Shown piece by piece: positions 1 through 64,000 of a stretch of DNA of 64,000 nt. The DNA is from an uncultured delta proteobacterium. Its GTDB lineage: Bacteria; Desulfobacterota; Desulfobacteria; Desulfobacterales; JAFDCJ01. The position numbers and the translations under genes are program-made. Numbering within the stretch: the first letter of the stretch is position 1; every line of letters starts with the position of its first letter. The stretch lies in contig CAVYNY010000035.1 of the NCBI GenBank assembly GCA_963769935.1, forward strand, positions 96,001 to 160,000. Direction: 5' to 3'. The notes below the pieces were generated by a model. That model had not been told where the DNA came from, made no database searches, and was given only the letters and a program-made list of their open reading frames with translations.

Positions 1-2
1 TG

Positions 3-734
3 ACCTGGCCGCCGAAATTTGTTTTCAAGCCTACCCTGCAGAACTTTGAAAACATTACCACGGCCGTACGAACCTATAGCCTCGGCGCCGTCAGCAGCGA
101 TTTTTTGAAAGGATTCGGAAACAGCCTGCTGGTAACCACCCTCGCATTGGTGGTTTCGCTGGTGACCGGGATACCGGCGGCATATGCCTTGGGCAGGTTT
201 CGCTTCAAGGGCCGGGACGACATTGCCTTTACGTTTCTCTCGTTTCGCTTTGCGCCGGAACTGCTGGTCATCATTCCGATCTATCTGATTTTCCAACGTA
301 TGGGGCTTTACGATACTTACACCGGACTCGTATGGGTCTACCAATTGATCACCATGCCGATGGTGATTTGGATCTTGATGAGCTACTTCGAAGATGTCTC
401 CGTTGAGCTGGAACAGGCCAGTTTGGTGGACGGCTTCTCGCTTTTTCATACGTTTCGACGGATCATATTGCCTCTGGCCAAACCGGGGATAGCAGCGGCC
501 TCCCTGTTGGCGTTCATTTATGCCTGGAACAATTTTATCTTCGCGCTGATCCTGGGCTCCTCCAAGGTTCAGCCGGTGACGGTTTCGGCTTTAAAGTTCA
601 TAACCGCCGAAAAACTCAGATACGGTGACATTGCCGCCGCCTGTGTGCTGGCGGCGATTCCGATTCTGGTTCTGTCGCTCTATGCCCAGCGTTACATGGT
701 GCGCGGCCTGAGTTTGGGAGCCGTCAAGAAATAA
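3..734 (+). CDS. Carbohydrate ABC transporter permease (MalG-like), 5' end outside the window
   Basis: Frame is open back to base 3. Hydrophobic TM segments, EAA-like motif ELEQASLVDG, C-terminus RGLSLGAVK. Confidence 0.9.
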   Translation, partial: TWPPKFVFKPTLQNFENITTAVRTYSLGAVSSDFLKGFGNSLLVTTLALVVSLVTGIPAAYALGRFRFKGRDDIAFTFLSFRFAPELLVIIPIYLIFQRMGLYDTYTGLVWVYQLITMPMVIWILMSYFEDVSVELEQASLVDGFSLFHTFRRIILPLAKPGIAAASLLAFIYAWNNFIFALILGSSKVQPVTVSALKFITAEKLRYGDIAAACVLAAIPILVLSLYAQRYMVRGLSLGAVKK

Positions 735-764
735 TTATATTTACATGCAAGATCGGGGTTGCCC

Positions 765-1880
765 ATGACCGTAGTCGCTGTTCGCAATATCGTTAAAAGT
801 TACAATGGTGCGCCTGCGCTGGATGGTCTCAGCTTCGAGACCCGGGACTCGGAATTTTTCGTTCTGTTGGGGCCTTCCGGGGCAGGCAAGACCACAACCT
901 TGAAAGTAATTGCCGGACTTGAAGATCCGAATTCCGGCGAAGTCCTCTTTGACGGCCAGGTCATGAACGCAGTCTCCACCAACCTGCGTCCGGTCGGCAT
1001 GACCTTTGAGAGCTATGCCCTTTACCCGCACTTCACGGTTTTTGAGAACCTGGCCAACCCCCTGCGCGCTCCCGGCCGGAAGTTGCCGGAGTCTGAAATC
1101 CGCCGCCGCGTCGACAAAGTTGCCGGGATGCTGCGCATCGATCACCTCTACGACCGTCGGCCGGGCGAACTGTCCGGCGGACAAAAACAGCGTGTTTCCC
1201 TCGGTCGGACCATGATCCGCGAACCCTCCGTTTATCTGCTGGACGAGCCGTTGTCCCACGTGGATGCCAAGATCCGATTCGAGCTGCGGATTCAGTTTCA
1301 CCGGCTGGAATCGCTGCAGAAATGCACCTCGATTTATGTTACCCACGATTATGTGGAGGCGTTGTCGCTGGGAGACCGCATCGCCATCATTGACTCCGGA
1401 AAAATTATCCAGGTGGGCACTCCCAAACAAATTTACCATCAGCCTAAGGATATCTTAGTTGCCCGGATGGTGGGCCAGCCGCATATCAACCTGCTGGACG
1501 CCGCCTTGGAAGTCAACGGCAGCGACGCTTCCCTGAGGGTACCCAGGGGCGGCTTCAGCATCCCGATTTCGCCCAAATTACTGCATTCATTGCAGCAGGT
1601 CGACGCGCCGCGAGAATTAACCGTCGGAATTCGCCCAATGGACATCAGCATCAATCCCCAAGTCGACAAGGCAACGGCCCGGGCGCACAGCGACGTTTTC
1701 GAACCCTTCGGATCACTGGGGCTTCTTTCCGTTAAAACACAGGATATCTTGCTGGCGCTTCTGCTGGATTCTGATTTGACCTTTGAACCCGGCTGTCCGC
1801 TGGGTCTCGATTTCAGAGAAGACCGGCTGATCTTCTTTGACCCTGCTTCCCAAATCAACTTGTTATCGAACGAGGATTGA
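765..1880 (+). CDS. Carbohydrate ABC transporter ATP-binding protein (MalK-like)
   Basis: Walker A GPSGAGKTT, signature LSGGQKQR, Walker B LLDEPLS, VTHD, C-terminal TOBE-like region. Confidence 0.92.
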   Translation: MTVVAVRNIVKSYNGAPALDGLSFETRDSEFFVLLGPSGAGKTTTLKVIAGLEDPNSGEVLFDGQVMNAVSTNLRPVGMTFESYALYPHFTVFENLANPLRAPGRKLPESEIRRRVDKVAGMLRIDHLYDRRPGELSGGQKQRVSLGRTMIREPSVYLLDEPLSHVDAKIRFELRIQFHRLESLQKCTSIYVTHDYVEALSLGDRIAIIDSGKIIQVGTPKQIYHQPKDILVARMVGQPHINLLDAALEVNGSDASLRVPRGGFSIPISPKLLHSLQQVDAPRELTVGIRPMDISINPQVDKATARAHSDVFEPFGSLGLLSVKTQDILLALLLDSDLTFEPGCPLGLDFREDRLIFFDPASQINLLSNED

Positions 1881-1881
1881 G

Positions 1882-3012
1882 ATGGCCCAAGTCGTTTTAC
1901 GCAATGTCAAAAAAATTTATGGATCGCGCAGCAGAAAAAAAGAAGACGTTCTGGCCGTCAATAACCTGAACCTCATCATCGAAGACGGTGAATTTCTGGC
2001 GCTGCTCGGGCCTTCCGGCTGCGGCAAAACCACGACCCTGCGTATGATCGTCGGGTTGGAAAGTATTACCGCCGGAGAAATTCTGATCGATGGACAGGTC
2101 ATCAACGACTGGACGCCGGCGGAAAGAAACGTCGCCATGGCCTTTGAAACTTACGCTCTTTACTCGCATCTGAGTGTCGGCGAGAATTTGGGGCTGTGCC
2201 TCAAAGCCAAAGGCGTCCCCAAGCATGAAATCGAGCAGCAGGTGGATCGGATCGCTGCGGTTCTTCAAATTACAGACATCTTGGATGCCAAGTCATCCAG
2301 TTTATCCGGGGGTCAACAGCAGCGGGTGTCCCTGGGGCGGGCCCTGATCCGCGAGCCCAGCGTCACCCTTCTGGACGAGCCTCTTTCGCATCTGGACGCT
2401 GCCCTGAGAACGGAGACCCGCCTTGAGATCAAGCGCATCCATCAGCAGTTGAAAAGAACCTTTATTTTCGTCACCCACGACCAGATGGAGGCGCTGGCCC
2501 TTTCCGACCGGGTAGCGGTGATGAACTTTGCCGAAATGCAGCAAGTCGGAACGCGCCGGGAGCTGTATGAAACACCGGCCAATCTGTTTGTCGCCGGTTT
2601 TGTCGGTGAACCCCCGATCAATGTTTACCCCAACAGCACCATCAAAGACATCAATGGAGATCGATATGCGGTCACGGAGAAGGGCGAGTTTCATTTCAAG
2701 ATCTCCCCGGAAATGAAAGCGGTGTTTGAGACGCGGCCTCGAAAAAATGTGATCGTCGGCGTTCGTCCGCAGTACTTGAGCATTTTCCCCGACCAGGAAA
2801 AAGAAACCCTTTCAACCAAGGTCTCGGTTTTTGAATTTTTGGGGGAAATTGGAAATTTGACCGTGAGCAGCAACGGTCTGGACTTAAGCGTGCTTGCGCC
2901 CCCCGATTTTGACGCCCGGGAAGGAGAGACGATTCAAGCCTATTATGATCCAAGAAGGATATTGCTGTTCGACTCGGAAACTGAAAAGAATCTTTTCTTC
3001 GAAATCCCCTGA
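1882..3012 (+). CDS. Second carbohydrate ABC transporter ATP-binding protein (MalK-like)
   Basis: GPSGCGKTT, LSGGQQQR, LLDEPLS, VTHDQMEA. ATG at 1882 follows GAGG. Confidence 0.92.
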   Translation: MAQVVLRNVKKIYGSRSRKKEDVLAVNNLNLIIEDGEFLALLGPSGCGKTTTLRMIVGLESITAGEILIDGQVINDWTPAERNVAMAFETYALYSHLSVGENLGLCLKAKGVPKHEIEQQVDRIAAVLQITDILDAKSSSLSGGQQQRVSLGRALIREPSVTLLDEPLSHLDAALRTETRLEIKRIHQQLKRTFIFVTHDQMEALALSDRVAVMNFAEMQQVGTRRELYETPANLFVAGFVGEPPINVYPNSTIKDINGDRYAVTEKGEFHFKISPEMKAVFETRPRKNVIVGVRPQYLSIFPDQEKETLSTKVSVFEFLGEIGNLTVSSNGLDLSVLAPPDFDAREGETIQAYYDPRRILLFDSETEKNLFFEIP

Positions 3013-3045
3013 CCTTGATAAATCGAAATTTTAAAGGATAAATTA

Positions 3046-3126
3046 ATCACGAAAGCACGAAAGGAGGAAGGCACGAAAATAAGAGAAGATAAATTCCGTG
3101 CCTTCAAGCTTTCGTGTTTTCGTGAT
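3046..3126. repeat. Intergenic inverted repeat built from CACGAAAG units
   Basis: ATCACGAAAGCACGAAAG (3046-3063) pairs with CTTTCGTGTTTTCGTGAT (3109-3126). Confidence 0.75.
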
Positions 3127-3214
3127 AAAAAAATCTTTTCATAAAAAATACAAAGAATTCAAAGTTAAGACCGTATAAAGATGCACTTACCCAATTGGTA
3201 AAGGAGGGCTTTCC

Positions 3215-4276
3215 ATGCTGACCAAAGGTGTCGTGATTTACGGACAAGAAGATTTTCGCTATGAAGATGTTGAAATACCCGATCCCGGCGAAGGCGAAGT
3301 TCTGGTGGAGATCGAAAGCTGCGGAATTTGCGCTGCAGATCCCAAAATTTATTACGGTACCGCTTACTTTGCCCATGCAGCTTACCGCCATGCGCCCATC
3401 GTGGCGGGACACGAATTTATGGGACGAGTGGTCAAGCTCGGCCCGGGTGCGGCCGAAAAATTCGGCCTCAAGGAAGGGGATCGGGCTATCGCCGAGAACA
3501 TTGTTCCCTGCGGAGACTGCTATTGGTGTAAACGGGGACAGTACAACCTCTGTGACCCCCATGCCGTCTTCGGTATCGTGCGATACAACGGCGGCTGGGC
3601 CAAGCACATGCTCTATCCAAAAGGCAGCCTCGTTCACAAGGTCCCCGAGAATGTTCCCTGGGCAGACGCGGCGGTCATCGAGCCCTGTGCCTGTGCCTTG
3701 CACGGGGTCAATCGGGCCAAAATTGAATTCGGTGACACGGTGGTTGTGTTGGGCTGCGGCCCCATCGGGATGTTCATGCTCCAGGGCGCCAGGTTAAAGA
3801 ATCCGCGACAGGTGATTGCTGTTGATCTGGATGATCACCGCCTGGAGGTCGCCAAAGATCTCGGAGCGGATTTGGTCATCAACCCGGCTAAAGAAGATGC
3901 CGTCGAAAAAGTTAAATCCGTCACCGAGGACGGAATCGGCTGTGATGTGGTCCTGGAAGCCGCCGGGTCGAACAAGAGTGTCAAAGCGGCCGTGGATATG
4001 CTTCGCCGCGGAGGCCGTCTGATGGAATTTTCAGTTTTTGCCGAAGAAGTATCCTTTGACTGGTCCATTATCTCGGATATCAAAGAACTGGAAATTTACG
4101 GCGGCCATCTCGGTTTTCACACGTACAAGCCGACCATCGATTTCATGAACCGAGGGTTGATTACCTCGCGCGGCATCGCATCGGATCCATATCCCCTGCA
4201 GGATTTCAAAAAAGCCATTGATATTTCTAAAGGTCGCAAGCATGGGTCGATCAAGGTGCTCATGAAACCGTCCTGA
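3215..4276 (+). CDS. Zn-dependent polyol dehydrogenase, erythritol/L-threitol dehydrogenase (EltD)-like
   Basis: CGICAAD, GHEFMG, structural Zn cluster CGDCYWC..C, GCGPIG. Segment DWSIISDIKELEIYGGHLG resembles EltD as I recall it. Confidence 0.8.
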   Translation: MLTKGVVIYGQEDFRYEDVEIPDPGEGEVLVEIESCGICAADPKIYYGTAYFAHAAYRHAPIVAGHEFMGRVVKLGPGAAEKFGLKEGDRAIAENIVPCGDCYWCKRGQYNLCDPHAVFGIVRYNGGWAKHMLYPKGSLVHKVPENVPWADAAVIEPCACALHGVNRAKIEFGDTVVVLGCGPIGMFMLQGARLKNPRQVIAVDLDDHRLEVAKDLGADLVINPAKEDAVEKVKSVTEDGIGCDVVLEAAGSNKSVKAAVDMLRRGGRLMEFSVFAEEVSFDWSIISDIKELEIYGGHLGFHTYKPTIDFMNRGLITSRGIASDPYPLQDFKKAIDISKGRKHGSIKVLMKPS

Positions 4277-4774
4277 CGCATGTCTCACAGCGAAGCATGG
4301 CCCGGTAAAGAATTTCCGGGCCCTTATATGAAACTACATTAAGTTTCTTCTACGATCAGACTGGACGCTGGCGGCCGGAGGCGGTGCTCGTATGAAACTT
4401 CACGTGGATCAAACAGCGAACCGCAGAATCTCAAACCCCCCCCAGCCTTCTTTAGGATGGGGGGAGTCCCAGGTGGTTTCGCGTCGCTCAGCCATTTTTA
4501 CAAAAATTGATAGAATACCTTCCTGGCGCGCATCCGGCGCGCAATACCAGCGTCTGCTTCTTAGCATACCCACCAGGGCTTCTGAACATTCATGGTTAAT
4601 CGTAAGAATCTATGATAATATACGTGGCGTCATACCATAATACGTATTGAACCTTTGGGTCGTTGTCTTTAAGACAATCTTATAAGGAAAGTTGCGCAGA
4701 ACGCTGTGTATGCATGGACAAGGGATTTACATTTGACATTTAAAGATCATGGGAAGTCTGTCAAGGAGAACCGC

Positions 4775-5020
4775 ATGCCCGGAGTGACCATATTTTCGCA
4801 ATCGTGCAAAGGCGTTGACGACTGCGGCATCTGTGTCTTTGTCTGCCCGGAGCACCTGTTGAAGGCCTGCCGGCAGATGAATGCTGCCGGCTGCTGCCCG
4901 CCGGAGATCTCCGATCCGGCGGCGTGCACCGGCTGCCGGAACTGTATGATCTACTGTCCGGACTTTGCCATTGCGGTTGAAAAATACGACCAGGATGATC
5001 CCTCATCTGGTGATGAATGA
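4775..5020 (+). CDS. 2-oxoacid:ferredoxin oxidoreductase delta subunit (2x[4Fe-4S] ferredoxin)
   Basis: CKGVDDCGICVFVCP and CTGCRNCMIYCPD. RBS AAGGAG before ATG 4775. Confidence 0.85.
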   Translation: MPGVTIFSQSCKGVDDCGICVFVCPEHLLKACRQMNAAGCCPPEISDPAACTGCRNCMIYCPDFAIAVEKYDQDDPSSGDE

Positions 5021-6189
5021 GGACAAGCATGCAAGGAAGCAGGAAAGCATTAACCGGAACCCACTTTGAAATGGGAAACTGGGCCTGCACCGAAGGGGCC
5101 ATTGCGGCGGGGTGCAATTTTGCAGCCGGCTACCCCATCACCCCCGCCAGTGAAGTCGCCAATTTTCTCGCGGCCAGGCTGCCGGCGGTGGGGGGCATTT
5201 TTTTGCAGACCGAAGATGAAATCAGTGCCATTTGTGCGGCCATCGGTGCTTCCTGGGCCGGCTGCAAAGCCATGACCGCTACTTCCGGCCCGGGCATCAG
5301 CCTGATGCAGGAAAGCATCGGATTTGCAGCGGCCACGGAAACGCCTCTGGTGATTGTCGATGTCCAGCGCTTCGGGCCGTCGACCGGCGTGCCGTCGGTG
5401 GGGCTGGGCGGTGATATCGTACAGGTGGCCCGGGGATCCCACGGAGACTACCAGATCATTGCTTTGTGCCCGGAAAACCCCCAGGAAATGTTTGACATGA
5501 CCATACGGGCTTTTAATCTGGCCGAGACCTACCGCGTCCCGGTGTTTGTTATGGCCGATGGCTTTATCGGCCACATGCGGGAGCAGATCGTGGTCCCCGG
5601 GGAAGATCGGATCGAAATCAAGAACCGCAAAATTGCCCGGCCGGCCGCCACCGTTTTGGAACGGCAGGATTTTCAGGATGTCAATGTTGCCCCTATGCCG
5701 GTCTTCGGGCGGGGGCTCAAAGCCCACGTAACCAGCTCCTGCCACGACGAGCACGGCATGCGCAATTTGTCCGATCCTGAGGTCATGCACCGTTATGTCA
5801 TGCGCCCGATTGAGAAAATACTCAAACACCGGGCTGAGATAGTCCGGGTTGAAGAAGATTGCGAAGGGGCAGATATGGTCCTGGTCAGCTGCGGCACGGT
5901 GTCCCGTTGTGCCAGGGCCGCCGCGCAATTGGCCCAAAACGAGGGATTAAAGGTAGGCACCCTGCGCTTGCTGACGGCCTGGCCGTTTGCGGACCAGGAA
6001 GTCCGTGCCGCAGCGGAAAAGGTCGACCACATGCTGGTGCTCGAAAACAACACCGGCCAGCTCTATCCCTACATCAGAGCCGAGGCGGCGCATGCCTGCC
6101 GGGTTTCTTTTCTGGGACCGGAAATCCTGGGCCAGATCCACGATCCCAAGTATATCCTCCATCATATCAAGGAGATGGCGTCACATTAG
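5017..6189 (+). CDS. 2-oxoacid:ferredoxin oxidoreductase alpha subunit (KorA/OorA type)
   Basis: GYPITPASE, EDEISA, TATSGPG, QRFGPSTG. Confidence 0.9.
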   Translation: MRTSMQGSRKALTGTHFEMGNWACTEGAIAAGCNFAAGYPITPASEVANFLAARLPAVGGIFLQTEDEISAICAAIGASWAGCKAMTATSGPGISLMQESIGFAAATETPLVIVDVQRFGPSTGVPSVGLGGDIVQVARGSHGDYQIIALCPENPQEMFDMTIRAFNLAETYRVPVFVMADGFIGHMREQIVVPGEDRIEIKNRKIARPAATVLERQDFQDVNVAPMPVFGRGLKAHVTSSCHDEHGMRNLSDPEVMHRYVMRPIEKILKHRAEIVRVEEDCEGADMVLVSCGTVSRCARAAAQLAQNEGLKVGTLRLLTAWPFADQEVRAAAEKVDHMLVLENNTGQLYPYIRAEAAHACRVSFLGPEILGQIHDPKYILHHIKEMASH

Positions 6190-6201
6190 AAGTTCGAAAG
6201 A

Positions 6202-6302
6202 AGCCACGAATTATAAACAGCGTCAAAATTAATTTTTCACTCTAAGTTGCCCCGCGGTTGACCATTGCAATAATTCGTGGTCATTCGTGCTCATTCGTGG
6301 CT
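6202..6302. repeat. Intergenic inverted repeat (GCCACGAAT / ATTCGTGGC family)
   Basis: AGCCACGAAT at 6202 pairs with ATTCGTGGCT at 6293. Tandem ATTCGTG units. A related half-site lies at about 62730-62760. Confidence 0.65.
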
Positions 6303-6328
6303 AATAAAATCATGAGGGAGCTATTTCA

Positions 6329-7162
6329 ATGACGTTGACAGCTCATCCGTTAAAAGAAAAATACGCCCGCAGCCACATCAATCGCACCACCACCTGCCCC
6401 GGCTGCGGCATCGGCACGGTGTCCCAGGCGATTTTGCGGGCCGTCGATGAATTGGGATTGAGCATGGACGATTTTGTTTTCGTTTCCGGTATCGGTTGTT
6501 CAGCCTGGATCCCCAGCCCCTTTTACAATGCGGATACGCTCCACACGACCCATGGACGGCCGATTGCTTTTGCCACCGGCGTCAAACTGGGTCTGCCGGA
6601 CAAACAGGTGATGGTCGTCAGCGGCGACGGCGATCTGACCGCCATCGGCGGCAACCACCTGATCCATGCGGCGCGCCGCAATATTAATTTAACCGTCGTG
6701 CTGATCAACAACGGCATTTACGGTATGACCGGCGGCCAGACGGCCCCCACCACCCCGCGCGGAATCAAAACCATTACCAGTCCCTATGGCGTCATGGAAC
6801 ATGATTTTGACATTTCGCCGATGGTGGCAGCGGCCGGCGCCGCCTATGTCGCCCGCTGGACAACCTACCATCCCCGGCAGATGACCCGCTCCATAAAAAA
6901 AGGAATCCGGAAAAAAGGATTTGCCCTGATCGAAGCCGTCAGCCAGTGCCCGGTGCAGTACGGCCGCGCCAGCAAACTGGGCGGTGCCGTCGCGATGCTG
7001 ACATATTTTAGGGAAAACAGCATCCGGCTGGCCAAGGCCGGGGAAATGGACCCAGCGCAGCTGGAGGGAAAAATCATCGTGGGCGAGTTCTGCGACCGCG
7101 ACAAGGCCGAGTTGAGCGAACAGTGGGTTCGACTGCGATGTGAGATGACGGAGGACACCTAA
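6329..7162 (+). CDS. 2-oxoacid:ferredoxin oxidoreductase beta subunit (TPP-binding)
   Basis: CPGCG, SGIGCS, HTTHGR, GDGD..AIGGNH, NNGIYGMTGGQ. Confidence 0.9.
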   Translation: MTLTAHPLKEKYARSHINRTTTCPGCGIGTVSQAILRAVDELGLSMDDFVFVSGIGCSAWIPSPFYNADTLHTTHGRPIAFATGVKLGLPDKQVMVVSGDGDLTAIGGNHLIHAARRNINLTVVLINNGIYGMTGGQTAPTTPRGIKTITSPYGVMEHDFDISPMVAAAGAAYVARWTTYHPRQMTRSIKKGIRKKGFALIEAVSQCPVQYGRASKLGGAVAMLTYFRENSIRLAKAGEMDPAQLEGKIIVGEFCDRDKAELSEQWVRLRCEMTEDT

Positions 7163-7701
7163 TGGCGCAAACGGATTTAGCCATTGCCGGTGTGGGCGGG
7201 CAGGGATCGATTCTGGCCGGCGTTATCCTGGGAACCGCTGCTGTGACCTTCGACAAAAAGTTTGCCACCCAGACCCAGGCCTATTCATCGGAACTCAGGG
7301 GCGGTTTTGCGGCCACCTGGGTCATTATCTCCGATCAACCCGTCGAATTTCCCCGGGTGACCAACCCGGATATTCTCATTGCCCAGGCCCCGGATTCCAT
7401 TACCCGCTTCGGGCAAGTCCTCAAACCGGAGGGCATCCTGATTTACGACAGCGATATGGTGCATGAGACGCCTGCCAATATCAAGCGTCGGTACCAGGTT
7501 CCGGCCACCTCCATTGCCCGCAGCCGGCTGAATGCCGCCATGACGGCCAACATGGTCATGCTGGGCGCGCTTTGCAAAATTACCGGAGTCGTCAGCCGCA
7601 AAGCGCTGGAGCTGGCAATTGCCCGGTCGGTTCCCGCGGATAAGGAAGCGATTAACCTGGAAGCATTCCGCTTGGGGTTGGAAGAAGTGCAGGCTGTTTA
7701 A
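7162..7701 (+). CDS. 2-oxoacid:ferredoxin oxidoreductase gamma subunit
   Basis: AGVGGQG, YSSELRGG, ANMVMLGA. Confidence 0.9.
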   Translation: MAQTDLAIAGVGGQGSILAGVILGTAAVTFDKKFATQTQAYSSELRGGFAATWVIISDQPVEFPRVTNPDILIAQAPDSITRFGQVLKPEGILIYDSDMVHETPANIKRRYQVPATSIARSRLNAAMTANMVMLGALCKITGVVSRKALELAIARSVPADKEAINLEAFRLGLEEVQAV

Positions 7702-8067
7702 GGAACTCGGAATGAGGAACGTGGGATGTGGCATGCGGGTTGGAAGGAGAAGCGTTCAAAGGGCAAAGAAGATAGGGCACGGCGCAAAGCGTAAAACATT
7801 AACTTCTATATTTGCATAAAATGTTGCATCGGACTTAGGCTTTTACGGCGAAAACGATTGGCATTATTTATTGTAAATGAAGACGATACCGTCGAGCACC
7901 TGCAGGTCGAACAATATGAAAGACTTTTACGGCGGGACCCGGGCGAGAAGCTGTCTATATACGCGGGTAAACGACTCCGCTACGCCTCGGTCGTAATTGA
8001 TTCGGCCGTAAATGACCAGATCGACATAATACAAATTCAATATTGCTACCTGATCTTTGACGCCGAA

Positions 8068-8673
8068 TCAGGGCTCAAACTCTTCTATAATTTTTCCCCG
8101 CTCAACAAAGTGCGCGATAGCATCCAGCGCGTTGCGGTAAACCGACATTGCCGTTTCCAGTTTGTCGACGATCGGGTCATCCGTCCCTAAATCCTTCGCT
8201 GCTTTCAATAATAAGTTTTCACCTTCGGCGAAATGATCCGCTATTTCCGTCAATAAGACTTTTCGCTTCTGATGCTTGGCACGCTCATTTGCAATAATCG
8301 GCCACAGCCTTCGAACTGAATATTCCACCAGAGCATCCCGTGGGGCATTATGCCGGCGGGAAATCATATCCAAAAAGGTCAATGACCGGCGGCTGACAAC
8401 AAAGGTTTTTTGAATGCGCTCATGGCGATCGAACTTCGTGTTCTCGAGATCGCGGGCCATGTTATTTAAACCCCGGTCATCCTCCATTAAATGGTCAAAG
8501 ACCGATTTTTGTTTAATGCCTAATTGAGCTGAAAGAATGCTGATCGCCTCAATGCAGGCTTCAGAGAGCCGGAATGTCGCTCGAACCGATTGCCGTCCCC
8601 TGAGGTCCAGTGTTGCCGGTTCGGACGCGGACCCCTCATTTTCGGATTGTTTTTCTTTATTTTTATTCACCAA
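8068..8673 (-). CDS. Conserved hypothetical protein, possible tandem ribbon-helix-helix regulator, divergent from the hsp20 pair
   Basis: 201-aa ORF with RBS AGGAG. Two strand-helix-helix-like segments (VRATFRLSEACIEAI..., IQKTFVVSRRSLTFL...). Confidence 0.6.
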   Translation of the reverse strand: MVNKNKEKQSENEGSASEPATLDLRGRQSVRATFRLSEACIEAISILSAQLGIKQKSVFDHLMEDDRGLNNMARDLENTKFDRHERIQKTFVVSRRSLTFLDMISRRHNAPRDALVEYSVRRLWPIIANERAKHQKRKVLLTEIADHFAEGENLLLKAAKDLGTDDPIVDKLETAMSVYRNALDAIAHFVERGKIIEEFEP

Positions 8674-8877
8674 AACGCTCCTTAATTTATAAGCTCACCA
8701 AAATCATTACCAAATTATAATTAATTTTTTTAGTAATGCAATATTTTTTATATTGTGGTTCTTGACATTAACCAATTTGTCTTTAACATATATCTAACTT
8801 TTAGTGTTTGTCAACCAACGATATTAAATTTAATACTGTTGAGTGACCGTAGACCACAAAAAAAAGGAGGTTTCAAA

Positions 8878-9336
8878 ATGATTTACCGCAGATTGCTAAA
8901 TGTACCGACTTGGAGATTAAGGAGTCCACTGGATGAGTTGCATCTGATGAGACAACAAATGGAACAGTTGTTCGAAGAAGCCAGAGTCCCTTCTCAACGT
9001 TCAGTAGCCGGTGTGTTCCCGCTGATCAATTTAACTGAGGATAAAGACAACTACTATGTTCGGGCCGAATTGCCCGGCGTGATGGCAGAAGCGCTTGACA
9101 TTCAGGCAACCTCACAAAACATTGCCATTTCCGGCGAACGAAGAATAGCTCCGCAGGGAGAAGGAGCCCGGTATCATCGAAGGGAGCGGGAGGCAGGAAC
9201 ATTTTCCAGAATGATCGCGCTTCCAGGCGAGGTGAACACTGAGAAAGTTGAGGCCAAACTGGAAGACGGAATTCTAACCGTGATGGTTCCGAAAGCCGAG
9301 GTCACAAAACCCAAACAAATTAGCGTGAAGTCTTGA
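8878..9336 (+). CDS. Small heat shock protein Hsp20
   Basis: AELPGV, ISGER, FSRMIALP, AKLEDGILTVMVPK. RBS AAGGAGG. Confidence 0.92.
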   Translation: MIYRRLLNVPTWRLRSPLDELHLMRQQMEQLFEEARVPSQRSVAGVFPLINLTEDKDNYYVRAELPGVMAEALDIQATSQNIAISGERRIAPQGEGARYHRREREAGTFSRMIALPGEVNTEKVEAKLEDGILTVMVPKAEVTKPKQISVKS

Positions 9337-9491
9337 AAATTTGCACAGCGCCATAATTAATTCTGCATTCGCCCTTTTGGGATGATATTTAAACTGCAGG
9401 ATCTGGTCAGATAGGCATTACGCTGTGTATGTATGTCTACAAAATGGTTTATAACGTATTGTACAGTTCAATACAAAGGAGGAAAATAGCA

Positions 9492-9902
9492 ATGGCTGAC
9501 ACGGAAAGCAAAGAACTTCGAGTTCGAGAAAAACAAGAGGTAGCCGGTCCGGCCGAGCAAACCACGCCGGGATTGGTTTTCACACCAGCGGTCGATATAT
9601 TTGAGACGGAAAGAGAGATTACCCTGCTGGCCGATATGCCGGGGGTCAAGGCCGATGATTTGACTATAGATCTTCGTGACAACACCCTCACCCTGACAGG
9701 GGATGTTCCGTCCGCCCAGGGCGCTGGGGAAGAAGCAATATTGACTGAGTACGATTTCGGAAGATATTACCGCCAGTTTACGATCGGTGAAATAGTCAAC
9801 CAGGAAAAAATTGATGCGCAGCTCAAGGAAGGCGTGCTTCGTCTATCGCTGCCAAAGGTTGAAAAGGCAACCCCCAAAAAGATTTCCGTCAAAGCGGGTT
9901 GA
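9492..9902 (+). CDS. Small heat shock protein Hsp20
   Basis: PAVDIFE, ADMPGV, YYRQF, LKEGVLRLSLPK. RBS AAGGAGG. Confidence 0.92.
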   Translation: MADTESKELRVREKQEVAGPAEQTTPGLVFTPAVDIFETEREITLLADMPGVKADDLTIDLRDNTLTLTGDVPSAQGAGEEAILTEYDFGRYYRQFTIGEIVNQEKIDAQLKEGVLRLSLPKVEKATPKKISVKAG

Positions 9903-9967
9903 GAGGATCAGAGAGCCGGAAAACTGCGCAGCGAAGATTTGCGAGAGGCCGGCTCCTGATAGAAACC

Positions 9968-10034
9968 GGAGTAATGGAGTGCTGGAGTATTGAACTTTTT
10001 CCATCGCTCCAATACTCCATGACTCCACCACTCC
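9968..10034. repeat. Octamer-tandem inverted repeat (GGAGTAnT / AnTACTCC family), copy 1
   Basis: GGAGTAATGGAGTGCTGGAGTATTG followed by CCAATACTCCATGACTCCACCACTCC. Confidence 0.75.
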
Positions 10035-10274
10035 AAGCTTCCCAAAATAAGGCAAAGCGATTTTTAAAATGATTCAGCGAATCTTAATCCGGAAAATTTT
10101 TTAAAATCAAGGGATCTATTACGAAGATCTTCGAAATCAGCATCCGTAATTTCTACGGCGTCTTGCGCTAAGATATTACGAAAATGCGCCAGGGCGCTCC
10201 AAAGCCCTTCCTTCTTTACAAATCATAAAAAGAATCTAAACCTGAAAAAATTGCTTGCATTTTAATCCGGTCTA

Positions 10275-10294
10275 GTTGTATATACATCTATAAC
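10275..10294. promoter_or_regulatory. Putative GntR/HutC-type operator upstream of the regulator
   Basis: GTTGTATATACATCTATAAC contains the palindrome TGTATATACA. An 18-bp near-copy lies at 11305-11322. Confidence 0.6.
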
Positions 10295-10386
10295 GTCTAA
10301 CCGGAATGGTCGCTGCATCGATTTGACGGATTTTTTGCATTTGCTGAATTCCGGTGGGGCGCAGGACAATCAACCATTCACTGTGA

Positions 10387-11250
10387 ATGACGGCGCCTTT
10401 TGGCAATCAAAAGGGGAGATTACCCTTGAAAATTGTTGACGAATCCAATCCGATCCCCAAATATCTTCAAATCAGTGCCTGGCTGAAGGAACTGATCCAG
10501 ACCGGCCGCTATGCCGCCGGTGAAAGATTGCCTTCCGAAATCGAGCTTTCCAAAACGTGCGGCGTCAACCGCAATACCCTGCGCCAGGCCATCACCGAAT
10601 TAACCACGGCTGGGTTGCTGCGCAAAGAGAAGGGAACCGGAACCTTTGTCAGCAGTCCTTCAGCTGCCGGACTAAAACACAAACTGGAGCGGATTTCAAG
10701 CTTCAGGGATATGCTGGGGCAAAGCGGCATTGCCGCCCGAACCGAAGTCATCGGCCGGCGGATTGTAGATGCCGATGATTATGTGGCTAGAAGCCTGTTT
10801 CTGGGCACCAATAAAAAGGTACTGGTCGTCAGACGGGTTCGTGCCGGCAACGGTACGCCTTACATTTACGAGGAGAGCTACCTGCCGGCGGACATGTTTG
10901 AAGGCATTCTTGATTTGGATCTGACCGGCTCCATGTATGATATCATTTCCGAACACTTCGGCATTGTGCTGGCCCGGAGCAAACAGAATATCAGCGCCGT
11001 GAACCTTATTCCGAAGATCGCCAAAATACTCAAGGTCCCGGTCAATTCGGCCGCCATTTTTGCGGAAAGCATCACTTTTGATGCCAAGAGCATCCCCATC
11101 GAATTGTTATACTCGTATTACCGGGGGGACAAATATACGCTTGAGATCGAGCTCGGACGCTATCACGCCAATCCGGGCAGCATGAATATTAGAGCAGAAC
11201 AGACGGGTGGTTCCTCTGCATACGATTTGAAATTCAGCGGCGTCGCCTAA
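10387..11250 (+). CDS. GntR family transcriptional regulator, HutC/UTRA subfamily
   Basis: PKYLQI...LPSEIEL..GVNRNTLRQA...GTGTFV wHTH, then a UTRA-type C-terminal domain. The true start may be the TTG at 10426. Confidence 0.9.
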   Translation: MTAPFGNQKGRLPLKIVDESNPIPKYLQISAWLKELIQTGRYAAGERLPSEIELSKTCGVNRNTLRQAITELTTAGLLRKEKGTGTFVSSPSAAGLKHKLERISSFRDMLGQSGIAARTEVIGRRIVDADDYVARSLFLGTNKKVLVVRRVRAGNGTPYIYEESYLPADMFEGILDLDLTGSMYDIISEHFGIVLARSKQNISAVNLIPKIAKILKVPVNSAAIFAESITFDAKSIPIELLYSYYRGDKYTLEIELGRYHANPGSMNIRAEQTGGSSAYDLKFSGVA

Positions 11251-11304
11251 CTGAAAATGAACCATTTTTGAATAAAAATGTAATCTTTTCATTTAACAAT
11301 TAAC

Positions 11305-11322
11305 TGTTTATACATCTATAAC
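11305..11322. promoter_or_regulatory. Putative GntR/HutC-type operator upstream of the transaldolase-like gene
   Basis: TGTTTATACATCTATAAC matches 10277-10294 at 17 of 18 positions. Confidence 0.6.
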
Positions 11323-11349
11323 CGTTCCCAAAAAAAAGGAGGATTTACA

Positions 11350-12561
11350 ATGGAAGAAAGAAACTTTTTCGAAAGGCTGGTGGATGTTAGCCCGGGCATG
11401 GAGATCTGGTGGGATTCCTCGCCCGTCGTTTTCGAAAATTGGTGCAAGAAATTGCTTGAAAAAGCGGCGCCTGCTGATCGCGGGATATTGCAAAAGCAAT
11501 TCAACCGGATGTACAGCAAAGATAATCCCAAAAGCCAATTGTTTCGCGGCGTGACCACCAATCCGCCTCTATCCCTGCAAGCGATCCAGAATGATCCCCC
11601 TTACTGGCAAAAAGTGGCCAAGGATATTGTGGCAGCGAATCCGGGCCTGGACAAAGAGGGGCTTTTCTGGAAGCTTTACAAGACGGTCGTCAAGCGCGGC
11701 TCGGATATGTACCTGCCGCTTTTTGAAGCCAGCAATTACAAAGAAGGCTTTCTGTCCGGCCAGGTGGATCCGCGCAGCGTGTTTGATAAGGATGCCATGA
11801 TCAGACAGGCCGAGGAGATCGCGACCATCAACCCCAATGTCATGGTAAAGGTTCCCGGAACAAAGCAGGGCTACGAGGTCATCGAGTATCTGACATCCAA
11901 GGGGATTTCAACCAACAATACCCTGACCTTTATTCTGCCCCAGTTGATCGATTGTGCCAACAGCGTCAAGCGCGGCCTTGAAACCGCCCGGAAAAACGGC
12001 GTCAACCTGAGCAAATGGCGGTCGGTTATCACCCATATGGAAGGCCGATTCGGCAACCTGGGCGGCTTAAAGGACTTTGCCGCTGAAAAGGGTGTCGAAC
12101 TTTCCGACGGCGAGATCCGGCTGGCGGAACTGGCGATTTTCAAAAAGGCTTACAAATATCTGATTGAAAACAATTTGCCGAGCAAGATGCTCTCCTGTTC
12201 TTTGATCGCCGGGCCGACCGTTAACGGCCAAAGCCGCATCTGGCATCTGGAAGAAAAAGCGGGCGCCAATGTGGTCGTGACCTGCCCGCCTTCTTTCATA
12301 GAAAAGGTCCTTTTTCTGCCGGGTGTTGAAAAAATTACCTTTGAAAAAGATCGCATCCTGCAGGACATTCCCAAGGATGTGATGGATAAACTCATGCGGG
12401 TTCCTTATTTTGAAAGAGGTTACGCCGTCGACGGCTACACCCGGGATGAATACAACACCCATCCGTCGCTGCAAAAAACTGCCGAACAATTCTCCAAGGC
12501 AACCTGGGAAATGGTGGATTTCGCCGGCCGGTGCCTGGAAGGTGGCGCTTGTTTTACCTGA
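11350..12561 (+). CDS. Transaldolase/FSA-superfamily protein with an atypical active site
   Basis: WWDS, GVTTNPPL, Schiff-base Lys in VMVKVPGT, NNTLTF. Confidence 0.8.
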   Translation: MEERNFFERLVDVSPGMEIWWDSSPVVFENWCKKLLEKAAPADRGILQKQFNRMYSKDNPKSQLFRGVTTNPPLSLQAIQNDPPYWQKVAKDIVAANPGLDKEGLFWKLYKTVVKRGSDMYLPLFEASNYKEGFLSGQVDPRSVFDKDAMIRQAEEIATINPNVMVKVPGTKQGYEVIEYLTSKGISTNNTLTFILPQLIDCANSVKRGLETARKNGVNLSKWRSVITHMEGRFGNLGGLKDFAAEKGVELSDGEIRLAELAIFKKAYKYLIENNLPSKMLSCSLIAGPTVNGQSRIWHLEEKAGANVVVTCPPSFIEKVLFLPGVEKITFEKDRILQDIPKDVMDKLMRVPYFERGYAVDGYTRDEYNTHPSLQKTAEQFSKATWEMVDFAGRCLEGGACFT

Positions 12562-12679
12562 AGCCATTAATACACCGGCGGCCAAGGCTGACCAGCGGTT
12601 TTCCTGCCCCGGGCGGTAATGTTCGGAATCTAAATATGACGCTGTATACAATTGGTTATTGATCAGAAAGGGAAAGAAC

Positions 12680-13792
12680 ATGATCGTTGGTATTCCTAAG
12701 GAAATCAAGGCGGACGAGAATCGGGTGGCATTGACTCCGGGCGGTGTTGAAGTCATGTGTCAACACGGCCACACGGTGCTGATGCAAAAAACGGCCGGCC
12801 GGGCCAGCGGATTCGGCAATGCGCTTTACAAACAGGCCGGTGCTGAGATCGTGGACAAATCCGAGGAAATATTCAAACGTTCCGAGATGATTCTGCGCGT
12901 CAAGGAACCGCAGCCCTCCGAGTTTGGATACCTCAGAAAAGGCCAGATCTATTTCGGCTACCTGCACCTGGCGGCATCGCCAACCGTTGCGCAGGCCATG
13001 GTCAAAAGCGGCACGGTCGGCATTGCCTACGAGACGATTCAAAAGGCCGACGGCACCCTGCCGCTGCTCACCCCGATGAGTGAAGTGGCCGGCCCCATGG
13101 CGGTTCAGGAAGGCGCCAAGTATCTTGAAATGGCGCAGGGCGGCCACGGCATCCTGCTCGGCGGCGTGCCCGGCGTGGATCCGGGCACTGTGCTGATTAT
13201 CGGCGGCGGGGCGGTCGGCATCAATGCCGCGAAAATGGCCGGCGGATTGGGAGCCAGGGTGTATATTCTCGACGTCGATCTGGATCGCCTGCGCTATCTG
13301 AGCGATGTCATGCCCGGCAACTGTGTTACCTTGATGTCCAATCCGGCGAACATCCGGGAAATCCTCCCCAAAGCAGATCTTGTCATCGGGGCGGTGCTGG
13401 TTCCCGGCAGCAAAACGCCGACGCTGGTCACCCGGGATATGCTCGGTATGATGAAGAAAGGTTCGGTGCTGGTCGATGTCGCCATTGATCAGGGCGGGTG
13501 CTTTGAGACTTCCCGTGAGACCACCCATGCCAAACCAACTTATGAGGTCGACGGGATTATTCATTATGCCGTCAGCAACATGCCGGGGGCGCTGCCTCGA
13601 ACTTCTACCCTGGCACTGAATAATTCCACGCTGCCGTATGCCGTTGAAATTGCCGACAAGGGTTGGAAGAAAGCCATGCGGGAAAATCTTGAAATTAAGG
13701 CCGGGGCCAACGTGGTGCGCGGCAAGGTAACCTACAAAGGCGTTGCTGACACATTCGGCATCGAACACACGGCTGTTGATAAGCTGTTGTAA
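12680..13792 (+). CDS. ald: Alanine dehydrogenase, copy 1
   Basis: GIPKEIK..ENRV, VKEP, YLHLAA, PMSEVAG, GGGAVG, DVAIDQGGCFE, NMPG. Confidence 0.9.
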   Translation: MIVGIPKEIKADENRVALTPGGVEVMCQHGHTVLMQKTAGRASGFGNALYKQAGAEIVDKSEEIFKRSEMILRVKEPQPSEFGYLRKGQIYFGYLHLAASPTVAQAMVKSGTVGIAYETIQKADGTLPLLTPMSEVAGPMAVQEGAKYLEMAQGGHGILLGGVPGVDPGTVLIIGGGAVGINAAKMAGGLGARVYILDVDLDRLRYLSDVMPGNCVTLMSNPANIREILPKADLVIGAVLVPGSKTPTLVTRDMLGMMKKGSVLVDVAIDQGGCFETSRETTHAKPTYEVDGIIHYAVSNMPGALPRTSTLALNNSTLPYAVEIADKGWKKAMRENLEIKAGANVVRGKVTYKGVADTFGIEHTAVDKLL

Positions 13793-13850
13793 ACTGTTCT
13801 TTTCAGGCATTTAGCCATTCAACTTAATTCAGGCACATAAGGAGCTTACT

Positions 13851-14963
13851 ATGATTGTTGGGGTATTAAAGGAAATCAAGACGGAAGAAAATCGGGTGAG
13901 CATGACCCCTGCCGGGGTGGAGATCTTAAAACAAAACGGTCATACGGTCCTGGTGGAAAAGAATGCCGGCAAGGGCAGCGGATTTAACAACAAAACATAT
14001 GCGGATGCGGGCGCCGAGATTGTTGACATACCCGCGGAGATCTTCAAGCGTGCCAAGATGGTGATGCACGTCAAGGAACCCCTGCCGGCCGAATATGATC
14101 TCATTCGCAAAGATCAGATTATCTTTACTTATCTGCACCTGGCGGCGGCCGAGGAGTTGACCAGGGTTTTGATCAAGAGCGGCTCCATCAATATCGCCTA
14201 CGAGACGATTCAAAAATTGGATCGGTCTTTACCGCTGCTGACTCCCATGAGTGAAGTGGCCGGACGCATGGCGATTCAGCAGGGCGCCAAATATCTTGAA
14301 ATGGCCCAGGGCGGCCACGGTATATTGCTGGGCGGCGTGCCCGGTGTGGACCCGGGCACGGTCGTCATTATCGGCGGCGGCATTGTCGGCGTCAACGCCG
14401 CTAAAATGGCCTGCGGTCTGGGTGCCAAGGTGTACCTTCTCGACATGAACCTGGAACGGCTGCGCTATCTCAGTGATGTGATGCCCAGCAACTGCTTTTT
14501 GCTGATGTCCAAGCCGACAACCGTCCGCCGCCTCATCAAAGAGGCCGACGTCGTCGTTGGGGCCGTGCTGATCCCGGGCGCCAAGGCACCCAAACTGGTG
14601 ACGCGCGAAATGCTGAAAACCATGAAGAAAGGGGCGGTGCTGGTGGATGTGGCCATTGATCAGGGCGGGTGCTTTGAAACCTCGAAGGCGACCACCCATG
14701 GCGATCCGATATACAAAGTCGAAGGGGTCGTGCACTATTGCGTAGCGAATATGCCCGGCGCGGTTCCCAAGACCTCCACGCTGGCCCTGACCAATGCAAC
14801 GCTGCCCTATGCGGTTGAAATTGCAAATAAAGGCTGGAAAAAAGCCATGCAGGAAAACCCCGAAATCAGGTGCGGTGCCAATGTGATTCAAGGCAAGGTC
14901 ACCTATAAGGGGGTCGCGGAGGCTTTTGGACTGAAACTCACGCCGATTGATAGTTTGCTGTAA
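13851..14963 (+). CDS. ald: Alanine dehydrogenase, copy 2
   Basis: Same motifs, with canonical SEVAGRMA and CVANMPGAVP. Confidence 0.93.
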   Translation: MIVGVLKEIKTEENRVSMTPAGVEILKQNGHTVLVEKNAGKGSGFNNKTYADAGAEIVDIPAEIFKRAKMVMHVKEPLPAEYDLIRKDQIIFTYLHLAAAEELTRVLIKSGSINIAYETIQKLDRSLPLLTPMSEVAGRMAIQQGAKYLEMAQGGHGILLGGVPGVDPGTVVIIGGGIVGVNAAKMACGLGAKVYLLDMNLERLRYLSDVMPSNCFLLMSKPTTVRRLIKEADVVVGAVLIPGAKAPKLVTREMLKTMKKGAVLVDVAIDQGGCFETSKATTHGDPIYKVEGVVHYCVANMPGAVPKTSTLALTNATLPYAVEIANKGWKKAMQENPEIRCGANVIQGKVTYKGVAEAFGLKLTPIDSLL

Positions 14964-15004
14964 TTGGAAAAATTTTTGAATTAATATTTAATAAGGAGAA
15001 AAAC

Positions 15005-16096
15005 ATGAAAAAAGATTTAAAGGATTTGTTTGTTCCTTGGCTTTTTAAGGCCAGAGAGTACAACGTCGGCATTCTGGATAAGGCGATGGTCAACCCCGGT
15101 CATGCCCGCCTGATGCTCAATGAAAATCCCATGCAGCCATCGGAAAAGGTCATTGCAGCGGTGGCGGATTCCCTGAGGCACGGCAACTGGTACCCGGACA
15201 GTTTTCTGCGGTTGAGGACCAAAATCGGAAAAATGTATGGCCTGGGTCCGGATAATGTTGCTCTGGCCAACGGATCTTCGGATACCATCGACGCCATGAT
15301 GCGCGTTTTTCTGCAACCGGGTGATGAGTTTCTGCTGTCCACGCCGACCTTCGAGTTGTTTCCGCCCCGCGCCGAACTTTGCAATGCCAAGGTAGTTCAG
15401 GTTCCGGTCAGGAAAGATACTTTGAATTACGATGTGGATGGCATGCTGAAGGCCATCAATGACCGTACCAAGCTGATCCTGATTATTAATCCCAACAACC
15501 CCACCGGCCTCTATATCGATGATGATGATCTGATTCGATTCTGCGAAACGGGTATTCCCCTATGCGTGGATGAAGCCTATCTGGATTACAACCCCCAAAA
15601 GACATCCAAAGTATCCCTGCTCGAAAAATATCCGCAGGTGTTTCTGTCGGTTACCTTTTCCAAAGCCTATGGATTTGCGGGTATCCGATTCGGATTCGTG
15701 CTGGGCACCGAAGAGATGATTACCGCTTTCAATCGGATGTTTCTGCCCTGGAACGTGAGCCGGATGGCTGGGGCGGCCGCCGAAGCCATCATCGACAATC
15801 CGGACGAGGTCAAGGCGAAGGTCGAACACAACAACAAGTGGATGGCCGTGTTTGCGAAAGAGCTTAAAAATTTGGGGCTTAAACCTTTTCCGGCCAACGG
15901 CAATTACATGCTTATCGATGCCACCATGACCGGCAAAACCACCGAGGAGATTCTCCAAGCCGGCCTCGAGAATCGCATCTACCTGAAAAAGATCGGTGTC
16001 ATCCACGGCAAGACCGGTTATTTCAGGGTAACGCCCGGTTTGGATGAAGAAAACGAACGGTTCCTAAAATTTATCCGATCCTATTTCGGCAAATAG
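15005..16096 (+). CDS. PLP-dependent aminotransferase, HisC-like (class I/II)
   Basis: NENP, NGSSD, NPNNPTG, DEAY, TFSKAYGFAGIRFG. Confidence 0.85.
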   Translation: MKKDLKDLFVPWLFKAREYNVGILDKAMVNPGHARLMLNENPMQPSEKVIAAVADSLRHGNWYPDSFLRLRTKIGKMYGLGPDNVALANGSSDTIDAMMRVFLQPGDEFLLSTPTFELFPPRAELCNAKVVQVPVRKDTLNYDVDGMLKAINDRTKLILIINPNNPTGLYIDDDDLIRFCETGIPLCVDEAYLDYNPQKTSKVSLLEKYPQVFLSVTFSKAYGFAGIRFGFVLGTEEMITAFNRMFLPWNVSRMAGAAAEAIIDNPDEVKAKVEHNNKWMAVFAKELKNLGLKPFPANGNYMLIDATMTGKTTEEILQAGLENRIYLKKIGVIHGKTGYFRVTPGLDEENERFLKFIRSYFGK

Positions 16097-16129
16097 ATAG
16101 TGGTTGAACGAAAACCCGTCCAGCTCAGG

Positions 16130-16269
16130 TGTTGGGTTTCGCCCTCGGGCATCCATCTCAGCGTAAAAGCTTGATTTTCGTAGGTTGGGTTGAGGGACGA
16201 AACCCAATCCCGCCTGCGGCGGGACTCAACCCAACCTACCCGCAATCAGGACTTTTCGTTCAGGCACTA
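16130..16269. repeat. Dispersed ~140-bp REP/MITE-like element, copy 1
   Basis: Aligns with 31432-31571. Perfect 14-bp inverted repeat GTAGGTTGGGTTGA (16180) / TCAACCCAACCTAC (16226). Confidence 0.85.
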
Positions 16270-16525
16270 GCGATATCTATCGGCGTAATAATATGTATAA
16301 AAACTGAATATTTCCCCCTAGGAGCGATTTTAATTGAATTAAGTCTTGCAGTTAAAACCGCTCCTATAGTATGGGGGCAATGTTTTTTGTTAATTCCGTT
16401 TGGCTCCATTCCAAAAAATTCAAATCGTCTCGTTGTTTTGAGTTATCGCGAGATCTTCAAAGTTAACCATGAACCATTTCTTTCAAACATAAAAAACCTG
16501 GTTACTTTGTTTCAGGAAATTGGAT

Positions 16526-17296
16526 ATGAAGATCTATGTCTGTGTTAAGCATGTCCCCGATACAGCGGCCAAAATTACCGTGGTCGGGGAGACCGGTTTT
16601 GCGGAAACCTGCAAGTTCATTGTCAATCCTTATGACGAATACAGCCTGGAAGAGGCTGTTCAGATAAACGGCCGGGCCGGCCGGGGCGAGGTGGTGGTGG
16701 TGACCGTCGGCAAGGAATCCGCCGTTACGACGCTGCGCTCGGCGCTGGCGCTGGGGGCTGATCGCGGGATTCTGGTCAAAACGGAAGCCCAGTTTCTGGA
16801 CAGTGCTCTCACCGGCCGGGCATTAAAAAAGGCCATTGAGCAGGACGGGGTTCCGGATCTGATTTTTTGCGGCAAGCAGTCCATCGACAGTGAAGGCATG
16901 CAAACCCTGTTTCGGCTGGCAAAAGCTTTTGACATGCCGGCGGTCAGCGAAGTTGTCGCTCTAAGCCTAAATGACGGGGTGGCCAGGGTCGAGCGTGAAA
17001 TCGGCGGCGGTGCCCGCGAGGTGCTGGAAATGCCGCTGCCCTGCGTTATCGGTGCGACCAGAGGATTAAATGAGCCGCATTATCCGAAGCTGCCGGATAT
17101 CATGAAAGCCAAGAAAAAAGAGATCAAACAGATCGACATCGCTGAGCTTGGTTTGGATCTCACGGCGCCTCAAACTGAAATCATCCATCTTGAAGCCGTT
17201 GCCGAAAGAGGGCAGGCCCGGATGATGGCAGGGTCCACCCGCGAGATGGTGGAGGAGTTGGTCAGGATTCTGAAAGAGGAGGAGAAGGTGATCTGA
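16526..17296 (+). CDS. etfB: Electron transfer flavoprotein beta subunit
   Basis: MKIYVCVKHVPD, NPYDEYSLEEA, GKQSID, NEPHYP. Confidence 0.92.
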   Translation: MKIYVCVKHVPDTAAKITVVGETGFAETCKFIVNPYDEYSLEEAVQINGRAGRGEVVVVTVGKESAVTTLRSALALGADRGILVKTEAQFLDSALTGRALKKAIEQDGVPDLIFCGKQSIDSEGMQTLFRLAKAFDMPAVSEVVALSLNDGVARVEREIGGGAREVLEMPLPCVIGATRGLNEPHYPKLPDIMKAKKKEIKQIDIAELGLDLTAPQTEIIHLEAVAERGQARMMAGSTREMVEELVRILKEEEKVI

Positions 17297-17410
17297 ACGG
17301 AATGGCGAATGACGAATGACTAATATCGAATGTGACGAAAAGGGTTTCCGGTTTTAATAGCACCGAATCAAGCGTCATTTAAAAGTTTGAAGCATAGGAG
17401 AGAATATAAG

Positions 17411-18370
17411 ATGGCAAACATCGGCGTCTGGATTGAAACCAGTAATGGAGGTGTTAAGGAGGCAAATTTCGGGGTGTTGACCGCCGCCCGGCGCCAGGAG
17501 GGAGCTGCGATTTATGCCTTTATAATAAATGCCAAGGCCGGCGAATGCAAAAGCGTCCTGCAGTCATATGGTGCACAGAAAATCGTAGAGATAGCTGTGG
17601 AAGGTGGTGATCCGGCCGCCGATCCCGAACTGGATGCATACGCATTAGCAGAGGCCATCCATCACTTTGAGATATCGGCATTGCTGGGGCTCGGCAGTGC
17701 CAGAGGGCGTGATCTGCTGGCCAGAACGGCGGCCTTGATGGATGCGCCCCTGATACAGGATTGTATCGGGGTTGATCCGGCGGCCAAGACCGTGGTCAAA
17801 TCTCATTTTTCCGGCAAAACCCTGGCAACGATCCGGTTCAACTCAAATCCATACCTGTGCGGCCTGCGGCCCAACGCCATCGAACCGCAGACCGCGCCCT
17901 GCGAAGCGGAGGTGCTCAATTTTGCTGCGTCCGGGCATTCTGCCGCAAAATTGACGGTTAAAGAAATTAAACAGAGCCCGTCAAAGGCGGTGGATTTGAC
18001 CGAGGCCAATATCATCATTACCGGCGGCCGCCCGATCGCTTCGGCAGACAACTACAAAATCCTGCGGGAATGTGCCGCAGTTCTCGGAGCGGCAGTCGGT
18101 GCATCCCGGGCGGCCGTGGACGCCGGCTATGCCCCGCACAGTATGCAGGTGGGACAAACCGGTAAAACCGTCAGTCCTAAACTCTACATCGGGTGTGGGC
18201 TTTCCGGGTCGGTCCAGCATTTTGCAGGCATGAAAACTTCCAAAGTCATCGTCGCGATCAACACCGACAAAGACGCCCCGATTTTCGGCAAATGCGATTA
18301 CGGCATCGAGGGGGATCTGTTCGAGGTGGTGCCGGTGTTGACGGCGGTGCTTAAGGAGCAAATGGGTTAG
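17411..18370 (+). CDS. etfA: Electron transfer flavoprotein alpha subunit
   Basis: [35 protein letters not shown]. Confidence 0.92.
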
Positions 18371-18372
18371 GT

Positions 18373-18582
18373 TGATGCTGGATGCTGGATGATGGATAAT
18401 CAAGTGGTTTCAGGTGTCAGCAAGGGCTAAAGGATAAAGGTCAAAGGCGAAAGGTTAAAGGCGAAAGGCTGCCGGCGAGTGGTAAAAGGAATGGACAAAG
18501 ATCCGAGGTTTTGCTTTCCAGCCTCTAAACCTCAAATCTCTTTCTTCTGTCCTCTGGCCTCTGTCTTCTGACACCTGACATC
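18373..18582. repeat. Intergenic cluster of short tandem 6-7-mers with a flanking inverted repeat
   Basis: GATGCTG units, AAAGG-based units, CCTCTG/CTTCTG units. TCAGGTGTCAG pairs with CTGACACCTGA. Confidence 0.7.
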
Positions 18583-18602
18583 AATATTATAGCGATTAAC
18601 TC

Positions 18603-20609
18603 ATGAGCACATATTTCTGGATAAAATCGGTTTTAGTCGCAATTGCGATTGTGGCGGCGTTCAGTCTGTTTTTCACCAGGGTTCAAAGACTCTTCGCCCT
18701 GATGCGTGGGGTGCAGGGCAATGCTGCCTTTAAGCTGGATCGAATCGGCGAGCGGGTTAAGGCACTGTTTACCGATGTGCTCGGACAGCGCAATGTCAGG
18801 CGCAAACGCTGGCCGGGACTCGCCCACACGGTGATTTTTTTCGGATTTTTGGCGGTACAGCCGCACTCCCTGGAACTGATGATTCGCGGGATCTTTCCCT
18901 CCTTTCATGTGGGGGATGTGATTCCCCGTCTTTACGGCCTCTATTTTTTCACGGCCGATATCCTGGCTTTCCTGGTTCTGTTCGGCCTGGGATATGCGCT
19001 CTATCGGCGCTTGGTTGTCAAGCCCAAGTATCTGACCGACGGCCTCGATGCCCGGCTGATCATTGTATTCACCGCGGTTATAATTCTTACCTTTCACATT
19101 ACAAATGCCTTTCTGCTCATACCCTCGATCGGCGGCACCAGTTTTGATTATGCCCGCTATCTTACGGTTTCCAAGGTGGTGTACAAGGCCTTTCATCTGA
19201 ATGCCCTTTCGGCCGGCGCCGCTCGAACCGGCTTCGAAATTTTTTACTGGATCCATATCCTGACGATTCTCGGATTTTTAGTCTATATCCCCGGCTCCAA
19301 GCACTTGCACCTGCTGGCGGCAGTTCCCAACGTTTTTTTAAAGCCGCTGGACCGGCCCAAAGCCATGTTTAAAACCGATATCGAAAACGAAGAAGCCGAG
19401 AGTTTCGGCCTGGGAAACGTCTCGGCGTTGACCTGGAAAAATGTGCTGGATCTGTATGCCTGCACCGAATGCGGGCGCTGTGAGGAACAGTGCCCGGCGG
19501 ATATGACCGGCAAACCGCTGTCGCCCAAACGGGTGATTCACGATGCAAAAATCGATCTTTTCGATCAGGCAGCGGCTGTTCTGGCCTCAGACAATGCAGC
19601 GGCGGCGCCCCTGCTGCGGGAAAATTCTCCGATCACCGCCGAAGTCCTGTGGTCGTGTACGACCTGCCGGGCCTGTGAGGACATCTGCCCGGTCAATATC
19701 CAACATCTGGATATACTCCTTGAAGCCCGCAAATACCAGGTGCTGATGGAATCCAGCTTTCCGCCCGAAATGCAGGATACCTTCAATAATCTCGAAAACC
19801 AGTCCAATCCCTGGGGTTTCGGCAGCGACACGCGGGCGGATTGGGCCAAAGATCTGGATGTTCCTCTGATGACCGACAATCCGGAAGCGGATATTTTATA
19901 CTTTGTCGGCTGTGCGGGATCCTTTGACGACCGGGGGAAAAAGGTCGCCCGGGCCCTGGCCCGGGTTCTCAATAAGGCCGGCATAAACTTTGCCATTCTG
20001 GGGGAAGAGGAGCGCTGCAACGGCGATGTCGCCCGCCGGGCCGGCAATGAGTACCTGGCCCAGATGATGATGGCCGGGAATGCGGCGATTTTCAATCAGT
20101 ATCAGCCCAAAAAGATTCTGGCCGCCTGTCCCCACTGTTTTAACACCTTAAAAAATGAATACTCCCAGTTCGGCGTCCGCATTCCGGTGGTTCATCATAC
20201 CGAATTCTTACTGGAATTGATCAACCAGGGGCGATTGAAGACCAATGGAACTGAAATCCAAAAGCTGACATATCACGACTCCTGCTACCTGGGACGCTGG
20301 AACGGCATTTTTGAAGCGCCGCGCAACCTTCTGCTTGCAGTCAACAACGGCAAGAGTCTGTTTGAAATGAAGCGCATTGAAGATCAGGGACTTTGCTGCG
20401 GCGCCGGCGGTGCCCGGATGTTCATGGAAGAAACCATCGGCAAACGCATTAATCATGAGCGCGCCGAAGAAGTGATCGCAACGGGGGCGACTCAGGTTGC
20501 AGCGGCCTGCCCGTTTTGCATCACCATGCTGTCCGACGGTATCCGGGACAAGGGCGGCACTGTGCAGGTAAAAGATATTGCTGAAATCGTCGACGAAGCC
20601 ACGGATTAA
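18603..20609 (+). CDS. Membrane-bound Fe-S oxidoreductase (ETF:menaquinone oxidoreductase / FadF type)
   Basis: N-terminal TM region, CTECGRCEEQCP and CTTCRACEDICP, two CCG domains (YHDSCYLGR, CCGAGG, CPFC). Follows etfBA. Confidence 0.88.
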   Translation: MSTYFWIKSVLVAIAIVAAFSLFFTRVQRLFALMRGVQGNAAFKLDRIGERVKALFTDVLGQRNVRRKRWPGLAHTVIFFGFLAVQPHSLELMIRGIFPSFHVGDVIPRLYGLYFFTADILAFLVLFGLGYALYRRLVVKPKYLTDGLDARLIIVFTAVIILTFHITNAFLLIPSIGGTSFDYARYLTVSKVVYKAFHLNALSAGAARTGFEIFYWIHILTILGFLVYIPGSKHLHLLAAVPNVFLKPLDRPKAMFKTDIENEEAESFGLGNVSALTWKNVLDLYACTECGRCEEQCPADMTGKPLSPKRVIHDAKIDLFDQAAAVLASDNAAAAPLLRENSPITAEVLWSCTTCRACEDICPVNIQHLDILLEARKYQVLMESSFPPEMQDTFNNLENQSNPWGFGSDTRADWAKDLDVPLMTDNPEADILYFVGCAGSFDDRGKKVARALARVLNKAGINFAILGEEERCNGDVARRAGNEYLAQMMMAGNAAIFNQYQPKKILAACPHCFNTLKNEYSQFGVRIPVVHHTEFLLELINQGRLKTNGTEIQKLTYHDSCYLGRWNGIFEAPRNLLLAVNNGKSLFEMKRIEDQGLCCGAGGARMFMEETIGKRINHERAEEVIATGATQVAAACPFCITMLSDGIRDKGGTVQVKDIAEIVDEATD

Positions 20610-20680
20610 ACGTCGACCAGGGAGCAGCGGGTTGATATGGAAATATTTATTGCTTATAAAGGGCTTGCCATTGAAGTTGC

Positions 20681-20760
20681 GGAGTAGTGGAGTACTGGAG
20701 TGTTGGAATGTTGGAAATGATCCTCACCATTACTCCAATTCTCCATTACTCCATCACTCC
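20681..20760. repeat. Octamer-tandem inverted repeat (GGAGTAnT family), copy 2
   Basis: GGAGTAGTGGAGTACTGGAG followed by CCATTACTCCAATTCTCCATTACTCCATCACTCC. Confidence 0.75.
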
Positions 20761-20826
20761 GGTTTCTTAAGATTCCGGATTTTTTCTGTCACATCCAAAT
20801 TTATACTAAATTAAGGAGATGGTCTC

Positions 20827-23250
20827 ATGCAAGACAGCACCCGGGTCGTAATTATCGGCGGCGGCATTATCGGCTGCAGCACGGCCTATCATCTGACCCA
20901 GATGGGCTGGCAGGATGTCGTCATCCTTGAAAAAGGCGAGTTGACCAGCGGATCGACCTGGCATGCGGCCGGCCTGGTGGGGCAACTGCGATCGGAGCGC
21001 AATATTACCCGCATGCTGCAGTACAGCGTCAGCCTTTATGATAAACTGGAAGCGGAAACCGGTCTGGCAACCGGCTGGAAAATGAGCGGCTGCCTGCATC
21101 TGGCCGGCACGCGGGAGCGAATGTACGAACTGCAAAAAGGCGCCACCACCGCGCGCAGCTTCGGACTTGAGATGAACATGATCACCCCCGAGGAAGCTTA
21201 CGACCTCTGCCCGATTATTTCCCTGGACGGCATTATCGGGGCGGCCTTTATGCCCACCGACGGGCAGGCCGACCCCGCCGGTATCACCCAGGCCCTTGCC
21301 AAAGGCGCCCGCAGCCGCGGGGCGGCAATTTACGAGCATACATTGGTTACCGGTTTTGAATTCAACAAAAAGCGGGTGTCTTCCGTGAAAACCGACAAGG
21401 GCGATATCCGGTGTGAGATCGTGGTCAATTGCACCGGAATGTGGGGCCATCAGCTTGGGCAGATGCTGGGCGTCAATACGCCGGTGGTACCCTTTCAGCA
21501 CCAGTACCTGGTTACGGAGCAGATTGAAGGGCTGTCGCCGAACTTGCCCACCATCCGCGACAAGGACAGCCTGATTTACTACAAGGAGGAAGTCGGCGGT
21601 CTGGTGATGGGCGGCTACGAGCGCAACGGCATTGCCTGGGGGATCGACGGGGTCGCCAATGACTTCAATTCGCAGCTGCTGGAACCGAACTTCGATCATT
21701 TTCAGCAGCTCTCGGATCCGGCCATGCAGCGGACGCCGTGCCTGGCGCAAGCCGGGATTGCCAGACTGGTAAACGGCCCGGAAGGCTTTACCCCGGACGG
21801 CGATGCCATCCTGGGTCCGGCGCCGGAACTGGACAATGTGTTTGTGGCCGTGGGGTTTAATGCCTTCGGAATCGCCGCCGGCGGCGGCGCCGGCCGTATG
21901 ATGGCCGAGTGGATTATCGAGGGCGAGCCGAGCCTGAATATCTGGCCGCTGGATATTCGCCGCTTCGGACCGCACCACCGCAGCCGGGCCTACAATGTTG
22001 CCAGAACCGGAGAGCTTTACGGCAAGCATTACACCATCCACTGGCCCCATGAGGAACATGACGCCGCCCGCGGGGTAAGACGCAGTCCGCTATATTTCCC
22101 CTTGAAAGAAAAGGGTGCGGTATACGGCGCCAAATACGGCTGGGAACGTGCCAACTGGTTTGCTCCGCCGGGTGTGGCACCCCAGGATGATCATACTTTT
22201 GAAATTCCCAACTGGTTTGACCATGTGGCCGCCGAGCATAAAAATGCCCGGGAAAACGTGGTGCTGGTCGATCAATCCTCCTTCAGCAAGTTCGAAGTGG
22301 AAGGCCCCGGTGCATTGGCTTTTTTGAATAGACTATGCGCCAACCAGATCGATAAACCTGTCGGCAAGGTTGTCTACAGCCAGATGTGCAACGCCAGGGG
22401 TACTATCGAGGTCGACTTAACCATCGGGCGGCTGGACCAGGACCGCTTTTTGCTGGTTGTGGGCACCGCCTTTGGATTGCGCGCTTTCGGGTGGCTAAAA
22501 AATCACCTGCCGTCCGACGGTTCGGTGGCAGTCAAGGAGATGACATCGGCCTACGCGGTCATTAATGTCATCGGCCCAAAATCAAGAAAACTGCTGCAGA
22601 AATTGACATCGGCCGACTTAAGCAATGAAGGCTTTGCCTTCGGTACCTGCAAAATATTTGCCGTCGGGTATGCTCCGGTCATGGCGTATCGCGTCACCTA
22701 CGTCGGGGAGCTGGGATATGAGCTTTACATACCGGCCGAATTTGCCGTCCAGGTCTATGAGTCTCTCTGGGAGGCCGGTCAGGATCTCGGCATCAAAAAC
22801 GCGGGTTATCGTACCATCGCCTCCCTGCATCTGGAAAAAGGCTACGCCGACTGGGGGTCGGAGCTAACTCCGGAGTATACCCCCTTCGATGCGGGCCTTG
22901 GGTTCTGTGTGGCGCTTGAAAAAGACGATTTTATCGGCAAACAAGCGCTGGCGAAGATCAAAACCGAAGGACCCAAATTGAGGCTTTGCACGTTTACCCT
23001 GGAGACCGGCCGGCCGTTGATGCTCCATGGCAGTGCGCCGATTATTTATAATGGCAAAGTTCTGGGTGTTGTAACCAGTTCCGGGTACGGCCATACCGTT
23101 AAGAAAAACATTTGCTATGGTTATATTGCTGTGGCAGATATGCGGCGGGATGAAGATTACGCGATTGAAGCTTTTCAGCAGGTGTATAAGGCCAGACTGG
23201 AACCCAGCCGGGTCCTGTATGATCCGGAAAGAAAGAAGATCCTGATGTAA
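20827..23250 (+). CDS. FAD-dependent oxidoreductase fused to a GcvT folate-binding domain (dimethylglycine/sarcosine dehydrogenase family)
   Basis: GGGIIG, STWHAAGL (covalent-FAD His motif), NGPEGFTPDG, GWERANWF, YVGELGYEL, LEKGY. 807 aa. Confidence 0.9.
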   Translation: MQDSTRVVIIGGGIIGCSTAYHLTQMGWQDVVILEKGELTSGSTWHAAGLVGQLRSERNITRMLQYSVSLYDKLEAETGLATGWKMSGCLHLAGTRERMYELQKGATTARSFGLEMNMITPEEAYDLCPIISLDGIIGAAFMPTDGQADPAGITQALAKGARSRGAAIYEHTLVTGFEFNKKRVSSVKTDKGDIRCEIVVNCTGMWGHQLGQMLGVNTPVVPFQHQYLVTEQIEGLSPNLPTIRDKDSLIYYKEEVGGLVMGGYERNGIAWGIDGVANDFNSQLLEPNFDHFQQLSDPAMQRTPCLAQAGIARLVNGPEGFTPDGDAILGPAPELDNVFVAVGFNAFGIAAGGGAGRMMAEWIIEGEPSLNIWPLDIRRFGPHHRSRAYNVARTGELYGKHYTIHWPHEEHDAARGVRRSPLYFPLKEKGAVYGAKYGWERANWFAPPGVAPQDDHTFEIPNWFDHVAAEHKNARENVVLVDQSSFSKFEVEGPGALAFLNRLCANQIDKPVGKVVYSQMCNARGTIEVDLTIGRLDQDRFLLVVGTAFGLRAFGWLKNHLPSDGSVAVKEMTSAYAVINVIGPKSRKLLQKLTSADLSNEGFAFGTCKIFAVGYAPVMAYRVTYVGELGYELYIPAEFAVQVYESLWEAGQDLGIKNAGYRTIASLHLEKGYADWGSELTPEYTPFDAGLGFCVALEKDDFIGKQALAKIKTEGPKLRLCTFTLETGRPLMLHGSAPIIYNGKVLGVVTSSGYGHTVKKNICYGYIAVADMRRDEDYAIEAFQQVYKARLEPSRVLYDPERKKILM

Positions 23251-23377
23251 TCCGATTGCTTTAAATTGCAGTTGGAAGTTATTTGTTATTTGTAGAATAG
23301 AGATAGGATTTGTTAAGTATATGATCAATATTATCATGACAAAGCCTGAAATGGGTCCTGTGAAAGGAGAATAAAGG

Positions 23378-25404
23378 ATGAAAAAAGGTTCAGCGACAAA
23401 AAAGACCGGCCTCGATGCCCTTTGTATCAACACGATTAGAACCCTGGCAATGGATGCGGTGCAGGCGGCCAACTCCGGCCACCCGGGAGCACCCATGGGG
23501 CTGGCTCCCGCCGCCTATGTGTTGTGGACCCGGGTAATGAAGCACAATCCTGAAAATCCGGCCTGGGTCGATCGTGATCGTTTTGTGCTCTCGGCGGGCC
23601 ACGCCTCCATGCTGCTCTATAGCCTGCTCTTTCTGACCGGCTATGACGTCAGCCTGGATGAGATCAAAAATTTTCGCCAGTGGGGCAGCAAAACACCCGG
23701 CCATCCGGAATACGGTCATACACCGGGCGTTGAGACCACCACCGGTCCCCTGGGACAGGGGTTTTCCAATGCGGTGGGCATGGCCATGGCGGAGAGCCAT
23801 CTGGCGGCGAAATTCAATCGCGGCAGCCAGCAAGATCGTCGACCACTACACCTATATCATTTGCGGTGACGGCGACTTGATGGAAGGCATTAGTTCGGAA
23901 GCGGCATCCCTGGCGGGACATCTCGGACTGGGCAAGCTGATCTGCATCTACGATGACAACAAGATCTCCATCGAGGGCGGGACCGATCTGGCGTTTACCG
24001 AGGATGTCGCGGCTCGTTTCCAGGCCTACAACTGGCATGTCGTGCGGGTCAACGACGGCAACGATATTGCAGCCATCGAGCAGGCGCTCAAAGAGGCCCG
24101 GGCGGAAGCGGCGAAGCCGTCGCTGATCGTAACGCGCACCCACATCGCTTACGGCAGCCCCAACAAGCAGGATTCCCACGATGCCCACGGCGCGCCGCTG
24201 GGCGAGGAAGAAGTGCGCCTGACCAAAGAAAATCTCGGCTGGCCGGCCGATAAGACATTTTACGTTCCGGCAGCAGGCGCTCAAAGCATTTCGCAAATGC
24301 GCTCGACAAAGGCCGCAAGGCCGAGGCCGCCTGGCAAAAAAAGTTTACGGCCTATGCCGCTAAGCATCCCGCGGCAGCCGAAGAATGGCAGGCGGCCATA
24401 GCCAACAAGCTGGTCAAGGGATGGGATGCCGCGAGTGCCGAATTTTGAGGACGGCAAGCCGATTGCCACGCGGGCTGCTTCGGGCAAGGTGCTCAACGCC
24501 CTGGCAGAAAAACTGCCCACCCTGATCGGCGGGTCGGCCGATCTGGCGCCTTCCAACAACACCCTGCTTAAATCGTCATTCGATTTTCAGAAGGGCTCCT
24601 ACGATGGGCGCAATATTCATTTCGGTGTGCGGGAGCATGCCATGGGGGCGATACTTTCCGGCCTGGCGCTTCACAAAGGCGTTCGCCCTTACGGCGGAAC
24701 GTTTCTGGTGTTTTCCGACTACTGCCGGCCGGCCATCCGTCTGGCGTCGCTGATGAAGCTGCCGGTCATCTACGTCTTTACCCATGACAGTGTCGCCTTG
24801 GGCGAAGACGGCCCGACGCATCAACCGGTGGAGCATCTGGCGGCCTTGAGGGCCATTCCCGGGTTGACGGTTATTCGGCCGGCGGATGCCACCGAAACCG
24901 CGGCGGCCTGGCGGGTGGCCCTTAAAACCCCCAATGCGCCGGTGGCCCTGATCCTAACCCGTCAGAACCTGCCGGTGCTTGACCGGAAACTGTATCCCTC
25001 GGCGAGCGCTCTGGCCAAGGGCGGATATGTCCTGGCGGATTCAAAGGGCACGCCGGATGTGATCCTGATCGGCAGCGGTTCGGAGGTGCATCTGTGCCTG
25101 GAAGCCCAGGGGCTTTTGGCCAAACAGGGTGTGGCCGCCAGGGTGGTGAGCCTGCCCAGCTGGGAACTATTTGAAAAGGCGTCCCAAAGCTACCGGGACA
25201 AAGTGCTGCCCCCGTCGGTGACCGTCAGGGTAGCGGTTGAAGCCGGAGCCGGCTTTGGCTGGGAGCGATATGTCGGCCGCAAGGGAGGCGATCATCGGGA
25301 TCAACCGCTTCGGTGCCTCGGCCCCCGGCGGGACCGTCATGGAAAAATACGGCATGAAGGCTTCGGCGGTTGTTTCCAAAGCCATGAGTCTATTGAAGGG
25401 CTGA
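23378..25404 (+). CDS. tkt: Transketolase, split by about five apparent +1 insertions
   Basis: [52 protein letters not shown], spread across ORFs 23378, 23643 and 24426. Confidence 0.88.
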
Positions 25405-25466
25405 GCAGCCTTCTTTTCACAATGTTTTAAAGCGTAATACTTGCGACGCGTTTCGCAACTTGCTTC

Positions 25467-25498
25467 AAAAGCCGGCGCCTTGTGCGTGCCGGCTTTTT
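25467..25498 (+). terminator. Rho-independent terminator after tkt
   Basis: AAAAGCCGGC-loop-GCCGGCTTTTT. Confidence 0.75.
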
Positions 25499-25773
25499 CT
25501 ATTGATTCCTGCCACTATTATCTTTTTTCAAACGGAGGCGCGACATGAGTCTTCCGGACTACAACAATCCATAATTTCTAATACTTATGATTGAAGAAAA
25601 GACCTCTGCAGATACAGACTGTTTTGTCAGATATGTGGCCAGACACACAGAATATCAGCCGGCCGGTCAAACTGCGATATGTCTGACGTATCTGTATTTT
25701 ATGGATTTTACAAAACTCAATATATCACAACGTGGTTGATTTTTGGTTTTCTGGCATGTTATGAGAACCAATT

Positions 25774-27625
25774 ATGAATCAGCACTCTTTGTCTGAAAAA
25801 AAGATAAGGCAGGCCGTGGAAGAATGGCAGGCCACATTTGATGCCATTCCGGACCTTGTCTCGATCATTGACCGCGATTTCCGGCTCCGAGCAGTGAACA
25901 GAGCCTTCACGAATGCCTTCAAGATGAAGCCTGAGGATCTTCTGGGGAAGAAGTGCCACGAGATCATGCATCACACCGCAGAGCCCTGGCCGGATTGTCC
26001 CCACAGGCAATCGAACGCAAGCAACTGCGTCGTGACAGAGGAATTCCTGGAACCGCGCCTGGGGCTGTTCCTGCAAGTCACCTGCTCGCCGATCCGAAAT
26101 GAACGGGGCGAGCCCGTCGGTACGGTCCACATTGCCAGGGACATCACGGAACGGAAGAAAGCAGAGGATGCCCTGCGGCAAGCACGTGAAGGTATTCAAA
26201 AGCAGGTGGACAGGCAAACGGAAGCGCTTACCCGCGCAAACGAGGATCTGACCGCTTCCATTGAACGAATGCGTAGCGAAATGGAGAAACGCGAAGCAGC
26301 CGAGTCGGCTATGAAAGAGCAGTTGCGATTCGAGAGGCTGCTGGCGGAAATTTCGACATTCTTTATCAATCTCCCTGCCGACCGGATCGACAGCGAAATT
26401 GAAGCCGCCCAGCGCCGCGTCTGCGAGTTCCTCGATCTTGATCGCTCCTCACTTTTCCAGGCCGATGAAGAAGATCCCGAGACGCTGATGATGACCCATT
26501 TTCATCAGCCTCCGGGAAGTCGGATACCTCCGGAGCGGGTGAGTTTGAAGGAATTCTTTCCCTGGTCGCTGCCGAAGGTTTTGGGCGGAGAAACGATCAC
26601 GATTTCGAAAATGACCGATCTCCCGGCGGAAGCCGGCCGCGACCGGGAGACTTTCGGCCTCTACGGCACCCGGTCCGTCGTGGTCGCCCCGTTAGCGGTA
26701 GGAACAAGGGGAGTATTTGGCCTGTTGACCTTTGCGGTCATGCGGGAGGAAAGAGAATGGACGCAAACGGACAGCACGGTCCTCATCCTCGGTGAAACCG
26801 GCACCGGAAAAGAGCTGCTGGCCAGAGCAATCCATCGCATGAGCGACCGCAACGCCAGGCCCCTGGTGACCGTTAACTGCGCATCCCTGCCGCCCGCGCT
26901 CATTGAAAGCGAACTTTTCGGCCGGGAAAAAGGCGCTTACACCGGGGCTTTGACCCAGATGATCGGCCGTTTCGAGATTGCCGATCAGTCCACCCTCTTT
27001 CTCGATGAGATCGGTGAAATCCCCCTGGAATTGCAGAGCAAGCTGCTCAGAGTCCTCGAGGCCGGCAGGTTCGAGCGGCTGGGATCCACCAAGACCCTGC
27101 AGGTGAATGTCCGCATTATTGCCGCCACCAACCGAGACCTTGCCCAGGCGGTTCAGGCAGACGGATTCAGGAAGGATCTGTTTTACCGGCTAAATGTATT
27201 TCCCATTGTGATGCCGCCCCTGCGCGAGCATCCCGACGATACTCCCTCTCATGGTCTGGTCGTTTGTCAAGGAGTTTCAAAAAAAGATGGGAAGGCGGAT
27301 CGAACATATTCCCAAAGATATCATGCAAAAACTGCAATCCCATGGCTGGCCGGGAAACGTCAGGGAACTGCGGAACGTGATCGAACGCGCCATGATCATG
27401 AGCACCGGGGAAACTCTGGTTGTTGACCTGGCCGAATTTTCATCCTCCCAAACAAAGGCGGCCGGTGAACTCGAGAATATGGAGCGCAGTTACATCACGG
27501 CCGTGCTGGCGAAGGCCGGCTGGCGCGTCGGCGGAAAGGGCGGCGCGGCCGAAATCCTGGGTCTGAACCGAACGACCTTGTATTCTAAAATAAAGAAATT
27601 GGGCATCCATCGTCCGAATCCCTGA
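25774..27625 (+). CDS. Sigma54-dependent regulator (PAS, partial GAF, AAA+, HTH) with an internal deletion near 26760 and a frameshift near 27243
   Basis: [40 protein letters not shown]. Second frame carries [10 protein letters not shown] and a Fis-type HTH. Confidence 0.85.
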
Positions 27626-27758
27626 TGTCGAAATAAAAACATTTTTGTCGGCATATCAACAGTCACCGGCTTCCATTCACTGCGCCCAAGAATCGCCATT
27701 TCAAAAAAATCATATCATTCCAAAATCTTATCTGTAAAATCGCATGTCATTAGCCCTA

Positions 27759-27774
27759 TGGCATGCATTTCGCT
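27759..27774 (+). promoter_or_regulatory. Sigma54 -24/-12 promoter
   Basis: TGGCATGCATTTCGCT has GG-N10-GC spacing. Candidate enhancer sites TGTCG...AACA at 27627-27661. Confidence 0.7.
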
Positions 27775-27845
27775 AAAGCAGCCGGCTATCAGGCGCTTGG
27801 CTGATTCTTTTACAATTCCCACTGCCGGAACAGGAGAGGAGATGA

Positions 27846-28193
27846 ATGCTGATGGTTTTCGCAACTGTGAGGATGACATTTTCTAAAAAAAACATTTGTG
27901 AAGCGATGAATTTCCTCCGATCGATCGCAGAGCGGAGCAACGTGCAACCGGGGTGTCTCAGCTGCGGGATCTACCGCAACGGGCAAGACGATAACATTCT
28001 CAAATTCGAGCAACTGTGGAGTGACCAGGGCAATCTGGACAATTATCTGCGGTCGGAGGAATACCGGCAACTGCTCCTGGTTATGGAGATGGCAATCGAA
28101 CAGCCGGAGATTCGGTTCGATACCATAGCGCATTCGACGGGGATCGAGACGATAGAAAAGGCCAGAAGATATACCGAGGGAAACTTATTATGA
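27846..28193 (+). CDS. ABM / putative quinol monooxygenase family protein
   Basis: PGCLSC, EQLWSD..L..YLRSEEYR pattern. RBS GAGGAG. Confidence 0.75.
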   Translation: MLMVFATVRMTFSKKNICEAMNFLRSIAERSNVQPGCLSCGIYRNGQDDNILKFEQLWSDQGNLDNYLRSEEYRQLLLVMEMAIEQPEIRFDTIAHSTGIETIEKARRYTEGNLL

Positions 28194-28199
28194 ATTACA

Positions 28200-28436
28200 G
28201 ACGAAGCGGTGACCTGGTGCCGGAAGGCGTCGGACCTCAGCCCTCAGGAGCCGAGGTATGCTTATACCCTGGCCTTCTATCTGAACCAGCAGGGCGACAA
28301 GGATGCGGCGGCCAGGACCTTGCAAACGCTCCTCGCCCGGTATCCGCAGCACCAGGATGCCGAGAGGCTGCTGAGGGAAATATCAAGGCAGGGGCACCAT
28401 GAAGAAAGGAATCGGGAAGATGAAACAGAACGATAG
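28200..28436 (+). pseudogene. C-terminal fragment of a TPR protein
   Basis: DEAVTWCRKASDLSPQEPRYAYTLAFYLNQQGD..AARTLQTLLARYP begins abruptly after the ABM stop. Confidence 0.6.
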
Positions 28437-28980
28437 ACCCTTTTGCCGGTTGAAAAGCGCGCTGGGCGTCGTCGCAATGGGGATCGTGCTCGCCGCAGCT
28501 TCCATTGCATCCGCCGCGGAAACACCGCGCCGGCCGAACATCGTCATCATCCTCGGCGACGACCTGGGATTCGCCGACATGGGCGCCTTCGGCAGCGAGA
28601 TGAAGACGCCGAACCTTGATTCGCTGGCCAGCGACGGCGTGCGCTTTACCAACTTCTACACGCACGCGAGCTGCTCGCCCACGCGGTCTGTGCTGCTGAG
28701 CGGCGTCGATACACACCTGAACGGCCTGGGCAACATGGACGAGTGGACTGCGCCCAACCAGTGGGGCGAGGACGGCTACGAGGGCTACCTCAACAACCGG
28801 GTGGCCACGCTGCCGCAGCTGCTCAAGGATGCCGGCTATCACACCTACATGGTCGGCAAGTGGCATCTGGGCAAGACGCCTGCCCAGATCCCGGCCGCCC
28901 GCGGATTCGAGCGCGATTTCTCGCTGCTCGAAGGGGCGGGCAGCTACTGGGACATGACGAATTTTACGGCCGCTTCTCCC
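28399..28980 (+). pseudogene. N-terminal fragment of an arylsulfatase
   Basis: Signal peptide, RPNIVIILGDDLG, CSPTR formylglycine motif, GKWHLG. Similarity ends at about NFTAASP. Confidence 0.8.
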
Positions 28981-29443
28981 CTGCCGTTTGTCCACCGCGT
29001 CGTCTTCATCTCGACGCCCCACCGCGGCAGTCACTTTACCGGGGGGTATATCAGCGCTCTGCTGAGACGTCTGATTTCGCTGCCCGGCGCGGCTTTTAAG
29101 CCCGCTCGAGGAGGTTTTCCAAAGGCGCCCCGAGGCCCTCACGGCGCGTGCGATGGGGACTGAAATCCCGCGCAGCACCGACAATATGAGCCCCGACAGC
29201 CCATTCGTCAAAACATTTTCGTCGATCCCGATTGCGCCGGGCGTCATCGCCCACTCCATCATTGCCGTGGCCAACCCCGAAGACCCGAAGGCAGACTGGG
29301 ATGACGGGGTGGTGCCTTACAGCAGCGCCCACATCGACGGTGTGGCCTCCGAGCTCGTCGTCCACTCCGGCCACTCCGCGCAGGAATCGGCCTTGGCCAT
29401 CGAGGAGGTGCGCCGGATCCTCGTTGAGAATCTCAAGAACTGA
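28981..29443 (+). pseudogene. C-terminal fragment of an alpha/beta hydrolase
   Basis: LPFVHRVVFISTPHRGS, then DDGVVPYSSAH, SGHSAQ, IEEVRRIL. The N-terminal part is absent. Confidence 0.7.
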
Positions 29444-29454
29444 GGAGGCAGACG

Positions 29455-30459
29455 ATGGTGAAAATTTTTAAGTACGCCGGGGTATTCATTTGCGCCGCAG
29501 CCGTCATCCTCATGACAGCCTGGGGGGCCTTGGCGATCTGGTATTCGGACCTTGCGGGGGGCTATGCGCGTGCCGGCCTGGCCGGCCTGTTTGTGCTGGC
29601 GACCCTGCTGGCGTTTGTCTTTTTTCGCGGACGGCTGCGGACCCTGGCCGGGTTTCTCGTGGTCTTTGGCGGCATCGCGGCCTGGTGGTTGAGCATTCCG
29701 GCCTCGAACGACCGCGCCTGGCAGCCGGACGTGGCCGTTCTGCCCTACGCCACGGTCAAGGGTGAGCAGGTAACGATCCACAACATCCGCAACCTGAACT
29801 ACCGGACCGAGACGGACTTCGACGTGCGCTGCTACGACAAGACCTTCGACCTCAACCGGTTGGACTCGGTTGATCTGATTGCGGTCTACTGGATGGGGGA
29901 TGCAATCGCTCACATCATGGTTAGTTTCGGCTTCGAGGAGAATGACTTCGTAGCCTTTTCCATAGAGACACGCAAGGAGAAAGGCGAGGGGTACTCGACC
30001 CTCAAAGGTTTCTTTAAACAGTATGAGCTTACCTATGTCGTCGCTGATGAACGCGATCTTATCCGGTTGCGCACGGATTACCGCAACCCGCCGGAGGACG
30101 TCTACCTCTACCGGGGCCATATGACGCCGGACAACTCTCGTAAGTTCTTCATGGAGTATGTGCGTCAGATCAACTCCCTGAAGGAAAATCCCGAATGGTA
30201 CAATACGCTCACCACGAACTGCACCACGGACGTGGTTCGGCTCAACCGCGCCTATGGCGGTAAAGCGCGCTACAACTGGAAGGTGCTGTTCTCCGGCTAC
30301 GCCCCGCAATATGCATACGAAAACGGATCACTCGATACGCGCATCCCCTTCGAGGAGCTGCGCAAAAGGAGCTACATCAACCCTAAAGTGCACGCCATCG
30401 GCGACGATCCGCAATTTTCGCGTAAAATCCGCGAGGGACTGCCAAGACAGGAGGACTAA
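29455..30459 (+). CDS. DUF4105 (Lnb-like) membrane protein
   Basis: Three N-terminal TMs, HNIRN, AHIMVSFGF, SIETRKE, YNTLTTNCTT. Confidence 0.8.
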   Translation: MVKIFKYAGVFICAAAVILMTAWGALAIWYSDLAGGYARAGLAGLFVLATLLAFVFFRGRLRTLAGFLVVFGGIAAWWLSIPASNDRAWQPDVAVLPYATVKGEQVTIHNIRNLNYRTETDFDVRCYDKTFDLNRLDSVDLIAVYWMGDAIAHIMVSFGFEENDFVAFSIETRKEKGEGYSTLKGFFKQYELTYVVADERDLIRLRTDYRNPPEDVYLYRGHMTPDNSRKFFMEYVRQINSLKENPEWYNTLTTNCTTDVVRLNRAYGGKARYNWKVLFSGYAPQYAYENGSLDTRIPFEELRKRSYINPKVHAIGDDPQFSRKIREGLPRQED

Positions 30460-30555
30460 GTGCACCCAAATAGCGATTGCTTTTTTGCTTAATATCAGCT
30501 AACTAAGGACTTTAAATTTACTTAACTATCAAGGAGTCAAAACAGAAAGGAGAAC

Positions 30556-31387
30556 TTGATGAAAAGGCATTTTTTAATGGCTATTATTTTCAGCGTCATT
30601 TTGGCGGCAGCCCCTGCTTTATCCGGCCAGGCGTGGGCCCAGCAACTCGATCTGGAGGTAGAAAACCCGGCTGAAGCTCATGCTGCGGGCCAGACGGCGG
30701 TGTCTGTCGGTCTGGGGCCGGGGATCGCCCCGGATTACGAAGGATCATCGGACTATAAGGCCGTTCCGATACCCTTTGTGTCGGTCAGATTCAGCAATGA
30801 CATGTCCATTCAGTGGATTGCCAATCTGGCGCGCGCCGATCTTATTCCCGACCGCACCTGGATGGGTGGGCCTATGGTGCAATATATCCAGAAAAGAGAC
30901 AATGTCGACAACAATAAAGTGGACAAGCTGGACAGTGTCGACGCCTCTCTGATGGCCGGCGGCTTTTTCGGCATCCGGTTTGATCAATTCAGCCTCAGCC
31001 TGGAAGCCATGCAGGATATTGCCGACGGCAACGACGGGGCGATTGTAAGGCTCAGAGGGGGCTATCATATAAAGATCAACAATGAGTGGAATACGTCGCT
31101 CAACGCTTTTACGACCTGGGCCAGCGAGGATTACATGGATGCGTATTTCGGGATCAATCAAAGCAATGCCAATAAAAGCGGACTGAAGACCTTATGACGC
31201 CGATGCGGGCATCAAGGATGTGGGGATTTCCCTGCCGGTTACCTACAGCCCGTGGGAGCATTGGAGCATCCTGGGGGCGGTGGCTTATAAACGGCTGGTG
31301 GGGGATGCGGCGGACAGCCCGGTGGTGGACGATGAAGGCGACGCCAACCAGTTTATCGGCGGGATGGTTCTCATCTATCGCTTTTAA
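30556..31387 (+). CDS. MipA/OmpV family outer-membrane protein, +1 frameshift near 31192
   Basis: Signal peptide, APDYEGSSDY, YMDAYFGI. The next frame gives RLVGDAADSPVV and a terminal YRF. Confidence 0.8.
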
Positions 31388-31431
31388 GCAGTTCGGATAA
31401 GTTGGAGACGGAGCACAACGGAGAACGCCGA

Positions 31432-31571
31432 TGTTGGGTTTCGCCCTGAGGAATCCATATCGGCGTAAAAGCTTGATTGCTGTAGGTTGGGTTGATCAGC
31501 CGCAGGCGGACAACATTATCCGTCGGGCTCAACCCAACCTACCCGCAATCCGGCCTCTTCGTCCGGCACTA
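31432..31571. repeat. Dispersed ~140-bp REP/MITE-like element, copy 2
   Basis: Aligns with 16130-16269. GTAGGTTGGGTTGA (31482) / TCAACCCAACCTAC (31529). Confidence 0.85.
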
Positions 31572-31691
31572 ATTAAAAACAAAGACCGAAAATCGGACTA
31601 CCCGTCTACACCATGGCCGGGACCGCTTCCCGCCCGGAGGGTTTACGGACCGTCGTCCTGCCTATCAAGTCGATGGAAAATAGACTTACCC

Positions 31692-32861
31692 ATGACGGCA
31701 GCTAAAATATTTTTCTATTTTTCGGGTATCGCGGTCCTTGTGCTGGTGGTTGTTCTGTTTTTTTTTGTCTTCAACCCACTGGGGCTGGGCCCGGAACCGG
31801 CGACCGTATTGTCGCCGGAATTCTTCGCAAATCCAGCACAGGATTTGAGCGAGTTGGAACTCCTGGTAGACGGCAGGGAGGCTTTCAACGAGATCTTGGC
31901 GGCGATCGATTCTGCTGAATCATCCATTTACATCCAGACTTACATTTGGAAGGATGACAGTACCGGGCAGGAAGTGGTAGCGAAGCTCAAAGACGCTGCA
32001 AACCGCGGTGTTCGAGTTACCGTCAGCAAAGATATGCTGGGAACATTTTTCGAACTCGGTGATATGATTAAGGGGAAACCGAGCCCGGTATTCACCCAGG
32101 CGGGTTTGAAGGGCTATAAAAATATCCAGGTGGATACAGATCTATTCGCAGACACGGATCACAGTAAGTTCTACATCTTTGATGCGCGCAGCGTGATTTT
32201 CGGCGGGATGAACATTGCCGATGAATATCACCTGCAGTGGCACGACTACATGGTCTTGCTGCGAGGCAAAGTATGGACGGAGGCCTTCACAAATAAGGTT
32301 TTGAAAAATTTTCCATGGCCGTTCTCTTCTCCATTGGTGCTGACAGTCAACAACAGCATGGAAACAGAGATTCGCACTGCAACCATAGAGATAATAGAAA
32401 ATGCCACCGAGAGTGTTGTCATAGAACATGCGTATTTCTCCGATGACAAGGTTATAGAAGCGGTCAGGAAGGCTGCTGGCAGAGGCGTCCGGGTGGAAAT
32501 TATATTACCGAAAGTCCCCGACACCCACCTCTATGCCAACATGGCAACGATTAACCGGCTGCTGGACTCGGAATCGGGCAAGGTTCCGAAGGTTCTCCTC
32601 TATCCGCACATGTCCCACGCCAAGGTGATTATGACAGACGGCCGGATCGTTGCCATTGGGTCGGCCAACCTCACGCCGCGCAGCATGCTCACCAGCAAAG
32701 AGATTACCCTGTTCGTTCACGGGGTTTCCACAGCTCCTTTTATGAGGCAACTGCGAGAGCAACTCGAAGCGGATATTGCGGTAAGCGAGGAAGTTGTAAA
32801 GCCTTTCAAGCTCGGTCTGCCGGCGAAAGTCAAGGCCGTCGTGGGGAAATACGTCTGGTGA
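31692..32861 (+). CDS. Phospholipase D family / cardiolipin synthase-like protein
   Basis: Two HKD motifs (HSKFYIFD..GGMN, HAKVIMTD..GSANL) and an N-terminal TM. Confidence 0.85.
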   Translation: MTAAKIFFYFSGIAVLVLVVVLFFFVFNPLGLGPEPATVLSPEFFANPAQDLSELELLVDGREAFNEILAAIDSAESSIYIQTYIWKDDSTGQEVVAKLKDAANRGVRVTVSKDMLGTFFELGDMIKGKPSPVFTQAGLKGYKNIQVDTDLFADTDHSKFYIFDARSVIFGGMNIADEYHLQWHDYMVLLRGKVWTEAFTNKVLKNFPWPFSSPLVLTVNNSMETEIRTATIEIIENATESVVIEHAYFSDDKVIEAVRKAAGRGVRVEIILPKVPDTHLYANMATINRLLDSESGKVPKVLLYPHMSHAKVIMTDGRIVAIGSANLTPRSMLTSKEITLFVHGVSTAPFMRQLREQLEADIAVSEEVVKPFKLGLPAKVKAVVGKYVW

Positions 32862-33070
32862 AGGGGTCTAGGCGGTTGCGACCCAAACCATTGGCAAACA
32901 GGGAAAAAATGGGATAGGCTGTCAAAAATTGTTGAATTCCGACCGGTTTGCTAGTATAAGGCGCCGACTACGGCAGTAGCCGTAAAAATGAATATATATA
33001 CCAAGAGTCACTGCCGATCGCAAAGCGGCAGGAATCGGAATACAAATATTAAAATATGGAGGGAGGCCCC

Positions 33071-34355
33071 GTGAAACGATTTTCATGGCTTGTGTTCTTT
33101 ATCTTTATAATGGGGGGTGCCTGGTGCCAGGCTGATGCCTACGACTACCCGTTGAAGGATCCCTACCTGGCGACGGTTATCGGTACTCCGACGGAGTTCC
33201 AGCCGAAGCTGCCGGAAAAAATCGACTATAAGATGCTGAGCTTCAAGGTTTTTCCCGAACGCGTCGATCCCCAGTGTCTTCTGGTATCAAAGGGAGTTTC
33301 GGTATTCGCTGACCTACCAGAAGGGCGAAGCACCGCTGATTTTCGTGATTGCCGGAACCGGCAGCAGTTTTTACTCCTCCAACATGATCTTTTTTCAAAA
33401 GATCTTCTATCAGGCCGGATTCCACGTGATCTGCCTCTCCTCGCCCACCTTCATGAACTTTATCACCACCGCCTCCGCGACGTGTTTGCCCGGCAACATC
33501 ATCGCTGACGCGGTAGATTTGTACCGGGTGATGACCATGGCCTGGCAGCAGGTCAAGGATCGGATCAAGGTTTCGGATTTCTACCTGACCGGCTACAGTC
33601 TGGGGGCTTCCGAAGCGGCATTCGTTTCCTACCTGGACGAACAAAAGCGCGTTTTCAATTTCAAAAAAGTCCTGATGATCAACCCGGCGGTGAGCCTTTA
33701 CAGCTCGGCCAAAATCCTGGACCAAATGCTGCTGGCCGCGCTGCCCGGCGGTCTGAAAGACTTCAACGATTGGCTCAACCGCGTTCTCGGCCGGTTCGGC
33801 GAGTTCTACAAAGAGATGGGGTACATCGACCTCAGCCACGACTGGCTTTACGATGTTTACAAGACCAACTTCAAGACCCAAGCTCCCAAGCGGGAAAATC
33901 TGGCCACCATGATCGGCTTCGCGTTCCGGATCTCATCCGACAACATGATTTTCACCTCCGATGTGATGACCAACGCCGGCCTGATCGTCCCTAAAAACCT
34001 CGTGCTGGGAAGTGCGGATTCACTTTACGAATACTTCAGGGCCACCAGCACAACGACTTTCGTCGACTATTTCGACGACCTTCTCTTTCCCTATTATAAA
34101 GCCAAGCACCCGGAACTTTCCCAGGAGAGGGCGATCGATATCGACAGCTTGCACTTTATCGAAACCTATCTGCGGAACAGTCCCAAGATCGGCCTGATGG
34201 ACAATCAAGACGACCTGATCCTGACGTCCGAGGACCTGGCCTTCTTGAAAGACGTCTTCGGTTCCCGCGCGAAGATTTACCCGTACGGCGGCCACTGCGG
34301 CAACATGAGTTACACGGAAAATGTCGCGTATATGCTCAATTTCTTCAAGAATTGA
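33071..34355 (+). CDS. Exported alpha/beta-hydrolase-like protein, +1 frameshift near 33267
   Basis: Signal peptide, IAGTGS, GYSLGA nucleophile motif, DDLIL, GGHCGN. Confidence 0.7.
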
Positions 34356-34368
34356 AAGGATAATATCT

Positions 34369-35144
34369 ATGAAGCGCGCAATCAACCTGACGCTGCTCAT
34401 TTTACTGGTCTTTATGGCCGGCTGTGCAACTGCGCCCGTGCAAAAGGAACCCATCATACCCGCCAAGATCACCGTCCCGGAAAACGAAGTACCCGAAAAA
34501 CAGCAGGCATTCTACGCCTACGACCCCTGGGAGCCGATGAACCGCCGGATTTACAACTTCAACGCCGTCTTCGACGAATACGTCTTTCTGCCGGTCGTGA
34601 GGGCATATGAATTCATCCTGCCGAAATTCGCGCAGACCGGGGTCAGCAATTTTTTCAACAACCTCTGGGAGATCAGCAACCTGACGAACTCGCTCCTGCA
34701 GTTCAAGGGCCTTAAAGTCATGCAACACCTGTCGGCCGGATCTTGATCAACACGACCGTCGGTATCGGGGGGCTCATCGACGTGGCCACCGATGTTGAAG
34801 GAATCAAACGTGAGAACGAGGATTTCGGCCAGACGCTGGGGTTTTACGGTTTAGGCCCCGGTCCCTATCTGGTGCTGCCCATATTGGGGCCGTCCGACGT
34901 GCGGGACACCAGCGGCCTGGTGGTGGACACAGTTGTTTACACCGTTATGCTGGACGCACTCATCAACCAACTTGACATGGACGACACCGATGAGAACATC
35001 CTGAAATACAGCCTCTCGGGTCTTTACGCGATCGACAAACGGCACAAAGAATCGTTCCGCTATTTCATGACCGGCTCTCCCTTTGAATACACGATGGTGC
35101 GTAAAGTGTACCTGGTACAACGAAAATTTTTAATCGAAAATTAA
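34369..35144 (+). CDS. VacJ/MlaA family lipoprotein, frameshift near 34729
   Basis: Lipobox MAGC, DPWEPMNR, NFFNNL, INTTVGIGG, EDFGQTLG, GPYLVLPILGPS. Confidence 0.88.
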
Positions 35145-35780
35145 AGATTAAATGTTTGGCATAGTGCCGCCGCCGGTGAGTGTGTTTTCTATAAGATGCC
35201 GGCATCGGCCTGAGCCGATCGGCTGAAATTGATGCCGGCTAAATTCTGGTGAGATGACCGTTTTGAATTTGGATCATTGGCTATTGGAATTTGTTTGGAA
35301 TTTCGTGCTTCGAGATTCGGATATTATATGGATGAAGGTCTTCAATGAACCCTGGTTTCCCCCTGTGCCCAGCAAAAAATATGGGACACGCTGAGGTTCA
35401 AAGGGGGGGCATTAAATTTGTTTTGACCCCAGTTCGCATTTCGTTAGCGACATAAACTTCGTATTATTTCACCTGCCTGTCTCCGAAATTTTCCGTTAAA
35501 TTGGTATTTTTAATTGCGCGCCATGTCAAGGGCAATCAGCAATTGGACACTTTTAGGCCTATGAGGAATTTGATGAAAGAAATTTCTGTTAGATGGTTTG
35601 GTTATCTGTTTGCTTTGCATTTATCTTGCGTTGATTTAAGTTAAGTTTAGGAGTATTCAATAAAGCCGGAGACTTAAATGCGTCTTCATCAAATCAGAAG
35701 GTATGCTGAAACAATTGAAAAAAGGCTACCCTTATCGATGAGCTGACGGCCTCAATAAACCCAAGAAAAAAGGAGGCGAC

Positions 35781-36650
35781 ATGATCGACACCAGGCTCCG
35801 GCACACGGGATGGCGGTTGACGCAATTCATTTGTTTAGGGCTGCTTTTCAGCGGGCTTTTCGCACCCGGCCGGGCATGGCCGCGGTCGTTGGAGGAAATC
35901 CGCAAGACCAATGAACTGAGAATATGCGTGGCCGGATCAAGCTATGAGCTTTACACCGCCATGGCGTTGGCCTTTGCCGAACACCTGGGGGTTTCTCCCA
36001 GGGTGAAGCGGCTGGACAGCTGGGACCAGCAGTTCCAAAACGACAAGGGCGTAACGGACAAGGAGGCGGCCTACACACCGGCCCTGATGGAATCGGGTGA
36101 TTGCGACCTCTACCCCAACGACCTGGTCAAAAACGACTGGCGCTTGAAAAAACTGGACTTTGCCATCCTGTACCGTACGCGCATGGTGGTGGTTGTCAAC
36201 AAGGATAACCAGCCCGCCTATAAAAGTGTTGCCGACCTGGCCGGCAAAAACGCCGCCATTCAAAAAGGGACCAGCTATTACTCTTGGCTGGAGGCGCAGA
36301 ATGCCGGACCGCTGGCATCCAGCCCCATTCAGATCCATTTCATGACCACCGACGAAAGCATGCAGGCAGTGAATGCCCAATCCGCGGATTTCACGATTAT
36401 CGGCGCCGACGGCGCCCTGAATTGGACCCGCAACCGGGTGAAGAATGTGGTGGTGGCGTTTCCCGTCGGCGACACCACCGAAGTCGGCTGGGCCTTTCGT
36501 AAAAAAGACAAGGACCTGCAGGCGGCTGTTGGCCGTTTCTTTGATTCGCAGGCCGCGGTGGGGTCCCGGTTCGACGAGATCTGGCAAGAGAAGGTCGGCA
36601 TCCCTTTGAGCGAATTCAACGTGTTCATCACTGGTATTTTACAGGAATAA
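35781..36650 (+). CDS. Periplasmic solute-binding protein, family 3 (PBPb)
   Basis: Signal peptide, SLEEIRKTNELR, DLAGK..AIQKGTSY, GWAFRK. Confidence 0.75.
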   Translation: MIDTRLRHTGWRLTQFICLGLLFSGLFAPGRAWPRSLEEIRKTNELRICVAGSSYELYTAMALAFAEHLGVSPRVKRLDSWDQQFQNDKGVTDKEAAYTPALMESGDCDLYPNDLVKNDWRLKKLDFAILYRTRMVVVVNKDNQPAYKSVADLAGKNAAIQKGTSYYSWLEAQNAGPLASSPIQIHFMTTDESMQAVNAQSADFTIIGADGALNWTRNRVKNVVVAFPVGDTTEVGWAFRKKDKDLQAAVGRFFDSQAAVGSRFDEIWQEKVGIPLSEFNVFITGILQE

Positions 36651-36656
36651 CCCCTT

Positions 36657-39600
36657 ATGCGATCCATCCGAACCCGATTGGTCCTGCTGAGCGCCGGATT
36701 GATTCTAGTGGTCACCGCAATTTTGACCGGTGTCATCGCGATGAATGCTTCCAGGGTTCTGCGTTCGACTCTGGAAAAAGCGTTGTCGCAACAAATCAGG
36801 CAGGGCAGCGATCTTTTTCTGAACTTTCTGAAATGGCAGACCCTGAACCTGGAGGTGTGGGAGAGCCAGCCGTTTGTCAAGGTGTTTTTCAAGAGCCCGG
36901 CCCTGGCCGTCCTGTCACGTTCGGGACTAGGAAGGCTACCTGAGCCGGGCCTGCGAGAAGGCGCCCTGGATCGCCGACATCCTTCTGGTGGATCATGGCA
37001 CCGTGCTCTACGATCACGCCTTCCCCCGCGCGCCGTCTGCCCGGCAGTCCGGCCAGGGGGAGGTGTTTTGGACCCAATTGTTCAAGGGCCGGCCGTTTCT
37101 GATGAACCTGGGCCAGCTTCATCCGGACCAGGACCGTTGGGTGCTGGTGCTCAGCCGCCCGTTTTCTGACGAAGGCAAGGCCGAGCCGGGTCGGTTCATC
37201 GCCCTTTTCCTGGACCTGGCTCAGGTAAATAAGGCGCTTTTCATCGATTTGGCCATCGGCCACAAGGGGTTTCTGACTTTTGCCGGGCTTCTGCCCGATG
37301 ACCGGATGGTGCTGCCGGATACCACCGCCCGGACCGATGTCGAGCGCGAATTCTTCACCGCGGCCGCAGCGTGGAACAGGCCCCGGGACATCGCGGAGGA
37401 CCAGGGGATGATTCAGCTTAAAAGCACCACCCTGCCGGGCTTTCCGATCCTGCTGATCGGAGTGGCATCCCGCCGGGACTTTCAGCAGCCGGTGCGGGTG
37501 CTGGCCATAAATTCTCTGCTTATCGGCCTGGTCATCCTGGCCGTCGGGATTTTAGGGGCGGTGGTGTTCTCTAATAGGTTAACCGCACCGCTGGCGAGGC
37601 TCACGGCCATCATCAAAGGCATCACCGCCGGTGAGAAAGGGATGGATACGTCGCTGGAATCCAGCGATCTTTTGCAAAGAACCGACGAATTGGGGGTGCT
37701 GGCAGGTGCGTTTTGCACCATGCTGGCGGATATCCGTCGCCACACGGCTGAATTGGAAGAAAAGGTTGCCCTGCGGACGGCAGACCTCCAGCAGAGCAAC
37801 ACCCGGATGGCCGCGGAAATCCAGGAGCGCCTGAAGGCCGAGGCGGAAGTCAATCGCGCAAGGGAGCTGGCCGAGGAAGCCACCCGGGCCAAGAGTGATT
37901 TTCTGGCGAATATGAGCCATGAAATCCGCACTCCCATGAATGCCATCCTTGGGATGGCGCATCTGGCCCTGCAAACCGATCTTACCGCCAAGCAATACGA
38001 CTACGTAAAAAAAGTAGATATTTCCGCCAAATCCCTATTAGGTATCATAAACGACATTCTGGATTTCTCAAAGATCGAAGCCGGCAAAATGGACATGGAA
38101 TCCGTGGACTTCCAATTGGAGGATACCCTCGACAACATTTCCACGCTGGTGGGTATCAAAACCCAGGAAAAGGGACTGGAACTGCTCTTTAAGACGGAGC
38201 CATCCGTTCCCCCGACCCTGGTCGGCGATCCCCTGCGGCTGGGACAGATTCTCATCAATTTATCCAACAATGCCGTCAAATTTACGGATTCAGGCGAGAT
38301 TGTCGTTTCCACCGAATTGGTCAAAAAAGAAGAAGCTCAAGCAACCTTAAAATTCTCTGTCCGGGATACCGGTATCGGCATGACTGAAGCACAAGCTGCC
38401 AAACTGTTTCAACCATTTGCGCAAGCAGACTCCTCAACGACCCGCAAATATGGCGGCACCGGCTTGGGACTGACGATCAGCAAGCGGCTGGCAGAGATGA
38501 TGGGCGGGGAAATTTGGGTGGAAAGCCACCCCGGTCAGGGCAGTACCTTCAGTTTTACCGCCAACTTCGGTCTGGGAAAAGAAAAGGCCGAAAAGCGTTT
38601 TAAGCTCTCGCCGGATTTGCGGGGCATGAAGGTATTGGTGGTGGATGACAACGCCACCGCAAGGGGCATTTTGCGGGAAATGCTGGAATCTTTTTCATTT
38701 GAGGTCACCCTGGCGGCCTCCGGTCGGGAGGCGTTGACGCAGTTGGAAACAGCATCCGAGAGCCGACCCTTCGAATTGGTGCTTATGGATTGGCAGATGC
38801 CGGGCATGGACGGAATTGAGGCATCCCGGCGCATTAAAAAGCATAAGGGGTTAAGCAAAATTCCGGCTATCGTTATGGTGACCGGCTACGGTCGCGAAGA
38901 GATCATGCAGCAAGTGGAAGCGGTGGGACTCGAGGGCTTTCTGCTTAAACCGGTCAGCACTTCGATGCTTTTTGATGCCACCATGCAAGCCTTTGGAGCA
39001 GCCGTGCCCGATATCGCACGGGTCGCCCAAAGAGAAGAACAGGCGAACGAAGCTTTTCAAAATATTCAGGGAGCGCGGTTGCTATTGGTAGAAGACAATG
39101 AAATCAACCAGCAGGTGGCGAAAGAGATCCTGGAAGGGGCCGGGCTGGTTGTGACCATAGCCAATAACGGTCTGGAAGCTGTCAATGCTGTCAAGGCAGG
39201 CAATTATGACGCTGTTCTGATGGATGTTCAGATGCCGGTAATGGATGGATACACAGCCACAAGGCAAATCCGGAAGTGGGAATCAGTCTCCGCTAAAGCG
39301 GATACTGATATGATGGAAACACGGAATATTAGCAGTGAAAATCCAGAATCTAAAAGAGGGCGCAATATCTCAAACCTCAGTCCTCAGTCCTCAGTCCTTC
39401 CGTCATCCAGCATCCAGTATCAAGTTCCTATCATAGCGATGACAGCGCATGCCATGGCCGGTGATGAGCAAAAAAGCATGGATGCCGGAATGAACGGCCA
39501 TGTCACCAAACCCATTGATCCGGATCAGCTGTTTGCCGCTCTGCAGAAATGGATAAAACCGAGTGAGATAAGAGTCCAAGTCCAACAACCGGGAATTTCT

Positions 39601-40257
39601 GCCAAAGGACCCGAGAAGGTTCAGGCGATGCCGGATGAAGAGCAGCTGCCGGAATCTTTGCCGGGTTTTGATCTGGCGGCCGGTCTTGCGCGCTTGATGG
39701 GCAACAAGCGTCTTTACCGCAAGCTGCTGCTTGATTTTGGTGCCAACTACGGCGGGGTTGCCGGCGATATCCGCGAGGCATTGGCGGCCAGGAATTTTAC
39801 TCAGGCCCACAGCCTGGTGCACAACTTGAAAGGTCTGGCCGGAAATCTGGCAGCCACAGACCTTCAGGCGGCGGCCGTAGCAATGGAAAAACTTGTTAAA
39901 GGGCAGGCTGCGGAGACCGCCTCTGATAAGGAACTGAACCAGAAATCAACAGAACTGGCAAGCACTCTCACGCAGGCTCTGGACGCGGTTCAAACCCTAA
40001 ATTCCAGGGCTGAAAAGAAGACGATCGCGAGCACCGGAGACGAGATGTCATCTCTACCTTCCGAACTGGCTCAGAAGGCGGCCGATCGTATCAACGCGGC
40101 GGCTGAGATGGGAGATGTGATGCTGATTAAATCAATTGCGGATGATTTGAAGTCCGAATCGAATGCCGTGGCACCTTTCTGTAACAGAATAGTGCAATTA
40201 GCGGAGGATTTTGACTTTGATGGCATTCAAAAAATTATGCTTAAATTTGGAAGCTAA
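36657..40257 (+). CDS. Hybrid sensor histidine kinase (TM, periplasmic, HAMP, HisKA, HATPase, REC, REC, HPt), +1 frameshift near 36930
   Basis: [36 protein letters not shown], two REC domains, HPt [11 protein letters not shown]. Confidence 0.9.
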
Positions 40258-40661
40258 ATCAAGCTTTTTGGTTCTTCTTCTATTGATTCCTACCGGCCAG
40301 TATTGACTATTTGTCACCGAATGTTGATTATAGGCTATCGTTTTATCTTATTCCCGTGATACCTCAGTAAGCAGAACACTTCCAAAAACTGACGATGTCC
40401 GTCTTTGAAGAAGAGGGACCGGCGGCCTTTGCAGCGCCGGTGCGCTTGCCTCCCGGCCAGGCGACACTGAGGGGGATGCTGCAGCACCTTCAGACCCGCA
40501 ATATTCAACTGCTCAGCGTGGAATGCACCGGTGCCGGGCCCAAGAAAAGATGACTCCGGGGGCAAACCCTTCATGCTTGAGGAGACTGCAGCCCTTATCA
40601 TGAAGGACGGGAAGAGCTGCATCATCATTTTAGCCAACCAGCGAAACGAAAGGAGCAGACC

Positions 40662-42368
40662 ATGGAAAAAAAATGTCGAATATCAAAAAGCGGCGTTATC
40701 ATGCAGCGGAAAACAGGTGAGACCATCAGGAAGGTGATGATGAAGTCGAAGATGACAATTGCCTTGATCGCGGTCATGGGGTTTCTTTTCACGCTGTCCG
40801 CGCAGGCGGCTGACAAGCCGAACATCATCCTGATCTTGTCCGATGACTTCGGTTACGGCGACTCGGCTCCTTACGGCGGCGGCCCGGGGCGCGGTATGCC
40901 CACGCCCAGCCTCGAACGGCTGGCGAATGAAGGCATGACCTTCTTCTCGTTTTATGCCCAGCCGAGCTGCACGCCGGGCCGGGCAGCGGTGCAGACCGGC
41001 CGCATCCCCAACCGGAGCGGCATGACCACCGTAGCCTTCCAGGGCCAGGGCGGAGGGCTGCCCGCGGCGGAGTGGACGCTGGCCTCGGTCTTGAAGCAGG
41101 CAGGCTACCAGACCTTCTTCACGGGCAAATGGCACCTGGGCGAGGCGGACTATGCGCTGCCAAATGCCCAGGGCTACGATGAGATGAAATACGTCGGACT
41201 CTACCACCTCAACGCCTATACGTACGGCGATCCGACCTGGTTTCCCGACATGGATCCAAAGCTTCGGGAGATGTTCAACAAGGTGACCAAGGGAGCCCTG
41301 TCGGGCAAGGCGGGCGAGAAGGCGAAGGAAGATTTCAAGATCAACGGTCAGTACGTGAACACACCCGACAAGGGGGTGGTCGGGATTCCGTTCTTTGACG
41401 AATACGTCGAGAAGGCATCCATCGAGTATCTCGACCAGGCCGTCAAATCCGCCAAGCCGTTCTTCATGAGTATCAACTTCATGAAGGTGCACCAGCCGAA
41501 TATGCCTCACCCGGACTTCATCCACAAGTCCCTGTCCAAGAGCAAGTATGCGGACTCGCTGGTGGAAAATGATACGCGGATCGGCAGGATAGTGGACAAG
41601 GTCCGCGCACTCGGTTTGGATAAGAACACGTATGTTTTCTGGACCTCGGACAACGGCGCCTGGCAGGATGTCTACCCCGATGCCGGCTACACACCGTTTC
41701 GCGGCACCAAGGGAACCGTCCGGGAGGGCGGCAACCGTGTTCCGGCCATTGCCTGGGGACCGAATATCCAAGCCGGGTCGAGAAACTACGATATCCTCGG
41801 TGGCCTGGACTACATGGCCACCTTCGCGGCGCTTGCCGGCGTGAAGCTGCCGGAGAAGGACCGCGAGGGACAACCGATCATTTTCGACAGCTACGACATG
41901 TCGCCGGTCCTCTTCGGCACGGGTAGGTCGGCACGCACCACCTGGTTTTATTTCACCGAAGACGAACTGACCCCCGGCGCGGCCCGGGTCGGCAACTACA
42001 AGGCGGTGTTCAACCTGCGGGGCGACGACGGCCAGACAACCGGCGGCTTAGCGGTCGACTCTAACCTCGGCTGGAAGGGAGCGCAGAAGTATGTCGCAAC
42101 GGTTCCTCAGATCTTCGACCTCTGGCAGGATCCGCAGGAGCGCTACGACTTATTTATGACCAACTTCACGGAGCGAACGTGGATCATGGTGCCGATCAGC
42201 GAAGCCATCAAGGACCTGATGAAGACCTACGTCCAATATCCGCCGCGCAAGATGCAAAGCCTGACGTACACCGGCCCCATTACAATCTCGAACTATCAGA
42301 AGTTCCAGTGGGTCCGGGAACAGTTAGGCAAGGAGGGTATCAGCCTTCCGCTGCCGACCGGCAACTAG
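40662..42368 (+). CDS. Arylsulfatase (Cys type); the true start may be near 40737
   Basis: KPNIILILSDDFG, SCTPGRAAVQTG, GKWHLG, SDNG, EGGNRVP, DPQERY. Confidence 0.9.
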   Translation: MEKKCRISKSGVIMQRKTGETIRKVMMKSKMTIALIAVMGFLFTLSAQAADKPNIILILSDDFGYGDSAPYGGGPGRGMPTPSLERLANEGMTFFSFYAQPSCTPGRAAVQTGRIPNRSGMTTVAFQGQGGGLPAAEWTLASVLKQAGYQTFFTGKWHLGEADYALPNAQGYDEMKYVGLYHLNAYTYGDPTWFPDMDPKLREMFNKVTKGALSGKAGEKAKEDFKINGQYVNTPDKGVVGIPFFDEYVEKASIEYLDQAVKSAKPFFMSINFMKVHQPNMPHPDFIHKSLSKSKYADSLVENDTRIGRIVDKVRALGLDKNTYVFWTSDNGAWQDVYPDAGYTPFRGTKGTVREGGNRVPAIAWGPNIQAGSRNYDILGGLDYMATFAALAGVKLPEKDREGQPIIFDSYDMSPVLFGTGRSARTTWFYFTEDELTPGAARVGNYKAVFNLRGDDGQTTGGLAVDSNLGWKGAQKYVATVPQIFDLWQDPQERYDLFMTNFTERTWIMVPISEAIKDLMKTYVQYPPRKMQSLTYTGPITISNYQKFQWVREQLGKEGISLPLPTGN

Positions 42369-42456
42369 GGAACGATCCCGTCTTGGGGAGCGGGGCGGCC
42401 CATGAGGCCGCTCCCTAATATATTAATGGCAGCGAATTCTAAAAAAGGTAAACGCA

Positions 42457-43464
42457 ATGAAACGTAGGCTACTGAAATCAACGATAGCCGCCGTCGTATT
42501 GATGGCGCTGAACGCCGGCTTCGCCTATGCCGCCAACGTCCTGCCCTCGTGGTACGATGGGCCAGCCAAGAAAGCCATCGTCGAATTTGTTGGAAAGGTG
42601 ACCCGGCAAGGCTCGCCGGATTTCGTGCCGCCCACGGAGCGTATCGCCACCTTCGACAACGACGGCACCCTCTGGGCGGAGCAGCCCATGTACTTCCAGA
42701 TGTTGTTTGCGCTCGACCGTGTGAAGGCGCTTGCACCTCGGCATCCCGAATGGAAAGCGCAGGAGCCTTTTGCCTCGCTGCTCAAGGGCGACGTGAAAGG
42801 CGCACTTGCCGGCGGCGAACACGCGACACTTGAGATCGTGATGGCGACCCAGACCGGCATGACCACGACGGAGTTCGAGACCATCGTGAAGAATTGGATT
42901 GCCACCGCAACGCATCCCACCACTAAACGGCCCCTCACCGAGATGGTCTATCAGCCGATGCTCGAATTGGTGGCCTACCTGCGCGCCAACGCCTTCAAGA
43001 CCTTTATCGTCTCAGGCGGCGGCATCGAGTTCATGCGGCCATGGACAGAGAGCGTGTATGGCATCCCGCCCGAGCAGGTTGTTGGCAGCAGCATCAAAAC
43101 GAAGTATGAGATGCGCGGGGGCCAGCCGGTTCTGGTTCGCCTGCCGGAGATAAACTTCATCGACGACAAGGCCGGCAAACCCGTCGGCATCAACTCCCAC
43201 ATCGGCCGGCGGCCAATTGCCGCGTTCGGCAACTCGAACGGCGACCAACAGATGCTGGAGTGGACCCAGGACGGCGGCGGTGCGCGGTTAATGATGCTGG
43301 TGCATCACGACGACGCCGGTCGCGAATGGGAGTACGGAGCGGATTCGAAGATCGGTACTTTCAGCGACGCACTTATGGCCGAGGCGAAGAAGAACGGCTG
43401 GACCGTGATCAGTATGAAAAATGACTGGAGGCGCATCTTCGGGTTCGAGCCCCAGCGCCCGTGA
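42457..43464 (+). CDS. Exported HAD-family hydrolase (nonspecific acid phosphatase-like)
   Basis: Signal peptide, FDNDGTLW, IVSGGG, FGNSNGD. Confidence 0.85.
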   Translation: MKRRLLKSTIAAVVLMALNAGFAYAANVLPSWYDGPAKKAIVEFVGKVTRQGSPDFVPPTERIATFDNDGTLWAEQPMYFQMLFALDRVKALAPRHPEWKAQEPFASLLKGDVKGALAGGEHATLEIVMATQTGMTTTEFETIVKNWIATATHPTTKRPLTEMVYQPMLELVAYLRANAFKTFIVSGGGIEFMRPWTESVYGIPPEQVVGSSIKTKYEMRGGQPVLVRLPEINFIDDKAGKPVGINSHIGRRPIAAFGNSNGDQQMLEWTQDGGGARLMMLVHHDDAGREWEYGADSKIGTFSDALMAEAKKNGWTVISMKNDWRRIFGFEPQRP

Positions 43465-43555
43465 GGTGGGATCTCCAGGCTGAAGCGGCCTTTACCGGAG
43501 CCGGCTGTTTACAACCAAGAGCTCTGAATCATTTTTATATATCCAAGGAGGAATC

Positions 43556-43876
43556 ATGTACATAGTCACCAGAATTTGGGAAACGAAGCCGATGGAAGCG
43601 CGCCGCGCCGCCACTTTGGCGGCCTTGATTGGCGAGGTGTACGAGAAGGCAGGGCAACGATCATCGGTTCAAGTATCGTTTAACGGTGGGACCTTGCCCG
43701 GCGAGACAAACCGCGTCTACATGCGCTGGATCACTGACAAAATCGAATCACCCTATCGCGGCGGTAACGAAATACCGGAAGAAGCTCGCGAATTGGGGGT
43801 GAAAATGCGGGAAATCACGGTTCGAAGCTGGATTGAGTTCGAAGAGCTTCTGACAGAGGACAAACGCCAGCAATGA
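43556..43876 (+). CDS. Hypothetical protein
   Basis: 106-aa ORF with RBS AAGGAGG. Confidence 0.6.
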   Translation: MYIVTRIWETKPMEARRAATLAALIGEVYEKAGQRSSVQVSFNGGTLPGETNRVYMRWITDKIESPYRGGNEIPEEARELGVKMREITVRSWIEFEELLTEDKRQQ

Positions 43877-44342
43877 CTCTCTTGCCCGTTCGTTTAGCTC
43901 CAGAAAAATTCTGAGTTGCCAAGGTAGCATTGGAATTTTTTAAGAATAAAACGTCGACATGCCCCCCACGCTTCAGAACCAAATATTAAAACTCGATATC
44001 GATTTCGGGGTATACATGGTCGGCCGCTGGGAACGTACCCTGGTGATGCTGGATTCAGGTGACTTTTCCAGGAGGTTGGTGGATGCCGGCCGGAAGGATT
44101 AGGGGTGCCTCAATTCGCGGTGACTTTAAACATGTTGGTTTGAATACCTTAGGATTTCATAATCCAAGTATTATTAACCTGGCACATCACAAATCCAGCC
44201 ATCAAGCGATATCCGACAAGAGATGACAAGAGATGAAATCATAACAAACACTCGCTTTGTAGATCTCCCTATGTGTGAAATCCGTTGTATTCCAGCTTTA
44301 AGACCTCCAGCGGCTGCGTTAGCAGAGGTCGAATAAATACCG

Positions 44343-47300
44343 TCACCCGCTGGCGACCTTGAAGAGTTTATGCGTGTAGGACTCGCGCAGGGCCCGGTGA
44401 ACAGTCGGCGGAAAGGGATGGGGAACTGGTTTGCGGTTGGTATCCCGCCGCACCCACACTACAGTCTGTTCGCCGGCGGCCAATTTCAGATGACGGCCGT
44501 CCGGCAATATCTTGAAGTAGTCGAAATGCAGCGTCGCCCGCGATGTTTGCAGCGTCTTCAATGACATGCGGATTTCGATGCGGTCAAAAGGCATTCCCTC
44601 CCGCAGGTGGTCGATCCGGCAATTCAAACATATCAGCTCACCAGCCTCACCCGTCCCCTGAAAACATTCGGGAACTAAGCTATAGAAATAATGGTCCCGA
44701 GCCCTGCCCTGCCAGGCGTAATAGTTCGCATAATAAATGTTGCCGACGATGTTGCCATCTTCGAGCGAGGTGTCGATGTGTTGGGTATAAAGTACAGGCT
44801 CAATCACCGGTCCGACAGGAGCAATGTACAGATAGTTTTCATCATTGCATTCGTATAAATTGCGCAACGGTTCATGAATCCTGTCCGGTACATAGGGGTC
44901 ATGATTTCTCGACAGCATATCATCCATAAAAGCAGCATAGTAGTCGGGATAAGGTTCTACCTTGGCAACACCGTGGTCGAGGATTCTGACCCATGTAGTC
45001 TTTTGGTCCAACCAGGCCAGACGTTCATACGCACCTCCAGGAAGTAATCTTCTAAAATCATATGTTAATTCAGTCGTAGAATTCTGAGGACCTTCATTCC
45101 CAGACACCCACAGCCAGACTTCGATCAGATCGTGAGTCTTAGCTTCCCCCAGGATCTTCAAATCGGCAAAATTAGTTACACCACCCCATTTGCCGCTTTC
45201 AAATTGTTCTGACAATCTTTCCAAAACAGGCCAGGCCGAGGCTTCACGAACCATCCCGGCCCAGAAAAAATAATGGCTAAAGTAAACATGGCGGCTAAGT
45301 TGTCCGGCCGGTTGGAATGTTACCGGAAAGCGATGAATAAATACATCCTGTCCCTCGGGACCGGCTTTAATGAGTTTATAATGGTGCCGGTCAAACAGAT
45401 CCTCAAAGCCCGGATAGTTGACTTCAGGTTCATCTTCTAACGCTAAGAGGGTGTTGGAATTCTCAGCGCTCAATGCAAACACTCGTTTGTTGCCTCTCGT
45501 TAGTAAGGTTAGAAATGCTATTATTTTACAGTTCCCTTCATCTGAGCTGCAACTAAAAAGCCATCCGTTTTCTATTCTCTTTTCAATGCTCATAAATTTG
45601 ATGTTCCGGATCCCCAATTTTTGAATAACTTCCCTTGCAGCCCAGAGCGCAGTCCCGAGCACATCCATAGCGTCTGCACCTATTTGTTCGTCGATCAGCG
45701 GTCCGCAGACAGGGCCCAAAAGCGTCCTCCCATTGCTCAGTAGACCGATTAGTCACTGGAGCAATATCACAGCCGATCGGTCCGTCGGCCGCTACGGCGA
45801 TGCAGTAACGGTGGTCATGGGCCAGTGAGATCTCCAATGTCTCATTCGCTAAAGCAGCAACAGGTTTGCCCGATGGCTGCCAGATTATCTCAACCGGTGC
45901 TTCCTCTTGTTGACCGCGCCCGCTTGCGTTTCGGACTGCCTTTTCAATCAGCGGCCACTCGAGTTCCCGTCTCGCCTCCCGGGGCAATTCATGAATACCC
46001 GGCCGGAAACCCACGTAGACCTCCGTGAGTTTCAATTTAAAATCGGACGCAATCCGGGTAAGATGCTTCCGAAGTTCGGCCGTGTCATGATCATCCGGCC
46101 GCAGAAAATCCGCCACCGTTGGATAATCCGGGTGATGCTGCAAAATTCTTAACCGGTACCCCTCCATTTCCTCGATCAACCCGCCGGTGTCATCAATCAG
46201 TTTCACGTCGGTATGAACATCCTGATCTTTTTGAGCAACCAAACTGGTTTGAATATGCAAACGGTGCGACTTGGAAGGTGGTTGGCTGGATTGATAAATG
46301 TCCCATCGTTTAACGGAGACCGGCAGCGATGTATCCTGTGGGATCAACAGGGCTGCAGACTGCAACAGCGCATCCCGCTGGAATGGATCACCCAGCATCA
46401 GCCTGCGCTTTTCGGGATTCGCAAACGACAGCTCGCCCGGATCCGCATCAGCGGCGGTTGTGCTCAACAGAACGGTTCCGGATCGATCCCTCAGGCGTTC
46501 GAGCTGATACACCCGATCGATCCGCTGAAAGCGCGGCCCCTGAAACAGCAGGCGGTGTCGATAAAGGTCTGCCGGCAAAATATCCAGGCACTCCTGTCGG
46601 CTGCCAACCAAATGGACGGCAGAATTTTCAGTTTGCACCCATCACGAAGGTGGCTGAAAAATGATCCGATTTCATACCCGCGCCGGGTTTGAATATGCCG
46701 GCTTTGATGCTGCTGGGATCTTCTTTTGCCAGGCGCTCCTGTATCCGGGCATAAACGACGATATCCGCACCATCCTCCGGGTCAACGGTGATGGGCCGCT
46801 GCATTTGGAGATCCTCCACGCTTATGCTGCGAAATTTCGTTAAACCGGTAACATGGGCGACCACCTGGGCCATCGCTTCCAGGCCGAATACCGTCGGAAA
46901 CAAATAGGAGCCGTTAAAGCAGTGGTCTTTGAGATAAAGATCCTGCGCATGCGACAGGTGGACTGCGAAAGCGGATTCGACCCCGGGAGTATGGTGGATC
47001 AACCGGTCCAGGAACCGTGCGCCGTCAAGGGGTTGCGTGGGCTGCATCGGCAGGGTATCCAAGGGCGCCATGCGGGCCGAAATGACCACCTGATGGGTGC
47101 CGGGATCATGGCGGAACAGGCGCACAAAGCGTCGAATACCCTCTTCATTTGGAATCGCATCAATCCCCTTTCTCTTCAGGGCCGAGACACTGCCCAGTTT
47201 CGCCCCCATGCCTGTATCGCGCCAGACGCTGTAGGCAACTGAGAGCGTCCGCGTTTGCGGGTGATCGGCTCCAAAATGGCGCAGAATAAGGTCCAGGGCT

Positions 47301-50300
47301 TCGTTGGAGAAAGCATACCAGCTGTTGCCCGGCATTCCGGAAACGCCGATTACCGAGGTCAGGCCGACAATTAGCTTGGGCGGATTCTGCTTCAACTCGG
47401 CTAGGATGTTTTGCGCGCCGATAACCTTGGGAGAGACTTCGCGGAGCGCGTCCCCGGGTGCCACCTGGGCGATGCGCCGCGGCAGGTTGAGACCGGCCCC
47501 GTGAATGACGCCGGTGATTGGCCCCATATCCCGGCGGATTTGCTTCAGGGTCTCATGCAGCGCATCTTTTTCACAAACATCGCAACTGTAGTAGCGTGCT
47601 TCAAGGCCAAGGCCCTCAAAGCGCTCCAGCACACCGGCACTGTTGCCCCCGTCCAAATCATCCTTTTTGAGCCCGCTCCGCGGTGTGCGCCCGATCAGCG
47701 CCATGCGGGCTCCGGTGTTGCGCGCCACGGCCAGAGCGCATTCGGATGTAATTCCTTTGGCGCCTCCTGTGACAAGGATGACGTCGTTCGTCGACCACGG
47801 AATATTATCTGAACAATAATAGACTGGCTGCAATAGATTTACCCGGGCCGTGCGTCGTGTGAGCTTCCGGTCGTAGCCGACCTCGGCAAATTTTGTGGGA
47901 TCCTGCATCTCCTGGATGGCCTTTTCGGCGATCTCTTTTTCGGCTATCTTCGAATCGAAATCAATCACACGGACCTTCAAATCCCGCCGCTCGAGATGCA
48001 CGCTCTTAGCCAGCGCTGAGGTGCAGCACTGGTGGAGGTCGGCGGCATCGGAGCCGGTTCCGAAAACCCCCCCGCCGAACTGGATAAAAGCCAGACAGGC
48101 GTGACGGCGGCGGCCACTGGAGGCCGGCGATGGAAGAGCCGCACAGGCCAACCGGCCAATAATGGACTTCATGTCATCCTCGGCTGGCGGGTCTTCCCGG
48201 CTCGAACGCGGCAACACCACAATAAAATGTGAAAATTTGCCAAAACCATGGGAGAAGTCAATGGATGTGTCTGGATCATAGGCAATTCGAAAGACCCCGG
48301 CGCCTCTTTCGACCAACTGATCGCCAAGCGCCTGGCAGATGTCGTCTTGCGAATCAGGACTTAAAATCAGGACATTGGCTTTGGACCATTTGTCCTCGGT
48401 GCGTTTTCCAAAACCGGCCGGCAGCGGGGCTGGATCCGTCTCAACCAGGCTGACTTTGAATTCCCTGACCCAGGAGTGCGGCAGAGCGGCAACGGCCGCA
48501 TCTACCGCCAAGCTATCGGTATTGGCAACGCGGGCAATAATAGCGGCGATCTGATTTAAACCGAGATTTATCAAGGGAGGAAGATCAATATTAAGATTCA
48601 GATGAAATTGATTGGATACCGCCTGCAACAGGTCCTCCATTTGCTCGACACCCAGTCCGAATTGGGAGCCCACCGGCGCATCAGCCGATATTTCCGCCTC
48701 GGGGATACCGGTAAACCAAGCAACCTGTTGCACGAGTGCCTGCAATCCATCCCGATGGTCGAACCGGCTGGGTTCGATGCCGCCCTCTTCAAGTCCTTCA
48801 CGCAGACGACCGAACAAATCGATAATTTCCTGGATCGATGCATTAGCCAGTTCTGCCGGATCGACCTGTCCTGCAAGCCCCAAATTCTGTGCGTAGCCGG
48901 CGATGATATCCCCGGATTTGATGGAATCCAGATTCAAGTCATCCAAAAGCCGCAGATCCGGGGTCAGGGTTTCCCTGGGAAAACCGGTGGCTTTTACAAC
49001 CATGCTGTAGAAATGTTCGCCTCCGTGGGATTTTGTCAGAACCGCTTTTTCCTTAGGGGATATTTCGGTCTCAGTTCGGATTTCGGGGCTGCTTTCCGGA
49101 TTGTCGGGGCAGATTTCGACCAGGCTGTGCTTGAGATCGGCTTTGATGACCTCGGCCAGAAAGGCACCCCGCCTGTTCAAATAGTCGCCGAGAGCATCGG
49201 GGGAAAGACCGGCCAGATCCGACAGTAGTGATTCCGCAACTGCCGGGGTGGGTATATGTGCAGCGGGAAGATCCTCGATTTGGCCGGTAAGCGGTTTTTC
49301 GCAGGGGTTTGTAATAAAAGATTTATTGCCGGCCGGAATAAAGGGGTGCATCAGCCGATTCGCATACAATTTGCCCCAGTTGATTTCCGTGCCGCTAACA
49401 AAGAGCCTTGCCAGCAGCTGGTTTAAATCCAGGGTTTGAGATGGCGATGACTCCACCGGCATACAAAAGGGATGATCGTGGTTGGATCCGTGATTCACCA
49501 GGCCGCTCAAAACCCGGCCGGGTCCGACTTCTATCAGGATGTCACTGACTTCGGCGATTGATTCAGCCATTGCGCTAAATTGGACCTGAGCCGTGATCTG
49601 ATGAATAAAGTGCCCCGGCAAATCGTGTCCTGTAAAAACCTCCCCTCCATCCAATCCGCTGAATACACGTATTTTAGGCTTGACAAGTTCGGGCGGCAGC
49701 GTGATGGTTTTGACCATTTTGTCAGCGGCGGGAGCCATCAGCCGGCTATGAAAAGCATTCGAGACCGGCAATAAACGTGTCGAAATATTCTCAGCACGCG
49801 CTAATTGCCGCATCTGATCGATGGCCGCAACCTCACCGGAGACCACCATATGATCGAATGCATTGATATTGGCCAGTGCAGCATAGCCTTCGGTTAAGCG
49901 TTCGAGCAAGGCGTCTACCTGTCCTCGGCTGCATTTCAGGCTCAGCATCGCGCCCGATTGGGGCAGGGTCATGGCCTGTCCCCGCATGAAAGCGAAGCGC
50001 AGCAGCGTGTTTTCATCGAAAGCACCGGCCGCGTAAAATGCAGTAGCCTCACCGAGACTATGGCCGCCGACTGCCGCCGGCACAACGCCGAGATCCAAAA
50101 GGAACCGGTGCCAGAGAATCGAGGCGAGGCAGATGGCCGGCTGTGCATTTGCTGTCAGAGGATAGCGTTCGATACCAGGCGTCCAATTGACTGGCGTTTT
50201 TTGCGCGGTCAAGCGGCGGATAGATGATCCGGCTGAGGGGCTCGGTCTGAAGTTCTTCGCACAGATTATCGGCAGTTTGCAGAATATCCCGGGCCCACTG

Positions 50301-52180
50301 AAATCGCTCGACCAGAAGTTCGGGCCATACCCAATTGTTGTGATCCCTGGCCGGGAAACAGGAACCCGATACGCGGCGGCGCCGCCGGGTGTCCGAGCCA
50401 AATGCCCTCAGTCTCGAATTCCGCTGCAGATGCCCGGAATCGAGGCTTGAATGACTCTAGCATCGATCGAAGCTTTTGCAGCTTACGATGGAGGTCAGTC
50501 AGGATGTCCGGCCATAAAAGCCGCCCGCAGTCAGGTGTTGCGGATTCACCTTATTTGCCAGATGGGCTGCAAAATCAGTCATTTCGGCTAAACTGATGCC
50601 GTTGGTGATTTCGGATGTTTCGCGGCAGATTGCAGCCAATTTCGAGTAGTCCGATCCGCTCGAGGACGAACAACTCCTCGACCTGGTCGGACGCCATCAA
50701 GGCCCGCTCATCGATAGCTGGTTCGAGACGGCTTGCAGGCGGATCTGCGGATGCGATGGTGAGATGGCAATTGATGCCGCCAAAACCCATGGCCGAAATT
50801 CCGGCCTTCAACTTCTCAGCCGGTGCATGCCGTTCGCCGTGTTGGATGGGGTAAACGCCTCGGGCCGCTTTTTCAAATGCCGGATTGGGATAGCGACACG
50901 CTGCCGTCGGCGGGCAGATACGGCGATTGACCCCTATGACCGCCTTGATGAATCCGCCCACTCCACTGGCTGCTTTGGTATGACCCAGGATAGACTTCAG
51001 TGATGAAATTCCGCAATATCGCAGGGATGGATCGCGTAACGGTTGGCCATTCATGGCAGCTGCAATAGCCTCCAACTCGATGCGATCGCCGACAGCCGTC
51101 CCGGTGCCATGGCCTTCTATAAAGTTGACATCATGGATGCCATAGGCGGCCTTTGCATATGCTCTTTCAATGGCAAGCTTCTGGCCCGAGACGCTTGGCG
51201 CAGTCAGGGCGGCATTGCCGCCGTCCGAGGATATGCCCCAGCCATGCAGGACGGCATAAATGTAGTTGCCATCTTTCAGGGCGTCTTCATGGCGCTTCAA
51301 CACCACAAAGCCGCATCCTTCACCCGGTATAAACCCGTTGCCCCGGCGGTCGTAAACGGTCATATCCCCGGGTGTCAGCGCAAGGGTTTTGGAAAATCCG
51401 ATCAGCTCGAATGGATCCAAACTAATATCGACACCACCCGCCAGAGCCAGATCCAGTTCTCCATTCGCCAGTCCAGCAGCAGCCGTTGCGATGGCCAGCA
51501 GCGATGAGGAGCAGGCCCCATCGACCGTATATCCGCCGCCGTCGGCATTCAAGTAATTGCAGATACGGCCGGCAATGGTATTTGAAAGGCCGCCGGCAAG
51601 CGTATCTTCATTGACGGCCGGAAATACCGATTTGTAGTGTTGTTCCAGCACCTCTTCCAATCGGTGCATTTCCCCGGCGGGCATTTTGCATTGTTGCGCG
51701 GCCGCCAGGAAAACTTTGCGAATGATAGGGCCACCTAGCCCGCAAACTGTTGGAACGGGTTTGCTCACCCGTGAGGGTGTTGCCGACGATTACCCCCGTG
51801 CGCCGGCCGGGAAAATCGTCGGCATTGAATCCGGCGTCCGCGATGGCCTGCAGCGCAGTGTCAAGGGCGAGCCAATGGACGATGTCCGTTGCTTCGTAGG
51901 TTGATTTGGGTATGCGGTGGGCCGACCAGTCAAATTCGAATCCGTCGATGACCGCAGCCTGCCGGGCATAGGATTTGTCCGGGGTTTTGACGTCTTCGTG
52001 ATAATAGTCGGCTAATGGCATGCGACAATCGGGCATCCGTCTGAATTGACGCCGGCGACCGAGCACGTTTTCCCACAATTGCCGCGGGGAGGAAGATCCC
52101 GGATAGCGGCAACCCATACCGATCACGGCGATGGGGATCGAAAACCGTTTTCTGTTCAATTGAGTCCCTTCCTTACCCAT
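44343..52180 (-). CDS. Enediyne-type (PKSE-like) iterative type I PKS: KS-AT-ACP-ACP*-KR-DH-PPTase-TE-TE, split by several apparent frameshifts
   Basis: KS: GNTLTGE..R..WPY, EDTLAGGLSNTIAGRICN, DGACSSS, EGHGTGT, GHTKAA. AT: FPGQGSQ, GHSLG, AFHS. ACP: LNLDSIK. KR: TGGAKGIT, HGAG, YAFSN. DH: YLKDH...FP. PPTase: ISLAH, GCDI, WAAREVIQK. TE: GNIYYANYYAWQGRAR. Confidence 0.85.
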
Positions 52181-52577
52181 GCTCTCAAGGCCACTCCAAT
52201 TTGGGGTGGTTCACTTCATTAAGTAACAAATATTGCGATATGCAATGCGCTGACTTGTGTTTGTCGCGCCCGAATGCATCGTAAGGCTGGAAACGCGGAA
52301 AGTTCTAAAGAATTTCACCATTTTACCGATAATAAACCTGAATTGCTACTAACATGGAGGCAATAAAGAATCAAGTCCTAACAGAATAAATATTAAAAAA
52401 ATCAGATAGTTAATAAATTTTATTTTTCAAATGAATTTTCAAAGGCCTCTTAATTCAAAAAACAAACTGATTTGGCTTCAGTTTGTATATTTTAAAGGAA
52501 GATTTACCTTTTGCCATTCATATTTGCTAATAATTAGCCGGACTATATTTCTGTTTTCGAGGGAATCCCGACAGTAA

Positions 52578-54947
52578 ATGAATCCAATATGTCTCAAAGA
52601 TATTTTACTTTCCGGAAATCACCGGACATCCACTGCCGTTAAGCTCAAGATCAATCCACTTACACTTTCCTTCCGTGAAGAACAGGCTGGTCTCGAGAAG
52701 CTTTTCTCCTCCAATTATTTTAGTACGAATCTCAAGCATTCAAGACTGTGTCATCTTTTTGCCATATTCTTTTATGGTATCAGCGGGATTCTGGAATTGG
52801 TATTATTTCCAGATTCTAAAGGGGTGGTTTGGACAATCCGCTACGGTATCGTCATCCCCATATTTATCACAGGTCTGCTGTTTTCCTTTTCGACCTATTA
52901 CGCTAAATTCTGGCAATTAATTCATGGGATTTACATTATGGCAACCGGTATCGGTTTTTTAGCGATGATTATTTTTGGACCGAAACCCGCAGTTTTTTCA
53001 TACTATGTTGGCATCATCATGAGCATGTTTTTCGGTTATACGTTTATTCGCGAGCGCTTTATTTTTGCCTCCACATCAGGTTGCCTGCTTCTGATCTCCT
53101 ACTTATTAGCCTCAATATATGTAATCGGTACGCCGTTTAACATCCTATTTCACGACACCTTATATCTGAGCTGTGCGAATCTGCTGGGAATGATGATCTG
53201 CTATTTCATGGAGTACTCCGCCCGAAGAGATTTTTACCTAGTGAATCTATATCAGGAAGAAAGAGAGAAGGTTAACGTTGCAAACCAAGAACTGGAGCGC
53301 CGAGTCAGGGATCGCACCAATGAACTGTGGCAAACCAATAGCAATCTGAGACAGGAAATCATCGAGCGCCAGCGTGCTGAAAGCGCCCTGCGGGAGTCTG
53401 AAGAAAAATATCGTTTGCTGATCGACAATGCGGACACGGCAATTTTTATCGCTCAGGACGGGGTTATCAAATTTCCAAACCCGAAAACCATGGAGTTAAC
53501 CGGCTATATCGCGCAGGAATTGGCCACCAAACCCTTTTCCAATCTCATTCATCACAATGACCGGGACCTGGTCATGGAACGGCACCGGGCTAGGCTGGCG
53601 GGAGAAGATCTGCCCGGCAGCTATGAATTCAGGTTTTTAAACAAGGATGGTCGGGAACTGTGGGGCCATCTCAACACAGCCGTGATATCCTGGGAAAGAC
53701 GCCCGGCAACTCTGAATTTTTTGCGTGATGTCACATCCCAGAAGATTTTGGAAAACAAGTTGAGACAGGCCCAAAAATTGGAAGCCATCGGCACGGTGGC
53801 CGGGGGTGTCGCCCATGACCTGAATAACATTTTATCGGGTGTTGTCAGTTACCCGGAACTTCTGCTGCTGGATTTGCCTGCTGACAGCCCCTTGAGAGCG
53901 CCTATCGAAACCATTCAGGAAACTGGGAAAAAAGCCGCCGCCATTGTGCAGGACATGCTGACGCTGGCCAGACGGGGCGTAGAAGTTTCCGAGGTTATAA
54001 ATTTGAACCAGATTGTCGCTGACTATCTGAGCAGTCCGGAGTATGAAAAGCTATGCTCCTATCATGAGCAGATGTCAGTTGAAATGGATATGGATCCGAA
54101 TTTGCATAACATATCAGGGTCCCCCATTCATATTTTAAAAACCATCATGAATCTAGTTTCGAACGCCGCCGAAGCCATGCCGGAAGGCGGAACTATCCAA
54201 ATCTCAACCAAAAACTGCAATATCGCCGGATCTCATAAAGAAATAGAGAAAATTGCGCCGGGTGAATACGCCACCCTGTCCATCGTCGACAGCGGGACAG
54301 GAATCTCGGCGCAGGATCTGGACCGGATATTTGAACCTTTCTTCACCAAGAAGAAGATGGGCCGGAGCGGAACCGGTTTGGGAATGGCCGTGGTATGGGG
54401 AACGGTCCATGACCATAATGGCCATATCGAAGTTCAAACGACGGAGGGCAAAGGTACGGCCTTCACCCTTTACTTTCCCACCACCAGTGAACCGTCGCTG
54501 CAAGATAAACCGAAGCCGTCCCTAAATGATTTGAAAGGCCATGGAGAGTCAATCCTTGTCGTCGACGATGTCCGGGAACAAAGAGAGATTGCCTCCAAGA
54601 TATTAAAAAAATTGGGATATATGGTGACAACCGCTGCGAGCGGCGAGGATGCCGTTCAATATCTGAAAGAGAAATCCGCCGATCTGCTGATTCTGGATAT
54701 GATTATGAGTCCGGGGATTGACGGACTTGAGACTTATCAACGCGCACTGGAGATACGGTCAGATCAGAAGGCAATTATCGCCAGCGGTTTTTCGGAAACG
54801 GAGCGTGTCAAAGAGGCTCAGCTTTTAGGGGCAACGAAATATGTAAAAAAGCCATATTCAATCGAAAAAATCGGTGAAGCAGTGAAAGCGGAGCTGCACG
54901 GCGGCAGAACCAACAGCCGGATTAAAACCAGATCAGTTGAGCATTAG
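52578..54947 (+). CDS. Hybrid sensor histidine kinase (multi-TM, PAS, HisKA, HATPase, REC)
   Basis: About six TMs, PAS, GGVAHDLNNIL, NAAEAMP, GTGLG, REC LDMIM. Confidence 0.9.
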   Translation: MNPICLKDILLSGNHRTSTAVKLKINPLTLSFREEQAGLEKLFSSNYFSTNLKHSRLCHLFAIFFYGISGILELVLFPDSKGVVWTIRYGIVIPIFITGLLFSFSTYYAKFWQLIHGIYIMATGIGFLAMIIFGPKPAVFSYYVGIIMSMFFGYTFIRERFIFASTSGCLLLISYLLASIYVIGTPFNILFHDTLYLSCANLLGMMICYFMEYSARRDFYLVNLYQEEREKVNVANQELERRVRDRTNELWQTNSNLRQEIIERQRAESALRESEEKYRLLIDNADTAIFIAQDGVIKFPNPKTMELTGYIAQELATKPFSNLIHHNDRDLVMERHRARLAGEDLPGSYEFRFLNKDGRELWGHLNTAVISWERRPATLNFLRDVTSQKILENKLRQAQKLEAIGTVAGGVAHDLNNILSGVVSYPELLLLDLPADSPLRAPIETIQETGKKAAAIVQDMLTLARRGVEVSEVINLNQIVADYLSSPEYEKLCSYHEQMSVEMDMDPNLHNISGSPIHILKTIMNLVSNAAEAMPEGGTIQISTKNCNIAGSHKEIEKIAPGEYATLSIVDSGTGISAQDLDRIFEPFFTKKKMGRSGTGLGMAVVWGTVHDHNGHIEVQTTEGKGTAFTLYFPTTSEPSLQDKPKPSLNDLKGHGESILVVDDVREQREIASKILKKLGYMVTTAASGEDAVQYLKEKSADLLILDMIMSPGIDGLETYQRALEIRSDQKAIIASGFSETERVKEAQLLGATKYVKKPYSIEKIGEAVKAELHGGRTNSRIKTRSVEH

Positions 54948-55074
54948 ATGAAAAACCCTGGGATGCCAACGCAAAATCTTCCATTATTCTTGACAGGTAT
55001 GATCGATTCTCATATGCTTTCATACGGTTTTATCTGGACTATTATGGTTTTAAAATAGGAGATTAAGAAAAGAA

Positions 55075-55353
55075 ATGACCACAGAAGAACGCGGGGTAGG
55101 CGTGGACGATGTAGCCGTCCACCTCGGGGTGGCCAAGGACCCGGTGTATAGATGAATCGAGCAACGGAAGCTTCCTGCTCACCGAGTGGGATGACTCTTT
55201 CGTTTCAAGTTATCCGAAATAGACGAGTGGGTGCGCCAAGACAACGAGCGGGAGCAGTCCCCAAATTTCGTCAAAAGCCGACCCTCCTCGAAAACAGATG
55301 CAAATCAATCAACAACAAAAACACGCTCACGTAAGATAGGCTGGAATGAGTAG
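55075..55353 (+). pseudogene. Excisionase-like HTH DNA-binding protein pseudogene
   Basis: MTTEERGVGVDDVAVHLGVAKDPVYR*IEQRKLPAHRVG*LFRFKLSEIDEWVR, with stops at 55153 and 55192. RBS AGGAG. Confidence 0.75.
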
Positions 55354-55520
55354 CAATCTGCTCACATCTCAGATAGGGCAGCGGATATTGCTCCGTGGGC
55401 ACTTTGATGTTCTCGTGGCCCTGGAAGATGCGCGACCGCTCGGCTCTGATGATTCGGCAGGCTTTGAGTGCCGTGTTTATCTTTCTGACGGTTCATTGGA
55501 AGAAGCTGTTATTTCCGGGA
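55346..55520 (+). pseudogene. N-terminal fragment, probably of a defence-associated SNF2-type helicase
   Basis: IGQRILLRGHFDVLVALEDARPL...ECRVYLSDGSLEEAVIS. Family recognised from memory only. Confidence 0.4.
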
Positions 55521-55524
55521 AAGG

Positions 55525-55727
55525 GTGGCGGCACGGTTCTATCAGGAGTATCTCCCCAATGCAGTAGCTCCCGATATCCTGGCAACCAATGACCGATCTT
55601 ACGAAGAAAAGCTGGCCTCTTGTCGAATGATCGCCTCAGTGGACGATCCTACGCCAACGATTCTGGGCGTGCTGGTCCTGGGTGTGTCGTCGCGGGATTG
55701 GATTCCCGGCGCTTACATCCAATTCCT
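55525..55727 (+). pseudogene. Internal fragment of an AlbA/Schlafen-HATPase-type protein
   Basis: EYLPNAV..DIL..NDRSYEEKLAS.RMI...PTILGVLVLG...IPGAYIQFL. Confidence 0.5.
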
Positions 55728-56248
55728 TAAAGGCGGTGTCGGAAAAACATCCCTCGTGTATCACCTGGCTTGGATGTTTTCTGAACTCGGCCATACAGTT
55801 GTGGCCGTTGATCTGGACGCTCAGGCCAATTTGACCGCAGCCTATCTCGATGAAGACGAGCTTGAGCGGCTGTGGGAAAATGAAAAAACTCCAACGACGA
55901 TTTATCGGGCCATAGAACCGCTGACTCGGGTGGGGGATATATTAGAGCCCTATGTCGAAAAGGTGACGCAAGGTCTGTATTTAATTCCCGGGGATGTGGC
56001 CTTGGCTTCATTCGAGGACACCTTATCCGAATCTTGGCCGACCAGCATGGGTGATGCCAATTTATATCGCCCCTTTCGTATGCTGTCCGCGTTCTGGCAG
56101 GTCGCACAAATGGCGGCGAAACAGGTAAGCGCGAATATCATCCTGGTGGATGTCGGTCCCAACCTCGGGGCCATCAACCGGTCGGCCCTTATCGCTACCG
56201 ATTAGGTTGCCATTCCCTTGGGAGCCGATCTTTTTTCTCTTCAAGCGA
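55728..56248 (+). pseudogene. ParA/Soj family ATPase fragment
   Basis: KGGVGKTS, VDLDAQANLT, DVGPNLGAINR. Continues past the TAG at 56203 as VAIPLGADLFSLQ. Confidence 0.75.
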
Positions 56249-56567
56249 TTCAGGCGATAATGGCATTAGGTCGGACCACGGTGAATGCTTGACGATTAAT
56301 GATTTATGGTAAAAATCGTACCTTTCTTTTGGGGGCTTAAAGTGATGTTTCTGACACAAAAAAAGGCGGTTTAAGAAAAAGCAAACTACTGGACCTGCAC
56401 CCAACCGCCATTTTTCTTAAAAGCACCTTTTTGATTGTAAAAAGGGCATTCTAAGGCTTGAAAAGGCCCTTGTTTTCAAGCTCATGCCTTAGTTGGCAGC
56501 GCTCTGCCTTGGTCCGACCCCAATTCTTTCTTTGCAGGTATTAAAAACTAAAGAGGGAGACTTAATT

Positions 56568-57308
56568 ATGAGGAAAAAAAAAGAGGAAAAAGAGGAAAAA
56601 GAGGGAAGTTTGTTGAAGGAGCTGTGCGGAGATGATACAAAATTATATAATTTTCTCAGTAGTTGTTTGTATCTAAATCCGTTAGCGGCCATATCCAAAG
56701 AGGATCTCGATATCCTCATAGAAGAGGCGGAAACAAGCGGCAACTTTAGACCGGCAATGGATAAGGCCATTTTCGAATCCGCTCAAGACATGGGGAAAAG
56801 GGAAGGATACATCAAAGTTATCCAAAACCTAGCGTCGAAGAGCATGCACACAACGGAGCAAGAAAAAGAAAAGCTAGAGAAGGAAGGACACACCGATCAA
56901 GCTGCTTCTCTTGAGAGAAAAATTGAAAAAAATAAATTTATGAGTGAAAGAGCCGAAGACATTATAAACGTAGCTTTTAAATTCTACAATGAGATATTGG
57001 TGGAACTGGGGGAAAACACCAGAAGAGAAGAGAGAGGAGAAGAGCGAAGAGGAACTGAATGGGAAGAAAGGAGAATTGAGGGACTTGAAAAGGCGGGGCG
57101 AGAAGCAAGAAAACGAGAAAGAAGAGGGATGGGAAGAAAAGAGAAAAGGGTATCTAAGAAACAAGATAAAAGAGAAGAGCTGGCAGCTAAAGAACGGAAA
57201 GAAGCCAGAGGAGAAGAGAGAAAAGAAGGCGAAAGAGAAGAAAGGAGAATAGGGGAGCTTGAAAAGGCGGGACGAGAAGCAAGAAAAAAAGAAAGAAGGG
57301 GGGATTAA
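56568..57308 (+). CDS. Hypothetical protein with a highly charged E/R/K C-terminal repeat region
   Basis: Purine-rich ORF with RBS GGGAG. EERRI..LEKAGREARK.ERRG occurs twice. Confidence 0.65.
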   Translation: MRKKKEEKEEKEGSLLKELCGDDTKLYNFLSSCLYLNPLAAISKEDLDILIEEAETSGNFRPAMDKAIFESAQDMGKREGYIKVIQNLASKSMHTTEQEKEKLEKEGHTDQAASLERKIEKNKFMSERAEDIINVAFKFYNEILVELGENTRREERGEERRGTEWEERRIEGLEKAGREARKRERRGMGRKEKRVSKKQDKREELAAKERKEARGEERKEGEREERRIGELEKAGREARKKERRGD

Positions 57309-57524
57309 AATTTTGTCCCAAGGAATTTGGGGACATTCCATTGGATTATTGGTTTATTTTTTCTTTGCCCCCGCCCAGCACATCAAGTTCCTGGCCATCA
57401 GTTTCTGAGATCGAGCACTATGGATTGGGGCCGACATTATCGAGGTTGATTACCCTGCGTATCTTATAATCATAAAAAATGATCTTTTCTGATATGCATC
57501 TTTCCCCTCAGGATATCAGCCACA

Positions 57525-57936
57525 TCAAAAACCTGCGATATGTCTGACGTTTGACTGCTTTTTATTAAAATTCAAACTGATTTCTAATTTCTTCGACCTC
57601 ACAACATTTTTACTCCAAATAGTTTATCAGATATCGGAACATGTATAGAGGGCAGTTGTTAAACAGGATTTTGTTTTCGTGAAGAAATTAAGTGGCTCTT
57701 GAAAACCAGTAATGGCAAAACTATCGTAACGATTGTTGGTGAAAATGTACCCAAAAGGAAAAATTATTTTTTGTCGTGGGTTGGTAAATTTATATTTGCA
57801 ATATTCGGATGGGGTTTAAAAAATGAATTTCCCAATATCCCCAAGTTTCTATTGGATTGAGATTGAGGATTTACGTGAAGTTTCTCTTTATTCGCACCTG
57901 AATTTTTCTGAACCTGTGGTCCATTTCTGAGATCAA
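57525..57936. repeat. Bipartite repeat, cargo-filled copy
   Basis: 57525-57550 and 57855-57936 match 61398-61423 and 61430-61511. Confidence 0.75.
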
Positions 57937-58010
57937 TCAATATTTCAGCATCCGACCCGGAGGCTTTGCACGAATGGCCATCAATCTATCAACACAGGGA
58001 GTATCCATTT

Positions 58011-59897
58011 ATGGAGCGAGACAGACTTCAGCAGCGGGTTGAGCGAGCGCGGGCTTTGTCCGTGGCCGGATCTTTGCCGGCAGCGCTTGAAAAGGGTGAT
58101 CTGCCGATTTCAGCCGATATAACCTTGTCGGAAATCATCGTAATCGGGCTATGGGCGCAGGGTGTCAGGAATTTTGTCGGGATCTTTGGGCACGGTTCGA
58201 CGGAGATCGGCGACGTCTTGCGGGTTTATGAAGCCGCCGGCCTGGTAAAGATGTACGCCGTTCGACATGAGACCGCAGCCGTGCATGCGGCCACGGCCCT
58301 GCGCTGGGTGGCCGGCGAGAAGGCAGCGGTGGTGACTTCCATCGGCCCGGGGGCTTTGCATGCCCTGGCCGGAGCCTTGACGCCTGCCAGCAACGGCATC
58401 GGTGTCTGGTTTCTGCTGGGTGACGAGACCACCGAGGATGAAGGTCCTAATATGCAACAAATTCCCCGGGCAGAGCAAAATCTTTTCCTGCGCTTGTTTG
58501 CCGCCATGGGGCCGACATATACACTGCACACACCCGGTGCGGTAAGTACGGCCTTAAGACGCGGTCTGGTGGCAACCGAACACCCTTATCGGCCCGGTCC
58601 TTTTTTCCTGTTGATGCCGATGAACACGCAACCCCTGGTCGTTCCAGGTTTTAATTTAGAAGAAATACCCATAGTCGGGCCTCCGCAGCTGGGGGCGGCG
58701 GCCGACAACGGCACCTATGACGAAGCGGCCGATGCAATCGCAGCGGCCAAGCGGGTGGTAATTAAAATCGGTGGCGGGGCCCGCCTGGCCGGCCCGGAAT
58801 TGCTGGCACTGCTCGAGTTGGCCGATGGCGTGGCGGTCCACAGTCCACTGGCCTCAGGTGTCATTCCTTTTGATCATCCCCGCAACATGACGGTTGGTGG
58901 TTCCAAAGGGTCGCTCAGCGGCAATTTTTCCATGGAAGAGGCCGATTTGCTGGTTGCCTGCGGGACACGCTTCGTATGTCAATCCGACTGCTCAAGGACC
59001 GGCTATCCGAAGGTAAAAAACGTAGTCAACATCAATGGGGACCCCGGCACGGCGACCCATTATGGCAAATGTCGGCCGCTGATTGGAGATATCCCTGCCA
59101 CCCTAAAGCACTTGAACCAGGTTCTAAAATCGAAAACCGCCAAAACATCTCCCAACCCGTCAGAATGGCTCCAAATGTGCCGGGCCAAGCGCCGGGAATG
59201 GGATGCCTTTCGGGAAGAACGGTATCGCACCGCATCTTTATTTGATGAGGCTTGGGGGATGGACGTCCTGACCCAGCCGGCGGCTATTAAAGCGGCTACG
59301 GATTGGGCGCGGGCCAACAACGCGGTGGCCTTTTTTGATGCCGGTGATGTGCAGGCCAACGGTTTTCAGATTGTGGAGGACGACCGCCTGGGCCGAACGT
59401 TTACCGACACAGGGGCCAGCTATATGGGCTTTGCGGTCTCGGCCCTGATGGCTACGGCCATGGCATCCAAGCCGTTTTATGGGCTCGCGCTGACCGGCGA
59501 CGGGTCCTTTACAATGAACCCGCAAATTCTGATCGATGGGATCGCGCATGGGGCCCAGGGTTGTATTCTAATTTTGGATAACCGCCGAATGGGGGCGATT
59601 TCCGGGCTGCAGTCAGCCCAATACGATGCAATTTATGCGACCAGCGATCAGGTCGAAATCGACTATGTCGCCTGGGGCCGAGCGATCAAGGGCGTCATGG
59701 CATTGGACGGTGGCCGGACCACCGAATCGCTGGTCACGGGCTTGGATACAGCCCGGGCTCAGGGCGGACTGGCACTCATTCATGTGCCTGTCTATTTTGG
59801 TCCGGATCCCCTGGGGGACATGGGCGTTTTTGGTCGTTGGAATGTGGGCAACTGGTGTGAGGCGACGCAGACCATGCGGCACAGGATCGGTCTCTAA
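58011..59897 (+). CDS. Thiamine-diphosphate-dependent enzyme, IolD/acetolactate synthase-like
   Basis: GIFGHGST (IolD-like), RHET, TSIGPGA, SYMGF, GDGSFTMN...DNRRMGAI. Confidence 0.8.
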   Translation: MERDRLQQRVERARALSVAGSLPAALEKGDLPISADITLSEIIVIGLWAQGVRNFVGIFGHGSTEIGDVLRVYEAAGLVKMYAVRHETAAVHAATALRWVAGEKAAVVTSIGPGALHALAGALTPASNGIGVWFLLGDETTEDEGPNMQQIPRAEQNLFLRLFAAMGPTYTLHTPGAVSTALRRGLVATEHPYRPGPFFLLMPMNTQPLVVPGFNLEEIPIVGPPQLGAAADNGTYDEAADAIAAAKRVVIKIGGGARLAGPELLALLELADGVAVHSPLASGVIPFDHPRNMTVGGSKGSLSGNFSMEEADLLVACGTRFVCQSDCSRTGYPKVKNVVNINGDPGTATHYGKCRPLIGDIPATLKHLNQVLKSKTAKTSPNPSEWLQMCRAKRREWDAFREERYRTASLFDEAWGMDVLTQPAAIKAATDWARANNAVAFFDAGDVQANGFQIVEDDRLGRTFTDTGASYMGFAVSALMATAMASKPFYGLALTGDGSFTMNPQILIDGIAHGAQGCILILDNRRMGAISGLQSAQYDAIYATSDQVEIDYVAWGRAIKGVMALDGGRTTESLVTGLDTARAQGGLALIHVPVYFGPDPLGDMGVFGRWNVGNWCEATQTMRHRIGL

Positions 59898-59950
59898 ATT
59901 TTGAGCAGATGTCATATTTTTGTTCCGAATGGGTTGCAATCACCAACCGA

Positions 59951-59975
59951 GTAGGGGCGGGTTTTATACCCGCCC
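59951..59975 (+). repeat. GTAG-type REP hairpin
   Basis: GTAG followed by GGGCGGGT-loop-ACCCGCCC. Confidence 0.6.
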
Positions 59976-59981
59976 GCAAAG

Positions 59982-60248
59982 CTTATCGAAGAACACCAGG
60001 AGATTTATATCAAAGGCAAGTCGAAACGGATTGCGCCGGATATTATTAAAAGGGCCGTTCGTCGCCTGGAATATTTAGATTTGGCAACTTGCCTGGAAGA
60101 TTTAAAAGTACCGCCGAGCAATAGGCTGCATGGACTCGAGGGGGACCGAAAAGGGCAATACGCTATATCGATCAATGACCAGTGGCGGATATGCTTCAAA
60201 TTTGTTGATGGCGACGCCGATGAGGTAGAAATAACAGATTACCACTGA
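59982..60248 (+). pseudogene. higB: HigB (RelE-family) toxin, 5'-truncated
   Basis: LEDLKVPPSNRLHGLEGDRKGQYAISINDQWRICFKF...EITDYH. No ATG/GTG/TTG at the expected N-terminus after the in-frame TAG at 59952. Confidence 0.8.
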
Positions 60249-60258
60249 GAGGAAAACA

Positions 60259-60573
60259 ATGATCATACAAAATACGAAACCGCGTGAAATAGCACCGACT
60301 CATCCCGGTGAGATGCTGCGGGAGGATTTCATGCCTGATTATAATCTAACGACGACCGGCCTTGCTGAAAAATTGGGCGTCTCGCGTCAAACTGTAAACG
60401 AGCTGTTGTTGGAGCGCCGGTCGGTGTCTCCAGCCATGGCTTTGAGACTATCCAGGCTGTTTGGAAACACGCCGGAGTTCTGGTTAAATGCACAGCGTGT
60501 GGTGGATCTCTGGAATGCCAAAAAGGAAATCAAACAAGATATTGAAAAAATCAGGCCGCTTCAGGCTGCCTGA
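60259..60573 (+). CDS. higA: HigA family antitoxin
   Basis: PTHPGEMLREDF, LGVSRQTVNEL, MALRLSRLFGNTPEFWLNAQ. Confidence 0.9.
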   Translation: MIIQNTKPREIAPTHPGEMLREDFMPDYNLTTTGLAEKLGVSRQTVNELLLERRSVSPAMALRLSRLFGNTPEFWLNAQRVVDLWNAKKEIKQDIEKIRPLQAA

Positions 60574-60972
60574 TCAAAATCTAATTTGGACAGCTGCTGA
60601 GATTTAAGGCGGATTGTCGCAAATTTAAATAGTGAGCAAAGCGGAGAGGTAAGTCAACTCGGTCAACAACGTCCCCAAGATTTCCCTGGGGAAAGCATTC
60701 ATTCTTTCATTAAAAGAAATTGTTCCTTTCCCTCTTGATGAATTCCCGGAAAAGCCGGAAGCCGGTGCTTTGCTCAAGCCTTTTGGGTTTGAAATAGAAA
60801 CGTTCATTGACGAACCCCAGCTTTACATCCTGGTTGCCACAAAATGCAGGTTCGAGGCGGCAGTTGACAAGGTTGAATAACTGAGTGTGGCTGAAAATCA
60901 AAGACTTTTAGACGGCAAGATGCGTCAGACATCCAAAATATCGAAAATGTAAACTGAAAGGAAACGATTAAG

Positions 60973-61296
60973 ATGAACGAGCAAAGAGACGCCTACGTGC
61001 AAAAGCTGAAAGCTCAATTGGACGAATGGAACGCCGATATCAACAAGCTGGAAGCTAAGGCTGATCAGGCAGAGGCCGGGGCGAAAATCGAGTATCACAA
61101 ACGGATTGATGATTTACGTGCAAGGCTTAAAGAAGTTGGGGATAAGATCGGGGAACTGCAACAGACCGGCGAAGGCGCCTGGGAAGATCTTAAGCAGGGG
61201 CTTGAAAATTCATGGGAAATTCTCAAGTTAAGTTTCATAAAAGCCAAGTCCGAGTTCGAGCGGGGATACAAAGAAGGCAGGGAAGATTCCAAGTAA
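60973..61296 (+). CDS. Small conserved coiled-coil protein
   Basis: YVQKLKAQLDEWNADI..LEAKA...AWEDLKQGLENSW. Confidence 0.75.
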   Translation: MNEQRDAYVQKLKAQLDEWNADINKLEAKADQAEAGAKIEYHKRIDDLRARLKEVGDKIGELQQTGEGAWEDLKQGLENSWEILKLSFIKAKSEFERGYKEGREDSK

Positions 61297-61397
61297 AACG
61301 TTGGTTCCAAAACAACTTATGAAAATTTAATCGAGACTTGAGATTTGATCGTGCTTAATCTGTGATATCCCTCTGTCAGATCGAAAAACCGCCCATC

Positions 61398-61511
61398 TCA
61401 AAAACCTGCGATAATTCTGACGTCTTGTAGATTGAGATTGAGGATTTACACGAAGTTAATCTTTATCTGCACCTAAATTTTTTTGAACCCGCAGTCCATT
61501 GCTGAGATCAA
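61398..61511. repeat. Bipartite repeat, empty copy
   Basis: The same two arms as 57525-57936, separated by only CTTGTA. Confidence 0.75.
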
Positions 61512-61645
61512 AGGTTTACCAAATCGCAAAAAGTACCAGATATCAACGCGGGGTTCATCTGAGAATAGAATTCGGTTCAGCTTCAGCACGGAAGGCGCGA
61601 TCTGAGAACGTCGATACAGCAAATAATCAAGCCCTGTCAAGTCAT

Positions 61646-61900
61646 TTAGATGTAGGCCGCCACATCAACCAGGTCGGCCATGGTGTTGAAGGCCTTGAAC
61701 GCTTCCAGAAAATCGCGGCCGGAAAATCGCTCCGTCGCCCCGTCGACCCGCTCCACGCCCGGCATGTGCAGCACGCGATCAGCGGAAGAGGCCGTGGTGA
61801 AGCGCACCTGCAGTAAGGCCGGGCCGTCAATGCGAAACGGCCGCCATCCAGCGGCCCTTGGCATCGCTCGTTTGGCGCCTTCTATCCAGTCTGGGGTGCC
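61646..61900 (-). pseudogene. C-terminal fragment of a peptidase M55 (DppA-like D-aminopeptidase)
   Basis: EGAKRAM...PFRIDGPALLQVRF...AD..LHMPGVERVDG.T.RFSGRDFLEAFKAF. Confidence 0.55.
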
Positions 61901-61947
61901 CATGGGTTTATAGAACGCAGACGAAGCCGGGCAGAATGCATAGGGGC

Positions 61948-62568
61948 CTATTTTGCTGTGTCGCCGTGAGGTTTGTAAAAAACATGCTCGCCGACCTCGA
62001 CCGTCTTGATGTATTCCGCGGACCAACTGGGGGTTGCTTCGCGCTGGTGGAAATACAATGCGCCACCGGTTCGGTCCGTTAGTTGCCGGTTGAGAGCTTT
62101 TCGAGCTATTTCCTTGGCGATCGCGTATGATTTATCCTCCTCTGCGTCATCCGAACGGCCATCGCACCACCACGAGAACTGGCAGGCACCCTGCTCGCTG
62201 CCTTGCCTGACAACTTCACAAATCGTGTTTGGAAAGCCCTCATGGCCTAGCCGGTTCATAACAACATTGGCGACTGCTTCCATGCCGGCAGCCCCCTCGC
62301 CCCTGGCCTCCCAATAGATGGTGCGTGAAAGACAAGTAATCGCATCGCTCAAGGGCTCTTCGCCGACCGGATCGACCGCCTGCGCTTCAGGCTTCGTGAT
62401 GATCTCGGATGGAGAAGGGAGCGCTTTGCTGCCCCCGGCCGCTGCGTTCTTCTCTAGTACCCCAGCTTTGCTCTCAGCGGTTTCCGCCTTCTGGTCCCGG
62501 TCAGCCGCGATCGCCTGGCCCACGAGAAGGATTGTCGCAAAGCAGGTCGCAATCCATATCCGGCGCAT
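61948..62568 (-). CDS. Cell wall hydrolase, SleB/Hydrolase_2 family
   Basis: CLSRTIYWEARGEG, AVANVVMNR, CQFSWWCDG, GALYFH, GEHVFY. RBS GGAGG. Confidence 0.9.
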   Translation of the reverse strand: MRRIWIATCFATILLVGQAIAADRDQKAETAESKAGVLEKNAAAGGSKALPSPSEIITKPEAQAVDPVGEEPLSDAITCLSRTIYWEARGEGAAGMEAVANVVMNRLGHEGFPNTICEVVRQGSEQGACQFSWWCDGRSDDAEEDKSYAIAKEIARKALNRQLTDRTGGALYFHQREATPSWSAEYIKTVEVGEHVFYKPHGDTAK

Positions 62569-62891
62569 GGTCGAACCTCCTGGATGAATCAAACATGGCC
62601 CCCCGCCCGCACGATATGTCCGACGGGTCATTTCCGCCGGACAAGCAATTATACGGGACTGGATATCATCACCTCCGTAATGTTATTCGTTAAAGTACGC
62701 GATTTCGTGGCACAATAAAGATACATTTAATTCGTGGTTATTTGTGTCCCTTCGTGGCCAACTCATATTTTAAAAGACTAAAATCATATCCGGAATCTAA
62801 TTAACTTGTGTTGCAGGGCTAAAATCGCATAAAATATTGCATTGGACTTAAGCTGTTCCGACGAAAACCCGTGTCAACGTTAATGTATACT

Positions 62892-62993
62892 ATGGAAAAG
62901 ATTGAAAAGGCAAAGTATAATCAGTTGCTGCGCATCGAAGAGGCGCTGGAAACTTCGGCAAAATTTGCAGGAATAAGGGCATTTAAACAATAA
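62892..62993 (+). pseudogene. eno: 33-aa enolase remnant
   Basis: [44 protein letters not shown] is the enolase C-terminal signature. Confidence 0.8.
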
Positions 62994-63013
62994 AAATGGA
63001 GGGAACGAATCCG

Positions 63014-63763
63014 ATGCATAAACTCGTTCTACTGAGACATGGTGAAAGCACCTGGAACAAGGAAAACCTCTTTACGGGTTGGACGGACGTGGACCTTTCA
63101 GATAAGGGCGTCGAAGAGGCCATGGAAGGAGGTCTGGTGCTCAAAGAGCAGGGATATACCTTTGATATCGCCTTCACCTCTGTTTTGAAGCGGGCGATAC
63201 GAACCCTTTGGTTCGTCCTGGACGAATTGGATCTCGTGTGGATTCCTGTGGTGCGGGACTGGCGCCTGAACGAACGACACTACGGCGCTCTGCAAGGTCT
63301 CAACAAAGCTCAAACGGCCGAGAAGTATGGAGACAAACAGGTCCATATTTGGAGGCGAAGCTACGACATCCGTCCCCCGGCCTTGGAGGAAACCGACCCC
63401 CGGAATCCGGCGAAGGATTTGCGTTATAAGGAATTGAAGAAAGAGCAGGTTCCGCTCACAGAATGCCTGAAGGACACAGTGGCACGCTTTCTTCCGTGCT
63501 GGCATGAAGTGATTGCGCCTGCCGTCCGCTCCGGGAAAAAAGTCCTCATCGCCGCCCACGGCAACAGCCTGCGGGCGCTTGTAAAGTATCTCGACAACAT
63601 ACCTGACGATGTGATCCCGGGAGTCAATATTCCTACGGGGATGCCTCTGGTCTACGAGTTGAAAGACGATCTAAAGCCGATACGGAACTATTATCTTGGC
63701 GATCCTGAAAAGGTTAAAAAGGCCATGCAGGCGGTGGCGAACCAGGCCAAAGTCAAGAAGTAG
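63014..63763 (+). CDS. gpmA: 2,3-bisphosphoglycerate-dependent phosphoglycerate mutase
   Basis: [38 protein letters not shown]. Confidence 0.95.
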
Positions 63764-63765
63764 AA

Positions 63766-63855
63766 CCGCAAGAAAAATTTGCAGATTCGGTAAATGCACT
63801 CGAGCGGGCTCTGGATGCGGTTCAAACCTTAGGTTCAATGGCTGAAAAAAAGACC
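63766..63855 (+). pseudogene. Short fragment paralogous to the C-terminal region of the hybrid kinase at 36657-40257
   Basis: [16 protein letters not shown] versus [16 protein letters not shown] (39976-40023). The match is visible at DNA level. Confidence 0.7.
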
Positions 63856-64000
63856 TTATATTGTGGCCTTAGCTATTCCGTGATAGGGTGCATTAAGATT
63901 TCAACCCACTCCGGATTCCGTCCTGACTTAACACCGCATTCCGGCAGGCAATTTTTTGTATCGGGCCAATACGACCGCTGCCACCAATATCTTTTTTCAA

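Follow-up and report, generated by a model that had tools for sequence, protein, structure and literature searches.

Which compound is broken down by ten co-oriented genes of an uncultured sediment bacterium that start with a HutC-type regulator gene and end before a terminator-like hairpin? The genes are located in a 64,000-nucleotide stretch of DNA (the window), to which the positions below refer. The sequence-only reading proposed an N-methylated amino sugar or aminopolyol that is demethylated with electron transfer to an electron-transfer flavoprotein (ETF), transaminated with recycling of alanine by alanine dehydrogenase (Ald), and passed into carbon metabolism by an aldolase and transketolase (Tkt). 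This logic holds and its genes are co-conserved. The substrate probably has to be revised: the transporter, the kinase, the regulon and the replacement of one enzyme by an aldolase and a CbbY phosphatase in relatives indicate two-carbon ethanolamine (phosphate). The operon most likely degrades ethanolamine from membrane-lipid head groups, together with its N-methylated forms.

Layout and conservation of the locus

Open reading frame positions and family profiles agree with the earlier description: all ten genes lie on the plus strand, at the positions and with the families first given, and the block is closed by an intrinsic-terminator-like hairpin (25467..25497, plus strand) with a 12-pair stem and a T-rich tail. 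Since 29 such sites were found against 21.7 ± 4.5 in shuffles, only the position of the hairpin is informative.

The ten-gene block is co-conserved far above chance. Among 20 loci of relatives anchored on the transaldolase-like gene (tal), many of which end early at contig ends, ald is present in 18, the aminotransferase gene in 14, gntR in 13, the dehydrogenase gene in eight and tkt in four. The ABC transporter and dehydrogenase (ADH) genes at 1-4276, first suggested as a possible feed of the pathway, were dropped, being unlinked to it across genomes, loci and the operator scan. The ADH gene is found in 0/20 of the relatives' loci and (E<=1e-80) in one of 151 genomes, namely this one. The operator scan gives this region a score of 5.6 at best, whereas the two operon sites reach 30 and 20.2.

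The transketolase gene tkt (23378..25430, plus strand; assigned by family profiles) is frameshifted in the assembly into three open reading frames; compared with three relatives, it has five inserted single bases. In the comparison of runs (best 12 of 22 indel rows), the base near 23829 is missing from contigs of 4/4 other runs and the base near 24271 from those of 3/4, in both cases among the matches listed. The break is therefore probably an assembly error, and a pseudogene is unlikely. The piece 23692-25105 of run X1 differs from the window in 45 letters and 4 gaps; seven other X1 pieces among the matches listed are 0-5 letters off. Contigs from two sediment RNA libraries cover 29/30 and 30/30 bins; as contig depth can neither rank genes nor prove transcription, this coverage was left out of the evidence.

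Dehydrogenase and electron transfer

The gene at 20827..23250 (plus strand) encodes a DMGDH-family flavoprotein with a folate-binding domain. The DAO, FAO_M, GCV_T and GCV_T_C domains and the STWH flavin motif give it the architecture of dimethylglycine (DMG) and sarcosine dehydrogenases, and its top PDB match is dimethylglycine dehydrogenase (E 9e-164). Rather than standing alone like a plain sarcosine/DMG enzyme, it belongs to a linked orthologous clade (at least 66% identity): a member is present in 20 of the 151 genomes, and 18 of these also have the aminotransferase. In the locus L137 of a relative, its gene adjoins that of a kinase. This context favours N-methyl- and N,N-dimethylethanolamine, or their phosphates, as substrates of the proposed dehydrogenase.

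EtfB (16520..17296; PF01012) and EtfA (17387..18370; PF00766 and PF01012), both on the plus strand, are encoded in 15 and 14 of 80 tal loci, respectively (some entries in the metagenomic sets of loci are duplicates of one contig). They are followed by a membrane 2x[4Fe-4S]/CCG oxidoreductase (18603..20609, plus strand; two PF02754 domains and Fer4), which we propose to be an ETF:menaquinone oxidoreductase. Several relatives without an orthologue of the dehydrogenase have MttB-family genes in their clusters, with an in-frame TAG in all eight examined, and PylS is present in all five genomes tested. The relatives' 80 tal loci contain an APH kinase in four cases and a non-Pyl MttB in five.

Aminotransferase and alanine dehydrogenases

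The aminotransferase (15005..16096, plus strand) is a HisC-like class I/II enzyme of subfamily I-beta, scoring 270.8 bits with TIGR01141 (cut-off 276.55); a second HisC-like gene (G000:C22:585203) has 33% identity to it. Its anion site Y19/N165/K328/R341 is conserved in 50-51 of 51 rows and may correspond to the phosphate site of Mtb HisC (Arg337, Arg346, Asn176) with the lid residue Tyr25, the first Arg being replaced by Lys. The hydrophilic imidazole-binding tetrad of HisC (Asn103, Tyr127, Met129, Tyr261) is not kept, the aminotransferase having S92/F116/L118/W249. We propose that it is a phosphoethanolamine:pyruvate aminotransferase. The anion site does not tell phosphate from carboxylate or phosphonate, and this counts against our best reading.

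Two ald paralogues precede this gene on the plus strand, a divergent copy (12659..13792; TIGR00518, 516 bits) and a second one (13851..14963; 514.5 bits), both above the cut-off of 391.85 and with 68% mutual identity. The residues R15, K75, H96, D270 and N300, presumably the functional ones of alanine dehydrogenase, are all retained, in agreement with this assignment. Changes specific to the clade of the first copy include P139, S299 and N314 (numbering of the second); the clade of the second copy (n=16) has a mean identity of 92%.

Transaldolase-like enzyme

The product of the gene at 11350..12561 (plus strand) is an atypical member of the TAL/FSA family (PF00923, 105 bits). It falls under every NCBIfam transaldolase cut-off, the best score being 102 bits against 367. 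Its AF2 model (pLDDT 96.3) has C. glutamicum TAL as the top fold match, with TM 0.69 to TAL structures. The residues K167, D22, N71, T191 and R233 are retained, and the Schiff-base K167 is found in 58 of 60 family rows. The family is further marked by Q138 (59/60 rows) and M230 (58/60), which align with the Glu in S-x-E-V and the second Phe in S-F-F-x-S-R, two motifs whose residues are presumably the positions of E96 and F178 of TalB. Thus the acid-base Glu and the Phe of canonical TAL are absent. The Gln59/Tyr131 pair of FSA, whose roles are given in the available part of PMC13259622, is incomplete as well: Gln is kept and Met stands where Tyr is expected. The lack of both the TAL Glu and the FSA Tyr is counted against our best reading, in which the proposed activity is that of a fructose-6-phosphate:glycolaldehyde-2-phosphate transaldolase yielding xylulose 5-phosphate (Xu5P).

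Residue 286 is Ile in the clade of the window and Arg in 51 of 78 relatives, a difference likewise counted against that reading. The Ile was considered as a sign of a non-phosphorylated acceptor and rejected, kinases being found in both clades and actinobacterial-type TALs having Gly. In a quick-search tree of 78 tal rows, Paracoccaceae rows nest inside the window's clade; as this nesting rests on the midpoint root, no donor is claimed. Distant relatives (40-45% identity) adjoin acetoin-dehydrogenase-like or tkt genes and were kept out of the functional inference.

Replacement by a class II aldolase and CbbY

In relatives without tal, its slot is occupied by a class II aldolase and a CbbY-type xylulose-1,5-bisphosphate (XuBP) phosphatase. 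The distinct aldolase occurs in six of 151 genomes, all six with the aminotransferase and five without tal. Its HAD-family neighbour has CbbY at the top among solved structures (AtCbbY 4UAV, E 2e-62; RsCbbY 4UAR, E 1e-38; the next family follows at E 2e-15) and contains the cap-domain motifs. In 80 metagenomic loci fetched by the aldolase, CbbY is found in 74, gntR in 45, ald in 30, the aminotransferase (at least 40% identity) in 29, the dehydrogenase in 14 and tal in only one. Twelve of them are ordered gntR-aldolase-cbbY-ald-ald-aminotransferase, that is, as in the window with tal swapped out; the aldolase locus L180 additionally has EtoX, a kinase and the dehydrogenase. According to the accessible portion of PMC10212915, CbbY converts XuBP to Xu5P, and XuBP arises when DHAP and glycolaldehyde phosphate combine in an aldol addition. 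The pair would thus convert glycolaldehyde phosphate to Xu5P.

CbbY implies a C5 bisphosphate and hence a C2 aldehyde phosphate as substrate. This disagrees with a substrate of the kind first proposed, a larger amino sugar or aminopolyol with N-methyl groups (or another amino alcohol such as serinol or alaninol), which would undergo demethylation and transamination before the aldolase splits or transfers it. Chemically, the genes would suit such substrates, and LicA-type kinases and EtoX-type binders may accept close analogues. In view of CbbY, the unlinked sugar ABC/ADH block and the invariant Trp249 in the aminotransferase pocket, suggestive of a small substrate, they nevertheless appear very unlikely.

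With the same substrate, Tkt could capture glycolaldehyde phosphate to give erythrulose 4-phosphate while the transaldolase-like enzyme only rebalances sugars, or this enzyme could be FSA-like and use free glycolaldehyde or dihydroxyacetone. Its Gln at the FSA position is in line with this, as are a divergent Tkt in 23 of the 80 tal loci (RpiB with a split Tkt in 2/80), a genome (G096) with the aminotransferase and divergent Tkt and no match for tal or the aldolase, and HAD phosphatases near several clusters. Nevertheless, the in-place swap of tal for an aldolase and CbbY whose product would be Xu5P, the missing FSA-position Tyr and a canonical transaldolase elsewhere in this genome (G000:C10:606415), already available for rebalancing, make this variant rather unlikely.

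Regulator and operators

The repressor GntR (HutC/UTRA; 10387..11250, plus strand; PF00392 and PF07702) is encoded in 43 of 80 tal loci. A palindromic GntR/HutC-type operator is predicted upstream of gntR (10273..10290, score 30.0) and a second operator upstream of tal (11301..11318, score 20.2). When a matrix trained on sites of relatives was scanned over the 8.0 Mb genome, the three top matches fell upstream of gntR, of tal and, at 292 bp, of the EtoX gene (site at G000:C2:12210). Shuffled matrices give a mean of 1.07 matches above 20 per genome (maximum 7) against the three real ones, so the operator evidence lies in the match positions only. A score of at least 15 is reached upstream of 46 of 77 gntR orthologues (training loci included). 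With a matrix trained without EtoX loci, the same holds upstream of 10 of 18 EtoX genes, against 0 of 162 control upstream regions; none was found upstream of the other eight, which counts against our best reading.

Uptake, kinase and co-occurrence

In the sample of 151 genomes of the order, tal is found in 19, the aminotransferase in 25, the kinase in 19 and EtoX in 22. The aminotransferase accompanies tal in 18 of 19 genomes and the kinase in 18 of 19; 15 of the 19 tal genomes have the kinase, four having no match to it, and two aminotransferase genomes lack both tal and the class II aldolase. Related genomes are not independent, so the co-occurrence p-values overstate the association.

In 10 of 80 tal loci, an EtoX-like TRAP binder is encoded beside the cluster. 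The binder found there and that of this genome match PDB 4UAB, which we take to be Csal_0678, with E 9e-149 and 6e-145 (next matches about 1e-18). In the available text of PMC4646407 and PMC10132767, Csal_0678/EtoX binds ethanolamine and not phosphoethanolamine. The adjacent kinase has the LicA choline kinase 4R77 as top match (E 9e-22). This genome encodes an EtoX-like TRAP transporter and a LicA-type kinase outside the operon (G000:C2:7676-11918), as well as an AepX/AfuA-like ABC system (G000:C15:72056) at whose locus no operator was found (best score 6.7). The ABC binder reaches 317-329 bits with TIGR03261, a putative aminoethylphosphonate family (cut-off 393); its top PDB match is 4R72, presumably a sugar-phosphate binder. 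The other phosphonate families are also under cut-off: TIGR03262 (479 against 593), TIGR03351 (165 against 219) and TIGR03339 (276 against 341). Paracoccaceae tal loci have no aminotransferase and contain phosphonate-associated LysR, HAD and ADH genes, all under cut-off.

These neighbours, along with AepX/PhnS2-like ABC genes (present in 18 of the 151 genomes and, for several relatives, within the cluster) and the natural occurrence of N-methyl-AEP (PMC10590968, available part), would suit 2-aminoethylphosphonate (AEP) and its N-methyl forms as substrates, with phosphonoacetaldehyde as the aldehyde. Such a substrate is very improbable: every phosphonate family is under cut-off and the binder best matches 4R72, a kinase and an ethanolamine TRAP transporter would be pointless for a phosphonate, and the C-P-bonded aldol product would have no known entry to central metabolism. 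The TIGR03261 score, the Paracoccaceae neighbours and the operator-free ABC locus are still counted against the ethanolamine phosphate reading.

Proposed pathway

The locus quite probably encodes a GntR-repressed breakdown of ethanolamine phosphate and its N-methylated forms via glycolaldehyde 2-phosphate to Xu5P. The analysis shows the gene families, their co-conservation, a common operator and the near-exclusive swap of tal and aldolase with CbbY; we infer the enzyme activities, the direction of flux and the preference of the dehydrogenase for free or phosphorylated amines. Phosphoethanolamine would be supplied by the EtoX-like TRAP transporter and LicA-type kinase encoded elsewhere, or may enter already phosphorylated through the AepX/AfuA-like ABC system. 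The DMGDH-like enzyme would remove N-methyl groups from the mono- and dimethyl forms to give methylene-THF, and EtfAB and the membrane Fe-S/CCG protein would relay the electrons to the quinone pool. The HisC-like enzyme would then convert phosphoethanolamine and pyruvate to glycolaldehyde 2-phosphate and alanine, from which Ald would regenerate pyruvate with release of NH4+ and NADH. Finally, a ketose phosphate, probably F6P, would donate its dihydroxyacetone unit to glycolaldehyde 2-phosphate in the reaction of the transaldolase-like enzyme, the products being D-xylulose 5-phosphate and G3P. The donor would be remade by Tkt and housekeeping enzymes, with a net balance of 3 C2 -> 2 G3P + Pi.

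By established chemistry, the reactions of transaldolase, aminotransferase and Ald can proceed in both directions, and the core could in principle run biosynthetically from Xu5P via glycolaldehyde phosphate to phosphoethanolamine, uptake and kinase serving salvage. However, CbbY dephosphorylation pulls toward Xu5P, the demethylases and ETF serve catabolism, normal PE synthesis is provided for in this genome by two phosphatidylserine decarboxylase family genes, and one operator covers both uptake and enzymes. This direction is the least probable of all.

Returning to breakdown, we lean slightly towards a wider reading, in which catabolism naturally passes through glycolaldehyde 2-phosphate. Sulfate reducers of sediments, Thermoleophilia and Syntrophales-like bacteria would break phospholipid head groups down completely, by a route that needs neither B12 nor radicals. 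Its modules would be interchangeable: flavin/ETF or pyrrolysine-MttB demethylases, and a new Gln/Met transaldolase class or class II aldolase with CbbY, the latter serving amine catabolism and not Rubisco repair.

Comparison with known systems

Ethanolamine and choline head groups come from all decaying biomass. The anaerobic routes known for them proceed via EutBC and CutC, the latter yielding trimethylamine, a methane precursor. Neither EutB nor CutC over cut-off is found in this genome (96.7% complete). The cluster predicts a further anaerobic route, in which both carbons are retained as sugar phosphate, nitrogen is freed as ammonia and N-methyl groups are oxidised without trimethylamine formation. 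The aminotransferase is present in 25/151 sampled genomes of the order. Among the activities predicted are transamination of phosphoethanolamine, a transaldolase reaction with glycolaldehyde phosphate by an enzyme that has neither of the known acid-base residues, and the joint action of an aldolase and CbbY on XuBP in nature; these would be relevant to synthetic C2 assimilation. No description of such a pathway, and no explanation of the HpnZ/HpnX-like genes, was found in the openly accessible literature (titles and abstract starts; subscription journals outside scope).

In taurine catabolism, Tpa and Ald carry out pyruvate-dependent transamination with recycling by Ald. AEP is catabolized via PhnW and PhnX (PMC8154272, accessible part). 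In these systems, as in the proposed one, an anion-bearing C2 amine is transaminated with pyruvate and Ald recycles. However, the taurine and AEP routes, EutBC and ethanolamine-phosphate phospho-lyase split off the anion to give acetaldehyde or acetyl units, whereas here the phosphate would be retained and C2 condensed into sugar; the aminotransferase belongs to subfamily I-beta, and neither B12 nor radical chemistry would be involved.

Choline demethylation via phosphocholine has a precedent in MthK/MthB. As far as PMC12155760 is available, the Mth system of Eubacterium limosum (MthK/MthB/MthC/MthA) likewise phosphorylates the amino alcohol first and then demethylates it to folate, and the kinase and MttB pairs in the relatives' clusters resemble it by gene family. 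Tables S4/S5 of that paper (mthK-mthB co-localisation) may already include these clusters. No kinase, MttB or corrinoid protein is present among the ten genes of the window. E. limosum, in the part described, ends at dimethylaminoethanol, whereas here a flavin/ETF demethylase would be used and the C2-N backbone would also be consumed. The EtoXVW and gamma-glutamyl ethanolamine pathway of Chromohalobacter and Phaeobacter (PMC10132767, available portion) has the same TRAP binding-protein family; in contrast to it, a kinase follows here, and the proposed route transaminates a phosphate ester and leads carbon into pentose phosphates.

The transaldolase-like enzyme shares the fold, the Schiff-base lysine and the sugar-binding Asp/Asn/Thr/Arg positions with TalB and FsaA of E. 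coli and with actinobacterial TAL. It differs in having Gln/Met in place of Glu/Phe (TAL) or Gln/Tyr (FSA), a length of about 400 residues with a helical N-terminal insertion, and 16-22% identity to the solved structures among the matches listed. RsCbbY and AtCbbYA (PMC10212915, accessible portion) best match the relatives' HAD protein, which is likewise proposed to yield Xu5P. The known CbbY repairs a Rubisco by-product, whereas in the relatives a CbbY-like gene and a class II aldolase gene form a pair within an operon for amine catabolism; in the window, a single TAL-family enzyme stands in place of this pair.

Operon structure and genome context

The ten genes listed by the sequence-only reading (gntR, tal, ald, ald, aminotransferase, etfB, etfA, membrane Fe-S oxidoreductase, dehydrogenase and tkt) were all found in the window in one orientation and with correct family assignments, and the terminator proposed 3' of the block corresponds to a strong hairpin at 25467–25497. 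The operon is real and conserved, and probably encodes a new pathway of ethanolamine-phosphate catabolism. The window (G000:C35:96001–160000) comes from a genome of 8.0 Mb with a completeness of 96.7%; those close homologues of the Tal protein (encoded at 11350–12561) that carry names are labelled Desulfobacterales or Deltaproteobacteria.

Compared with three relatives, tkt carries five single-base insertions that split the gene. The base near 23829 is missing in contigs of four other sequencing runs and that near 24271 in three; in the tkt stretch the near-identical run X1 has 45 letters different from the window, vs 0–5 in its other listed pieces. The break is read as a local assembly error. 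Further split genes in the assembly are alr (contig C9) and a DMGDH paralogue (C1), and at 25774–29163 a sigma-54 activator with PAS/GAF domains and a sulfatase both appear to be truncated or frameshifted. A palindromic REP-like repeat separates the aminotransferase from etfB (16121–16270); it has 20 blastn matches in the genome, one at about 31432 of the window, and in another strain a copy lies between gntR and tal on an RNA-library contig. Upstream of the operon are a four-subunit 2-oxoacid:ferredoxin oxidoreductase (4706–7701) and two Hsp20 genes (8755–9902), which were not seen in the 20 tal loci of relatives examined.

Conservation and the proposed route

Among 80 loci from species genomes, fetched by the Tal protein and many of them cut by contig ends, the aminotransferase (15005–16096 in the window) occurs in 58, ald in 45, gntR in 43, a divergent transketolase in 23, etfB in 15, classic tkt and full-length dehydrogenase in 12 each, a choline/ethanolamine kinase in 11, a TRAP transporter in 10, non-pyrrolysine MttB in 5 and an APH-type kinase in 4. 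The conserved core is tal plus aminotransferase, and it reaches Thermoleophilia and other Actinomycetota records. In one clade, 15–17 of these loci (L070, L075, L103, L105 and L109 among them) bear an extra block 3' of the aminotransferase with class IV aminotransferase, alanine racemase, CapA-like, Asp/Glu racemase-like and D-Ala-D-Ala ligase-like genes. Across 151 genomes of the order, which fall into about ten families and are not independent of each other, tal is present in 19, together with the aminotransferase in 18, the dehydrogenase in 16 and the kinase in 15 (the four with no kinase match count against the proposed pathway); the kinase itself occurs in 19, 18 of them with the aminotransferase.

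In seven genomes the aminotransferase occurs but tal does not; five of these have a class II ketose-bisphosphate aldolase in its place, along with a HAD hydrolase whose best matches are the Arabidopsis and Rhodobacter CbbY. The aldolase is found in 6/151 genomes, always with the aminotransferase and only once with tal. In a further, independent sample of 80 metagenomic loci, retrieved with the aldolase, 74 have CbbY, 45 gntR, 30 ald, 29 the aminotransferase, 14 the dehydrogenase and a single one tal; the order gntR-aldolase-cbbY-ald-ald-aminotransferase, seen in 12 of them, is that of the window with tal exchanged. According to PMC10212915, xylulose 1,5-bisphosphate forms when DHAP is added to glycolaldehyde phosphate in an aldol reaction, and CbbY converts it to xylulose 5-phosphate (Xu5P). 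Phosphoethanolamine would be transaminated to glycolaldehyde 2-phosphate, from which the aldolase and CbbY of the relatives would produce Xu5P; the transaldolase, judging from TAL stereochemistry, would reach Xu5P in one step by transfer of a dihydroxyacetone unit onto glycolaldehyde 2-phosphate.

Against the proposed route stand the Paracoccaceae loci, in which tal is present and the aminotransferase absent; two of them (L041 and L093) also have class II aldolase and CbbY-like genes next to tal. In L041, L049, L092 and L093 the tal gene (82–85% identity) adjoins HpnZ-like ADH, PhnX-like HAD, phosphonate-type LysR and peptide ABC transporter genes. These neighbours, as well as the binding protein of the relatives' AepX/AfuA-like ABC system, which this genome has on C15, resemble aminoethylphosphonate systems, which likewise speaks against the route, although their scores all stay below the family cut-offs. 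Remoter Gln/Met transaldolase-family genes (about 44% identity) lie within acetoin-dehydrogenase-like E1/E2/E3 clusters (L154:4982–16499, L142:8734–13154), and near such a gene Shinella also has a class II aldolase together with a CbbY-like HAD (49%).

Substrate and regulation

The ethanolamine-phosphate reading is consistent with the transporter. The best PDB match of the TRAP binding protein is 4UAB (E 9e-149; the next match has 2e-18), which we take to be Csal_0678. According to PMC4646407 and PMC10132767, ethanolamine is bound by Csal_0678 and by its homologue EtoX, the latter with a Kd of 7.9 uM; EtoX does not bind phosphoethanolamine. The kinase adjoining the TRAP transporter matches LicA choline kinase best, and the EtoX-type transporter and kinase form one block of this genome (C2:7676–11918). 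The genome also has a canonical transaldolase and genes for phosphatidylserine decarboxylase; neither EutB nor CutC was found over the cut-off in this 96.7% complete genome.

A palindrome is kept upstream of gntR across relatives. With a matrix from the relatives' sites, the best three matches in the genome lie at positions 10273 and 11301 of the window and 292 bp 5' of the EtoX gene. With shuffled matrices about one match of comparable score is obtained per genome (maximum 7), so the number of matches is unremarkable and their positions alone are informative. A second matrix, trained on loci without EtoX, scored at least 15 upstream of 10/18 EtoX genes and 17/22 divergent tkt genes (some loci being duplicates) and in 0/162 control upstream regions (aminotransferase 86, dehydrogenase 30, etfB 6, three bystander families 40). 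Neither the C15 ABC locus nor the ABC/ADH region upstream of the operon has such a site. The latter (1–4276, running on to G000:C35:93411) encodes a sugar-type ABC transporter with two ATPases and a zinc-dependent dehydrogenase (ADH). The earlier proposal that it could feed the pathway is not supported: it lies outside the conserved cluster, and its ADH is found in 1/151 genomes (E<=1e-80), with no close match among the 150 others of the order, and in 0/20 loci of relatives.

Enzyme anatomy

The predicted model of the Tal-like protein has a transaldolase fold (pLDDT 96.3), in which the Schiff-base lysine is kept, as are the positions that bind sugar and phosphate. Gln138 and Met230 (59/60 and 58/60 family rows) stand in place of Glu/Phe in TAL and Gln/Tyr in FSA. 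By predicted fold and context the protein would therefore act like a transaldolase, yet it falls outside both named classes. The aminotransferase retains the HisC anion site (one Arg as Lys) and has lost the imidazole pocket, where it has an invariant Trp; such a site would fit two small substrates. Catalytic residues are intact in both Ald copies. Ald paralogue 1 (12659–13792) forms a separate conserved clade (19 rows) in which changes close to the active site are fixed, and its substrate may possibly differ from the usual one.

The dehydrogenase belongs to a clade (at least 66% identity) tied to the cluster. Several relatives without it have MttB genes in the cluster, with an in-frame TAG in 8/8 examined and PylS in 5/5 genomes; these are taken as putative alternative enzymes for demethylating non-quaternary amines. 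A precedent for the demethylation of phosphocholine is reported from E. limosum (PMC12155760). In the present genome neither the cluster-type MttB (best match 25%) nor the APH kinase (no match) was found. It does contain PylS (G000:C11:287202) and several MttB-family genes (C13, C14, C20), and hence may use pyrrolysine.

Comparison with known systems

Among the open papers searched, no title or abstract described the proposed route. All its components come from known families. In design the operon echoes the catabolism of taurine and of AEP as well as the Mth system; the predicted route is none of these.
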